A stretch of 64,000 nucleotides of DNA from Raja brachyura. Its lineage: Eukaryota. The stretch is from contig OY740805.1 of the NCBI GenBank assembly GCA_963514005.1, forward strand, positions 23,932,001 to 23,996,000. The letters run 5' to 3'. A program made the position numbers and the translations under genes. Of this stretch, positions 1 to 64,000 are shown piece by piece (the stretch's first letter is position 1; each line of letters opens with the position of its first letter). A model generated the notes under the pieces. It was not told where the DNA came from. It saw nothing but the letters and a program-made list of their open reading frames with translations, and did no database searches.

Positions 1-81
1 CACTGAGTTACTCCAGCTTTATGTGTCTACATTTAAATTACTTGTTGCTTTGGAAACTGCTCAACCTGTAATCGCAGACTG

Positions 82-100
82 TGGCCACTAGGGGGCTCTG
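82..100 (+). promoter_or_regulatory. CTCF-like binding motif TGGCCACTAGGGGGCTCTG
   Basis: Close match to the CTCF core consensus CCASYAGRKGGCRS (one mismatch) in non-repetitive sequence. Confidence 0.5.
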
Positions 101-3100
101 CAGTCTTCCATATTATCACTTGGCCAAACTTTTGAATATCTGCCAGGGAATGGGCCTGGAAATGATCTTTTCCCAAAGCTGGGGAAGTCATGCACATTTC
201 CAGCCCTCAGTCTGGTGATTCAGACTACTAATTCCAGGGCAAGTTCTCCAGCGATATGTACAACAGACCATTTACACGAATGGGAGAAATGTCTGCCTGC
301 AGAAAGGTAAGAAGAACTTTCCTTATAGTTTAATTGAATATATGTTTCAAATTATTTTGGTGTGCACATTCAGCCTTTCTAATTTCAGTGAAACTCAAAT
401 AATTCGGAAACCTTAGAAGTTTATTGGTGAATTCCCTATTATCGCAGGAATGAGAGGGTTAACATATGATGAGCGTTAGACAGGGCCTGGACTCACTGGA
501 GAGTGGAAGGATGAGGGGGGGACCTTATTGAAATTTACCAAATAGAGTGGATGTGGAGAGGATGTTTCCAGCATTCCAGTGGGAGAGTTGAGGACCAGAG
601 GCCACATAGCCTCAGAAGAAAAGGACTGACCTCTAGGAAGGAGATGAGGAGGAATTTATTTAGTCAGAGGATGGTGAATCTGTGGAATTCATCGCCACAT
701 TCATCGCTGTGAATGCTGTCGATTGATATTTTTAAGGCAGACATTGATAGATTCTTGATTAGTATGGGTGTCAGTGGTTATGGAGCGAAGGGCAGGAGAA
801 TGGTGTTGTGAGGGGAAGATAGATCAGCCATGATTGAATGGTGGAGTTTTTCTTTTTAATATGTTTGAGATATGTTTATGTCTGAGATCCTGGCTCCTGT
901 CCTAAACCAAAATCAGTGATGACACAAGAAACTGCAGCTGCTGGAATCTAGAACAAAACACAAACTGCTGGAGGAAGCCTACAGGTTAGGCAGCATCTGG
1001 GGAGAAAATTGACAGATGACGTTTCGAGTCAATGCCCTTCGTCAGCCGGATAGGAGAGAAAGCAAGAAATGAGATGTGGGGAAGGGAAAAAGTCAGGCAA
1101 GTGATTGGTGGATGTAATAGGTCGTTTAATAGGAACAGAATTAGGCCATTCGGCCCATCATATCTATTCCACTATTCAATCATGGCTGATCTATCTCTCC
1201 CTCCTAACCCCATTCTCCTACTTTCTCCCTATAACCCCTGACACCTGTACATGTCTTCTTACTGAGCCTACATCACAAGATTAGATATTGTCAGTTAGAG
1301 CTGAACACTCTTCACGGCATCTTTATTGTAGGCAGTGAGATCGGCAGCTGTGCATTGGTTTTCCAGTTGAGGCCATTTCAGCAGGTGTTCCATTGTTTGT
1401 GATTCAATACCACATTCGCAGGTGACATCGTTGGAGTTGTACCTGTACAGGTGAAGTGGGTAAAGTGGGTGGAGTAAGTAACAAAGGCCAGAGCTGAAAA
1501 GGGGACAAAATAATAAGGAGAAAAGAAGAGGAATGGCAACGTAAAGCCAGAGGGAAGGGTGTGGATCAATGGGGGCAGGGGGAAGAAAGAGAGAGGATAA
1601 AGGGGAAATAGGGGACGTGGATGGAAGATGAACGCATAAAGGAGTGGCAAGGAGCAGCATTATGGGGATGGGGTGGGAGAAATGGCTGTGCAAAGGGGGG
1701 GGGCGCACAGGAAAGAGAAGGGTTTGGGAAAGCATTACTTGAAATTAGAGAATTCAGCGTTCATATTATTTGTTTGTTAACTACGCAAGCGGAATACGAG
1801 GTGCTGTTCCTCGGATTTGCGTGTGGCCTCACTCTGGCAATGAAGGAAGCCAAAGACACAAAGTTCGGTTTGGAAATGGGAAGGGGAGTTAAAATGGCTG
1901 GCAACCAGGTGAACCAGCAGACCTTGGCAGACTGACACAAGTGTTCGGCAAAATAGTTACTTAGCCTTCTTTGGTTTAACTGATGTAAAGGAGGACATGT
2001 GGCCCTCACCCATGCTCCCATTGCACTCCTGCCATCGGGAAGAAGTTTTTCAGAGTCTGAAAACCGTGACCTCAAGGTTCAAGAGCAGCTTCATCCCAAC
2101 AACCATCAACCACTTGAACTCTACAAACACCAAATAAACTATGAGCTACAAACTCTCAGGTGCACTAAAGATTTCAGGATCTTCGCAATACTATTGGGGG
2201 TTTTTCAATTTTTAGAATTATTTTTGTTTATTATGTTATCTTTGATTACTGTTTACTGGCCTGTTACGCTGCTGCAAGTAAGGATTTCATTGTTCCATAT
2301 TATGTATATATGACTATTAAACACTTGTGACTCTTGAGAGTCGGGACCCCTCCACCTACATTCTCGACCCCCAGCCCACATCCAGCCAGATACCAGCTCT
2401 GCATTCTGAATAATTGGACGCAACATTATTGAGGTTTTATCATATTTAACTTTTTAATCAGTGTCAAATGATTTCCAATGTACACGAGTTTAAAAAAAGA
2501 CATGTGTAGGAAGGAACTGCAGATGCTGGTTTACACTGAAGATAGACATAAAATGCTGGAGTAACTCATCGGGACAGGCAGCATTCTGGAGAAAAGGAAT
2601 AAATAGATGACGTTTCAGGTTGAGACCCTTCTTCGGACTGAGAGTCAGGATAGAGGCAAACTAGTCCTCTATTCTCTCTCCCCCTGGCTCAATCTGAAGA
2701 AGGGTATGGACCCCGAAATGTCACCTATTCCTTTTCTCCAGAGATGCCACCTGACCCGTTGAGTTTAGTTTAGAGGTACAGCGTGGAAACAGGCCCTTAC
2801 AAAACGTACAAACTCTTTGTACAGAGAGCACCTGTAGTCAGGATCAAACCCGGGTCTCCGGCACTGCAATCGCTGCAAAGCAGTAACTCTACCGCTGCGC
2901 CAACCAAACGTTACGCCAACATTTTGTGTCCATTTTCCATGAAAAACTATGTAAAACGATGAAAAACGCAAGCCGTCAAGCAGGGCGGGGTCTGTCTCCC
3001 TGCTGCCAGTTGGGAGTCAGCCTCCTTTGCAATCTGCTGCTGCAGGAATCACCAGGATTCCACGCAAATGGACAGCACTCTCAACGCACAGTAGATCTCG

Positions 3101-4538
3101 ACGATAGCTGTTACACAGCACACTTTGGAACATGTGAAAGCCCCTTCAGAGACAGGGAGCAACAATCGAAAGCTTTGTCAAACTTGGCGGGGTGTAATAA
3201 ATGGTTGGGTGTTGGTGGGGTATTGGTGAAAGGTTTTATTGAAGATTGAGATCAGATTAAAAGGGTGAGAGGCAGCTGCTAGTAACCTATAGCAGTTGTA
3301 GAAGTGATAAGTCTATGGCATCTGGGGTCTGAGAGTATAGCTCCATTAACACTGAAGAAGCTTGATAGCATCCAAGGAATGTCACAAATTGTTCGGAGCA
3401 TGGTGACGCAGCAGTAGAGTTGCCACCTTACAGCGACCAAAAGTTACTCCAGTGGGTGCTTCTAAAGCGGAGATTGAAAGGGTCTTGATTAGTAAGGGCG
3501 TCAAAGGTTACGGGGAGAAGGTTGAGAGGGAAAAATAGATTGGCCATGATCGAATGGTGGAGCAGATTCAATTAACTGAATGGCTAAGTCTGCATCTATG
3601 TCTTATGGTCTAAGGAAATGACCGCGCTCTCTCTATGGACCAGTGATGTTGACAGGACAACAGCAACGAGTGTCTTATGCAAATATAATTGTGTTATATG
3701 TGGACCACCCAACAACATTAAATGGTACATCTGACTGGGATTTGACAGCACTTCAGGTTATTGTTGTAGATTTTGCGACAGTGAAGACAACTCTGATTCT
3801 ATAACTGCAGTTCATCTTCACATCTCCTCCTCTCCATCTCTATGATGCAATTCAGTTCAGCCTTCAGAAGGACTCGACCCAAAATGTCACCCATTACCTT
3901 CTCTCCAGAGATGCTGCCTGTCGCGCTGAGTTACTCCAACATTTTGTGTCTATCTTTGAGCAAATATCTACCGGGTTCTGCTCACATTTTAAACAACATG
4001 CCCCTCACTGGCAGTCTCCCATTGGGGATAGAGTTCTTCTTGAGTAGAAAGTGTTCTCATTCTGTATTCCCACTTTCAATGAGGCATTTCCAAATGCCCA
4101 GTAAAGCTTTCTCTGCTCTGTCACATCACATTGCCTTGTGGTCACAAATTTGGCAGCAATGGTCTAACACACACCACACCGGCAATGGAGTACTCCCAAT
4201 GCTTTTGCCAAATCGGGGAGTAGCAGGTCATCTCAAGCAGTCCTTGAAAGGGAATTAAGAACCAGTGGACTTCGGTTTAAAGTGAGAGGGGCAAGATTTA
4301 ATACAAACCTGTGGAAACCTTCCTCCCTCAGAGGGTGGTGGGTATGTGGAAATAGCTGCCGGAGTTTGGCCACTGGGCAGCACAGTGTCACAATGATAGA
4401 GTTGCTGCCTTGCAGCGCCAGATAAATACCCGAGTTTGATCCTGACTATGGGTGCTGTCTATAGGGAGTTAGTACATTCTCCCTGTGACCATGTGGATTT
4501 TCTCCCGGTGCTCCGGTTTTCACCCACACCCCAAAGAC

Positions 4539-5909
4539 CAGGCACGTGCCGTCAGGGTAGGCAAGGTAGGCACTGCCTACCCTGACTAAAATTATAACAT
4601 AGTAATAACTAAATATAAATAATAAAGGCATGGGAGAATTATGCCTATGTAAGAGATCGATCTCTTAGGTAGACATAATTCTCCATGCCTTTCATCCGCA
4701 GCGCTTGTAACACGGGAAGCTCTGTGCAGCCCACGTGCCGTCAGCGCTGCCTGAAGCTGTCAATGACAAGCGGGGCTGAAGGCAGCAGAAATTCTGCCTT
4801 TGCAGCACTGTGCAAAGTTTCTTGGCGGGGTTTTCAAATATGGATTGTCAATATTTTAAGTGTATGTTAGGTAACAAAGAGAGAAGAATGGAGTTTCTGT
4901 ACCAATAATGTGGTAAGTATATTTTGTGTTTATGTTTTTAAATACTGTATATCCCGGGGTGTGGGGGCGGGGGGAGAGCTCCTTTCACAGCGATGGGGAG
5001 TCTGGCCCGGGGTAAAGTTGCGGGGAGGTCACGAATGTTATGAATGAGGGGATTGGGATAATGCCACTTGCGACGCTCCTTGCACGGAGGCATGGAATGA
5101 CACCGCATTGAGGCCGGGGGGGGGGAGAGAGAGAGAAATAGCTCGGGTGGCTGAGCGGCCGCCGGGCAGGACAGCAGAACCAGCCGCCACCTTAGCTCCT
5201 TCTGCCGGTCCCCGCTCACCTCTGGCAGCTCTCCGTCTAAAAACCTCTCTCCTGCCGCTCGCTGGCCTCACTCGTGTCCTTAAATTCCGACAGCGCGATT
5301 GAGGTTACTCGGCTGTGGGAATTTAAGGATTTGCAGGAAGCCGCTGACATGAGCGAAGTCGGCGAACGGCAGGTGACAGGTTTTCCGATGGAGAGCACTG
5401 CCAAAGGTGAGCGGGCCGGCAGAAGGCGCTGAAGTGGCGGCCAGTTCAGCTGTCGGGTCCCGGTGGCCGCTCGTAGCTCCCCGAGCTGCTTCTATCCTCA
5501 GCTACAGTGCGCGGCTTCGCGCCCGGAGAGCTGCGGTAGCGGTGAGTGAGTGATTTATGGCAGTATCCCCGACACCCTTCTTCAAGGGTCTCGACCCGAA
5601 TCGTCGCCTATCTCCTTCGCTCCTTAGATGCTGCTGCACCCGCTGAGTTTCTCCAGCCTTTCGTGTACCCTCCTTCCCAACACTCATGCTCTCCCCGCAA
5701 CTTTACCCCTGGCACAGGCTCTCCACACGCTGTGAAATGAACTGTTCCCCCAATTGGTCTAGGACTAGGAAGGGCAAATTGAAATGTCACAGTTTTTATT
5801 TATTTATTTATTTATTTAACGGAGAGAACAATCTGCGCATGCGCGGTTTAACCTTTTCTAAAAGCGGACTGAGTGCCTACCCTGAGTAATTACTCACGGC
5901 ACGTGCCTG
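4539..5909. mobile_element. Non-autonomous hAT-type DNA transposon inserted in a SINE
   Basis: TIR CAGGCACGTGCCGT...ACGGCACGTGCCTG; 8-bp TSD CCAAAGAC (4531-4538 and 5910-5917); SINE sequence continues on both sides. Confidence 0.85.
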
Positions 5910-6342
5910 CCAAAGACGTACAGGTTTGTAGATTAATTGGCTTTTGTAAATTGACCGCAGTGTGTAGGTAGTGCTAGTGTATGGGGTGATCACTGGTCGG
6001 CGTGGGTTCAGTGGGACGAAGAGCCTGTTTTCACGCCCTGACTAAAATTGAGTAAAAGAGGTAGTTGAGACAAGTACCATTTCAGCATTGAAATGACACT
6101 TGGACAGGTAGATAAGTGGGAATGTATCTGAGGGGTAAGGGCCAAATGCAAGCAAATGGGACTAGTTCAGATGGAACATCTTGGCCTGTTACTGTGCTGT
6201 ATGACTCTATAAGATGAAAACCTCAAACTTCAAAATTAAATTCTGAGTGAAATGTAACACAAAGTTGAAACATTGCTAAAAGAGTTTGTTGCAAAGTTGC
6301 AGAAGACTCAGTAACCAGTCACTACACTGGAGGCAACACTAA

Positions 6343-7375
6343 GTAGGTATGTTACAAAACTTACCTTGAGCAGCGCTGCAGTTCTGCCGCTCCCCGTGTG
6401 CGTGACTTTGGCGCCTTTCAGAGGGGGGCAGGATTAAAGTGCCGTTTTTCTGCAGACTGGGAAAATCGATCCATGTCGGGCGATTTCATTACGGAAGAAA
6501 AATCGCTCCGACATTTCATTCATGAAGGTATTTTTAAATTACGCTAGATTATTTATTAACTAGAGTAATTTAAATATCACCTTCAAAAGCCGTGAGCGCC
6601 GACAATGGGAAGGATTTTGCGTAGGGGAGAAAAAAAGTACACAGTTTATTTTTATATTAAAAGTTGGTTTTTATGGAGGCTTTAATCATATTTTCATGTT
6701 GCAAAATGGGTTCCAAAAAAATGTATGAACCAACAGTATTTTTCCTCCCGACTTCACCGCCAACCGCAACGTTCCAATCCACCGCATTCCACTAAAACCC
6801 ACTCGCTAGTTGATTTAAATGGCCATTAATTTACAGGCATTAAACACTAAATTCCTTCCATTTGGCCCAGAAATTCATGAAAATTAGATTAAAAAATTAT
6901 GTTATATTGTGGATTATTGTGTGAATGCTATTTGGACACTTAGGCAATTTTAAAAAAGTTTATCTTTTCTTAAGAAATGGATAGATGTTTAGATCTACAC
7001 ATTGAATTTTGTAATTAGCTACAATTAGATAACTAACTAATTATATGCTTTAATTTCAGGTTATCCAAGTAAGATTGTTTCATATTTGTTTCAGAATGCT
7101 TCAATCTATAATAACTGAAAATTTCATTGAGTTCTCTTAATTGTTAAGAAAGTTATGGGCTTTTAACTGTTCTAGATCACAGCTTTTGAGTTAAGTCAAT
7201 TGAAAGGCAATGGGGAACAAGATGCTAATTTCCGAGTATGAAAATGGTCATAACTTTCTTAATACTGAAGATATGAAAGTGAATTTAGGTGTCAAATTAA
7301 ACTTTTTATGCTTTATCTAATGGGATAAATTGCAGACTTGATTTTTAAAATCTCAAAATTTTGTAACATTGCTAC
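6343..7375. mobile_element. Non-autonomous TIR DNA element with 5-bp TSD
   Basis: Imperfect TIR GTAGGTATGTTACAAAA / TTTTGTAACATTGCTAC; TSD ACTAA (6338-6342, 7376-7380). Confidence 0.7.
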
Positions 7376-7414
7376 ACTAAACTTGATGAATATGAAGGAA
7401 CTGCAAATGCTGGT

Positions 7415-7590
7415 TTAAACTGAAAATAGACACAAACAGCTGGAGTAACTCAGCGGGTCAGGCAACATCGCTGGAGAAAATGAATAGGCGACATTTGAGG
7501 TGGAGACCCTTCTTGATGAGGTATACAGCAACTCATCATTGTAACAGATAGAAGCTTCATCTAGTATTCGGGTTAGGACCGGAAGTTCAT
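7415..7590 (-). other. Probable exon 6 (3'UTR, or cytoplasmic-tail exon in the alternative frame); 3' end undefined
   Basis: Strong acceptor ctctcatttctcctttccag closing a 95-nt intron (7685-7591); runs into a short repeat near 7515. Confidence 0.55.
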
Positions 7591-7685
7591 CTGGAAAGGA
7601 GAAATGAGAGGAGATTGGATCAGAAATGAGAAGAGAGTTTGTCACATCATCGAGTCTTAGTGAAGGAGTTTGTGCACTCACTCAC

Positions 7686-7807
7686 CTGTTATCACACCTG
7701 GCCTCTCCTTATTGTTCATCTCTACAATGTTCCAACGATCATCACAAGCGTAGCCATGAGCACCAAAATGGAACTAGCTCCAAATGCCTTGTGCTGCCCA
7801 CCAACAC
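7686..7807 (-). CDS. MHC class I exon 5: [28 protein letters not shown] (stop 7724-7722) plus 36 nt of 3'UTR
   Basis: Acceptor gcttgctgggcag, donor CAG|GTGAGT; phase-1 continuation gives a linker and hydrophobic segment; unique sequence between repeats; size typical of a class I TM exon. Confidence 0.7.
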
Positions 7808-10800
7808 CTGCCCAGCAAGCAAATACAGTAGACATTAGGCAAAGTACATAGATCATAAGATCATAAGTGATAGGAGCAGAATTGGGCCATTTGGCCCATC
7901 ATGTCTACTCTGCCAAGGTTGCTCTATCTCTCCCTCCTAACCCAATTCTGCCTTCTCCCCATAACCTCTGAAACCTGTACTAATCAAGAATCTATATATC
8001 TGCCTTCAATATATCCACTGACAGCCTCCACAGCCTTCTGTGGCAAAACATTCCTCAGATTTGCCACCTTCTTTATATCTTAGGGTCATACAGCATGGAA
8101 AACAAGCACCTTGCCCTAACTCTTTGGTATAGTTAGTGTGGTTTATTGTCACGTGTACTGAGGTAAAGTGAAAACGCATCCTTGCCAACCATGCTGCCCC
8201 ATCTCAGCTAATCCTAATTGCCCATGTATCAGTCCAAGTATCATAAATGCTGTTATAGTACCTGCCTCAACTACCTCCTCTGGCATTTTGTTCTATATAC
8301 CCACCACCCTCAAAGTCCCTCAGCTTCCTATTACATCTTGTCCCTCTCACCTTAGACATATACCCTCTGGTTCTTGATTCCCCTATCCTGGATAAAATAC
8401 TGGGCATTCACCCTAAATATCCCCCTCGTGATTTATTCACCTCTATAAGATCACCACTCAGCCTCCTGTGCTCTAAGAAGTTATAGCTGTTCTCCCGATG
8501 CTCAAAATATACAGGTAAAAAGCTGGACTAACATCGTGGGCCAGGCAGCATCTCTGGAGAAAAGGAGTAAGTGATGCTTCGGGTCAAGACCCTAATTCAG
8601 ACCCTCCCCATGCTCAGTCTCTTGAGTCCTAGCAACATCCTTGTCTATTTTATCTGCACTATGTCTGATGAAGCCCAATGTACCAATAGCCTTCTTTACC
8701 GCCCTAAATACCTTTGATGCCACTGTCATGGAACTCTGTACCTGTAGTCCAAGATTTCTCTGCTCTATAATACACTTCAGGACCCTGCCAATGATGGCAC
8801 TGGAGGGGATGCAGGTGAAATTTACAGAGACCGTGTAAATTAGCCATGGAGTCATCCAGTACAGAAAAAGGCCTTTTGGCCCAATTAGTTCTTGCTGACC
8901 AAGATGACCCAGTTGCCCATGTCAGGAATATTTGAATAGGCTGTGGTTCTTAAGTTTATTTTTAGTTTAGAGATACAGCCATCTCCGCACATTAACGCTA
9001 TCCTACACATACACTGGAGGAAATTTACAATTTTACTTTGGAGTCACGTTAGTGCTGCTTACGAGTGCTGCTCCTCCAGCGTAAGTTTAAAATGGCCCGC
9101 AGGTAAGTACTTACCAGTCTGAGGTCATTTGTTGGCTCTGTGTGCTGTTGTTTTTCAGAGTGCACCATGGAGTCCAGAGAATTAATGTTGCTGCTGAGGA
9201 AGGAGGCAGCCAACAGCGTCTGAGTTCTCCTGAGCTGCAGGTTCAAACCGCAGCCCCCAACTTCACGCTGCTATAGGACACAGGTGCTCCTGGGACTGGC
9301 GGCAAAACCACCCGGAAGTCGGGCAGGTCCGCTGACTCGGCTGAGTCCGGACCGGAGGACACCCCGCTCGCGGGAAGCGATGGCGGTCGACTGTCCCGCA
9401 TAGAGCGGATGGTGGAGCTATTGCCGCAACGTGACCTACTGCAGCAGGGGCAGAGTCAAAGTGGGTCTCCTAGCAGACCCACGGCAGCATCCTTTTCAGG
9501 ACTGCCAAATGTCTCACCCTCTTCGCAGGGGAGCATTAGGAGTCAGAACTGGGCTGACTCTGAAGATGGGGGCATGGCTGAAGATACGACAATGCTAGGG
9601 GTGCCAGAAGAGGAGCTTTTGGGTATGGTCAATAAGTTTGCATTGCCTACTCAAAAAGGGCTGCCGTTACATCCTAAGTTGGCAGCCAGTATAAATGACA
9701 TGGCGACAAACCAACTACAAGAGCAAGCCATCAATGATACGGCAGCAAAGTACCTAGCTCCGGAGAATTGCATCTCCCTCAATGTGCCTGCAGTTAACAA
9801 CTCCATTTGGGGTAACATGAGCCCTGGGATAAGGAGCCAAGAAGTCAAACTCAAAAAGATCCTTAAACTGCTGGCTGCTGGGATTACGGCCATTGCCAGA
9901 ACAGTGGATGGAGTTGATATGCCGGAGGAGCTGCAGGACGCGCTAGCTCTCTTATGTAACACTCAATATGAGATCAACAGTTACAGGAAGAGCGTCATCC
10001 GGCCTGCACTCAATCCCAAGTTCGCGGGGTTGTGCAGACCCAGCAGTGCACAGCAGCCCATATTGCTATTTGGGGACAACCTGCCGAAACAGGTCAAAGA
10101 CCTCGACGAAGAGGTAAAAGCAATTGGCATGATTAAGGTGCCGGCTGCCACCGTCCCCATACCAGCGGCGGCAGCACCTCTATGCATCCACCAGCAGACA
10201 ACGCTACAGCGATAGACCACCTGCTGGTGAAAGCTCGAAGGCCGGACAACCTGCTCAACGGTCTTTTTTTAGACCATGGCCCAGCACGGTCTTCTTGGAA
10301 GATGTGCCAACCCCACACCACAGCGCCTCCACACCACAAGAAACAAGGATAGAGGCAACCAACGCAGCACCGCCGGTAACCATGGAGGTAGGTGGGTCTG
10401 GTTGCCTCATGAACATTGCATGTTTAGACTCCTCACGGGTTGGTGGACGGTTGCACTTGTTTCGGGATGCATGGAGCACTTTAACTTCTGATCCTTTCAT
10501 ACTGGAGAGTATTCAGGGATATAAAATTGAATTTGTTCACAAACTCCCTTCCCCTGTTCAACATACACCTAGTCGGAAGTTTGTACTTTCACAGAAACAA
10601 AAGACAGAAGGTCATGCTGAGAAAACCAAAAGAGGTCTCATGAGTTTGTATCGAACATTTTCACTAAAAATAAAAAAGATGGCGGATGCCGCATCATCAT
10701 AGATTTGACAGAACTGAATACTTTTGTGCAGTATGCCCATTTCAAAATGGCAACCTTTGTCATGGCCAAACAACTAATTTCCAATGGGTACTTCATGGCT

Positions 10801-13800
10801 TGCATCGACCTAAAGGATGCATACTATTCAGTGCCAATAGACAAGGATCATCGCAGATATTTGAAATTTGTCTGGATGGGGCAGCTCTGGCAGTACAAAG
10901 CACTACCTAATGGATTGTCATCAGCACCCAGACTGTTTACCAAATTATTAAAACCAGCTTTAGCGTGTGTCAGGAAACAAAAGCATATTGTTATGGCTCA
11001 CATAGATAATATTTTAATCATGGGAAAAAAATTGGAGTTGGCCAAACTGGCCGTCTCAGCCACCGAGTACCTATTTCAAAAGCTGGGATTTGTCATTCAC
11101 CCAGATAAATCAAAATTGATGCCTTCTACTACTATGGACTATTTGGGGTTCACATTTGATTCTGTTCATATGTCTGTCACTTTGCCACCAAACAAAGCGT
11201 CAGACTTGATAGAAGCATGCAACAGCCTTACTGGCATCAGGAAACCATCTATTCGGCAAATAGCCAGAGTGATTGGGAAGCAAGTGGCTGCCTTTCTAGC
11301 CACACGATTTGGCCCACTACATTACCAAAACCTACAAAGGGCAAAAATAGCAGCACTCAAGCACCATGCAGGCCATTTTGGCAGGCCAATGCAATTACCA
11401 GGGAAAGCGAAATTAGAATTATAATGGTGGATAGACAGTGCACGACATTGCTCTAACGCCAACACTATCATAAATCCCTCGGTTATACTACAAACTGATG
11501 CCAGCGCGAAAGGTTGGGGAACAACTAATACCACCTCCAGTTGTGGTGGTAGATGGAGTGCACATGAATTAACTCTACTTCCGGCACTAGGAATTAATTA
11601 TCTAGAAATGCTGGGAGCATTTCATGGACTCCGGGCTTACTGTTCGGACATGCACCATCTGCACGTACGTTTACTGTGGTGGCTTATATCAATCATATGG
11701 GTGGAATAAAGTCGATATCCTGTGACGAATTGGTCAATACAATCTGGCACTGGTGCCTAGAAAGGAACATTTGGATATCAGCCACTTACCTTCCAGGTAG
11801 GCTAAATACAGTGGCGGACACCAGGTCACACAAATTTAATGACAACACCGAATGGATGTTGGACCGAAAAGTGTTTGCCAACATTGTAGATCGGTATGGA
11901 ACACCAGATATCGACCTTTTTGCATCCAGGCTAAATCACCAAATATCAACATATGTTGCATGGGAACCAGACCCTGGGGCAGTAGCGATGGATGCTTTCT
12001 CGCTACACTGGAGGGAATTGTTTTTCTATGCATTTCCCCCTTTTCTGCCTCATCAGTCGGGTCTTGCAAAAAACTAAACAAGACTCCGCATCGGGTATTC
12101 TGGTTGTTCCCGACTGGCCTACTCAACCATGGTTCCCTGTGGTATTGGACATGGCCACAGAACCGTGTATCCCAATAAATAAACGTCCGAGTTTATTGGT
12201 ACACCCTGTGACAGCGGAGAGTTACCCGTGCCATGACTGGATAAACCTATCGGTTTGCAGGATCTGAAAAGGCCACTTCTGGGTTATGGACTCTCGGACC
12301 GAACAATCAATGCCATCACAGCATCATGCAGGGAGTCCACCAGAAGACAGTACCTCACATACGTGAAGAAATGGGAGGTGTTCTGCACAAAAACGAACAC
12401 CACATATGACACAGCCACCATCACGGAAGTGCTGGAGTTCCTGGCAAGCCTTCATTTCGATGAAGGTTTGAGCTACAGTGCCATCAACTGTGCGAGAAGT
12501 GCCCTATCCAACTATCTTGGGCGAGGTTGCAATCACCTTACAGTGGGATCTCACCCTATGGTGTCAAAATTAATGAGGGGAATATTTAATTCAAATCCCC
12601 CCAGGCCTAGATATTCCCAGACGGGATATCAGCATAGTACTAACCATGGTCCGAGGGTGGGCACCAATAACGTCTCTTTCATTGAACAAACTGACCTACA
12701 AAATGGTCATGCTGATGGCATTCGTGACGGCACAATGGGTCCAGTCCCTCCATAAGTTAAGTATGGACGCCATGGTCATAACCAACAGCAAGGTAACTTT
12801 CGTTATACAGGGGTTACTCAAGCAAGACAGGCCTGGATCATCTGGCCAAAAGTTGGAATTCCTGGCATATCCCATAGAGAGCGATCTATGTATCGTGACC
12901 CACATTTTACGCTATATACAGGTCACCAAGAGTCTCAGGGGCACGGAGAGGGCTTTGCTCATAAGCCACAAACACCCTCATCATAGAGTCACCGTGCAAA
13001 CCATTTCAAGATGGTTACGGGTGGTATTGGGTGCAGCGGGGGTGGACACTAACGTTTTTAAATCTCACTCCACCAGGGCTGCATCCACATCTGCGGCTCG
13101 GATGATGGAAGTTCTAATGGACCACATCCTTGCAACAGCGGGTTGGACAATTGAAAAAAACCTTACAGCGGTTTTACAATAAACCCGTGGCCGTACCCGA
13201 GACGTTTGCGGGAAAAATATTAAGTTCTGTTTTATAATTTCCCCGATGTAGGGGTATTATTATTTGGTATTGTGAAATAAATACCTTTTTGTTTTTTCAG
13301 CACAGTTTCATGTCTAAAATATGTTAACATACTTCCTCCATTTCTCATAATGGCAGTGTGTGAGCATGGGTTGTTCCAGGGCATGAAATCACAGAGCTTT
13401 GAAATCTTCACGTAATCACTCACGTGACTCCGAAGTAAAATAGTAAGATTAAATGAGAACTTACCAGTTTGAAGTTTGATCTTTATTTTATGAGGAGTTA
13501 CGATGAGGGATTACGTGCCCTCCGCTCCCAAACCCTCTATTATAAAGGTCAACCGGTATGCTAGTTCTCTTATCTTACTATGTTAGTCAACTCTGGTATC
13601 TGTGATTTCACACCGTTGCTTTGAAGAATGTCGCGCATGCATGCTGGCGGGGTCTTCACGTAATCCCTCATCGTAACTCCTCATAAAATAAAGATCAAAC
13701 TTCAAACTGGTAAGTTCTCATTTAATCTTACTATTTTACACTTACACCAGCCAATTAACGTACAAACTTTTACCTCTTAGGAGTGTGGGAGGAAACCGAA

Positions 13801-16800
13801 GATCTAGGAGAAAACCCATGCGGTCACGGGGAGAACATACAAACTCCATACAGACAACTCCCATAGTCGGAATCGAACCTGGGTCTCGGGCGCTGTAAGG
13901 CAGCAACTCTACCGCTGCACCACCGTTCCTCTCAGGAAGCTGACGGTTGGATTAATATGGGACCTGAACTGAGTAAATAGGGAAGACCTACTGTCCTTAA
14001 CAGAGCAGTCAAAACAAAATGAAAGATTGGATGTGATCGGTAGGATTCGGAGGAGAGATTGAAACATTTTCCACACAGAGGTGGGAGGGTTCTGGAAATC
14101 ATTGCCGGCAGAGTGTGATGGAGACAGAAACACTGAGCACATTTAAACTGGCTCAATGCGTACTTGAATTGCTGAGCTATGTACCCAGTGCTCGAAGATG
14201 GGGTGAACGATAAGATACGATAAGATAAGATTCATCCCAGGAGAGAAATTCATCTGCCAACAGTCATAAAAACACAAAATATATGAAACATAAAATTAAA
14301 GTGACGAGTGGAAAGAATTGGGGCTGTGCAAAGATTGGGGAGGGTAGAGGGTGAGGGGGAGTGGAGAGTATGTCTCAGTCTACCCAACAACAGAAAAGGT
14401 CACAGCCTCAGAATTAAAGGACGTTCTTTCAGGAAGGAGATGAGAAGGAATTTCTTTAGTCAGGTGGTGGTGAATCTGTGGAATTATTTGCCACATAAGG
14501 CTGTGGAGGCCCAGTCAGTGGATATTTGTAAGACAGGGATAGATAGAAACTTGATCAGTAAGGCTGTCAGGGGTTATGGGGTGAAGGCAGTAGAATGGGA
14601 TCAGGCGGGAGAGATAGATCAGCCATGATTGAAAGGTGGAGTAGACTTGATGGGCTGAAAGGCCTAATTCTGCTCCTATTACTTATGAAATTAGTATGGG
14701 AGGAACTCAGTGGGTCAGTCAGCATCTGTGGAGGGAAATGGACAGGCAACGTTTCAAGTAGAAACTCATGCTTAGGATTACATCATCTGAAGTTCTTTGA
14801 GTTCATTCCCTCCACAGGAGCTGCCTGATCAGCAGAGTTACTCCAGCACATTGTGTTTTGTTCAGGATTCCGCTGTACTTCCTTGTGTCTGACTGCAAAT
14901 GCCACTTGTTCAATTGCCCTCCACAGTGGCAACGTGACCGCCTGAGTTTGTACAGCCCTTCATGTTTTCCTCAACATCCCAGCATTTGGAGTTTCTTGTG
15001 TTTGACTGCAAACAAAGGAGATTGTGATGGGCTTCAGGAAATGAGGATGCACAGTCTTTTACCCAGAGTAGGGGAATCAAGAACCAGAGGAGATAGGTTT
15101 AAGGTGAGAGGGGAAAGATTTGAGGGGCAACTTTTTCGGACAGCAGGTGGTGGTTATGAAATGAGCTGCCGGAGGAGGTAGTTAGGCATAAATTATTACA
15201 GCTTTGAAAAGACATTTGGATAGATACAGGGACAGGAAATGTTTAGAGGTATATGGACCAAACATGAGCAGGTGGGGATGGAGTTGCTGGCGCACTTTGG
15301 CCGGCATGGGCAAGCTGGGCCGAAGGGCCTGTTTCCGTGCTTTATGACTCTATGACTGTAACCGTGGACATAAACAAGGTCTGTTGTACATGTTGGACTG
15401 TTCTCAAAGCAAGGTTTCTCAAGATTGCTGAAGAAAGGTCTCGACCCGAAACACCACCCATTCTCTCCAGAGATGCTGCCTGTCCCACTGAGTTACTCCA
15501 GCATTTTGTGTCTATTTTCGATTTAAACCAGCATCTGCATTTCCTTCCTGCACAAGGTTGCTCAAGTGTTACCACAGACCATCCGAGACTAATGATGTAA
15601 CTATACCCATAATGTATCTCTATGTTTTGCTGCATGGCAACCAACGCATCTTCCATTCTTACTTCATGAACCTTTGAACAAAAATAGCCTCCAAGTTGCA
15701 TCAGACGGGGGATTCCAGTAAAATAAAGCCAAACTGGTTTTGCAACTGGCATCAAAACACTGATGAAGGATATTTGATCAAGTTACTCTTGTTTCTCTCA
15801 CCACAAATGAAACTTAATCTTCTGAATGTTTGCAGCATATTCTGCTTTTATTTTATATTTCCAGAATCTGCAGTTGTATTTAATTGATTTTGAACTTTGG
15901 TGAACATGTGTAAGGAAGGACATTGTTGATCTATGTAGGTAAAACCGGGAAAATACAATGGGATCTTCAAGCACAATGTTGGGGCTCCAGATTGAACTGA
16001 TACTGTGGGAACACTCATTTAACATACCAGTTTTGAGAAAGTTATCGATTTCTAATTTGACTCTGCTGCAGCTGGTAGAGTCATAATCGTAGAGCATGGA
16101 AACAGGCCCTTCAGCCCAACTTGCCCTTACCATCCAAGATGCCCCATCTACACCCATCCCATCTGCCGAGGTTTGGCGCATAATCCTTTCTTACCGATGT
16201 GGCTATCCAAAGATCTGTTATGGTACCTGCCCCCACTACCTCATCTGGCAGTTCTTTCCATATACCAACCATCCCCTATGTGAAACATTTGCTCCTCAAT
16301 TTCTATTAAATCTTTCTCACCTTGGTACCATTGGTTCTTGGTTCCCTTACTCTGGTTAAAAGACTATGCATTTGCCTTATCTATTCCCCTCATGATCTGA
16401 TACACCACTGTAAGATCACCCCTCTGTGTCCTGCACTCTTTGGAATCAAGTCCTAACCTGCCCCACCTCTCCCTGTAACAGGCCCCAAAGTCCTAGCAAC
16501 ACCCTCACAAATCTTCTCAGTACTCATTCCAGCTTCATGACACCCTTCCTATAGCAGGGTAACGGGGTGGAGCTGCTGTCTCACTGCATCAGAGACCCCG
16601 TGCAGTTCTATCCTGCTACCTGGTGCCATCTGCGTGGAGTTTGCACATTCATCCTGTGATTGAGGGGGGTTTCTCCGGGTGCTCCGGTTTCATTGAACAT
16701 CCCAAAGACATGAGGGATTGCCCCCAGTATGTAGGGAGTTGATGAGAAAGTGGGATAACATAAAAAGGACGTGAGTGAGTTTAGTTGAGCTTAGTTTAAT

Positions 16801-19800
16801 GGAGTTAAGTATATTGTCTGAGAAACAGTGAATGAAAAGCTTTTTGATGCATGATAAAGTCTGATTAAAGATAGTCTGAGGATTGGAGGAATGAGTGATC
16901 TGTGGTCAGCATGGACTTGATATATGCATGCTGCATCTGTCAATCAATTAAAAATGTTAAATGCAGATGCTCGTTTGCACTGAAGATAGACACGAAATGC
17001 TAGAGTAACTCAGTGGGTCAGGCAGCAGCTCTAGAGAAAAGGAATAGGTGACGTTTCGGGTCGAGGCACTTTATCAGATTGGTGTCAAAAATATTTCTTA
17101 TTTTGGGCTGTATATTTGTCCGACAGCTCAAAGGAAAGGTAATGCTGGGACTATAAGGAAAGTCAATGCCGGGAAACAGAGGACTCACTGAGCTACCACG
17201 TAAATTGCATTCTGCCCCTCCCCAGTAATTGTAGCCCCAGGCTGAGGAGCAGCACGGAAAATATATTTAACAATGCACTATCCTTCTTGAAGATGGGATT
17301 TCCCCTTTATCATCTAGTTTCCTGCTGTTTGGCCCAAGCATCAGACTCCGTCTGAAGAAGGGTCTCGACCCAAAACATCACCCATTCCTTCTCTCCAGAG
17401 ATGCTGTCTGAGTTACTGCAGCTTTTTGTGTCTATTTTTGTTTTAAACCAGCATCTGCAGTTCCTTCCCACAAGACACTCCGTCTGCTGAATACCAGCCC
17501 TTTCAACACAGTTGCGGTGGCGCAGCGGTAGAGTTGCTGCCTTAAGCGAATGCAGTGCCAGAGACCCGGGTTCGGTGCCGATTGAGGAGGCTGTCTGTAC
17601 AGAGCTTGTACGTTCTCCCCGTGACCTGCGTAGGTTTTCTCCGAGATCTTCGGTTTCCTCCCACATTCCAAAGATGTACATGTAGGTTAATTGGCTTGGT
17701 AAATGTAAAAATTGTCCCTAGTGGGTGTAGGATAGTGTTAATGTGCAGGGATCACTGGTCGGTGTGGGTCTGTTTCCGTGCTGTATCTCTAAACTAGATT
17801 GCCCACATGTTTCATGTGCCATAATGCTCCTGGATTCGAGGGTATTGACTGTAATGAGAGCTAGGTCAAACTTGGATTGTTTTTTCTGGAACGTCAGAGG
17901 CTGTCTGTAGACATGATAGCAGTTTCTAAAATTATGACAGATGTAGATTTGGTGGAGAGTGAGAATTTTTTTTTCCCCCAGAATGGAAATGACAAAGACT
18001 AGAGGGTATAGGTTTAAGGTTAGAGGGACAGGCTTTAAAGGAAGAAGAAGAAGGGTATCGGCCCGAAACGTTGCCTATTTCCTTCATTCCACAGATGCTG
18101 CTGCACCCGCTGAGTTTCTCCAGCATTTTGTGTACCCCCAGGCTTTAAAGGAGATGTGCAGAGCATGTTTATTTTTTAAACATAGGGGAGTGGTGGGTGC
18201 CTGGAATGCACTGCCAGGGGCTGTGGTGGTGAGGCAGATGTGATAGAGGAATTTAGGAGGCTTTTGTATCAGCACATGGATATGCAGAAAATGGAGCTAT
18301 GTGGTTCACATGCAGGCTGGGGAGTTTAACTGGCATACGATACGATAGAAGTTTATTTATCCCAGGAGGGAAATTGGTCTGCCAACAGTAATAAAACACA
18401 ACAAGATGCATGAAACTCAATGCATTTTACGCACGCTTTGATAGGGAGAACACCGATGTGCCTTCCCGAGCCTCTATTCGCTGTGATGGTATTTCAGTCT
18501 CAGTCACAGAGGCCGACGTCAGGAAATCCTTGAGGGGGGTGAACCCTCGAAAAGCGTCTGGACCTGATGGTATACCTGGTCGTGTCCTAAAAACCTGTGC
18601 GGACCAACTGGCTGGAGTTTTTACGGACATTTTCAACCTGTCACTCCTGAGGTCTGAGGTTCCCACCTGCTTCAAAAGAGCATCAATAATTACGGTGCCC
18701 AAGAAGAGCAAGGTGACGTGCCTCAATGACTATCGACCTGTGGCACTAACGCCTGTGGTGATGAAGTGCTTCGAGAGGTTCATCATGGCACAAATCAACT
18801 CCTACCTCGACAAAAACCTGGACCCACTGCAGTTCGCTTACCGCCACAACAGATCAACGGTGGACGCAATCTCGCTGGCCCTCCACTCCGCTCTGGACCA
18901 CTTGGACAACAAAAACTCATATGTCAGGCTGCTATTTATTGACTACAGCTCGGCATTTAACACAATCATCCCCTCCAAGCTGGTTACCAAACTCGCAGAA
19001 CTGGGTCTTTGCGCATCCCTCTGCAATTGGATCCTCGACTTCCTCACCCACAGACCACAGTCTGTTCGTATTGGTGGAAATGTGTCAGACTCGATAACAA
19101 TCAGCACGGGAGCACCTCAGGGCTGCGTGCTCAGCCCCCTGCTGTACTCACTCTATACTCATGACTGCGTAGCCGGTCATAGCGCGAACTCCATCATCAA
19201 GTTCGCTGACGACACCACTGTTGTGGGACGTATCACTGATGGGGATGAGTCCGAGTATAGAAGAGAGATCGAGCGACTGTCCATATGGTGCCAGCACAAC
19301 AACCTGGCCCTCAACACCAACAAAACCAAGGAACTGATTGTGGACTTTGGAAGGAGTAGGATGGGGACCCAGAGTCCTGTTTATATCAACGGGTCGATGG
19401 TTGAAAGGGTCAAGAGCTTCAAATTCCTGGGCGTGCACATCTGTGAAGATCTTTCCTGGTCCGAGAACACAGATGCAATTATTAAGAAAGCTCATCAGCG
19501 CCTCTACTTCCTGAGAAGATTACGGAGAGTTGGTCTGTCAAGGAGGACTCTCTCTAACTTCTATAGGTGTACAGTAGGGAGCTTGCTGACTGGTTGCATC
19601 GTGGCTTGGTTCGGCAACTTGAGCGCCCTGGAGAGGAAAAGACTCCAAAAAGTAGTAAACACTGCCCAGTCCATCATCGGCTCTGACCTTCCTTCCATCG
19701 AGGGGATTTATCACAGTCGCTGCCTCAAAAAGGCTGGCAGCATCATCAAGGACCCACACCACCCTAGCCACACACTCATCTCCCTGCTACCTTCGGGCAG

Positions 19801-22800
19801 AAGGTACAGGAGCCTGAAGACTGCAACAACCCGGTTTAAGAATAGCTACTTCCCCACAGCCATCAGGCTATTAAACCTGGCTCGGAACTCTAATCATTAA
19901 TATCCCTCCATCTGTTATTTGCACTTTATTAATTTATTAAGTCATGAGTGTATTTATGTATAGAATTGTAGTCAATGCCTTCTATGTCCTGTTGTGCTAT
20001 GCAAAGAAAGATTTTCATTGTCCTGTCAGGGACACATGACAATAAACTCTTTTGACTTTGACTTGACTTTGAAACATGGAGTTAAAGTGACTAGTGGAAA
20101 CGATTGTGGATGTTCAAAAATTGGGGATGTGGGGGGGGGGGGGGGATGGGGAAGGGGAGTCAATCTACCTTACGAGAGAAGTGGGAGGAGTTATGGTTTG
20201 GAAGCCACAGGAAGCCAAAGGATCTGTACTGCATCTTGGTGGAACTAGTCGGTTGCTGAAGGTACTTCTCAGGTTGACCAGTGTGTCATGGAGGGGGTGA
20301 GCTGTACTGTCCAAGATGCTTCGCAGTTTGAGGAACATCCCTCCAAGACCACCTCCCATGAATCCAACTCCACTCCCAGGACGGAGCCAGCCTTCCCAGC
20401 ACACGGCAGCGAAGAAGACGGCACTGGCCACCACCAATTGGTGGAACATCTGCAGCATCTTACTGCAGATGTTGAAGGAGCCTCATATTCAGCATGGACA
20501 TTGAGGGCTGAGGGCCTGTTCCTGTACTATACTGATCTATGTTTCATGTCATTCAAACCCCATTTGTTCCTTCCCCATAAAATACGGTGAATTCCCCAAT
20601 ACTCTGCCAGGTTTCCATGAAAGATGATCCAAGTCCACGCCGACCATTGGTCACCCGTTCACACTAGGCTCCTAAGTCCTAGGAGCAAAATTTGGCCATT
20701 TGGCGTACCAAGTCTACTCTGCCATTCATTCATGGCTAATCTATCTTTCCCTCTTAACCCCATTCTCCTGCTTTCTCCCCATAACGCCTGATACGGTTAC
20801 TAATCAAGAATCTGTCAATCTCCGCCTTAAAAATATCCATTGACGACCTCCACAGCCGTTTGTGGGAATGAATTCCACAGATTCACCACCCTCTGACTAC
20901 AGACATTCCTCCTCATCTCCATCCTAAAAGCAAGTCATTTTATTCTGAAGGTATGGCCTCTGGTCCTCAACTCTCCCACTAGTGGAAACATCCTCTCCAC
21001 ATTCATTCTATCCAGACCTTTCACAATTCATTAAGTTTCAATGAGGTCCCCCCCTCATCCATCTAAGTTCCAGTGAGTACAGGCCCAGTGCCTTCAAACA
21101 ATCATCATATGTGAGCCCAATCATTCCTAGAATCCTTCTCGTAATCCTTCTCTGGACCCGCTCCAATGCCAGCACATCTTTCTTCAGAGGAAGGGATGTT
21201 TCCTTAAAAATATCCATTGACTTGGCCTCCACAGCCTTCTGTGGCAATTAATTCCACAGATTCACCACCCTCTAACTAAAGAAATTCCTCATTTCCTTTC
21301 TGCAAACAGGAGTGAAGCAGATTGTGGACAACATACAATGACTTACCTCCCCTCAATGTCATTGTCAGCGTCTCTGACAGGCTGCTGTGCTGGACCTGAC
21401 AGCTGTACATCTTCGGATCTTGGCCTTGTAGCTCGATTAGCAGTTCCATCCTGTACGTGTCATCGTGGTTTGGTAGAAGGATCTCGTTTATCCCATTGGA
21501 GACGGCCTGCCCATTTCTCAGCCAAGTGGCGTTGATTGCACGGGGGTAAAAGGGAGTGATGACACACCGGAGACCCTCGCCTCTGTCAGCCGTCGGCTCC
21601 CTTTTCAACACTGTTACCCCTGGAACAACTGGGGAAGAATGGAGAGTAACGTCACTAATTTAACACAGAGGACATTACCTTACAGATTGGGATTAGGCAC
21701 ACCAACCTTGCCGTCTTACCTCACAAACTAGTTAGCTCGTTCATGAAACATGGTGGAGTACATGCCCCACTCAGTATCAATTATGCCGAAGTAGAAATGA
21801 TTCAGATCATCAAGTTTTTGGCATTAGTATTACCAACGATCTATCACAGACCAAACACATTGATACAGCAGCCAAGAAGGCATACCAAGGCCTTTACTAC
21901 CTTAGGAGACTCAGGAAATTTGGGATGACTCCAATGATTCTTACAATCCTCTACAGAAGCTCCATGCTTGGTTTGGGAACAGCTCTACCCAAGACCACAA
22001 AAAATTGCAAAGAGTTGTAGATATAGCCCAGACCATCATGCAGTCCAGACTCCCCATCACTGACTCCATCTACATTTCACGCTGCCACAAAAAAAGCAGC
22101 CAACACAATCAAAGACTTGTCCCACCCCCGGTCATCCCTTCTTCCCCCTGCTCCCGTCAGGCAAATGGTACAGAAGCTTGAAAGCATGCACCAGCACCAC
22201 CTCTGCTGCCAGGTTTCTGAGCGGTCCTTCCATAAGCTAGGGTACTGTCCAATTCACCTCTACCCCATTTGATTCTGTCTAATGGACTGATGAACTGTAT
22301 CTTCCCCTTAGCACTATCTATTGTACTTGAGTTTAACTTTATTACATTTATGTACAGTATAATCTGATCTCTCTCTCCATCCTCACCCCATTCACCTGCC
22401 TTATCCCCATAACCTTAGACACCCGTACTAATTACTGGAATTTAGAAGGATGAGAGGGGATCTTGTGGAAACATAAAATTATAAAAGGACTGAACAAGCT
22501 AGATGCAGGAAAAATGTTCCCAATGTTGGGGGGAGTCCAGAACCAGGGGCCACAGTCTAAGAATAAAGGGGTGGCCATTTAAAATTGAGATGAGAAAAAA
22601 CGTTGTCACCCAGAGAGTTATGAATTTGTGGAATTCTCTGCCACAGAAGGCAGTAGAGGCCAATTCCCTGGATGAGTTTAAAAGAGAATTAGACAGACCT
22701 CTAGGGGCTAGCGGAATCAAGGGGTATGGGGAGAAGGCAAGCACCGGTTACTGATTGTGGAGGATCAGCCATGATCACAATGAATGGCGGTGCAGGCTCA

Positions 22801-25800
22801 AAGGGCCAAATGGCCTCCTCCTGCACCTATTTTCTATAATTCAAATCAAAAAACTCTATCTCTGCATTTCTTAAAAATCCACTGAATTGGCCTTGACAGC
22901 CTTCTGTGGCAAATAATTCCACAGATTCACGACCCTCTGATTAAATACATTTCTCCTCATCTCATTCCTAAAAGAATTCTGAGGCGATGACTAGTCCTAG
23001 ACTCTCCCACCAGTGGAAACATCCTCTCCACGTCCACTCTATCCAAGCCTTTCACTATTCCGCATGGAGCGAAGGAAATAGGCTACGTTTTGGGAGAAAG
23101 GGTTCTCAATTCTGAATTTTGTTGAAGGGTTTCGGCCCAAAATGTTGCCTATTTCCTTCGCTCCATAGACGCTGCTGCACCCGCTGAGTTTCTCCAGCAC
23201 TTTTGTCTACCAGTGATAGATAGATTCTTAATTAGTACGGGTGTCAGAGATTATGGGGAGAAGGCAGCAGAATGGGGTTAGCAGGGAAAGATAGATCAGC
23301 CATGACTGAATGGCAGAGTAGACTAGATGGGCCGAATTGCCTAATTCTGCTCCTATCACTGATGATCTTGGTCAGAAGCTCCCTCACCATCTGTGATTGG
23401 GAAATCGTCCCAGATCAGTGCTCGCTCACCATCATGGATGGGAGCTCCCTTGTTGTCTGGGTCAAGAGACGCCTCACAGTCCCAGAGTGGAAGCTCCCTC
23501 ACTACACTATATCAGAGCTCCCTCACCTCCCTGGATCAGAGCTCCCTCACTGCCCCAAATGGGTGCTCCCACACCTTCCCGGATCATAGCTCCCACTCCG
23601 TTACACGCAGGGGCTTAATTACTGAGGTCCTACCTACCTCTCCTCTCGAGTGCTGCGTCACCAAGCCGAAGAGCTTTCTGCAAGTCTGGAATGCAGCTGC
23701 TTTTCACTGCTTGAACTGCAGCATTATTAAAGAAAGTCTGTAGGTCCTGTGCATTGTTCAATAATATAAGGATACCAGTGGCAGAACAGTTCACTGTGAC
23801 CAGATCACAGTCAATCTCACCGACGTCTTGGATGGCAAACTTTACAAACAGATGGATCGTATTTTCAGACTGTGTGCAGCCCCAAAGCCCCTGGAAGTAG
23901 CTGATATCTGTAAGGAACCAATTGTCATTAATGAGAAGCCATTCCCTACTGTAGATTGGTTATTGCATGTGAACCAATCATAGTAGAGTAGCATCATTAA
24001 CCCCACCTTACTGTATGCTTTATATTAACACCCACTTCGTACATTAAGTAGTCTTGGAAGCGGTAGTGATGAATTAATGACTAACAACCTGCTGTACCGC
24101 TATACTATGTGTTACAATTAAAGATGACTTTAAACTCCAGGCCTCTGTAACATAATCATTTACACCAGCCAAACATGGAAATGCGACATGCACTGTGTGC
24201 CCACGAGATGCAGGGAGCAGCAGACTGTAGTGTGGGAATGATGCTGGAGCAGGGGCTGGGGTGGAGTAAATGCAGCGTTGTCGGTGATGGTACAGCACGC
24301 AATGTCCCAAACGACCTGTGAACACGGGTGAGCAAATGTGTACAGTCAGGGTGAGGGGGTACATGGGATGACCATGGTGAGGGGCTTTGTGTGCACTCAC
24401 ATCATTGTGTGCCAAGCAGGGGATCAAATAGGAGAGGGTGTACCGTGCATCGTTGTGGGCAGAGCAGGACCTTACAATGAGAGATGGTGCAGCATGCATC
24501 ATTGTGGGCAGAGTAGGGGATTACAGTGAGATGGTGTATTGAGGATCAGGGTGTGTATAGAGTACGGGTTACAGTGAGATGATGTGCATTGCATCATTGT
24601 AATTCTAATTGTAATTCATTTATTCACCAAGTATGTAAAAACATGCAAAGAATTTGATTTGCCATTCAGTCACACCAAAAAAGCAACAAGACACATAAAA
24701 CAACATAAAAATTTACAGAAACACCCATCACTGTGATGGGATGGAAGGCATTGGCGTATTATCTTCTTCCCTGCTTTTCTCTCGTGTTCGCGGGGCAGTC
24801 GAACCATCCGCAGGCAGGGGTGATCAAAGCTCCCGCAGCCGGAGATGAAGTTCCCGCGTCGGGGCGATCGAAGCTCCTGCAGTTTGAGCTCCCAAAGTCG
24901 ATCCCTAACCAAGGGACCATGATTTCCACGATGTTAAGTCCGCAGGCTCCTGAAGTCGATCCCTAACCAAGAGACCGCTAGCTCCACGATGTTAGGCCGC
25001 AGTGTGGACAGATTTACGATACGGAAAAAGTCGCATCTCCGACGAGGAAAGAGGCAAAAACGTTTCCCCCCATCCCCCACATAATACAAAACTGAAGATA
25101 CAATAACACATACCTTTAACAATGGACTCTAAACAACAAAAGAAGAAACGGACAACACGGACTGTTGGCGAGGCTGGCTGCCATCGTACGATGCCACCTG
25201 GTAGTAATCCATTGTGTGTATATTGCAAGGGATAGTGAGAGATGGTGTACTGTGGATCAGTTTATACAGTGCAGTGGATAGTGAGACATGGTGTACTGTG
25301 CATGGAAACATAGAAAATAGGTGCAGGAGTAGGCCATTTGGCCCTTTGAGCCTGCACCGCCATTCAATATGATCATGGCTGATCATCCAACTCAGTATCC
25401 CGTACCTGCCTTGTCTCCATACCCCCTGATCCCTTTAGCCACAAGGGCCACATCTAACTCCCTCTTAAATATAGCCAATGAACTGGCCTCAACTACCTTC
25501 TGTGGCAGAGAATTCCAGACAATTTCACTCTCTGTGTGAAAGTGTTTTTCTCATCTCGGTCCTAAAAGACTTCCCCCTTATCCTTAAACTGTGACCCCTT
25601 GTTCTGGACCTCCCCAACATCGGGAACAATCTTCCTGCATCTAGCCTGTCCACCCCTTTAAGAATTTTGTAAGTCTCTATAAGATCCCCCATCTTCTAAA
25701 TTCCAGCGAGTACAAGCCGAGTATATCCAGTCTTTCTTCAAATGGAAGCCCTGCCATCCCAGGAATCAGTCTGTTGAACCTTCTCTGTACTCAGTTTATA

Positions 25801-28800
25801 CAGTGCAGGGGATAGTGAGAGATGGTGTACTGTGCATCGGTGTGGGCAAAGCAGGGGATCACAGTGAGATGGTTTACTATGCATCAGTGTGCATAGAGCA
25901 GGGATTACAGTGAGCGATGATGTACTGTACATCTGCATGTGTATAGTGCAGGCGATAGTGACAGAGAGAGTGTACTGTGCATCATCGTGGGCAGAGAAGG
26001 GGATCACAGTGAGAGATGGTGTACTGTGGATCAGTTTATACCGCAGGGGATCACAGTGAGAGATAGTGTACTGTGGATCAGTTTATACCGCAGGGGATGA
26101 CAGTGTGAGATAGTACACTGTGAATCTGTTTGTACAGTGCAGGGGAATCACAGTGAGAGATGGTGTAGTGTGCATCAGTGTGTCTGTAGAGCAGGGCGAT
26201 CGCATTGAGACCAAAGTTGTCGGCACGTTGCTGCCTTACAGCGCCAGAGACCCGGGTTCGATCCCGACAATGAGTGTACGGAATCTGTACGTGCTCACTA
26301 TGACCACGCCGGTTTTCTCCAGGTGCCTCCGGTTTCCTCCCATATTCCAAAGCAGGGAAAGGAATTCCTGCTGCTTCATCGGATCCATCTGATAGCGTGA
26401 AATTTACTGTGAGCCTGAGAGGTGAGAGGGGCACAAAGACACATACCAAACACTGAGCCAAATATCCTCAATTGTTCAGAGACAATCATGTGAATGGTGT
26501 CTGCGATCTCCTTCTGCCGTGTCCAGTACTCTGCCGTGAAGCCGTTCGCAATCCACTGCTGCCTGGGTACCACTTCTTTGAGGGAGCTGTCAAAGTAATC
26601 TATCTGCAGATCATCCAACATCCCAACCCTGGCGAAGGCTGGCAGTTCAGGAACGCTGAGGGAGTAGGTGCCGAAATATTTCAAGCTGTGGGAATCTGAG
26701 CAAAGGACACAAGGGAAGAGTGTTAGAAACAGACCAAACGAAAAGGTCGAATGCCCAGAGAATACCCATCAGCTGAAGGGTGGCACGGTGGCATAGCGGT
26801 AGAGCTACTGCCTTACAGCACCAGAGACCCAGGTTCAATCCTGGCTATGGGTGCCTGTCTGTACGGAATTTGTACGTTCACCCCGTGACCTGCGCGGGTT
26901 TTCTCCGATATTCTCAGTTTCCTCCCACCATCCAAAGACGGACAGGTTTGTAGGTTAATTGGCTTGGTATAAATATAAAATGATCCCTAGTGTGTGTAGG
27001 GTCGTATTAATGTGCGGGGAATCGCTGGTCGGTGCCCCGAAGGGCCTGTTTCCACGCTGTATCTCTAAACTAAACTAAAACAAAAAAGAGCCTGATGGAA
27101 TAAGTTGGGGGTTAGATTTATCATCGTCACGTGTACCAAAGTACAGCAAAATGTTTTGTTTTGGATGCTATCCAAACAGGCCAGACATACTATACATAAA
27201 TACAATTAATTCAAATTGAGTACAACAGATAGAGCAAAGGGGAAAATGCAGAAAATATGGTTTACACTTTACATTTTAGAGATATAGCCCTTTTAGGAAA
27301 CAGGCCCTACGGCCCACCGAGTCTGTGCCCACCAGCAATCATCCCATACACTATCAGTATCCTACACGCTAGGGACAATATTCAATTTTACCAAAGCCAA
27401 TTAGCTGACAAACTGTAGCATCCAAAAAAACCCATGTGGTTTCAGGGAGAACGTACAAACTCCATACAGACAGCACCCGTTGTCAGTCTCTGGCGCTGTA
27501 AGGCAGCAACTCTACCACTTCACCACTGTGCCACACTTCCCAGCATTGATTTAATACAAAAGGAGCTGCAAATGCTGGTTTATACCAAAGATAGACAGAA
27601 GATTGCTGGAGTAACTCAGCAGATGAGGGAGCATCTCTTGCGAAAATGGATTGGTGATGTTTCGGGTCGGGACCCTTCTTTAGATTGATTGTAAGTGGAG
27701 TGGGGGGTGGGGACTGGAAGCAAGAAAACACCAGGACAAATGAGGGCTGGCAACATATGACCTCAGGCAGGGTGGTTCCCTGATAGGGCAAGAATGGTCT
27801 ATCTTTAGTTCTTGACATTGACAAGCAAGAATTGCATTGCCCTATCTGGGACATGACAATAAAACTCTCTTGACTCTCTTGTAAGTGTAACAGTTCCATG
27901 AACATAGCTCAACGTATGCAATGTGGCGATGGTGAATCGGACAGTACCCTAGCTTATGGAAGGACTGCTCAGAAACCTGACAACAGAGGGGATGAAGCTG
28001 TTCCCGATGTTGGGGGAGTCCAGAACAAGGGGTCACAGTCTAAGGATAAGGGGGAATTCCTTTAGGACCGAAATGAGGAAAACATTCTTTACACAGAGAG
28101 TGGTGAGTCTCTGGAATTCTCTGCCACAGAAGGTAGTTGAGGCCAGTTCATTGGCTATATTTAAGAGGGCGTTAGATGTGGCACTTGTGGCTAAAGGGAT
28201 CAGGGGGTATGGAGAGAAGGCAGGTACGGGATACTGAGTTGGATGATCAGCCATGATCACATTGAATGGCGGTGCAGGCTCGAAGGGCCGAATGGCCTAC
28301 TCCTGCACCTATTTTCTATGTTTCTATGTTTCTATGTTTCCTGAGCCTGGTGGTGTGTGCTTTCAAACTTCTGTACCTTCTGCCAGATGGGAGCAGGGAG
28401 AAGGAGGATATGAAAGGTTTGATCGAGCAGGATGTCTGTGATAATGAAGGCTGATTTTCCAAGGCCCTCTGAATTGTAGATGTCGAATACTCTCCACTTA
28501 GAGTCATCAAATCATTGAGCTCGGAAACAGGTCCTCCGGCTCAACTTGGCCATGCTGACCAAGATGCCCCATACAAGCTAGTTTCATTTGCTGCATTTTC
28601 CCCAAATAGTCATTCAGCACAGAAACAGGTCCATCAGCCCAGCTTGCCCATGCTGACCAAGGTTCTCCATTTACAATAGTCCCACCTGCCCACGTTTGGC
28701 CCATATCCTACCAAACCTTTCATTGTCATTGAGTGATACAGTGTGGAAACTGGCCCTTCGGCCCAGCTTGTCCGCACCGGCCAGCATGTCCCAGCTGCAC

Positions 28801-31800
28801 GAGTCCCACCTACCTGCGTTTGGTCCATATCCCTCCAAATTTGTCCTATCCATATACCTGTCTAACTGTTTCTTAAACATTGGGATAGTCCCAGCCTCAA
28901 CTGTTTCCTCTGGCACCTTGTTCCTTACATCCACCACCCTTTGACTGAAAAGGTTACCAAGCAGATTCCTATTAAATCTTTTCCCCTTCACCTTGAACCT
29001 AAGTACTCTGGTCCTCGATTCCCCCACACTGGGCAAGAGACTCTGTGCATCTACCTGATCTATCCCCCCTCGTGATTTTGTACACCTCTATAAGATCACC
29101 GCTCATCCACCTGCGCTGGAAGGAATAGAGATCCAGCCTACTCAACCTCTCCCTATAGCTCAGGCCCTCTAGTCCTGGCAACATTCTCATTAATCTTCTC
29201 TGAACCCTTTCAAGCTTGACAATATCTTTCCTATAACATGGTGCCCAGAACTGAACACAATACTCTAAATGCGGCCTCACCAACGTTCCTATCCGATTGT
29301 CTTTTATATGTTGTTGTTCCTGCATCAACTACCTCCTCTGGCAGAATGAGTGCACCTCCAACCTGCAGACACCATCCCAAAATAAACACTCCCCCTTGTG
29401 TTTGCATTCTGTGCCCCACTATCACTAACAGCCCTTGTTAAAGAAGCAGTACAAGCAGGGCCGGCACAGTGGTGCAGCAGGTTTATAGCGCCAGGGGACT
29501 CAGTGTGGTCTGAAGGACCCATTTCCACGCTATATCTCAAAATAAACTAAAACTTTCCACGCAAAAGGGTGACCAAAACTGAATATAATACTCCAATGTC
29601 ACCACACCTGCGCCTTGTACAGCTGTAACATAACATCACATTTTTATTTCAAAATAGACTTTATTCGAGTAATAAATATATACAATACATCAACCGTGCG
29701 AAAAAAAATCCATCCAACATTTTCGGAAGCTATACAAATTGCTCCATACAGTCTGTATACATTTTTCAAAAATTTCAAATTTCGCGAATCGATCCCCCAC
29801 CCGTGCCACTCATGTGGCCCTCCGGCATGGGATACCTTCCCTTATTTTGAGGGGCGTCTCCACCATACTGTGCCCCCCATGTCCAGCAGCGGAAGGACCT
29901 TAGACTGTGGCCCTCCCCCACCGTGCCTTGGCGTTGGCTGCCCCGAGCTTCAATGTGTCCCTCAGCACGTACTCCTGCAGTCTGCAGTGGGCCAGTCGGC
30001 AACATTCCCCGACGGACATCTCGCTCTGCTGGGTGGTGAACAAAGCTCGGGCAGACCAGAGAGCGTCTTTCACTGAGTTGATTACCCTCCAGCAGCACTT
30101 GATGTCAGTCTCTGAATGTGTCCCTGGGAACAATCCGTAACTCACCGAGTCCTCTGTGACGGAGCTGTTTGGAATAAAGCGTACCAGGGACCCTTGCATT
30201 TTTCTCCAGACTCTTTGGGCAAATCCACACTCTGCAAAGAGGTGGGCAACCGTCTCCACTCCATAGCAGCCGTCCCGAGGGCAGCGTGCGCTGGCAGTGA
30301 GGTTCCGACGGTGCAGGAAGGATCTGACTGGGAGGGCTCCCCTCACCGCCAGCCAAGCCAGGTCTTGGTGCTTGTTGGTGAGTTCTGGCGATGAAGCATT
30401 TTTCCAGACAAGCTGGGCAGTCTGCTCAGGGAACCACGCCACCGGGTCCATCGAGTCCTTTCCCCGCAGTGTCTGCAGGACATTCTGTGCTGACCACTGC
30501 CCAATGGACATGTGGTCAAAGGTGTTGGTCCGGAAGAACCTTTCCACAGACGACAGATGGGGCGGCAGTGTCCAGCTGACTGGCACCATGCGTGGCATCT
30601 GCGCCAGGCCCATCCTTCGCAACACCGGGGACAGGTAGAACCTCAGCAAGTAGTGACACTTGGTGCCCACGTGCCTTGGCTCTACACTCCGCCTGATGCA
30701 GCCACACACGAAGGTGGTCATCAGGATGAGAGCGACGTTGGGCACGCTTTTACCCCCGTTGTCTGCTGACTTGTACATTGTGGCCCGTCGCACCCGGTCC
30801 ATCCTCGACCCCCAGATAGTTCATCGGGAAGACGGCCCGGGTGATCCCTGTGGCGTAGGAAGGAGGGACAGGCCACACCTGTGCCAAGTACAGCAGGCCT
30901 GAGAGCACCTCACACCTGATAACCAAATTCTTTCCCGTTATGGAGAGGGAGCGTTGCCTCCACAGCTCCAGCTTCCTCCCTACCCTGGCTATCCGCTCCA
31001 GCCAATTCTTGTTACATGCCTCAGCCCCCCCGAACCAGATCCCCAGCACCTTCAAGAGGTCAGGCTTGATGGTGAAGGGGACGGAAGATCTGTCGGGCCA
31101 GTTGCCAAAGAGCATGGCCTCGCTCTTCCTGCGGTTCACCCTGGCTCCCGTGGCCGACTCAAACTGGTCGCAGATCCTAATCAGTCTGCGGACCGACCCT
31201 GGATCCGAGCAGAAGACAGCGACATCGTCCATGTACAGGGAGGTCTTTACTTGAATGCCCCCACTGCCGGGCAGTGTCACTCCTCTAATGCTCGCATCCT
31301 TCCTGATGGATTCGGCAAAGGGTTCAATACAGCAGACAAACAAGACAGGAGAGAGAGGGCAACCCTGCCTGACTCCAGACCTTACAGGGAAACTGTCTGA
31401 TTCCCACCCATTGATGTGGACTGCACTACGGATGTCGGTGTAGAGCAGTTTGATCCAATTCCTGATTCCCTCCCCAAAACCCATTTTGGAGAGCACGTCC
31501 TGCGAAATCCTGTCAAAGGCCTTCTCCTGGTCCAAGCTGACTAGGCAGGCGTCCACCCGACAAGACATGAGATGTCCATAACATCACAACCTCTATACTC
31601 AAACCCCTGACTGATGAAGGCCAGTGTTCCCAAAGTCTCCTTGACCAACTTATCTAACTGTGAAGTCACTTTTGAGGAAGTATGTGACTGCACTCATTGA
31701 TCCCTCTGCTCTATAACACTCCCCAGAGCTCAACCCTTCAGTTTGTAGGTCCCGCGCTAGGTTGTGACCTTTCCTTGGTGCATCCAGCACTTACCGTGTT

Positions 31801-34800
31801 GATTTAAAATTTCCATTAATTGATTTTTTTTTAAACTTTCACACAGATTGCTGGAGTAGCTAGTAAAGATTTGATGGGCTAAATGGCCTCCTCTACTTAA
31901 TGAGGAAATATATGAAAATTACGCATTTTTCTTTTTTTGAAAACTTGACTTCATTGCCTTACAGAGGAAGGGAAATCAGCTGTCTGGCAAGGGCCAGCAT
32001 TTCACAATAACGTTCACACGCCCCATCTGTATCAACAGGTCTCACTTCCACCCCGAAAGGAGAGTACTTATCTATGCACTGTGGATGGTTTGATTGTATT
32101 TATGTGTAATTCAGTTTAGTTTAGTTCGGAGATACAGCGTGGAAACAGGCCCTTTGGCCCAATATGTCCATGCCGATAGGCAATCCCCGAGCACTTACAC
32201 TACCCTACACACGCTAGCGAAACGTACAATTTTACCAAGACAATTGGCCCACAAACCTATATGTCTTTGGAGTGTGGGAGGAAACCGGAGCACCCGGAGT
32301 AAGCCCACGCAGGTCATGGGAAGAACGTACAAACTCTGGACAGGCAGCCCCCGTACTCGGGGTCGAACCCGGGTCTCTGGCGCTGTAAGGCTGCAAGTCT
32401 ACTGTTGCGCAGGCATGGCATCCAAAGTAGTATTCTTTACACTGATTGGATAGCACGCAAACATAACTTTTCACTGCACCTCGTGACAATATGACATATG
32501 TGACAATAATAAACATTTAATTAAACTAAAATTTCATAACCGACCAGGCAATATTCCATTCACCACAAGCAACCATCACAGGTGCAGTGCACAAAGCCAT
32601 CTCCCTGACGACACGTAGACAGATACATAGATTGACAATAGACAATAGGTGCAGGAGGAGGCCATTCACCCCTTCGAGCCAGCACCGCCATTCACTGTGA
32701 TCATGGCTGATCATCATAGGAAAGGTTTAGAGGGATATAGGCCAAATGTGGGCAGGTGGGACTAACTTCGATGGGACATCTGGGTTGACATGGACCAGTT
32801 GGGCTGAAGGGCCTGTTTCTGTGCTGTTTGACTGGTTGACTCTAAAAGAAGCATTTTAAGAAATGGGTTATGTCATGGCATGACATGAGAATTAAGGAAC
32901 AGAAGTTTAGGGGCAACATGAGGGGGAACTTCTTTACTCAGAGAGTGGTGGCTGTGTGGAATGATCTTCCAGCAGAAGTGGTGGAGGCAGGATCGATTTT
33001 AACATTTAAAAGTAAAGTGGATAGGTATATGGATGGGAAGGGAATGGAGGGGTATGGTCTGAGTGCAGGTAGATGGGACTAGGGGAAAATAAATGGTTGG
33101 CATGGACTGGAAGGGCCGAGAGGGCCTGTTTCCGTGCTGTAATTGTTATATGGTTAGTGTTAGAGTTAAGAATGGTCTTGACCCGAAATGTCACCCATTC
33201 CTTCTCTCCAGAGAGATTACCTGTCCCGCTGAGTAACTCCAGCTTTTTGTGTCTCTTTTCAAGAAATGACCAGCCATGCTACCATGTTAAATTAAATTGG
33301 TAATTAGGCCCAGACAGGATCATGGCTAAAATGAATCATCCGTGCCCAGGGAGATGTGATGAAGCTGTTAGTACGTTGCATCTCAGTGTGGATAGAGACC
33401 TTCCCCCAGTGCATGCAGAGCACTGCTTGCCCAGTTCATCCCACTGGCAGCGTCTAGGTCTCACACTGACTGAACACTGAATCTCTGTCAGTGCACCATA
33501 ACCTCTGACCAACCTCTCGAAAATGCACAGCCCACTGACAGTGCAGCACTCCCTCGGTCCCCGTCTGACCATGTTATGCTCCGACACTGGGCATTGTAAA
33601 GCTCCCTCAATACTCAGCCACAACACACAAGGTCAAACCCTGCCTGAACCACCCACTCCAGTCCCTTAGATAGACACAAAATGCTGTAATAACTCAGCGG
33701 GACAGGCAGCATCTCTGGAGAGAAGGAATGGGTGACGTTTTGAGTCAAGACCCATCTTCACACCCAGAATATCACCCATTCAGAGATTCTGCCTGTCCCG
33801 CTGAGTTACTCCAGCATTTTGTGTCTATCTTCGGTTTAAACCAGCAACTGCAGTTCCTCCCTACACTCTAGTCTAGCCCCTTCTTCCTCATCCTTCATAC
33901 TCTGAATTGAATTGAAAGATACAGCATGGAAACAGGCTATTCGGCCCATCGAGTCGACACTGTCCATTGATCATCCGTTTACACTAGTTCTATGTTCTCC
34001 CACTTTCTCAACCACTTAACCAATCAACCTACGACCCCGCACGCCTTTGGTGTCTAAAAAAACAAAGAGAAGAGAATGGATAGGCAACGTTTCAGATTGG
34101 GACCATTCTTAGAATCACACTGCACAGAATCAGACCATTCGACCCAACTCGTCCATGCCATGCCGACCAAGATGAGCCATGTACGCTATTCCCATTTGCC
34201 CGCATTTGGTCCATATCCCTCTCAACCTATCCTAGCCACGCACCTGTCCATGTGTCTTTTAAATACTGTTACTGATTCTGCCTCATCTCCCTCCGCCGTC
34301 TGAAGAAGGGTCTCAACCCAAAACGTCACCCGTTTCTTCTCCCCAGCGATGCTGCCTGTCCCGCTGAGTTAGTTACTCCAGCATTTTGCATCTACAGTTT
34401 AAACCCGCATCTGCCGTTTCTTCCTACATACTTCCTCTGGCAACTCATTCCGTATACCCACCACCATCTGAGTGAAAATGTTGCCCCTCAGGTTCCTATT
34501 AAATCTTTCCCCCTCTCACCCTATGACTTCTGGTTCCCAATTTCCATATAACCATATAACAATTACAGCACGGAAACAGGCCTTCTCGGCCCTTCCAGTC
34601 CGTGCCGACCATTTATTTCCCCCTAGTTCCATCTACCTGCACTCAGACTATACCCCTCCATTCCCTTCCCATCCATATACATAGAAACATAGAAATTAGG
34701 TGCAGGAGTAGGCCATTCGGCCCTTCGAGCCTGCACCGCCATTCAATATGATCATGGCTGATCATTCAACTCAGTATCCCGTACCTGCCTTCTCTCCATA

Positions 34801-35760
34801 CCCTCTGATCCCCTTAGCCACAAGGGCCACATCTAACTCCCTCTTAAATATAGCCAATGAACTGGCCTCAACTACCCTCTGTGGCAGAGAGTTCCAGAGA
34901 CCCACCACTCTCTGTGTGAAAAAAGTCCTTCTCATCTCAGTCCTAAAGGATTTCCCCCTTATCCTTAAGCTGTGACCCCTTGTCCTGGACCTCCCCAACA
35001 TTGGGAACAATCTTCCTGCATCTAGCCTGTCCAACCCCTTAAGAATTTTGTAAGTTTCTATACGATCCCCTCTCAATCTCCTAAATTCTAGAGAGTATAA
35101 ACCGAGTCTATCCAGTCTATACCTATCCACTTTACTTTTAAATGTTAAAATCGATCCTGCCTCCACCACTTCTGCAGGAAGATCATTCCACACAGCCACC
35201 ACTCTCTGAGTAAAGAAGTTCCCCCTCATGTTACCCCTAAACTTCTGTCCCTTAATTCTCATGTCATGCCCTCTTGTTTGAATCTTCCCTACCTTCAATG
35301 GGAAAAGCTTATCCACGTCAACTTTGTCTATCCCTTTCATCATTTTAAAGACCTCAATCAAGTCCCCCCCCCTCCCCCTTTAACCTTCTGCGCTCCAAAG
35401 AATAAAGACCTAACTTGTTCAACCTTTCTCTGTAACTTAGTTGCTGGAACCCAGGCAACATTCTAGTAAATCTCCTCTGTACGCTCTCTATTTTGTTGAC
35501 ATCCTTCCTATAATTAGGCGACCAAATCTATTCCTATTTCCCACCCCTTGGTCAAAGATTGTCCACTTCCCTCCACTGGTGCTGTCCAACCCGCTGAGTT
35601 TCTCCTGTTATTTTCTCGAAGAATATAAATTGGCTTTTCCAAATGCAATCCGTGACATTCGCCGCCCCACAACCACTGTCTTACCTGCGTGGTCTCCCGA
35701 TACAGAGCAGAGAGAAAAGGCGGCGAACAGGAGTGTTGCAGGTACGGTGTAACTTTGCAT
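7722..35760 (-). CDS. Non-classical MHC class I-like heavy chain, spliced CDS join(35760-35685, 26695-26447, 23907-23638, 21628-21347, 7807-7722), 320 aa
   Basis: Five exons read by hand. All four joins are phase 1 with GT..AG, and the lengths 76+249+270+282+86 = 963 nt stay open to TAG. Domain order is leader/alpha1/alpha2/alpha3 (C1-set Ig)/hydrophobic C-terminus. Linking exon 5 across a 13.5 kb intron is an inference. Confidence 0.85.
9409..10215 (+). pseudogene. DIRS ORF1 (gag-like)
   Basis: Position in the element; P-x-N-C...VP-x-VN-x-x-IW and LFG motifs typical of DIRS ORF1; frameshifted near the end. Confidence 0.7.
10430..12267 (+). pseudogene. DIRS pol: RT - RNase H - DAM-like methyltransferase, frameshifted
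   Basis: [11 protein letters not shown]; [14 protein letters not shown]; AHIDNILI (YxDD mutated); TDASAKGWG; INYLEM; [10 protein letters not shown]; YAFPPF; [11 protein letters not shown]. Confidence 0.9.
12255..13235 (+). pseudogene. DIRS tyrosine recombinase, frameshifted
   Basis: SAM-like N-terminus ([12 protein letters not shown]), [12 protein letters not shown] (H-x-x-R), ATAGW. Confidence 0.9.
17515..17795 (+). mobile_element. tRNA-derived SINE (HE1/V-SINE-like); other copies at ~2765-2900, 4375-6050 (split), 8960-13925 (split by DIRS), 26778-27080, 27280-27535, 32115-32410, 45992-46275, 47640-47945, 57543-57840, 62230-62890
   Basis: A box TGGCGCAGCGG, B box GGTTCGRTCC-like, conserved GTACGTTCTCCCCGTGACC core, (CTAAA)n tail. 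Confidence 0.85.
18417..20069 (+). mobile_element. Rex1/Babar-type LINE, 5'-truncated; RT ORF open 18410-19900
   Basis: [54 protein letters not shown]; AATAAA followed by a (TTGAC)n-like tail; TSD TGAAAC (18411-18416, 20070-20075). Confidence 0.9.
21347..21628 (-). CDS. MHC class I exon 4, alpha3 C1-set Ig domain
   Basis: LRC...FYP..I..TW...LPNHDDTY...[10 protein letters not shown]; acceptor ttcttccccag, donor G|GTAAGT; 282 nt. Confidence 0.95.
23375..23600. repeat. Degenerate ~23-bp tandem repeat (AGCTCCCTCAC core) just inside intron 3
   Basis: About 8 imperfect units. Confidence 0.7.
23638..23907 (-). CDS. MHC class I exon 3, alpha2 domain ([11 protein letters not shown]...[21 protein letters not shown])
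   Basis: Not in the ORF track; translated by hand. Q96-like Gln, GC (C101) and C164 equivalents, typical L-x-x-G-x-x-x-L-x-R end; acceptor ttccttacag, donor G|GTAGGT; 270 nt. Confidence 0.9.
24360..26200. repeat. Degenerate ~45-bp minisatellite (GCAGGGGATCACAGTGAGAGATGGTGTACTGTG...) in intron 2, interrupted by two TEs
   Basis: Unit visible at 24360-24600, 25210-25303 and 25790-26200. Confidence 0.85.
25303..25790 (-). mobile_element. CR1 3' fragment inserted in a minisatellite
   Basis: CATAGAAA tail and CR1 3' sequence. Confidence 0.85.
26447..26695 (-). CDS. MHC class I exon 2, alpha1 domain (DSHSLKYF...[13 protein letters not shown]...PRQQW...EYWTRQ...)
   Basis: Canonical SHSLxYF start, G-x-x-DD-x-x-x-x-x-FDS, PR-x-x-W and YW motifs; acceptor ctttgctcag, donor G|GTATGT; 249 nt. 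Confidence 0.95.
27985..28340 (+). mobile_element. CR1 3' fragment
   Basis: [10 protein letters not shown]...GYGEKAG followed by (TTTCTATG)n. Confidence 0.85.
29641..31576 (-). mobile_element. Tx1/L1-clade LINE, 5'-truncated and frameshifted
   Basis: [27 protein letters not shown]-terminal CPxxxC...H...C zinc knuckle; AATAAA and A-rich tail; 12-bp TSD CATAACATCACA (29629-29640, 31577-31588). Confidence 0.9.
34545..35525 (-). mobile_element. CR1 3' fragment with another CR1 3' fragment (34681-35117) nested in it
   Basis: Two CR1 subfamily tails; TATAC duplicated at both junctions. Confidence 0.8.
35685..35760 (-). CDS. MHC class I exon 1, signal peptide [25 protein letters not shown]
   Basis: Strong Kozak context GCCGCCAAGATG, hydrophobic core, phase-1 donor G|GTAAG, located in a CpG-rich region. 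Confidence 0.85.
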
Positions 35761-36126
35761 CTTGGCGGCTCCTCACACCGACCGAACCGTCTCTGTTGTT
35801 TCGTGAAGTACTGAGGACGGAATTAAAATTGACTGGGTAGATAATGAGCAGAGTTCTCAACAGAAAGCAGGAAACATCGAGCAGGAGAAAGTCGGACCGA
35901 GAACCAAATTCTTCTGCAGTGCTCGCCACCCCCCGCTCGGAGAGTGTGGAAGTGGGAGTAGAGGAAACGCATACGCGCCTGCTGTTCACGCTGTGTGCAG
36001 CTGACGCGGAGCCCAAACGGTTCCAGCGAGAGAGAGAGAGAGAGAGGGGGTCGATCAGGTCAGATTGCGTCAATGTGCGGCGAGCGAGAGGCAGGGCGGC
36101 GCTGGCGGCAGCGCCCGGTGACTAAT
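35761..36126 (-). promoter_or_regulatory. CpG-rich promoter/5'UTR of the class I gene
   Basis: High CpG density directly upstream of the ATG; CRE/X2-like TGACGCAA (minus strand, ~36065-36072) and TGACGCG (~36002); ISRE-like GTTTCCTGCTTTC (~35863-35875); (GA)n tract. CpG-rich unique sequence resumes after 37294. Confidence 0.55.
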
Positions 36127-36128
36127 TA

Positions 36129-37292
36129 AAGGGCCTGTCCTACAAGCATGCAACTCCAAGCGATGAGCGCGACCTAACGTGGTCGCTTGAGCCGTCCGGC
36201 GTCGCGGGGCCGGTCCCACTTCGATCGCTGGAGCCGTGCGGAATTGTACGGAGTTCGTCCCGACATCGCCCGGGGCTCCGAAAAACTGATTAAAAGGGCC
36301 TGTCCAACCTGCATCCGACTCCATGCGATGAACGCGATCAAACTAGAAGCGGGGGCCGCGCTGAGGTGGGGTCATCCCCTGTACAGGGCCGTTCCCACCA
36401 GCATGCGCCTGCATGCGGCAAGCGCGACCAAACCGGCAGCAGGGGCCGCGCGGAGGTCGGGTGAGTGGCGCAACGCGGCGCAAAGTGAGGCGAACCTGGA
36501 GCGAAGTCTAAGGTAAGTTCGCCAGGACAGAGAGGGGCACACAGAGAGGGGCACAGAGGCACACACACACAGGGCCACCGAGCCACACACATAGAGGGTC
36601 ACGGAGGCACCTACAGATAGGTTCATGGAGGCACGACGTCGAGACGGTGTGTAATGCGTCGAGGCGACTGCGAGCCGACAAGCCGTTGCCGCGTGGGATT
36701 TTTGAACACAGTCAGTTTTTCGGAGCCCCGCGCGGTGTCGGGACGAACTCCGCACAATTCCGCACGGCTCCGGCGATCGAAGTGGGACCGGCCCCGTGAT
36801 GCTGGACGGCTCAAGCGACCACGTTAGGTCGCGCTAATTGCATAGAGTTGCATGCTTGTAGGACAGGCCCTTTATGTTCAAAAATTCCACGCGGCAACGG
36901 CTTGTCGGCTCGCAGTCACCTCGACGCATTACACACCGCCTCGACATCGTGCCTCCGTGAACCTATCTGTAGCTGCCTCCGTGACCTTCTATGTGTGTGG
37001 CTCCGTGGCCCTCTGTGTGTGTGTGCCTCGGTGCCCCTCTCTGTGTGCCCCTCTCTGTCCTGGCAAACTTACCTTAAGACTTCGCTCCAAGTTCACCTCA
37101 CTTTGCGCCGCGTTGAGCCACTCACCCGACCTCCGCGCGGCCCTCGCTGCCGGTTTGGTCACGCTTGCTGCATGCAGGTGCATGCTGGTGGGAACGGCCC
37201 TGTACAGGGGATCACCCGACCTCCGCGCAGCCCCTGCTTCTAGTTTGATCGCGCTCATCGCATGGAGTCGGATGCTGGTAGGACAGGCCCTT
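36129..37292. mobile_element. MITE (AAGGGCCTGTCC TIR, TA-flanked) containing a second copy of itself in inverted orientation (36293-36872)
   Basis: TIRs at 36129 and 37292 and at 36293 and 36872; outer halves are reverse complements of the inner copy. Confidence 0.85.
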
Positions 37293-37970
37293 TACGCTGC
37301 GCCGGGCAGACTTCCAGGATCTTCGCAGACAAGCCGAGCACTGCAGACCGCTCGACATCTCGTCCCAGCTTCCCCACCCCTCACTCATGTGCTCCCGAGA
37401 AATCATTCTGCCCATACATCGTGCGCCCTACACCTCACCCCTTCAATCCCACTCGCCTCCCATTCTAGCTCGCCCCCTTTACCCAACTGCCTACACCCAG
37501 GGCTGCCAACATTGGGCGAGAGTTGGGAGTGAGAAATTGCGAGAGACCACGTCCGAGGGAGCGTAGCGACAGGGGTGGGGGTAGGTGGGTGTCCTCCTCC
37601 CCTTAGTACGGAACCTTTGCATTTTCACCTTGAAATTGTGCAACATGGTGCATGCTGTAGCAAGTCTTTTAACTTACACTTGAATGCAATATATATGCTT
37701 TAAATTGGATTAGCTATGAATAGGGTTAGAGTAAATTACATTCCACAGTAGAGCCCAGGCTCTGGTCAACAGGTGCATGATTTAGTGTATTCATGTATGG
37801 AAATCAGATTATAATCAAGTACTTGGCCCATGTTGACCAACCTGGGTCTCACTGTACACCTGGTACTACACCTGGCCCTGACTCCAGTTGAATACCTTCT
37901 CTCATTCCTGTCCCTGAGTCCAGCCTTACACCTGGCCACCTATTCTATCCTGATCATAGCTGCTTACCTG

Positions 37971-40895
37971 TTAAAGAAGGAACTGCAGATGCTGGAGAAT
38001 CGAGGGTTACACAAAAAGCTGGAGAAACTCAGCGGGTGCAGCAGCATCTAAGGAGCGAAGGAGATAGGCGACGTTTCGGGTCGAGACCCTTCTTCAGACT
38101 GGTCAGGGATCAGGGAAACGAGAGATATAAACAGTGATGTGGAGAGATAAGGAACAATGAGTGAAAGATATGCAAAAAAGTATTGGTGATAAAGGAAGCA
38201 GGCCATTGTAAGCTGTTTGTGGTGTGAAAATGAGAAGCTAGTGCGACTGGGGGGGGGGGGGGGGAGATGGAGAAGGAATGTCAGGGCCAGAGGGCTGAGG
38301 GAGAGGTGGGGGGGAGGCATTCTGTGTTAACAGAATTGAGAAAATTCAATGTTTAAGCCCAGAGGATGCAGACTCCCCAAGCGGAATATGAGGTGCTGTT
38401 CCTCCAACTTGCGGTGTTGATCACTCTGGCCATGGAGGAGGCCCAGGACCGAGAGGTCGGATACGGAGTGGGAGGGGGAGTTGAAGTGCTGAGCCACCGG
38501 GAGGTCAGGTTGGTTATTGCGGACCGAGCGGAGGTGTTCGGCGAAACGATCGCCCAGCCTCCGCTTCGTCTCACCGATGTAGATCAGCTGGCATCTGGAG
38601 CAACGGATGCAGTAGACGAGGTTGCAGGGGGTGCAGGTGAACCTCTGTCGGACTTGGAATGACTGCTTGGGTCCCTGAAAGGACTGGATGGGGGAGGTGA
38701 AGGGACAAGTGTAGCATCTCTTGCGGTTGCAAGGGAAAGTGCCCGGGGAAGGAGTGGAGCGGGAGGGAAGGGAAGAATTGACGAGGGAGTTGCGGAGGGA
38801 GCGGTCTTTGCAGAAGGCAGACGGGGGATGATGGGAAGATGTGGCGAGTGGAGGGGTCACGTTGGAGGTGACGAAACTGGCGGAGGACTATCTGTTGTAT
38901 GCGCTGGCTGGTGGGGTGAAAGGTGAGGACCAGGGGGACTCGGCCCTTGTTGTGAGTGGGGGAATGGGGAGAGAGGGCAGTGTTGCGGGGTATGGAGGAG
39001 ACCCTGGTGCGAGCCTCAGCTATAGTGGGGGAGGGGAAACCCCGTTCTCTGAAGAACGAGGACATTTGCGATGACCTGGTGTGGAACACGTCATCCTGGG
39101 AGCAGATGCGGCGTAGACGGAGGAATTGGGAATAGGGGATGGAGTCCTTACAGGAAGCAGGGTGGGAGGAAGAGTAGTCCAGGTAGCTGGTGAGGTCAAG
39201 GAATGGTAGGGAAATGTCGTAAATGGTCCAAGTATATTTGAGTGCCGGATGGAAGTTGGCGGTGAAATGGATGAAGTCAGCCCGTGCCCAGAGGAGCAAC
39301 CCATACCCATCCATTGACACCCTCCTCCGCCTAGCGGAGTTGGTCCTTACCCTCAACAACTTCTCTTTTGACTCCTGCCATTTCCTCCAAACACAAGGCG
39401 TAGCTATGGGCACACGCATGGGCCCTAGCTACGCCTGCCTCTTTGTCGGGCACGTCGAACAATCTTTGTTCTCGGCGTACCAGGGCCCCACCCCCGACCT
39501 TTACCTCCGTTACATTGACGACTGCTTTGGTGTCACCTCCTGCATCCACACACAACTGACTGACTTCATCCATTTCACCACCAACTTCCATCCGGCACTC
39601 AAATATACTTGGACCATTTACGACATTTCCCTACCATTCCTTGACCTCACCATCTCTATTGCAGGTGATACACTCCTGACTGACATCCACTACAAACCAA
39701 CTGACTCCCACAGCTACCTGGACTACTCTTCCTCCCACCCTGTTTGCTGTAAGGACTCCATCCCCTATTCCCAATTCCTCCGTCTACGCCGCATCTGCTC
39801 CCAGGATGACGTGTTCCACACCAGGTCATCGCAAATGTCCTCGTTCTTCAGAGAACGGGGTTTCTCCTCCCCCACTATAGATGAGGCTCGCACCAGGGTC
39901 TCCTCCGTACCCCGCAACACTGCCCTCTCTCCCCATTCCCCCACTCACAACAAGGGCCGAGTCCCCCTGGTCCTCACCTTTCACTCCACCAGCCAGCGCA
40001 TACAACAGATAGTCCTCCGCCAGTTTCGTCACCTCCAACGTGACCCCTCCACTCGCCACATCTTCCCATCATCCCCCCTGTCTGCCTTCTGCAAAGACCG
40101 CTCCCTCCGCAACTCCCTCGTCAATTCTTCCCTTCCCTCCCGCTCCACTCCTTCCCCGGGCACTTTCCCTTGCAACCGCAAGAGATGCTACACTTGTCCC
40201 TTCACCTCCCCCATCCACTCCTTTCAGGGACCCAAGCAGTTATTCCAAGTCCGACAGAGGTTCACCTGCACCCCCTGCAACCTCATCTACTGCATCCGTT
40301 GCTCCAGATGCCAGCTGATCTACATCGGTGAGACGAAGCGGAGGCTGGGCGATCGTTTCGCCGAACACCTCCGCTCGGTCCGCAATAACCAACCCGACCT
40401 CCCGGTGGCTCAGCACTTCAACTCCCCCTCCCACTCCGTATCCGACCTCTCGGTCCTGGGCCTCCTCCATGGCCAGAGTGATCAACACCGCAAGTTGGAG
40501 GAACAGCACCTCATATTCCGCTTGGGGAGTCTGCATCCTCTGGGCTTAAACATTGAATTTTCTCAATTCTGTTAACCCAGACTGCCTCCCCCCCCACCTC
40601 TCCCTCTGCCCTCTGGCCCTGACATTCCTTCTCCATCTCCCCCCCCCCCCCCAGTCGCACTAGCTTCTCATTTTCACACCACAAACAGCTTACAATGGCC
40701 TGCTTCCTTTATTACCAATACTTTTTTGCATATCTTTCACTCATTGTTCCTTATCTCTCCACATCACTGTTTATATCTCTCGTTTCCCTGATCCCTGACC
40801 AGTCTGAAGAAGGGTCTCGACCCGAAACGTCGCCTATCTCCTTGGCTCCTTAGATGCTGCTGCACCCGCTGAGTTTCTCCAGCTTTTTGTGTAAC
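37971..40895 (+). mobile_element. Penelope-like element (RT + GIY-YIG): inverted partial copy 37971-~39282 joined to forward copy ~39283-40895
   Basis: GVAMGTRMGPSYA, YLRYIDDCF, NLIYCIRC..C..IYIGET, GLN; two copies in inverted orientation; 17-bp TSD TCATAGCTGCTTACCTG (37954-37970, 40896-40912). Confidence 0.95.
40804..40831 (+). ncRNA. Minimal hammerhead-ribozyme-like motif in the Penelope terminal repeat (mirror copy 38070-38097 on minus)
   Basis: CTGAAGA-A-GGGT(CTCG)ACCC-GAAACGTC: CUGANGA and GAAA core boxes, helix II, palindromic ACGU, GUC site; helix I only about 2 bp. Confidence 0.6.
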
Positions 40896-41124
40896 TCATA
40901 GCTGCTTACCTGCTTCGGTTCCCAGTGCTGAACACACCCCTGGTCCCAGCTTTGATTGCACACCTAGTGGTCTCGACCCGAAACGTCGCCTATCTCCTTG
41001 GCTCCTTAGATGCTGCTGCACCCGCTGAGTTTCTCCAGCTTTTTGTGTAACTCATAGCTGCTTACCTGCTTCGGTTCCCAGTGCTGAACACACCCCTGGT
41101 CCCAGCTTTGATTGCACACCTAGT
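40813..41124. repeat. 156-bp tandem duplication spanning the Penelope end, TSD and flank
   Basis: 40813-40968 is repeated at 40969-41124. Confidence 0.9.
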
Positions 41125-42892
41125 ACTATTCCAGACCTTGACTCTGGAAGCAAACTTGGCCTTGCTCCTAGCCCCTTTGCACTGACAATATATCTGGCCC
41201 ACACATAAAGCCCCATATCTGACCCCCTGGACTTAACCTATTACCTTCAAGTCCACAGGTGCTCCTCTAATGCAGTAACCATTTATGGGGCACTTCACAG
41301 ACCAAATTATGGAGAACAAAATTTGCTGAATTCATTGTTATCTAACATGCTAGTTACTTTGTCAAAGAAGTCTTCAGTTGGTTGAACACAATTCCCATCC
41401 ATAAAATTATACTTACTCAGCTGTATAAGTATTCTGATACCATATCTTTCATTTTTGTAACAAACTGTCCTGAAGTCATTTTCACCCCCAATATTTTCAG
41501 TAATTTGCTGTCTTCCTCTCAGCTGGGACTTTTCCAAAATGCAAAGTTCAATAACTATATATTTAAGCAATATTATTCTATTAAATGTGATCTTGAGAGT
41601 ACATAATATTTTCTGTGGTATACGTAACACAACAATGATAAAAAGATCTTTGTTTTGATTACACCTAGCAACATGCATACATAATTACATTACAGTTAAT
41701 ATGTACCGAGGGCAAAGTTTTGTTCCAATGCTCCCCATACCCAATTACTTTTACATTGAAGTGATTGAAATCCAGGTGAAGTTTAAATGGCATCATAAAA
41801 GTAAAACCTCCGGAAAGGATGATATTCATTACGTGGTTGGTTGGGGTTAGTATCAGCACAATTACTATATTTAACTTTGAATCTTCAGATGTCCTGGTTC
41901 AAGCTCAAACTAAACGACTAATAATAATCTCCTCACACATTCCCCTGTAAGTATCTCTGTCGCTCCTTTAAAATATGCCCCTCCTTTGAACAAGCTCTTA
42001 AACATCACATCTGAATCAGTATCCATCTGATTACACACCTTGAGGATGTTCATCTACGTGTTCAATTAATAAAACAACGAGATTGGGGACATTTCTATTC
42101 AACCTGTCAAAGGAATTGGGGGGGGGGGGTTAGAAATAGTCAGTGGGGCTAAACAAATGACAATAGTGCTACCTTCCCAATATTTAACTGAAGGAAATGA
42201 TGGGTTATCAGGATTATCAAGCCTGACACCTTGCATGTCATTTAATATTACAGTTATCCCATCCCCCTGGATATTCTGGATGAATAAATTAAGGTTTTGT
42301 CAACTAATTACAAATCAGGCTAATGACAAATCAATAACATTAGCCAACTCCGAAACATGAAGTGCTGAGCATTGGGATCCAGACATCACAGCCAACTGGC
42401 CTCAGTTCCCCGCTCACATCTGGCAGTGTTCTTCATCGAGCATTTTTGAAAGGTGGGAGGCTGAGCGATCACTGATCACTGGCCTTGGGGGTACCCGGTG
42501 CTGGAGTGGAGCAACCGAGTGGGAAGAAGGGTGTCCCCCCTCCCAGGGTAGGACATTTTTGAAATTTGATGTGTTAAAATCATGTTTTAGTGCATTGTAG
42601 AAGTATGATTTCAATGTTTTTTGTATGAACTTTTTTTAAGAGGTAACTTTTTAAGGGGTAACTTTATCCACACAAAGGGTGATGGGTGTATAGGACAAGC
42701 TGCCATAGGAAGTAGTTGAGGCAGGGACCATCCCAACATTTAAGAAAAGGTTAGACTGATACATGGATAGGACAGGTTTGGAGGTATGGACCAAAAGCAG
42801 GTAGCGTAGCTGGGACATGTTGGCGGGTGTGGGCAAGTTGTGCAGAAGGGCCTGTTTTCACACTGTATCACTCTATGACTACATTATACCTC

Positions 42893-43645
42893 CACGGTGG
42901 CCGATTAGGAAAAGGGGAGATGCAGCGCGACTTGGGTGTCATGGTGCACCAGTCATTGAAAGTAGGCATGCAGGTGCAGCAGGCAGTGAAGAAAGCGAAT
43001 TGTATGTTAGCTTTCATAGCAAAAGGATTTGAGTATAGGAGCAGGGAGGTTCTACTTCAGTTGTATAGGGTCTTGGTGAGACCACACCTGGAGTATTGCG
43101 TACAGTTCTGGTCTCCAAATCTGAGGAAGGACATTATTGCCATAGAGGGAGTGCAGAGAAGGTTCACCAGACTGATTCCTGGGATGTCAGGACTGTCTTA
43201 TGAACAAAGACTGCATAGACTCGGTTTATACTCTCTAGAATTTAGGAGATTGAGAGGGTATCTTATAGAAACTTACAAAATTCTTAAGGGGTTGGACAGG
43301 CTAGATGCTCGAAGATTGTTCCCGATGTTGGGGAGGTCCAGGACAAGGGGTCACAGCTTAAGGATAAGGGGGAAATCCTTTAGGACTGAGATGAGAAGGA
43401 CTTTTTTCACACAGAGAGTGGTGGGTCTCTGGAACTCTCTGCCACAGAGGGTAGTTGAGGCCAGTTCATTGGCTATATTTAAGAGGGAGTTAGATGTGGC
43501 CCTTGTGGCTAAGGGGATCAGAGGGTATGGAGAGAAGGCAGATACGGAATACTAAGTTGGATGATCAGCCATGATCATATTGAATGGCGGTGCAGGCTCG
43601 AAGGGCCGAATGGCCTACTCCTGCATCTAATTTCTATGTTTCTAT
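42893..43645 (+). mobile_element. CR1 3' fragment
   Basis: RDLGV...[11 protein letters not shown]...TRGH...GYG followed by TTTCTATG tail; nearly identical to 48583-49340. Confidence 0.9.
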
Positions 43646-44022
43646 GTTTCCATGCATGAATGCTTCAAAATCAAGTGATCGAGTTTTATTGCCATATAGT
43701 CATGCATAGAAACATAGAAATTCGCACGGCAGCTGTGCCACGCTTCCGACGCCTTGCACTGAGGCTGCTCCATGGCCGGAGCTGCAGTGGGCGACTCGCC
43801 AGCCGGCAAACACTCGCCAGCCCCGCACCCCATCTGCATCTGTCCCCGTCGCTGCTTCTGCTTCCAACACCCATGGCCGATGCAGTTAATACAAGTTTTA
43901 AAATTTTTGTTGATCACAGAATTTCTCACAACAGAGCGTGAGAAATTAGTGATCAGCGTGAGAATTTGGCGAAATGCGTGATTTTCACGCTCAATGCATG
44001 GGAGTTGGCAGCCCTACCTCTC

Positions 44023-44243
44023 NNNNNNNNNNNNNNNNNNNNNNNNNNNNNNNNNNNNNNNNNNNNNNNNNNNNNNNNNNNNNNNNNNNNNNNNNNNNNN
44101 NNNNNNNNNNNNNNNNNNNNNNNNNNNNNNNNNNNNNNNNNNNNNNNNNNNNNNNNNNNNNNNNNNNNNNNNNNNNNNNNNNNNNNNNNNNNNNNNNNNN
44201 NNNNNNNNNNNNNNNNNNNNNNNNNNNNNNNNNNNNNNNNNNN
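44023..44243. other. Assembly gap (N run)
   Basis: 221 N. Confidence 1.
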
Positions 44244-45965
44244 CCCTGCCCCTCTCTTTCTCCTCTCTCTCCCTCTCTCTCCTCTAACCCCCTCTCTCTC
44301 CCCTGTCTCCCCCTCACTCTCTCCCTTCCCTCTCTCTTCCCTCCCCCCCTCTCTCTCTCTCTCTCCCCCTCTCTCTCCCCCTCCCTCTCTCTTCCTCCTC
44401 TCTCCCTCCCACCTCACTCTCCCCCTCTCTCTCATCCCCTCCCTCCTCCCTCTCTTACCCCTAACTCTCTCTCCCCCTCTCTTTCTCTCTCCCCCTCTCC
44501 CTCCATCTCCACACACTCTCTCCCCCCTCACGCTCTCCCCTCTCCCTCACTATCTTCCCCCACATCTCTCTCTCCTCTCCCCCCTTCTCCCTCCCACCTC
44601 ACTCTCCCCTTGCTCTCTCTCCCCTCTCTTTCTCCTCTGTCTCTATCTCCTCTTTCTCTTTGCCCTCCCATTTCTCTCTCTTTCCCCGTTTCTCTCTTCC
44701 CCCCTCTCTCCCCCTCTCTCCCTCTTCCTCCTCTCTCTTTTACCACCCCTCTCTCTTCCCCCTCTCTCTCCCATTATCTCCTACCCTCTCCTCCCTCTCT
44801 ATCTCTTCCCTTTCTTCCCTCTCTCCCCCCCCACCTCACTCTCCCCCCTCTCTCCCTATCCCTCTCCTTTACCATTCTCTCCCCCCTCCCCCTCTTCTCT
44901 TTCCCCATTCACTCCCCCTCTGTCTCCCCCCCCCCCCCCCCCCCCCGTCTCCCTGTCTCCTTCCCCCCTCTCTTTCTCCACCTCCCTTTGGGAGTCTCTG
45001 TCCCGTCGGAACAGACAGAGACTCTCACGGCAGCGGCGCAACGCTTCCGACGCCTCCGACGGCCGGGGACTCTTGCACTGGGACTGCTCCACGGCCGGAG
45101 CTGCAGCGAGCGACTCGCAGGCCCCGCAAACACTCGCCAGCCCCGTTCTGGGCATCTGTCCTCGGCGAACACTCGCCAGCCCCGGATCCCCTCATCTGTC
45201 CCCGCCGCTACATCTGCTCCCATCTCTCCCTCAGCCCCGGCTCTCCAACACCCGCGAACCATGCAGTTTATCTGAGTTTTGAAATTTTCGTTGATCACAG
45301 AATTTGTCACCACAGAGCGTGCAAAATTTCTGATCAGCGTGAGGGCGTGAGAGTTTCTTCAAATGCGTGAGAGTTGGCAGCCCTGCTACACCCCACTCCC
45401 ACATTCTTACAGCATGAAACCCTCCATTCCCTCTCCCGCCATCCCCATCATCCAACTTCCCACCATCCCCTCAACCCCCACCATCCCAACCCCCACCATG
45501 CCAATCCCCTCCATCCCAATCACCTCCATCCCAATCCCCGCCATCCCACTCCCCGCCATCCCCACCATCCCACTCCCTTCCATCCCACCTCCAAATCCCC
45601 TCAATCCCAATCCCCTTCATCCCACTCCCTCTGTACTCCAGTACTCCACACTTCACTAGGCACTCCCTATCCTGCCCATGCACGCCCTCTCACTGCCCTG
45701 AATGACCTCTCACTCCCCGTGCTCTCTCTCACATACTATCCGCCCTTTCTCCTGCACTCTCTCCAACACTCCCCCTGCTCTCTCTCCCACACTCCCCCTC
45801 CACTCTCTCTCCCCCTGCACTCTCTCCCACAATCGCCCTGCACTCTCCCAACTCCCCCTTCCCTCTCCCCCACTCCCCCTGCTCTTTCTCCCTCTGCACT
45901 CTCTCCCACACTCCCCCTGCACTCCCTCTTACTCCCCCTGCACTCTCTTCCACACTCTCTCTTCC
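44244..45965. repeat. Polypyrimidine / C-rich low-complexity tracts (44244-44990, 45390-45965)
   Basis: CT-rich sequence and CCATCCC/CTCTCCC-type units. Confidence 0.9.
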
Positions 45966-46754
45966 TATACAGTCCAAAAGTCTTTCCCCAGAGTGGTGCA
46001 GCGGTAGAGCTGCTGCCTTACAGCGCCAGAGACCCGGGTTTGATCCTGACCACAGGTGCTGTCTGTATGGTGTTTGCATGTCCTCCCTGTGTTGAAGTGG
46101 GCTTTCCCCTAGTGCTCCGGTTTCTGCCCACATCCCAAAGAAGAGCAGGTTTTCCGGTCAATTGGCCTCTGTAAAATGTCCCTCATGTGTAGGATAGAGG
46201 TAGTGTGAATGGGCGTTCAATGGTCAGCGCGGACCCGTGGGCCGAAGGGCCTGTTTCTCTAAAATAAAGACTAAACTAAATCAAAGTGAGATAACACAAG
46301 AGGATGTAGATCTAGGGTAATGGGGAAGAGATCAGAGGGACCATTCTCAGTCAGAGTGTGGTGAGTACCTGGAACTCACCACGGCAGAGTTACCGACAGC
46401 GTTTAAGAAGTGAACGGACATGCTTTTGAATCACCTTGAAAGCTTGGGACCGATTGCTGGGGGAATGGGATTAATTCTAATTGGTGGCCAGCCGATCAAC
46501 ATGAACGCCAAACGTAGATGAAAAACTATTGAGTTGGTGGATTCCTTTTGCGTGATATATATAATACAGTAACTGGCTTTTTTTTTTCCTTTTCTCTCTC
46601 TTTGTTCTAGGCTCTATCTCTTAACCCCCTTTCTCTAATTCTTTGACCAAGGGTTTGTTTCTTTTTTCTTCTCCCCTTTGGCACGCTCTTTCACTTTCAC
46701 AACTTCACTCTCTTTCTTACTATTCTTTTTCTTTAAAAGCCATTACATTATGGG

Positions 46755-47260
46755 GTACAATAAGGGAGAGTACAGAGGAGATTTACTAGAATGTTGCCTG
46801 GGTTCCAGCAACTAAGTTACAGAGAAAAGTTGAACAAGTTGGGTCTTTATTCTTTGGAGCGCAGAAGGTTAAGGGGGGACTTGATTGAGGTCTTTAAAAT
46901 TATGAAAGGGATAGACAGAGTTGACGTGGATAAGCTTTTCCCATTGAGGGTAGGGAAGATTCAAACAAGAGGGCATGACATGAGAATTATAGGACAGAAG
47001 TTTAGGGGTAACATGAGGGGGGAACTTCTTTACTCAGAGAGTGGTGGCTGTGTGGAATGAGCTTCCAGCAGAAGTGGTGGAAGCAGGATCGATTTTAACA
47101 TTTAAAAGTAAAGTGGATAGGTATATGAACTGGAAGGGAATGGAGGGGTATGGTCTGAGTGCAGGTAGATGGGACTAGGGGAAAATAAATGTTCAGCACG
47201 GACTGGAAGGGCCGAGAGGGCCTGTTTTCGTGCTGTAATTGTTATATGTTGTTATATGGT
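46755..47260 (+). mobile_element. CR1 3' fragment (second subfamily, TTATATGG-type tail; related copy at 32875-33155)
   Basis: [21 protein letters not shown]...TRGH motifs. Confidence 0.8.
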
Positions 47261-48582
47261 TAATGATTGTAACAATATATATGTGATGTACACTGATGTA
47301 TTTATCTCTAATAAATAAAAATATTTTAAAAAACATGAACGTGGTGGGCCGAACGGCCTGTTTCCATTCTGTACCGCTCTGTCACTCGCCCACCATATGC
47401 TCTTCCACACCCAAGGTGGGCTCCCTCTAATTCTTCCTCTTCCTCTTCCCCTTTCCTCTCCCCTGCCCACGTCCTTCCCACTCACCCAACATGTCTCCCA
47501 TCTCTCTTGCCCTGAGTCAAACCACGGCCCATTTTGTTGGTACCGCTTCAGAATTCCTCATGAATACATCACAAGAATTTTTGCCCCTGGGTCGTTAACT
47601 GGTGATGAGTCTGAAATCACTGCTTGCCCCAACTGGATTTGAGTTTAGAGTTACAGCATGGAAACAAGCCCTTTGGTCCACTTTGTTCACACCAACCGTT
47701 AGCACGAGTTCTAAATTATTCTACTTTCTCATCACACAAGGGGCAATTTACTCAACTTACAAACTGGGTGCGTTTTACAGAGGTCAATTCACCTCCAAAA
47801 CCGCACATCTTTGGGATGTGGGTGAAAACCGGAGCACCTGGAGGAAGCCCATGGAGTAACAGTGAGACCATGCAAACTCAACACCCGAGGTCAGGATCGA
47901 ACCCGGGTCTCTGGTGCTGTGAGGCAGCAGCTCTACCATTGTACCACTCACTGTTCTGTTTGTAATCCTCAGGACATGCCCGCACGTCGACCTTTGTGGA
48001 CTACCCCTAACCCTGCCCTTGCTTTTGTACCCCCTAACGCCCATCCGTACAGCACCCTCACCCACCTCCCCACACTAGGTTCTCCACACACCTTGAGGAA
48101 ATGGTAGCAGGAAGCACAAGGAACTGCAAATGCTGGAACCTTGAGCAAAACACAAAGCGCTGGAGGAACTCAACGGGTCGGGCAGAATCTGTGGAAGGGG
48201 ATGGACAGATGATGGTTCGGGTCGGGACCCTTCTTCAGTCCCTGCAAATGGCATTAGAGGTAGGCCACCCAGCCCCTCAAGCTTGTCCCGCCATTCAATT
48301 CCCACAAGAGCTGTTGTGGTCCAGTTCTCATTTCCTCTTCTGATTCGGTTCCTCCCACAGTGCCTGCTGGGGAGAGGAACCATGGAACATCTGTATAACT
48401 TGGCAAGTGAAAGACCGCACTGATTAGAGGAGCTAAGTCACCCACCAATCCAAAGATGCCCTGCAGTTTAACAAATGTGTTGGAAGAAAACCAAACCAAA
48501 CCAAACACTTAGGTTTATTTATAAAGGGACAAACGCTGAAATTGGAAACTTCTGTTATGACCGCGTTGAGGCACACAGAATA

Positions 48583-51130
48583 CATAGAAACATAGAAACA
48601 TAGAAAATAGGTGCAGGAGTAGGCCATTCGGCCCTTCGAGCCTGCACCGCCATTCAATGTGATCATGGCTGATCATCCAACTCAGTATCCCGTACCTGCC
48701 TTCTCTCCATACCCCCTGATCCCTTTAGCCACAAGTGCCACATCTAACGCCCTCTTAAATATAGCCAATGAACTGGCCTCAACTACCTTCTGTGGCAGAG
48801 AATTCCAGAGACTCACCACTCTCTGTGTAAAGAATGTTTTCCTCATTTCGGTCCTAAAGGAATTCCCCCTTATCCTTAGACTGTGACCCCTTGTTCTGGA
48901 CTCCCCCAACATCGGGAACAATCTTCCAGCATCTAGCTTGTCCAACCCCTTAAGAATTTTGTAGGTTTCTATAAGATCCCCCCTCAATCTTCTAAATTCC
49001 ATCGAGTACAAACCGAGTCTATCCAATCTTTCCTCATATGAAAGTCCTGACATCCCAGGAATCAGTCTGGTGAATCTTCTCTGTACCCCCTCTATGGCAA
49101 GGATGTCTTTCCTCAGATTTGGAGACCAAAACTGTACGCAGTACTCCAGGTGTGGCCTCACCAAAACCCTGTACAACTGCAGTAGAACCTCCCTGCTCCT
49201 ATACTCAAATCCTTTCGCTATGAATGCTAACATACCATTTGCTTTCTTCACTGCCTGCTGCACCTGCATGCCTACTTTCAATGACTGGTGTACCATGACA
49301 CCCAGGTCTCGTTGCATCTCCCCCTTACCTAATCTGCCACCATTCAGATAATAGTCTACCCTCATGTTTTTGCCACCAAAGTGGATAACCTCACATTTAT
49401 CCACATTGTACTGCATCTGCCATGCATCTGCCCATTCACTCAGCCTATCCAAATCACCCTGCAGCCTCCAAGCATCCTCCTCACACCTAACTATACCCCC
49501 CAGCTTGGTATCATCTGCAAATTTGGAGATGTTGCATTGAATTCCCTCGTCCAAATCATTAATATATATTGTAAATAGCTGGGGTCCCAGCACTGAGCCT
49601 TGCGGCACCCCACTAGTCACTGCCTGCCATTCTGAAAAGGACCCGTTTACTCCTACCCTTTGCCTCCTGTCTGCTAGCCAGTTCTCTATCCACATCAATA
49701 CTGAACCCCCAATACCGTGTGCTTTAAGTTTGTATGCTAATCTCTTATGCGGGACCTTGTCGAAAGCCTTCTGAAAGTCTAGATATAACACATCCACTGG
49801 TTCTCCCTTATCCACTCTACTAGTTACATCCTCGAAAAATTCTATCAGATTTGTCAGACATGATTTACCTTTCGTAAATCCATGCTGACTTTGTCCAATG
49901 ATTTCACCACTTTCCAAATGCGCTGCTATCCCATCTTTAATAACTGACTCTAGCAGTTTCCCCACTACCGATGTTAGACTAACTGGTCTGTAATTCCCCG
50001 CTTTCTCTCTCCCTCCTTTTTTAAAAAGTGGGGTTACATTAGCTACCCTCCAATCCTCAGGAACTACTCCAGAATCTAAGGAATTTTGAAAAATTATCAC
50101 TAATGCATCCACTATTTCTGTGGCTACCTCCTTGAGTACTCTGGGATGCAGACTATCTGGCCCTGGGGATTTATCGGCCTTCAATCCGTTCAATTTACCC
50201 AACACCACCTCCCGGCTAACCTGGATTTCACTCAGTTCCTCCATCTTATTTGACCCCCGTTCCACTGCTATTTCCGGCAGATTATTTATGTCTTCCTTAG
50301 TGAAGACAGAACCAAAGTAGTTATTCAATTGGTCTGCCATGTCCTTGTTCCCCATGATCAATTCACCTGTTTCTGACTGCAAGGGACCAACATTTGTTTT
50401 AACTAGTCTCTTTCTCTTTACATATCTATAAAAACTTTTGCAGTCAGTTTTTATGTTCCCTGCCAGTTTCCTTTCATAATCTATTTTCCCTTTCCTAATT
50501 AAGCCCTTTGTCCTCCTCTGCTGGATTCTGAATTTCTCCCAGTCCTCCGGTAGGCTGCTTTTTCTGGCAAATTTGTATGCCTCATCTTTTGTTTTTATAC
50601 TATCCCTGATTTCCCTTGTTATCCATGGATGCACCACCTTCCCCGATTTATTCTTTTGCCAAACTGGTATGAACAACTTTTGTACTTCATCCATGCAGTC
50701 TTTAAATACCTTCCATTGCACATCCACTGTCAACCCTTTAAGAATCACCTGCCAGTCTATCTTGGCCAATTCACATCTCATACCTTCAAAGTTACCTTTG
50801 TTCAAGTTCAGAACCCTTGTTTCTGACTTAATTTTGTCACTCTCCATCCTAATGAAGAACTCAACCATATTATGGTCACTCTTGCCCAAGGGACCACGCA
50901 CAACAAGACTGCTAACTAACCCTTCCTCATTACTCAATACCCAGTCTAGGATAGCCTGCTCTCTCGTTGGTTCCTCCACATGTTGGTTGAGAAAACTATC
51001 CCGCATACATTCCAGGAAATCCTCTTCCTCAGCACCCCTGCCAATTTGATTCACCCAATCTACATGCAGATTGAAGTCACCCATTATAACCGTGTTACCC
51101 TTGTTGCACGCATTTCTAATTTCCTGTTTG
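48583..51130 (-). mobile_element. CR1 LINE, young, 5'-truncated; endonuclease end plus complete RT in an open frame
   Basis: [60 protein letters not shown]; (CATAGAAA)n tail. Confidence 0.95.
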
Positions 51131-52295
51131 AAATACCAGGGGATCGAGGATCTTGTGGGAGCGAGGAACTGAAGGGATTCAACATTAGTCAGGAAATGGT
51201 GTTCGGTAAACTGTTGGGACTGAAGGCTGATAAATCCCCAGGGTCTGATCCCAGAGCACTCAAGGAGGTGGCCCTGGAAATTGTGGATGCATTGATGATC
51301 ATTTTCCAATATTCTCTCGACTCTTTGATCAGTTCTTGTGGACTGGAGAGTAGCCTATGCAGGATCGCAGGCAGTGACTAGTGTGGTGCCACAAGGGGCA
51401 GTGCTGGGACCCCAGTTATTTACAATATATATTAACGATTTAGACGAAAGAATTAAATGTAACATCTCCAAGTTTGTGGATGAAACAAAGCTGGGTGGTA
51501 GTGTGAGCTGTGAGGAGGATGCAATGAGGCTGCAGGGTGACTTGGATAGGTTGGGTGAGGGGGAATATGCATGGCAGATGCAGTATAATGTGGATAAATG
51601 TGAGGTTACCCACTTTGGTGGCAAGGACAAGGCAGATTATTATCTGAATGGTGTCAGACTAGGAAAAGGGGAGGTGCACGAGACCTGAGTGTCCTTTTAC
51701 ATCAGTCACTGAAAATAAGCATTAAAGAAGGAACTGCAGATGCTGGAGAATCGAGGGTTACACAAAAAGCTGGAGAAACTCAGCGGGTGCAGCAGCATCT
51801 AAGGGGCGAAGGAGATAAGCGACGTTTCGGGTCGAGACCCTTCTTCAGACTGAAAATAAGCATGCAGGCGCAGCAGGCAGGGAAGAAAACAAATTGCATG
51901 TTGGCCTTCATTGCAAGAGGTTTTGAGTTTAAGAGCAAGGAGGTCCTACTGCAGTCATACAGGGCCCTGGTGAGACCGCACCTGGAGTATTGTATGCAAT
52001 TTTGGTCTCATAATTTGAGGACGGACATTGTTTCTATTGAGGAAGTGCAGCATAGGTTCACCAGGTTAATTCCCAGGATGGCGGCACTGACATATGATGA
52101 AAGGATGGGTCGACTGGGCTTGCATTCAGTGGAAATTTAGAAGGATGAGAGGATATCTTGTAGAAACATATAAAATTCTTAAAGGATTGGACAGGCTAGA
52201 TACATGAAACATGTTCCTGATGTTGGGGGAGTCCAGAACCAGGGGTCACAGTTTAAGAATAGGGGGTAGGCCATTTAGGACTGAGATGAGGAAGG
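51131..52295 (+). mobile_element. Older CR1 fragments (RT region), interrupted by a Penelope-end repeat at ~51722-51850
   Basis: KSPG, VPQGAVLGP, KFVDE, RPHLEY motifs with stops and deletions. Confidence 0.8.
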
Positions 52296-52459
52296 GCCTG
52301 CTTCCACACTGTAGCTCTAACCTAAACTAAAATGAAATGCTTTGACAGTGTGGTTTCCATTTGTGAGAAGCGTATAAACAGAAGCTGTCACCAAATCACG
52401 TTCAGCAGCAAATGCGGTTGCAAATTTAGCAGAAATCCTTCAAGCCACAAGGATCAAAG

Positions 52460-53330
52460 TCACAGAGTGATACAGTGTGGAAACAGGCCCTTCGGCCCAG
52501 CTCGCCCACACCAGCCAACATGTCGCAGCTACACTAGTCCCACCTGCCTGCGCTTGGTCCATATCCCTCCAAACCTGTCCTATCCATGTACCTGTATAAC
52601 TATTTCTTAAACGTTGGGATAGTCCCAACCGCAACTACCTCCTCCGGCAGCTTGTTCCATACACCCACCACACTCTGTGTGAAAATGTTACCCCTCAGAT
52701 TCCTATTGAATCCTTTCCCCTTCACCTTGATCCTATGTCCTCTGGTCCTTGATTCTCCTACTCTGGGCAAGAGACTCTGTGCATTTACCCAATCTATTCC
52801 TCTCTTGATTTAATACACCTCAATAAGACCACCCCTCATTCTCCTGCGCTCCAAGGAATAGACACCCAGCCTATTCAACCTCTCCCTATAGCTCACAACC
52901 TCTACTCCTGGCAACATCCTCGTAAATCTTCTCTGAACCCTTTCAAGCTTGACAATACCTTTCCTGTAAAATGGTGCCAGAACTGAACACAATATTCTAA
53001 ATGCGGTCTCACCAACATCTTATACAACTGCAACATGACCTCCCAACTTCTATACTCAATACCCTGACTGATGAACGGCAAAGTGCCAAAAGCCTTTTTG
53101 ACAACCTTCTCTACCTGCGACTCGACCTTCAAGGATCCACGCACCTGTACTCCTAGATCCCTCTGCTCCACAACACTCACCAGAGGCCGACCATTCCCTG
53201 TGTAGGTCCGGCCCTTGTTCGATGTCCAAAAATGCAACATGTCACATTTTTCTGCATCAAATTCCATCAACCATTCTTCAGCCCACCTGGCCAATCGATC
53301 AAGATCATGCTGCAATCTTTCACAGCCATC
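52460..53330 (-). mobile_element. CR1 3' fragment (third subfamily; related copy at ~28725-29290)
   Basis: DLDRLARWAEEW.MEF...KC...RDLGV...RPHLEY. Confidence 0.8.
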
Positions 53331-53644
53331 TTCAAGAGCAGTGAGTCTTTGGAACTGCCCCCCATGGGAGTTGATAGAAGTGGAGTTTTGTAGGTAAGTT
53401 CATAAGGTATGGAAATAGAATTAGGCAATTCGGCCCACCGAGTCTGCTCGGCCATTCATTCATAACTGATCTACCTTGTCCACTTAATCCCATTCTCCCC
53501 GTAACCTTTGATGCCCTTACTAATCAAGAACCTATCAATCTCTGCTTTAAAAATACCCAGTAGTGAGTCGGGTACTTTTCTGCACTGCCGTTTCGGCGCC
53601 GCTGTTTTGGCGCCTCCGTTTATAACATCTGTACTCATCAGAAC

Positions 53645-56052
53645 CCTAACCCTAACCCTAACCTCTGTAAATACCTCCAGATAAATAAAACCAGACACCC
53701 CCATACAAGTCAGAAAAATGTTACCTGGAAACTACAACCCAGCAAGCCTGTTTTAATAATTGGGGATTCAAACATTGCCAGGATCCCCAAATTCTCCAAC
53801 AATAACATACAATTGGACAGCTATCCAGGAGCCAAATGTATACATAGCACTTCCATCCTTGACAAATTGAACCAATGTCCAGAAACTCAAAAAGTCATTC
53901 TCTCTTTTGGCATTAATCATAAGGAACAAAGACCACAGACGGGGTCATCAAACAACTCCAAACACTAATCAAGATGGCCAGGGGTAAATTCCTTAATGCC
54001 AGCATATGGATCCCCATGATCAACTTCAGCCAGTCTCTCCCAGCACCAGAGCAGGACACACTCAGACAACTTAATGACTACATACAGACCAAGAGACACA
54101 TTCCCACCATTCCCACCTGCCAGTTTAAAGTAGTCGCAGACCACGTCCACTGGACAGAACCCACAGCCCGAGCCATGATCAGAGAATGGATGAAGCATTT
54201 AAACTGTTAGGGACACCATGCCAAGAGAGGCATGGCCCACAATTAGGGAAAACAATCATCAACCTTTCTAAGACATTCTCCCTTACAGAAACCCAAGAGA
54301 GGGTACTGAACAGAGGCCTCACCTTCGTCCCTACTCCCAAATCCCACAAGGAACAAGTGCAGGGTGAATCCTATGGGGTAGCAGAATACATTGACCACTA
54401 CCTTAACCCACTGGCACAACAACACCCCAGCTACATCAAAGACACCTACCACTTCACCCGAATGGTTAACTCCCTCAGCATACCGCCCAACGCAATACTC
54501 TTCACCATGGATGTGGAAAGCCTGTACACAAACATAGAGACAGACAGGGGGATGCAGGCGGTCAAAAACATCCTACAGAGAAATCCTGACCCAGAGAGAC
54601 CAGGCGAGGCCCTAGTTAAACTACTTGATCTGGGTTTGACCAAGAATGACTTTGAATTTAACGGGGAGTTCTATTTACAAGTCAAACGGACAGCAATGGG
54701 GAAGACGTTTTCCCCAGCGTATGCCAACATATACATGGCAGAATGGGAGGAAGTTTTCAACAAATGTCCCAAGCGTCCAAGGTGCTACTATAGATTCCTA
54801 GATGACATTTGGGGAGTGTGGACACACTCAGAAGGGGGATTAGAGGAGTTTATTAACATACTCAATGCCCACCACCCTTCCATCAAGGTAAAGGCCATGA
54901 CTAGCCAGGAGAGGGTGGACTTCCTTGACACCACTGTCTTTAAACTACCATCATTAGATAATCAGGACCATAAACTAGCGACCAAAGTCTTTTTCAAACC
55001 CACAGACACCCACACCCTCCTACACACCACGAGCCACCACCCAAAACACACCTTCAGGGGTATCGTTAAGTCACTACTGACCCGCTTCCACCGTATATGT
55101 ACTAGGGAGGAGGACTTCAACCAGGCCACAAGCACCCTCTTCACCGCCCTCAGACAGAGGGGTTACTGCAAACGGAAATTAAGACACATCAAGTCAGATT
55201 TTCTAAAAAGCATACAAGCGCCCAGACCTAGGCCGGGGACCACATTGAACCTACCACTAATAACAAGATATGGCAACATGGCTGTCCAGGCCCACAAAAT
55301 AGTCAAGGGCCGTTTTGAACAATTCCAAAGGGGATTTGCCACACTAAAGGGGTACAAGGTAATGTCAGCATTCAAGAGGGCTAAAAATCTGAAGGACATC
55401 CTGGTCAGTACAAGTCTACACACAAGCCCAGACTGTGAGCAGAGACGGTGTGGAGCCTGCACCCACTTAGTAATAGCCAAGAATATAGAGAACAGTATAA
55501 CAGGGAAGAGAGGCCAGATAGCACAGAGAATAACCTGTGAGCAAAAGAAAGGTGTATGCAATTAGATGTAAAGAGTGTAACTTGCTGTACATAGGCGAAA
55601 CAGGTAACAGCATCAGAGTCAGACTGACAGGACACCTCAGCAACATCACAAGGGGGGATCAATCCATACTCATTAGCAGGCACTTCCAGCAACATGGGAT
55701 CCAGTCCCTAGAGATCATGGGCCTGGAAACAAACATAAATTGGACAACAGGGAGACTGAAGAGAGCAGAGAGGCTATGGATAAAGCGCTACAGACGAAAG
55801 AGCCCAATGGCCTAAATCTAGCATAAACTCAAACCTAGGGTGGATCCTAACTGACTCCTACAAATCTATGGAAGGGCAAGTGTAAGGCAAATTGATTTGG
55901 ACAAGGGTGATGAAACCGTGGGCCAAGTGACAGTACATAGTGAAAAGGAATCCCCAGGGGGAGATCAACAAGCACCAGAGGGCATGTTGTCCCACTGTCT
56001 GATAAATCACAACCTAACCCTAACCTCTGTAAATACCTCCAGATAAATAAAA
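53645..56052 (+). mobile_element. Penelope-like element (Neptune-like) with SGNH esterase ORF, RT and GIY-YIG; CCCTAA-containing direct repeats
   Basis: RT: FTMDVESLYTNI, TAMGKTFSPAYA, RFLDDIW; endonuclease: VYAIRC..C..LYIGET; ~40-bp direct repeat (..CCCTAACCTCTGTAAATACCTCCAGATAAATAAAA) at ~53650-53690 and ~56012-56052. Confidence 0.85.
53693..54210 (+). pseudogene. SGNH/GDSL esterase-like ORF of the Penelope-like element (one frameshift at ~53945)
   Basis: Hand translation: VLIIGDSN (block I), SYPGA (II), VILSFGIN (III), DHVHW (V). Confidence 0.8.
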
Positions 56053-56202
56053 GTGTTCCATGCATCACAATACTCCGGGATAGTGAATTCCACAGATTCA
56101 TCACCCTCTGCAAGAAGTTCCTATGCCAAGGATATTGCAAGTGAGATCAGCTTTATGTTAACAAGTTTGGAAATTGGTTCCCACTGGCCCACCACTGTGG
56201 CA

Positions 56203-56258
56203 CCCTAACCCTAACCCTAACCCATACCCTAACCCATACCCTGACCCTAACTCTAACA
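56203..56258 (+). repeat. Interstitial telomere-like (CCCTAA)n tract, degenerate
   Basis: ccctaaccctaaccctaacccataccctaacccataccctgaccctaactctaa. Confidence 0.85.
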
Positions 56259-56654
56259 CCCCGAAACGGAGGCACCGAAAGGTACCATTCCGCCAATAAT
56301 GGGCTCCACATCCGTCAATGGCCATTAATTCCATGGATTCACCACCCTCTGGCTAAAGAAATTCCTCTTCATCTCCATTCTAAAGGAACGTCCTTTGATT
56401 CTGAGACCGTGCCATTTGTTTCTGGACTCTCCCACTGGTGGAAATATCATCTGCACATCCACTCTATCCAGGCCTTTCATTATTTGGTGAGTTTCAATGA
56501 GTTTTCCCCTTGTCCTTCTGAACTCCAGCGAGTAGAGGCCCAGAGCAGTCAAATGCTCTTCATATCCAATAACCCAATCATCCCACCCGGATCATTCTCA
56601 TAATCCTCCTTTGGACCCTCTCCAACGCCAGCTGGATGGTTTAAGGGAAGACTG

Positions 56655-57375
56655 ACAAGACAAGACAAGAGATATTTATCGTCACATGCACCAATTGATA
56701 CAGTGAAATTTGGGGTCACCATACGAATAAAAAAAGAACACAACACACGATAGAGTCCAACATAAAACATCCCCACACAGCGGAATCAAAGTTTTCCCAC
56801 TGTGAGGGAAGGCACCAAAGTTCAGTCACCCTCCTCTGATGTTCTTTGATGTTCACCCGTGTTCGGGGTCTCCCGAGCCCTCCGCCAGCCCAATGTTCAG
56901 ACCATCTCGCCGGGATGATGGAACTCCGACGTCGGAACGGAAGAACATCCTCAGCGGCTTGGACATCCGAATCGGCCACTTCCTATGGAGACCGCGGCTG
57001 CCAAAGCCCACATGCCGAGCTGGGTGGCGATTCGCACTGGCGACCCTCGGCAAAGGGATCCCAGGCCTCTGCGATGTTGAAGTCAGCGCCGCCCGCGGCT
57101 AGAAGCTCTACAAACCACAGCTCCACGATGTTGAAGCAGCAGGCCCAACACCCCGGAGCTTCAAACGACGATCTGGGTAAGGGATCGCTCGCTCCGCGAT
57201 GAATCCAGCGCTGCGCCGCTGCTGAAGTTCTGGTCCGGTCTCCGGCAGGAAAGGCCGCGCCAATCCAGTCGGTTGGCCGTGAGGGGGGGGCGAGGACGCG
57301 ACTCGCCAGGAAGTGTTTGGGAAACAGTTTCCCCCTTAGCCTCCTCACCTCCCCCACATAAAAATACTAAGTACA
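56655..57375 (-). mobile_element. Non-autonomous CpG-rich retroelement with a Rex1-like (TCTTG)n tail; relatives at ~24600-25200 and ~60880-61230
   Basis: Shared internal motifs between copies (CTCCACGATGTT, GGGATCGCT, CAGTTTCCCCC) and a similar GGTGGCRYCGT-type 5' end in the relatives. Confidence 0.55.
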
Positions 57376-60049
57376 GTGAGAAGGAACAGGTTGTTCTGCA
57401 AAATAAGTTGGAATAAGAGGAGTCTGAAATGTAGTCTAAACTTTGGTGTGGAGTGCTGTCCCTGGAGTACCCACTCAGCCACCCTTCACTCCAAGGGTTT
57501 GCTTGCCTTGTAGTCCTGATCCGTCAGTCACTCTGTTAACATGGGTGGCACGGTGGCGCAACGGCAGAGTTGCTGCCTTACAGCGCCAGAGACCCGGGTT
57601 CAATTCTACCTGCAGGTGCTGTCCCTGCGGAGTTTGTACGTTCGCCCCGTGACCTATGTGGGCTTTCTCTGAGATCTTCGGTTTCCTCCCACAATCCAAA
57701 GGCGTACAGCTTCGTAGGCAAATTTGCTTGAAATAATTGTAAATTGTCCCTAGTGTGTGTAGGATAGTATTAATGTGCGGGGGTCGCTGGTCAGCGTGGA
57801 CTTGCCTGTTTCCGCGCTGAATCTCTAAACTAAACTAAATTAAAACCATCCCCCATTCCAAATATCAATGTGCATCACCTTCACTGTGACCTCGTTGGTG
57901 TGCCCTTTAAGTTCAGGTGTATTATTGTCACTCCTCACCCTCTCTTCTGCACCATTCACCCTCACTGCTACACTGCCTCACTGCTTCATGCAGACCCGCA
58001 CCTCCTGCAGCTCACTCCTGCATTGCCCACGTTATAGTTTGTCATAGAGTCATGCAGCACGGAAAGAGGCCCTTCAGCCCATCAGGCCCATATTACCCAC
58101 GAGCACCCAGTTACACAGCCTCTACATTTCCATTTTTTTCCCATGCACTCCAATCCCATCCAGCCTGATTCCACCCCTCACTTAGGGGCAATTTACAGAG
58201 GTCAATTCACACACCGACCCACACCTCTTTGGGATGTGGAAGGAAACCGGAGCACCTCGGGGAAACCCACGTGGTCAAAGGGAGAACGTGCAAACTCCAC
58301 ATCCTGAGCAGCAGTGGTTTAATTTAGTTTAGTTTATTTTATTATTGTCACGTGTACTGAGGTACACTGAAAAACACTTTTGTTGTGTGCTATCCAGTCA
58401 AAGAAAAGGCTATAATTCAATTAAATTCAATTCACATTGTACAGATATAGGAAAAAGGGAATAACGTTTAGTTGAAGATAAAGACTGACAAAGTCCAATT
58501 AAAGGTAGTCCAATGCTCTCCAATGAGATAGTCCAATTGGCTCCAATGAGGTCAGGATCGCTCTCGTGTTGTTGAGAGGATGGTCCAGTTGCCTGATAAC
58601 AGCTGGGAAGAAACCGTCTCTGAAGCTGGAGGTGTGCATTTTCTGAATTCTGTACGTCTTCCCTGATGGGAGAGAGGAGCAGAGGGAGTGTCCGGGGTGA
58701 GTGCTTTTTTTTATTGTGTTGGCGGCTTAGCCGAGGCAGCATGAAGTGCAGATGGAGACAACGGAAGGGAGGTTGATTCATGCAATGGTCTGGGCTAAGT
58801 CCACAACTCTCTATAATTTCTTGCCGTCTTGGATAGACTTGTTTCCAACCATACCATGATGCATCCTGATAAAATGCTTTCCATGAGACATCTGTAGAAG
58901 TTGCTGAGGATTGTTAGGGACATGCCAGGTTTCAAAAGCCTTCCAAGGAAGTAAAGGCGTTGGTGTGCTTTTTTAATCGTTGATCGATGTGGCTGATCCA
59001 GGACAAATTTCTCATGATCATTATTTCTATGAACTTGAAGCTTTCGACCATCTCTAGTTCGGTGCATTAATGTATACTGGGGTGTGTGTACTGCTTTGCT
59101 TCATGAAGTCAATCACAATCTCCTTTGTATTGCTGATATTGGCGGAGTGGTTGTAATCTTGGCACCATGTCATAAGTGATAGGAGCAGAATTAGGCCATT
59201 TCGCCCATCAAGTCTACTCCACCATTCAATCATCGCTGATCTACCTCTCCCACCTAACTCCATTCTCCTGCCTTCTCCCCATAACATCTGACACCTGTAC
59301 TAATCAAAAATCAATCTATCTCTGTCTTAAAAATATCCACTGATTTGGCCTCCACAGCCGTCTGTGGCAAGGAATCCCACAGATTCAACACCCTCTGACT
59401 ATAGAAATGTATCCTCATCTCCTTCTTAACAGAATGTCCTTTAATTCTGAGGCTATGACCTCTCGTGCTAGACTCTCGCACTAGTGGAAGCATCCACTCT
59501 ATCCAAGCCTTTTACTAATCCACCAGTCTGAAGAAGGGTTTCAACCCGAAACGTCGCCTAACTCCTTCGCTCCTTAGATGCTGCTGCACCCGCTGAGTTT
59601 CTCCAGCTTTTTGTGTGACCCTTTTACTATTGTGTACGTTTCAATGAGGTCCCCCCTCATTCTTCTAATCTCCAGCGAGTACAAGCCCAGTGCCGACAAA
59701 CGCTCATCATAGGTTAACCTACTCATTTTGTGATCATTTTTGTATCGGGGTTCTCAATCTCCTTCGTTTACTCTGTTTCGTCATTATTTGATATCCGGCC
59801 CACTACGGTGGTGTCGCCTGCGAACTTGTATACTGAGTTGCATTGGTATTTGACTGCAGAGTCATGGCAGGGCCGTTGTAACGCTTGGGCAGGCTGGGCA
59901 GTTGCCCGGGTCCGCACGAGCAAAGGGGCCCCATGCTAATCGATGTACGTTATGACTTGCAACACGATGCAAAGTCCACGCCGAGCCCGCGGCTAAAAGC
60001 TCTGCAGACCGCGGTTTCAGGATCTCGTAGTCCACAGTCCCAGCGATCT

Positions 60050-60830
60050 TCAGGATGTCGTTCATTAAATGCCAGACACTCTTTGATACAATTTAAAGTT
60101 TTACATAGATTACATCTCTCAAAATCCAAATTAAACAGAATTTTCGCAAATGTTTCTGCTATATGTGATAAATGTCAACACCTAGAAGCTAATCTAACGC
60201 ACTCATTTACTAAATGTATAATAATTACTAATTTTTGGTCAGAAATTTTTAAGATAATTTCGAAGGTAGTTAATACAAATTTGACTCCAGATCCAAAATT
60301 AATCATATTAGGTATATTAGAAACTGATCAATCACTAACAATAAAACAACAAATTTTTATTGATTATAGTTTAATAATTGGTAAAAAATTAATATTAAGA
60401 TTTTGGAAAGGTCCTACCTCCCCCACTATCAAAATGTGGATCACAGAAATGTCGGAGACACTTCATTTGGAAAGATTAAGACTTGTCCTCTGGGACAGGC
60501 TAGATCAGTTTAGAGGAACATGGTCTCCATTTATTGATTATCTAAAGGGACAAATTGGCTCGGTTCGAGGGCCTGACTGAAATAGATGAAGAATTATATA
60601 CAATAGATCACTGATATATCTCCAATGAAGTATAGATTGTTTAATACTCCACTCACATTATTGATCTTCTATTTTTACTCTTATTTTATTTTTCTCTATT
60701 ATTTCTCCCTATCAATTTCTTTCTGTATTAAAAATAATAAAAAGTATAGAAGTACAAACAAGAATGATTGTAAACTTTAAAAATATTAAGAATGTATGTG
60801 ATGAATAATATATTCTTTTCTTTTTTTCCA
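60050..60830 (+). mobile_element. L1-type LINE 3' fragment (zinc-knuckle C-terminus plus AT-rich 3'UTR)
   Basis: IQFKVLHRLH...CDKC...H...C...FW...ILG...W motif pattern. Confidence 0.8.
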
Positions 60831-61249
60831 CATTTTAATTCGTCTTAATATGTATTTACTTCTAATAAAAAATATTTTACAGGATGTTGTAATCCGTGGG
60901 CTAGCGGCCGCAGCACTTCTTCTGGCGACCCCCGGCAAGGGATCGCTGGGCTCCCGGATGGGAAGTCCTCGCTGCGCTCGCTGCTGGAGCTCTGGACCCG
61001 ACTCAGGGAAAGGCCGCACAAATCCAAGCTGTTAGGCCGCGAGGGAGGGCGGCGTGCAACTAGGAGAAAAGTCGCATTCCACCGAGCTAAGTGACTAAAA
61101 ACAGTTTCCCCCCAATTCCAGTCGCCACCCCACCACACACTAAAACACATTTTTAGAACACTGAAAACAAAAAAAAAGTGGAAAGGACGAACAGCTGCTG
61201 GCGAGGCTGCCGGCTCACGGCGCCACCTGTTGTTCAAACGTTTGTGTTA

Positions 61250-61705
61250 ACATAGAAACATAGAAACATAGAAAAATAGGTGCAGGAGTAGGCCATTCGG
61301 CCCTTCGAGCCTGCACCGCCATTCAATGTGATCATGGCTGATCATCCAACTCAGTATCCCGTACCTGCCTTCTCTCCATATCGCCTGATCCCTTTAGCCA
61401 CAAGTGCCACATCTAACGCCCTCTTAAATATAGCCAATGAACTGGCCTCAACTACCTTCTGTGGCAGAGAATTCCAGAGACTCACCACTCTCTGTGTAAA
61501 GAATGTTTTCCTCATCTCAGTCCTAAAGGAATTCCCCCTTATCCTTAGACTGTGACCCCTTGTTCTGGACTCCCCCAACATTGGGAACAATCTTCCAGCA
61601 TCTAGCTTGTCCAACCCCTTAAGAATTTTGTAAGTTTCTATAAGATCCCCCCTCAATCTTCTAAATTCCAGCGAGTACAAGCCGAGTCTATCCAATCTTT
61701 CCTTA
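61250..61705 (-). mobile_element. CR1 3' fragment
   Basis: Near-identical to 48583-49030. Confidence 0.9.
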
Positions 61706-62309
61706 TTAATTAATCTTTGTTGATTAATCTTTACTGCACAGGATGTTTTTTAATGTTTAAACAATGATTTTGTTGGAAGTACCAACAAATGTTTAATTTT
61801 ATCGACTATTTACATTTTTATTCCTGTGAGTGGTTGTGTGGGTAGGGCCCCAGTGCACTGCTTTGCCCGGGGGCCTATAATGCTGTGAGGATGACTCTGA
61901 GTCATGAGTGTATAAGGAGTGAAGAAGGGAGCTGAGAATGCATCTTTGGGGTGCAGCTGTGTTGAAGGTTATCGTACGTACAGGATGATTTGTCAGCTCT
62001 CCTCACTGATTGCGGTCTGTTGGTCAAGATGTCATGGATCCAGAAGCAGCCGGGAAGTGTTGACACCAAGTTTCCAGATGCATTTGGTTGGGACTATGGT
62101 ATTGAAAGCAGAACCACTGTGCGTGATCTGAAACTTCCTCCTGGCTTGGTTGCAGTTCCTGTTTTAATTTAGTTTATTTTAGAAATGCAATGCCAGAACA
62201 GGACCTTCAGCCCACACTGGCCAGGGACAATGTTTTACCTTTTACATTTATACCAAGCCAATTAACTTACAAACCTTTTGTTTAAGAAGGAATTACAGAT
62301 GCTGGAAAA

Positions 62310-62730
62310 TAGCGTAGGCTTGGCGATCGTTTTGCCAAACACATTGGTCCGCATTAACCAACCTGATCTTCCTGTGGCTCAGCACTTCAACTGCCCCTCC
62401 CATTCCGATCCGACCTTTCTGTCCTGGGCCTCCTCCGCGGCCAGAGTGAGCACCACCGGAAATTGGAGGAGCAGCACCTCATATTCCGCTTGGGCAGTTT
62501 GCACCCTAGTGGCATAAACATTAACTTCTCCAATTTCCGGTAGCCCTTGCTGTCTCCTCCCCTTCTCAGCTCTCCCACAGCCCTCTGCTTCTCCTCTTCC
62601 TTTCTCCTTTCTTCTCCCCCCAACCCCCCCCCCCCACCCTACATCAGTCTGAAGAAGGGTTTCTTATTGCCTATTTCCTTCGCTCCATAGATGCTGCTGC
62701 ACCCGCTGAGTTTCTCCAGCACTTTTGTCA
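62310..62730 (+). mobile_element. Penelope 3' fragment (GIY-YIG end plus terminal repeat)
   Basis: Similar to 40345-40895 (PDLPVAQHFN, KLEEQHLIFRLG). Confidence 0.8.
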
Positions 62731-63400
62731 CTTACAAACCAGCCTGTCTTTGGAGTGTGGGAGAAAACCTGAGATCTCGGAGAAATCTTGGAGAAATCCC
62801 ACACAGGTCACGGGGAAAAGTCTGTACAGGCAAGCACCCGTTGTCAGGATCGAACCAGGGTCCCTGACGCTGTAAGGCAGTAGTTCTACTGCTTGGCCCT
62901 AATCACATTGATTTCCTTCAGAGTCCTAACCATGTGATTTTGAAGGTTAATTAGTTGTTGTAAACTGCACCTAGTGTGTCAGAAGGCAGGGCAATTTGGC
63001 CAGAGTTGATGAAAATGTAGAGAACATAGAACAGTGCAGCACAGGATCAGGCCTTTTGGCCCGCAACGTCTGTTCTGTGCCAGATGAATCTAATATGCCT
63101 TTCAAAAAGTCTCTCACATGTCACGATTGTATCTGGTCCCACCACCGCTCCTGACAACATGTTTCAGACACCCACCCCGCTCTGTGTAAAAAAAACCTTT
63201 AAACTTTCCTTAAAACTTTGCTCCCTCCACAACTTTGTGTCCTTTTTTATGTCCTACCATACTTGTGCCAATGGCAATAAACCCAACTTCTGACTTGTGA
63301 ATATCGTCTATCATAGTCTCCTGGTGCCGTTTGATTCCTCTACACCTTCCGTCCCACAGCAGGGCAGCCTGAAGGACAATTTCCTTTGTCTGAATTTCCT

Positions 63401-63530
63401 GAGTCTGAAGAAGGGTCTCGACCCGAAACGTCGCCCATCTCCTTCGCTCCTTAGATGCTGCTGCACCCGCTGAGTTTCTCCAGCTTTTTGTGTAACCCTC
63501 GATTCTCCAGCATCTGCAGTTCCTTCTTTG
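63401..63530 (+). mobile_element. Short Penelope-end repeat with hammerhead-like core (representative of about 20 copies)
   Basis: CTGAAGAAGGGTCTCGACCCGAAACGTC at 63405-63432 followed by ...GCTGAGTTTCTCCAGC...GCATCTGCAGTTCCTTC. Confidence 0.8.
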
Positions 63531-63937
63531 ACAATTTCCTTTGTCATTTCCTTTCTACAAATCAAAGGCGTCACCATGGGAACTCCCGTGAGCCCCATCT
63601 ACACCCCCCTCTTCACAGATACACAGAGTCGTACCTGTTTCAGACTGAAACAAGTATCTGCCTAATTTCTTTGCGTCTGCTTGTTCTGCGTTCTGCTCTC
63701 AAATTCACTCCCACCAACTACTGGAATCTGAGTAAACCTGTTAAACTAGTGGGAGGTAGTCGAAAATGTGACTTACCTTCAAGTGACAAAAGGGATCGGA
63801 GGTGCACAAAAGGTTGGAGAAACTCAGCGGGTGCAGCAGCATCTAAGTAGCGAAGGAGATAGGCGACGTTTCGGGCCGAAACCCTTCTTCAGACTGGGTT
63901 CGGAGGGATGGTCAAACAAAGCATGATGTCGTTAACT

Positions 63938-64000
63938 AAAGGGCCTGTCCCACTTTGGGGGTTATTTGCACGTCATTTACGCGACATCATTTATTGCATC
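63938..64000. mobile_element. Start of another AAGGGCCTGTCC-TIR MITE, cut by the window end
   Basis: TA+AAGGGCCTGTCCCAC. Confidence 0.55.

What the first reader, a model, noticed from the sequence alone, without database searches (positions are those of the whole stretch)
7686..7807. Class I heavy chain apparently ends in a GPI-anchor signal instead of a TM plus cytoplasmic tail
Seen: alpha3 (…TLTMTLRG) splices in phase 1 to [28 protein letters not shown]. This gives small residues (G/G/V/G/G, candidate omega site), a polar spacer, then about 15 hydrophobic residues running to the stop, with no basic stop-transfer residues or tail. The stop lies 36 nt before the next donor, within the ~50-nt window that normally escapes NMD. 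Established: this is the layout of a GPI-attachment signal, and GPI-linked class I-like molecules are known in mammals (Qa-2, RAE-1/ULBP). Inference: a GPI-anchored, possibly sheddable, non-classical class I molecule in a cartilaginous fish. I do not know of a described example.
Basis: partly seen in the sequence, partly recalled or inferred. Interest (0 to 1): 0.85.

Follow-up and report, generated by a model that had tools for sequence, protein, structure and literature searches.

The report
Skate UFA gene, likely GPI-anchored
This is a skate's copy of UFA, an already named CD1-like immune gene of sharks and rays; its spliced message ends in a short greasy tip with no inside-the-cell tail, a trait shared across sharks and rays that likely means the protein is tied to the cell surface by a glycolipid (GPI) anchor.

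Summary
A five-exon gene (minus strand, 35760-7686, all introns GT-AG) encodes 320 aa ending in a hydrophobic stretch and TAG, 36 nt before the next donor. A contig from a run holding all sampled alpha3 words shows the exon spliced, without indel. The gene is UFA: its alpha2 hits only PDB 8GM8 (shark UFA) and it groups with it at 100/99. All 30 UFA rows that use this exon end 0-4 residues after the hydrophobic run; 73 of 74 other class I-like proteins keep a tail. Outside skates the run is only 10-15 residues, like GPI controls from this genome. GPI anchoring is likely (0.72) but untested: my omega-site rule also passes 5-7 of 10 artificially truncated TM proteins, and the skate run (21 residues) could span a membrane. 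I found no paper stating it, but no primary UFA paper was in the library. This scan noted the same trait twice before on other genomes (e1-9194433, e1-9270334).

The parts
35685..35760 (-). Exon 1: ATG and signal peptide (76 coding nt, phase 1)
   Evidence: tblastn with skate orthologues, 72% over 25 aa; GT donor
26447..26695 (-). Exon 2: alpha1 domain
   Evidence: single close copy in the genome
23638..23907 (-). Exon 3: alpha2 domain, UFA type, lacks the classical peptide-anchoring residues
   Evidence: only PDB hit is 8GM8, E 9e-12; alignment
21347..21628 (-). Exon 4: alpha3 (C1-set) domain, ends in phase 1
   Evidence: one DNA match in the genome
7808..21346 (-). 13.5-kb intron; no alternative TM exon found
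   Evidence: scan of acceptor-like sites
7686..7807 (-). Exon 5: last coding exon; candidate GPI signal, stop, 36 nt of 3'UTR
7800..7807 (-). Candidate omega, omega+1, omega+2 = G293 (codon split by the intron), V294, G295; 27 residues follow omega (inferred)
   Evidence: only site passing the rule in this protein
7725..7787 (-). Uncharged C-terminal run A300-L320 (21 aa; strongly hydrophobic core from I306), no residue after it
   Evidence: modelled as helix in the Amblyraja orthologue
7722..7724 (-). Stop codon TAG, kept in 4 of 4 paralogous exon copies
7591..7685 (-). 95-nt GT-AG intron in the 3'UTR
   Evidence: skipped by contigs of 4 of 4 runs laid
7440..7590 (-). Exon 6 (3'UTR; 3' end unknown, contigs stop in a repeat). 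In frame with alpha3 if exon 5 were skipped (58 codons open)

Best explanation
This gene is the skate orthologue of UFA, a CD1-like nonclassical MHC class I heavy chain, and its tail-less hydrophobic C-terminus is likely a GPI-attachment signal. Shown: intact five-exon gene, spliced transcript, stop directly after the hydrophobic run, UFA membership, same ending across sharks and rays. Inferred: after signal-peptide import the ER GPI transamidase would cut near G293, drop about 27 residues and attach GPI, leaving the alpha1-alpha2-alpha3 ectodomain on the outer leaflet. With no cytoplasmic residues it could carry no sorting or signalling motif, so it would traffic as a GPI protein and could be shed. 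Lipid binding is taken from two papers that cite it as unpublished or personal communication; it was not tested here.
For: Gene and splicing. UFA identity: P0012 equals PDB 8GM8, titled 'shark nonclassical MHC class I, UFA' and named Gcirratum_UFA in the supplement of PMC10751288; window alpha2 hits only 8GM8; 22-row clade at 100/99. Tail: 30 of 34 UFA rows examined use this exon, and all 30 end 0-4 residues after the hydrophobic run; 28 of 30 pass the omega rule taken from PMC10491789; 13 of 15 further cluster members pass. In the 26 non-skate rows the run is 10-15 residues and the best 19-residue insertion score is +1.2 to +5.8, matching 5 of 5 GPI-family controls from this genome (two alkaline phosphatases, 5'-nucleotidase, two glypicans: +0.7 to +5.2), whereas 14 TM controls score -6.7 to 0.0. 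Among 146 other class I-like representatives, 74 had a hydrophobic segment after alpha3: 73 have a tail, 1 does not; median score -3.4, only 4 of 73 at +1.2 or above (72 rows dropped: 38 without my alpha3 motif, 34 without a segment). A PIGT/Gpi16 gene is in the genome. Mammalian precedent: MILL1/2 and Qa-2, ULBP2.
Against: No experiment and no trained GPI predictor. My omega rule is loose: 5, 6 and 7 of 10 ordinary TM class I proteins pass it once cut 0, 3 or 6 residues inside the end of their helix, and 10-15% of shuffled tails pass. In the 4 skate rows, this gene included, the uncharged run is 21 residues with score -0.5 to 0.0, which overlaps the weakest TM controls and could span the bilayer. 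Omega would sit only 2-3 residues after the last alpha3 strand, short of the roughly 10-residue flexible linker described in PMC10491789. 2 of 30 rows (P0006, P0040) miss my hydrophobicity threshold. The insertion scale values are recalled and position-independent. Most orthologue ends are database gene models. Pro-ULBP2 can reach the surface on its uncleaved signal, so this layout does not guarantee cleavage.
Confidence: 0.72

Rival explanations
1. The hydrophobic end is not cleaved and serves as a tail-less single-pass anchor, at least in skates, or a mix of cleaved and uncleaved forms exists.
For: Skate run is 21 uncharged residues, score -0.5 to 0.0; AlphaFold models a 16-residue helix at the end, with low confidence; pro-ULBP2 is surface-anchored by its uncleaved signal; short linker before omega.
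Against: 26 of 30 orthologue rows have only 10-15 residues after a Pro or charged residue and 5 have a charged residue within the last four positions; 73 of 74 other class I-like proteins with a TM segment keep a tail; small residues sit at the omega and omega+2 positions in 28 of 30.
Confidence: 0.18
2. The main product is secreted or ER-retained: the weak C-terminal segment slips through the membrane, or exon 5 is skipped to give a soluble chain.
For: Skipping exon 5 leaves a 58-codon open frame without a TM segment; two Narcine isoform models end without a hydrophobic segment (P0010, P0032); Qa-2 has such a soluble splice form.
Against: Contigs of 4 of 4 runs include exon 5; all 15 listed members of the 42-member skate cluster are 316 aa and end in exon 5; the exon is conserved in 17 genera.
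Confidence: 0.07
3. Pseudogene or assembly error: a frameshift or premature stop cut off a normal tail.
For: Another frame stays open across the exon 5-exon 6 junction, and the 3'UTR intron lies where a TM-to-cytoplasmic intron would be.
Against: Transcript contig without gaps over the exon; TAG kept in 4 of 4 paralogous copies; same end position in orthologues from sharks and rays.
Confidence: 0.02

Closest known systems
Nurse shark UFA (PDB 8GM8; Gcirratum_UFA in the supplement of PMC10751288)
   Same: Same lineage: alpha2 hits only 8GM8, shared clade 100/99, linked to other MHC-Ib genes, classical anchor residues largely lost.
   Different: 8GM8 is a 265-aa ectodomain that stops at the end of alpha3, so it says nothing on the anchor; main texts of PMC10751288 and PMC12562908 contain no 'GPI'. 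Skate tail is longer and more hydrophobic than shark tails.
Mouse MILL1/MILL2 and Qa-2 (Q7/Q9)
   Same: Three-domain class I heavy chains held by a GPI anchor (PMC6193965, PMC6292030, passages read); Qa-2 also has a soluble form by loss of exon 5.
   Different: Mammalian, not orthologous as far as known (not tested on a tree); Qa-2 binds peptides; GPI is shown by experiment there and only predicted here.
ULBP/RAET1 NKG2D ligands
   Same: Class I-related, some GPI-anchored (PMC10491789, PMC6769792, passages read).
   Different: They lack alpha3; UFA has it.
CD1 family
   Same: Reported lipid binding and CD1-like groove for UFA (PMC10751288, PMC12562908, cited there as unpublished or personal communication).
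   Different: Orthology is called hard to assess in PMC10751288. CD1 isoforms have TM segments and tails, most with endosomal sorting motifs (recalled); UFA has no cytoplasmic residues.

Membership tests
Elasmobranch MHC-Ib lineage UFA | Groups with nurse shark UFA apart from other class I lineages | tested here: met
   22-row clade with 8GM8, support 100/99, in a tree of 32 rows, midpoint root; UGA, UBA and UEA sequences were not in the tree
Elasmobranch MHC-Ib lineage UFA | UFA-type alpha2 domain | tested here: met
   1 hit among 177,635 PDB sequences at E <= 0.01, 8GM8
Elasmobranch MHC-Ib lineage UFA | Lies in an MHC-Ib cluster, low copy | tested here: met
   Another class I gene 44-60 kb beyond the window end and several more on the same contig; one close alpha3 copy
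Elasmobranch MHC-Ib lineage UFA | Binds lipids | not testable with these tools
   Literature statement only
Classical peptide-presenting MHC class Ia | Eight conserved peptide-anchoring residues (HLA numbering recalled) | tested here: not met
   Only Y7 and Y59 kept, 2 of 8, read by eye from the alignment
Classical peptide-presenting MHC class Ia | TM helix, basic stop-transfer residues, cytoplasmic tail | tested here: not met
   0 residues after the hydrophobic run
GPI-anchored proteins | N-terminal signal peptide | tested here: met
   Leader exon with hydrophobic core, homologous to orthologue leaders; no SignalP run
GPI-anchored proteins | Small omega, non-Pro omega+1, small omega+2 | tested here: met
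   G293-V294-G295; 28 of 30 UFA rows have such a site; the rule is loose
GPI-anchored proteins | Hydrophilic spacer of 8-12 residues, then 15-20 hydrophobic residues to the C-terminus, no tail | tested here: met
   27 residues after omega, hydrophobic core from omega+13, nothing after it
GPI-anchored proteins | Flexible polar linker of about 10 residues before omega | tested here: inconclusive
   Last alpha3 strand ends at 285 in the orthologue model and omega is 289; 287-309 has pLDDT under 50
GPI-anchored proteins | Only marginally hydrophobic C-terminal segment | tested here: inconclusive
   Met by 26 non-skate rows (+1.2 to +5.8); borderline in this gene (-0.3) on a recalled, simplified scale
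GPI-anchored proteins | Cleavage and GPI attachment (PI-PLC release, PIGK dependence) | not testable with these tools
   Needs experiment
CD1 family | Orthology with tetrapod CD1 | not tested
   No CD1 rows in the tree; PMC10751288 calls it hard to assess

The most novel reading that the evidence does not exclude
UFA is a GPI-anchored, lipid-presenting class I molecule whose anchor predates the shark-ray split and is not yet in print: the first GPI-linked CD1-like antigen presenter and the first GPI-linked class I lineage outside mammals, made by a stop at the end of an ancestral TM exon, with a possible soluble form by exon skipping.
Probability: 0.4. Interest if true: 0.65.

Novelty: new variant of a known kind. 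Interest (0 to 1): 0.45.

Why it matters
If UFA is GPI-anchored, the oldest known CD1-like molecule has no tail to route it to endosomes, so it would have to pick up lipids in the secretory path, at the surface or through GPI-protein recycling, and could be shed. That gives a direct, cheap test of how early lipid presentation was wired, and adds an independent, very old origin of GPI anchoring in the class I family. The weight is limited: the gene and its structure are known, GPI-linked class I molecules exist in mammals, the trait is visible in public protein records, and the authors of 8GM8 may already have reported it.

Tried and rejected
Frameshift or assembly error: rejected. Alternative TM exon: of 371 acceptor-like sites in 41,346 nt downstream of alpha3, only exon 5 and one site at 9823, opposite a retroelement-like frame and with a poor score, passed. 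No RNA holder was listed as such; this is no evidence either way. Protein search for the exon-skip tail found nothing (2 candidates, none at E <= 10), weak evidence. ESM Atlas with the last 55 residues of P0004 returned only C1-set clusters, best 0.89, uninformative on the anchor. UPAR_LY6 search for more GPI controls found nothing, with no positive control. The AlphaFold model (mean pLDDT 66.5) matched 8GM8 first (Z 17.2) but with rmsd about 12 A, so it was used for naming only. Literature: 10 searches; none listed a primary UFA/UGA paper or a paper on GPI-anchored class I in cartilaginous fish. The UDA and UEA papers (PMC7002201, PMC8454915) were not held, nor did I see the Almeida 2021 thesis cited in PMC10751288.

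Full report
Observation. On the minus strand, 7807-7686 is a 122-nt exon with AG acceptor and GT donor; TAG lies at 7724-7722, 36 nt before the donor. tblastn with relatives placed the other exons, and the model leader 35760-35685, alpha1 26695-26447, alpha2 23907-23638, alpha3 21628-21347 and this exon has GT-AG at every intron and one open frame of 320 aa.

Is it transcribed and real? Run X12 holds all 26 sampled alpha3 words. One of its contigs (1287 nt) lies on 7813-7686, skips the 95-nt intron and continues on 7590-7440, with 0 gaps and 1 other letter. The 6-nt overhang with one mismatch is what the end of alpha3 would give, and the 1014 nt upstream match 877 coding nt plus a 137-nt 5'UTR. 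Contigs of X1, X15 and X3, from three other organisms and studies, show the same two pieces. The runs are not on record as RNA and the alpha3 joint was not read directly. Four partial duplicates of the exon in this genome (88% alike) keep the TAG. A scan of 371 acceptor-like sites in 41,346 nt found no competing TM exon.

What the gene is. The alpha3 search returned 16 proteins, all named ones from cartilaginous fish. One, P0012, is identical to PDB 8GM8, titled 'Crystal structure of shark nonclassical MHC class I, UFA'; the same sequence is named Gcirratum_UFA in the supplement of PMC10751288 (search passages seen). The window's alpha2 alone hits only 8GM8 in the PDB, and a 32-row tree puts the window protein, nearest Amblyraja P0004 at 82%, in a 22-row clade with 8GM8 at 100/99 (long-branch warning for the eel rows, no UGA, UBA, UEA or CD1 rows). 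Only 2 of the 8 classical anchor residues are kept (numbering recalled). PMC10751288 (passages and section 9 read) calls UFA CD1-like from unpublished data; PMC12562908 (passages) says crystal structures and mass spectrometry suggest UFA and UGA bind lipids, as personal communication. Neither main text contains 'GPI'.

The C-terminus across the lineage. Of 34 UFA rows examined, 30 use this exon; the other 4 are two Narcine isoform models and two hypothetical models with other ends. All 30 stop 0-4 residues after the hydrophobic run. Named records span 17 genera: Amblyraja, Rhinoraja, Leucoraja, Pristis, Narcine, Mobula, Hemitrygon, Hypanus, a 'Pristio...' record, Heptranchias, Cetorhinus, Carcharodon, Chiloscyllium, Heterodontus, Stegostoma, Scyliorhinus and Mustelus. 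Most are database gene models; the skate cluster has 42 members, 14 of the 15 listed from Logan contigs of 1.1-1.35 kb. By contrast, of 146 further class I-like representatives (none with a UFA alpha2), 74 had a hydrophobic segment after alpha3, and 73 of these have a tail (72 rows dropped for lacking my alpha3 motif or a segment).

GPI test. I coded the pattern given in PMC10491789 (passages): small omega, omega+1 not Pro, small omega+2, polar spacer, hydrophobic end. It is met by the window protein at one site (G293-V294-G295, 27 residues to the end), by 28 of 30 UFA rows, by 5 of 5 GPI-family controls taken from this genome (their GPI status is recalled at family level) and by 0 of 14 TM controls. 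Nulls: 17 of 926 open-frame ends, 10-15% of shuffled tails, but 5-7 of 10 TM proteins cut at the end of their helix. So the rule shows compatibility only. The more telling feature is the segment itself: in 26 non-skate rows it is 10-15 residues, usually after a Pro, with a 19-residue insertion score of +1.2 to +5.8, like the GPI controls (+0.7 to +5.2) and unlike TM segments (median -3.4; 4 of 73 at +1.2 or above). The skate rows, this gene included, are the weak point: 21 uncharged residues, score -0.5 to 0.0. The scale is recalled and simplified. The genome has a PIGT gene.

How it likely works. Inferred: the chain enters the ER, the transamidase cuts near G293 and adds GPI, and the three-domain ectodomain sits on the outer leaflet with no cytoplasmic part. 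It would then lack any tail-based sorting signal and could be shed. The 3'UTR intron 36 nt past the stop sits where a TM-to-cytoplasmic intron would be, which suggests origin by a stop at the end of an ancestral TM exon; truncated TM controls passing the rule show how short that path is. Skipping exon 5 would give a 58-codon open tail without anchor, as in soluble Qa-2, but no such product was found. Association with beta2-microglobulin was not tested.

Comparison and novelty. Works like mouse MILL and Qa-2 in anchor (PMC6193965, PMC6292030; passages) and like CD1 in reported ligand; is a member of UFA. Ten literature searches listed no paper on a GPI-anchored class I in cartilaginous fish, but also no primary UFA paper, although structures were released in 2024 and 2026; the UDA and UEA papers were not held. 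The trait may therefore already be known to the authors. Two earlier notes of this scan on other genomes reached the same reading; I saw them after forming mine, and they are not independent support. Verdict: real feature, known gene lineage, likely GPI anchor (0.72), interest 0.45.

Noticed in passing
G000:C25:22519510-22519869, C25:19473518-19473879, C79:157608-157969, C910:334797-335158: Four duplicates of the 3' part of the locus (about 88% alike, matching pieces of window 1-17.7 kb) carry exon 5 and exon 6 but no class I domain exon in the roughly 40 kb fetched upstream of each: apparent orphan fragments.
   Followed up: partly
window 7590-7415 (-): Exon 6 is in frame with alpha3 and open for 58 codons (40 or more in the four duplicates), so skipping exon 5 would give an anchor-less chain; the last part is repeat-derived and the open frame may be chance.
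   Followed up: partly
G000:C25:24034358-24055725 (L090-L092): Neighbouring class I gene upstream, same strand, with a normal TM exon and tail; probably UDA (label from an earlier scan note, not tested). Database models P0002, P0005 and P0006 fuse it with UFA.
   Followed up: partly
P0037-P0049, P0062-P0075, P0001/P0007/P0009: UFA appears in several copies in stingrays, mobulids and sawfish, all with the tail-less end, against the 'single or low copy' description in PMC12562908.
   Followed up: no
P0003, P0017-P0030: The skate cluster members differ at several alpha1 and alpha2 positions; allelic variation, paralogues or assembly mosaics not told apart.
   Followed up: no
window 9277-13179 (+), 18395-19897 (+), 29903-31583 (-), 39223-40572 (+): Long open frames that look like retroelement genes (DIRS-like reverse transcriptase and recombinase, LINE reverse transcriptases, Penelope-like element); labels recalled, no family search run.
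   Followed up: no
P0053-P0056, P0116: An eel and tarpon class I group has a TM helix with only a 5-12 residue basic tail; unnamed P0116 is the one non-UFA row scored as tail-less and fails the omega rule.
   Followed up: no

Follow-up and report, generated by a model that had tools for sequence, protein, structure and literature searches.

The window analysed here, a stretch of 64,000 nucleotides from the skate Raja brachyura that spans 23.93–24.00 Mb of its contig, carries an MHC class I gene on its minus strand. The gene has five coding exons, followed by a non-coding last exon (Table 1); joined by script, they read through as one open frame 320 aa long, with AG/GT at all internal junctions. 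The leader and exon 5 were found by tblastn with skate homologues, and the signal peptide was judged by eye. Contigs from three runs of related organisms (X1–X3, presumed to be RNA) cover the three 3′ joins, the leader–alpha1 and alpha1–alpha2 joins lying outside them. Contigs from all three runs back both ends of the alpha2 exon, cover the coding part of exon 5 and, by record positions, are spliced from alpha3 to exon 5; the joins of alpha2 to alpha3 and of exon 5 to the non-coding last exon are spliced in contigs of X1 and X2. The closest proteins are those of other skates, at 81–83% identity.

Table 1. Exons of the skate class I gene, in window coordinates
Feature	Position	Strand	Remarks
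Exon 1	35685..35760	-	Start codon (ATG) with a predicted signal peptide; length 25 codons + 1 nt; tblastn with skate orthologues 68–72%; GT donor
Exon 2, alpha1	26447..26695	-	249 nt = 83 codons; Y7, Y59 and Q63 present; R/Y84 and N86 absent
Exon 3, alpha2	23638..23907	-	270 nt = 90 codons; 5/5 alpha2 anchors gone
Exon 4, alpha3, C1-set Ig domain	21347..21628	-	Pfam C1-set E 9e-14; 8GM8 best match
Exon 5, coding part	7722..7807	-	Short polar hinge, then a hydrophobic tip closed by TAG; cytoplasmic tail absent; GPI-attachment signal predicted
Non-coding last exon (3′ UTR), beginning only	7451..7593	-	Donor ~36 nt past the stop; joints 7682-7572 (X1) and 7711-7593 (X2)

We regard it as virtually certain that this is the orthologue, in the skate, of UFA, a class Ib lineage of elasmobranchs. 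PDB entry 8GM8 ('shark nonclassical MHC class I, UFA', released 2024-11-27) is the top match to skate alpha1 (E 6e-18) and alpha3 (E 1e-27), and the sole PDB match to alpha2 (E 9e-12). Its sequence (P0022), compared by eye, matches the Gcirratum_UFA of supplemental file 10 of PMC10751288, and its chain B is beta2m. Across alpha1–3, the window protein has 43–83% identity with 23 UFA rows, and no other row exceeds 33%. With these 23 it forms a single branch (SH-aLRT 100) in a tree of 67 rows, CD1 and MR1 absent, that was built by quick search without bootstrap, with four incomplete rows (P0096, P0103, P0078 and P0123) left out and outgroup labels assigned by eye, some of them loose. Within this 24-row UFA branch it is nested in a skate branch inside the batoids, each level again with SH-aLRT 100. 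It groups, as UFA does, apart from UAA, UBA, UDA and UGA, and displays the traits of the lineage: a short alpha1 without R84 or N86, and an alpha2 stripped of its anchors. Membership of UGA was considered and rejected, for UGA forms a separate branch and its G. cirratum and L. erinacea members are 27–31% identical to the window protein. For the Amblyraja orthologue (P0002), an AlphaFold model (pLDDT 72.8), used only to name PDB neighbours, places 8GM8 first in both structural searches: Foldseek gives E 2e-26, and VIA-align gives Z 21.7 (20.5 for the row after it), with rmsd 3.3 and 244 aligned.

The first-pass annotation of this DNA had proposed a highly divergent non-classical lineage, either one already described (UBA–UFA) or a new one, and had named phylogeny as a check. 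Run with rows that include UAA, UBA, UDA, UFA and UGA, that phylogeny, together with 8GM8, decides for the described branch and identifies it as UFA; the new-lineage option falls, since the gene lies with SH-aLRT 100 in a described lineage that has identical features. The chance that it represents a class I lineage as yet without a name, or a pseudogene in decay, strikes us as negligible. The divergence of alpha2, which escapes Pfam MHC_I, speaks for the former, but the nesting in UFA with full support speaks against it; against the latter speak the open frame, the AG/GT ends and the spliced contigs in related species. The field already knows the lineage, and has both a deposited structure and a probable function for it, so this identification is largely rediscovery; what is added here is a full skate UFA gene model with synteny.

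Eight residues anchor the termini of peptides in class I molecules, according to PMC8236899, and all eight are present in the classical shark class I protein P0068. Aligned to P0068, skate UFA keeps two of them, Y7 and Y59, and by this standard it is not a classical class Ia (UAA) molecule; Q63 is likewise retained. At the other positions it has V84, a gap at 86, N143, Q146, D147, A159 and A171. In PMC10751288 (supplement parts 97 and 98), nurse-shark UFA is aligned with HLA-A2, and there 146/147 fall one column over, as A and Q; the anchors are lost under both alignments. What had been read from the sequence at first pass is therefore sound: equivalents of Y7 and Y59 are kept, alpha1 is short at 83 codons and lacks R/Y84 and N86, alpha2 lacks T143, K146, W147, Y159 and Y171, and proper alignment, of either kind, restores none of these. 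Alpha1 matches Pfam MHC_I (E 3e-10); alpha2 has no Pfam match at E<=0.1. Alpha2 contains the C101–C164 pair, and also an extra pair of cysteines at the equivalents of 126/133.

The same annotation had described the groove as hydrophobic, and at the sequence level it is. We scored the groove as the mean Kyte–Doolittle (KD) value at 37 positions, numbered through P0068, which we take to be the groove positions; the score is a sequence proxy, blind to pocket geometry. Skate UFA averages +0.95, with 62% hydrophobic residues, against about -0.1 in classical molecules (UAA, -0.09), -0.57 in 10 UDA rows and -0.17 in 10 bony-vertebrate U rows. All 24 UFA rows are hydrophobic by this measure (KD +0.38 to +1.51), the nurse-shark protein, at +1.51, more so than the skate's. 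The score is not specific to lipid binders: two UBA rows reach +0.41 and +1.22. Charged residues of the skate groove include R24, D34, E123, D147 and D167.

The residues themselves have changed a good deal. Skate and nurse-shark UFA agree at 7 of the 37 groove positions, versus 50 of the 120 other positions of alpha1–2; with the alpha2 helix excluded, its alignment being uncertain, the figures are 6/27 and 41/92. The contrast between groove and rest is less marked against four other sharks, which share 10–13 of 33–37 groove positions with the skate. Two other skates share 31/37. In UDA, 35 of 37 groove positions are identical between skate and shark. Position 24 is R or K in 17 of the 19 batoid UFA rows and in none of the five shark rows; the two ray paralogues that lack R24 also lack D34, a co-variation that, although it represents one event only, would be better explained by a salt bridge than by ligand contact. 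The UFA groove has maintained its character while its residues changed, and because the skate groove shares only those seven positions with the nurse-shark groove, what holds for the shark ligand need not apply to the skate, whose ligand could be a different one.

Another view is that skate UFA has drifted to a small non-lipid ligand, or that its groove has become narrowed or empty and the protein is itself bound by an NK-type receptor, like the GPI-linked MILL proteins or NKG2D ligands. In its favor are the poor conservation of the groove between sharks and skate (7–13 of 33–37 positions identical in five comparisons), the distribution of R24/K24 in the groove floor, and the existence of GPI-linked, beta2m-bound class I-like proteins such as MILL (PMC6193965). 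We consider it improbable nonetheless, in view of the hydrophobicity common to every UFA row, the conservation of the groove among skates, and the hint from the single R24–D34 event that the floor residues pair with each other.

The neighborhood of the gene is that of UFA. UDA exons lie ~73 kb away on the same strand, at 24.040–24.056 Mb, their alpha1 two residues different from that of the little-skate UDA of the supplement; a beta2m exon lies ~190 kb away, at 24.160 Mb, and at 12.57 Mb there is an exon of class II alpha. Synteny with the MHC, suggested earlier as a check, is thus borne out. PMC10751288 groups UFA with UDA and UEA in a class Ib cluster that brd2 and beta2m delimit, and its sawfish table has a gene named like the UDA homologue P0175, then three named like the UFA homologues P0004 and P0005: the order, UDA then UFA, is the same in sawfish as in skate. 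At least one match to alpha2 was found and at least one close match to alpha3 (>44% identity), the latter among 19 alpha3 matches; skate UFA appears to be single-copy, these counts being lower bounds.

At the C-terminus, the stop codon comes right after the hydrophobic tip, leaving no cytoplasmic tail, and the combination of transmembrane segment and cytoplasmic tail that marks classical class Ia molecules is missing. Past the stop there is an open stretch with Tyr/Leu motifs, and we considered whether a cytoplasmic-tail exon had been lost by truncation in skates specifically. This was rejected: the stop lies at the same point in sharks and rays, and the exon in question is spliced in as 3′ UTR. 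We compared 23 UFA ends—the window protein and 22 homologues, which cover four genera of sharks and several of batoids, setting aside the crystal construct P0022 and P0024–P0026—and in 22 of them the protein continues for 0–3 residues, with zero K or R, past the most hydrophobic 15-mer. The exception, Narcine isoform X2 (P0013), has a polar end. Among other class I proteins, no such tail-less hydrophobic end occurs in the 42 that could be scored (46 were given). All 22 tail-less UFA proteins have a small-x-small motif, mostly G-V-G, 22–27 residues before the end. In the skate, the best candidate for the omega residue is G293 (G293-V-G), with 27 residues after it. GPI signals, as PMC2119539 and PMC11466713 describe them, have small residues at omega and omega+2, any residue but proline at omega+1, and a length of 20–30 aa; skate UFA has each of these, plus a predicted N-terminal signal and a hydrophobic end. 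Because its tail-less hydrophobic end sits behind a G-x-G motif, we predict, by a rule-based scan of our own rather than a trained predictor, and with somewhat better than even confidence, that skate UFA is GPI-anchored.

It might, on the other hand, bind lipid and yet not be GPI-linked: a short transmembrane tip without a tail could hold it, or it could be secreted as a lipid carrier in the manner of ZAG. The uncharged C-terminal run of the window protein, at 21 residues, would be enough for a thin membrane, and one ray isoform, P0013 again, finishes in a polar stretch. But the best 15-mers of UFA reach KD values of only 2.0–2.8, compared to about 3.0–3.9 in most controls with true transmembrane segments, basic stop-transfer residues are absent, and the distance from G-x-G to the end is kept in sharks and rays. 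We find this the less likely arrangement. No mention of a GPI anchor or a tail-less end in UFA was found in a search that covered mostly the open literature; the trait may already be reported elsewhere.

Concerning the ligand, PMC10751288 cites unpublished data in likening UFA closely to CD1, both in its binding region and in its biophysical features, and PMC12562908 suggests, from crystal structure and mass spectrometry conveyed as a personal communication, that UFA and UGA bind CD1d-like lipids. A primary paper on UFA, or one for 8GM8 or 9CH4, was not found in a search of mostly open literature. It seems probable that skate UFA, as is reported of the shark protein, binds lipid too. Our preferred reading overall, to which we attach a probability of roughly 0.78, is that skate UFA has lost six of its eight anchors, likely carries lipid in its groove, and is predicted to have its tail-less end exchanged for a GPI anchor.

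A fuller account can be offered at even odds: UFA would be a GPI-anchored, lipid-presenting, CD1-like class I molecule, kept from sharks to skates, that samples lipids with no sorting signal on the cytoplasmic side, its groove having been re-tuned in batoids, by way of the R24–D34 floor, to a different set of lipids. Of the preferred reading, the gene structure, the loss of anchors, the hydrophobic groove positions, the lineage, the MHC linkage, the apparent single copy and the missing tail are established; the rest is inferred. The heavy chain would pair with beta2m, as class I heavy chains do and as nurse-shark UFA did when it was crystallised. It would load lipid in the ER or secretory path, independently of TAP, be cleaved near G293 and linked to GPI, and go on to present its lipid, once on the surface of the cell, either to T cells or to an innate receptor, dispensing with the tyrosine-motif endosomal sorting used by CD1b–d.

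Of known systems, nurse-shark UFA (8GM8) is the closest. It belongs to the same lineage (43% identity over alpha1–3) and has the same short alpha1 without R84 or N86, the same loss of alpha2 anchors, the same extra cysteines at 126/133, and the same position beside UDA. It differs in the groove, where only 7/37 positions are identical and where the skate protein is less hydrophobic and has an R24/D34 floor and G9; the 8GM8 construct ends at alpha3, and is uninformative on the C-terminus. So large a difference between shark and skate makes a direct comparison of their ligands worthwhile. Shark UGA (PDB 9CH4, released 2026-03-18) is, like UFA, reported to be a CD1-like lipid binder in PMC12562908, and is the nearest branch to UFA in the tree (SH-aLRT 90, not starred). 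It has 27–31% identity with skate UFA, and differs in having W147, Y171, a transmembrane segment and a cytoplasmic tail.

Tetrapod CD1 resembles UFA in its class I fold with beta2m, its short alpha1 end, and, by the published alignment, its anchorless, hydrophobic groove, a trait that skate UFA displays at the level of our proxy; PMC10751288 calls orthology between the two hard to assess. CD1 has a transmembrane segment and a tail, on whose YXXZ motif CD1b–d rely for endosomal traffic (PMC11481681), whereas UFA is tail-less, and in this respect the skate protein departs from CD1. If UFA is indeed GPI-linked, then the oldest CD1-like molecule and CD1b–d come by their lipids along different routes, and this would bear on whether lipid presentation originated once or twice.

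Another parallel is found in the MILL proteins, which are not known to be lipid presenters. Mouse MILL1 and MILL2 are mammalian, which UFA is not, but they are what UFA is predicted here to be: beta2m-associated, GPI-anchored class I-like molecules (PMC6193965).

UFA, the class I lineage of the window gene, looks, from protein sequences, to have expanded in rays. Among P0004-P0021, distinct UFA proteins, sorted by named source, number five in Hemitrygon akajei, four in Mobula birostris, and two each in Hypanus sabinus and Pristis pectinata. Two of these homologs, P0010 and P0012, form a separate subtype without Y59 and without R24. One NCBI model, P0001 (Rhinoraja longicauda LOC144602948, 809 aa), joins UFA and its neighbor UDA in a single protein; because these are separate genes in Raja brachyura, the fusion is probably an annotation error.

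Class I sequences occur elsewhere in the assembly, too. Contig C1218 (loci L002, L004 and L015) carries an alpha1 of classical look, with Y7, Y59, R84 and NQS and, apart from it, a class I alpha2/alpha3 pair. UGA-type alpha2 exons number seven, each with a matching alpha3 nearby, as against the single or low copy of UGA in a review (PMC12562908). Some of the seven are probably assembly duplicates or pseudogenes, since two of the loci, L006 and L007, are identical across 900 nt, and both contain TGA.

Retroelements interrupt the window, among them a broken one in intron 4 of UFA. The ORFs that flank its reverse transcriptase have no Pfam match; they resemble, we presume, a DIRS-type element.

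Class I and retroelement features (window coordinates unless Mb is given)
Feature	Location	Strand	Remarks
UFA alpha2 exon	23638-23907	-	
UGA-type alpha2 exons	C25 18.15, 20.65, 21.71, 22.90 Mb; C352 (x2); C127		L006-L012, L016-L021, L024
Broken retroelement with reverse transcriptase	9277-13179	+	UFA intron 4; Pfam RVT_1
Retrotransposon ORFs, LINE-type and GIY-YIG-bearing	18395-19897, 29903-30820, 39223-40572, 48685-51354, 54129-55562		

The alpha2 exon of the window gene encodes an additional pair of cysteines, at the equivalents of HLA 126 and 133, and both are found in 18 of the 24 UFA rows. They likely form a second alpha2 disulfide. The cysteines stand in place of F or L at 126 and W at 133, the residues usual there.
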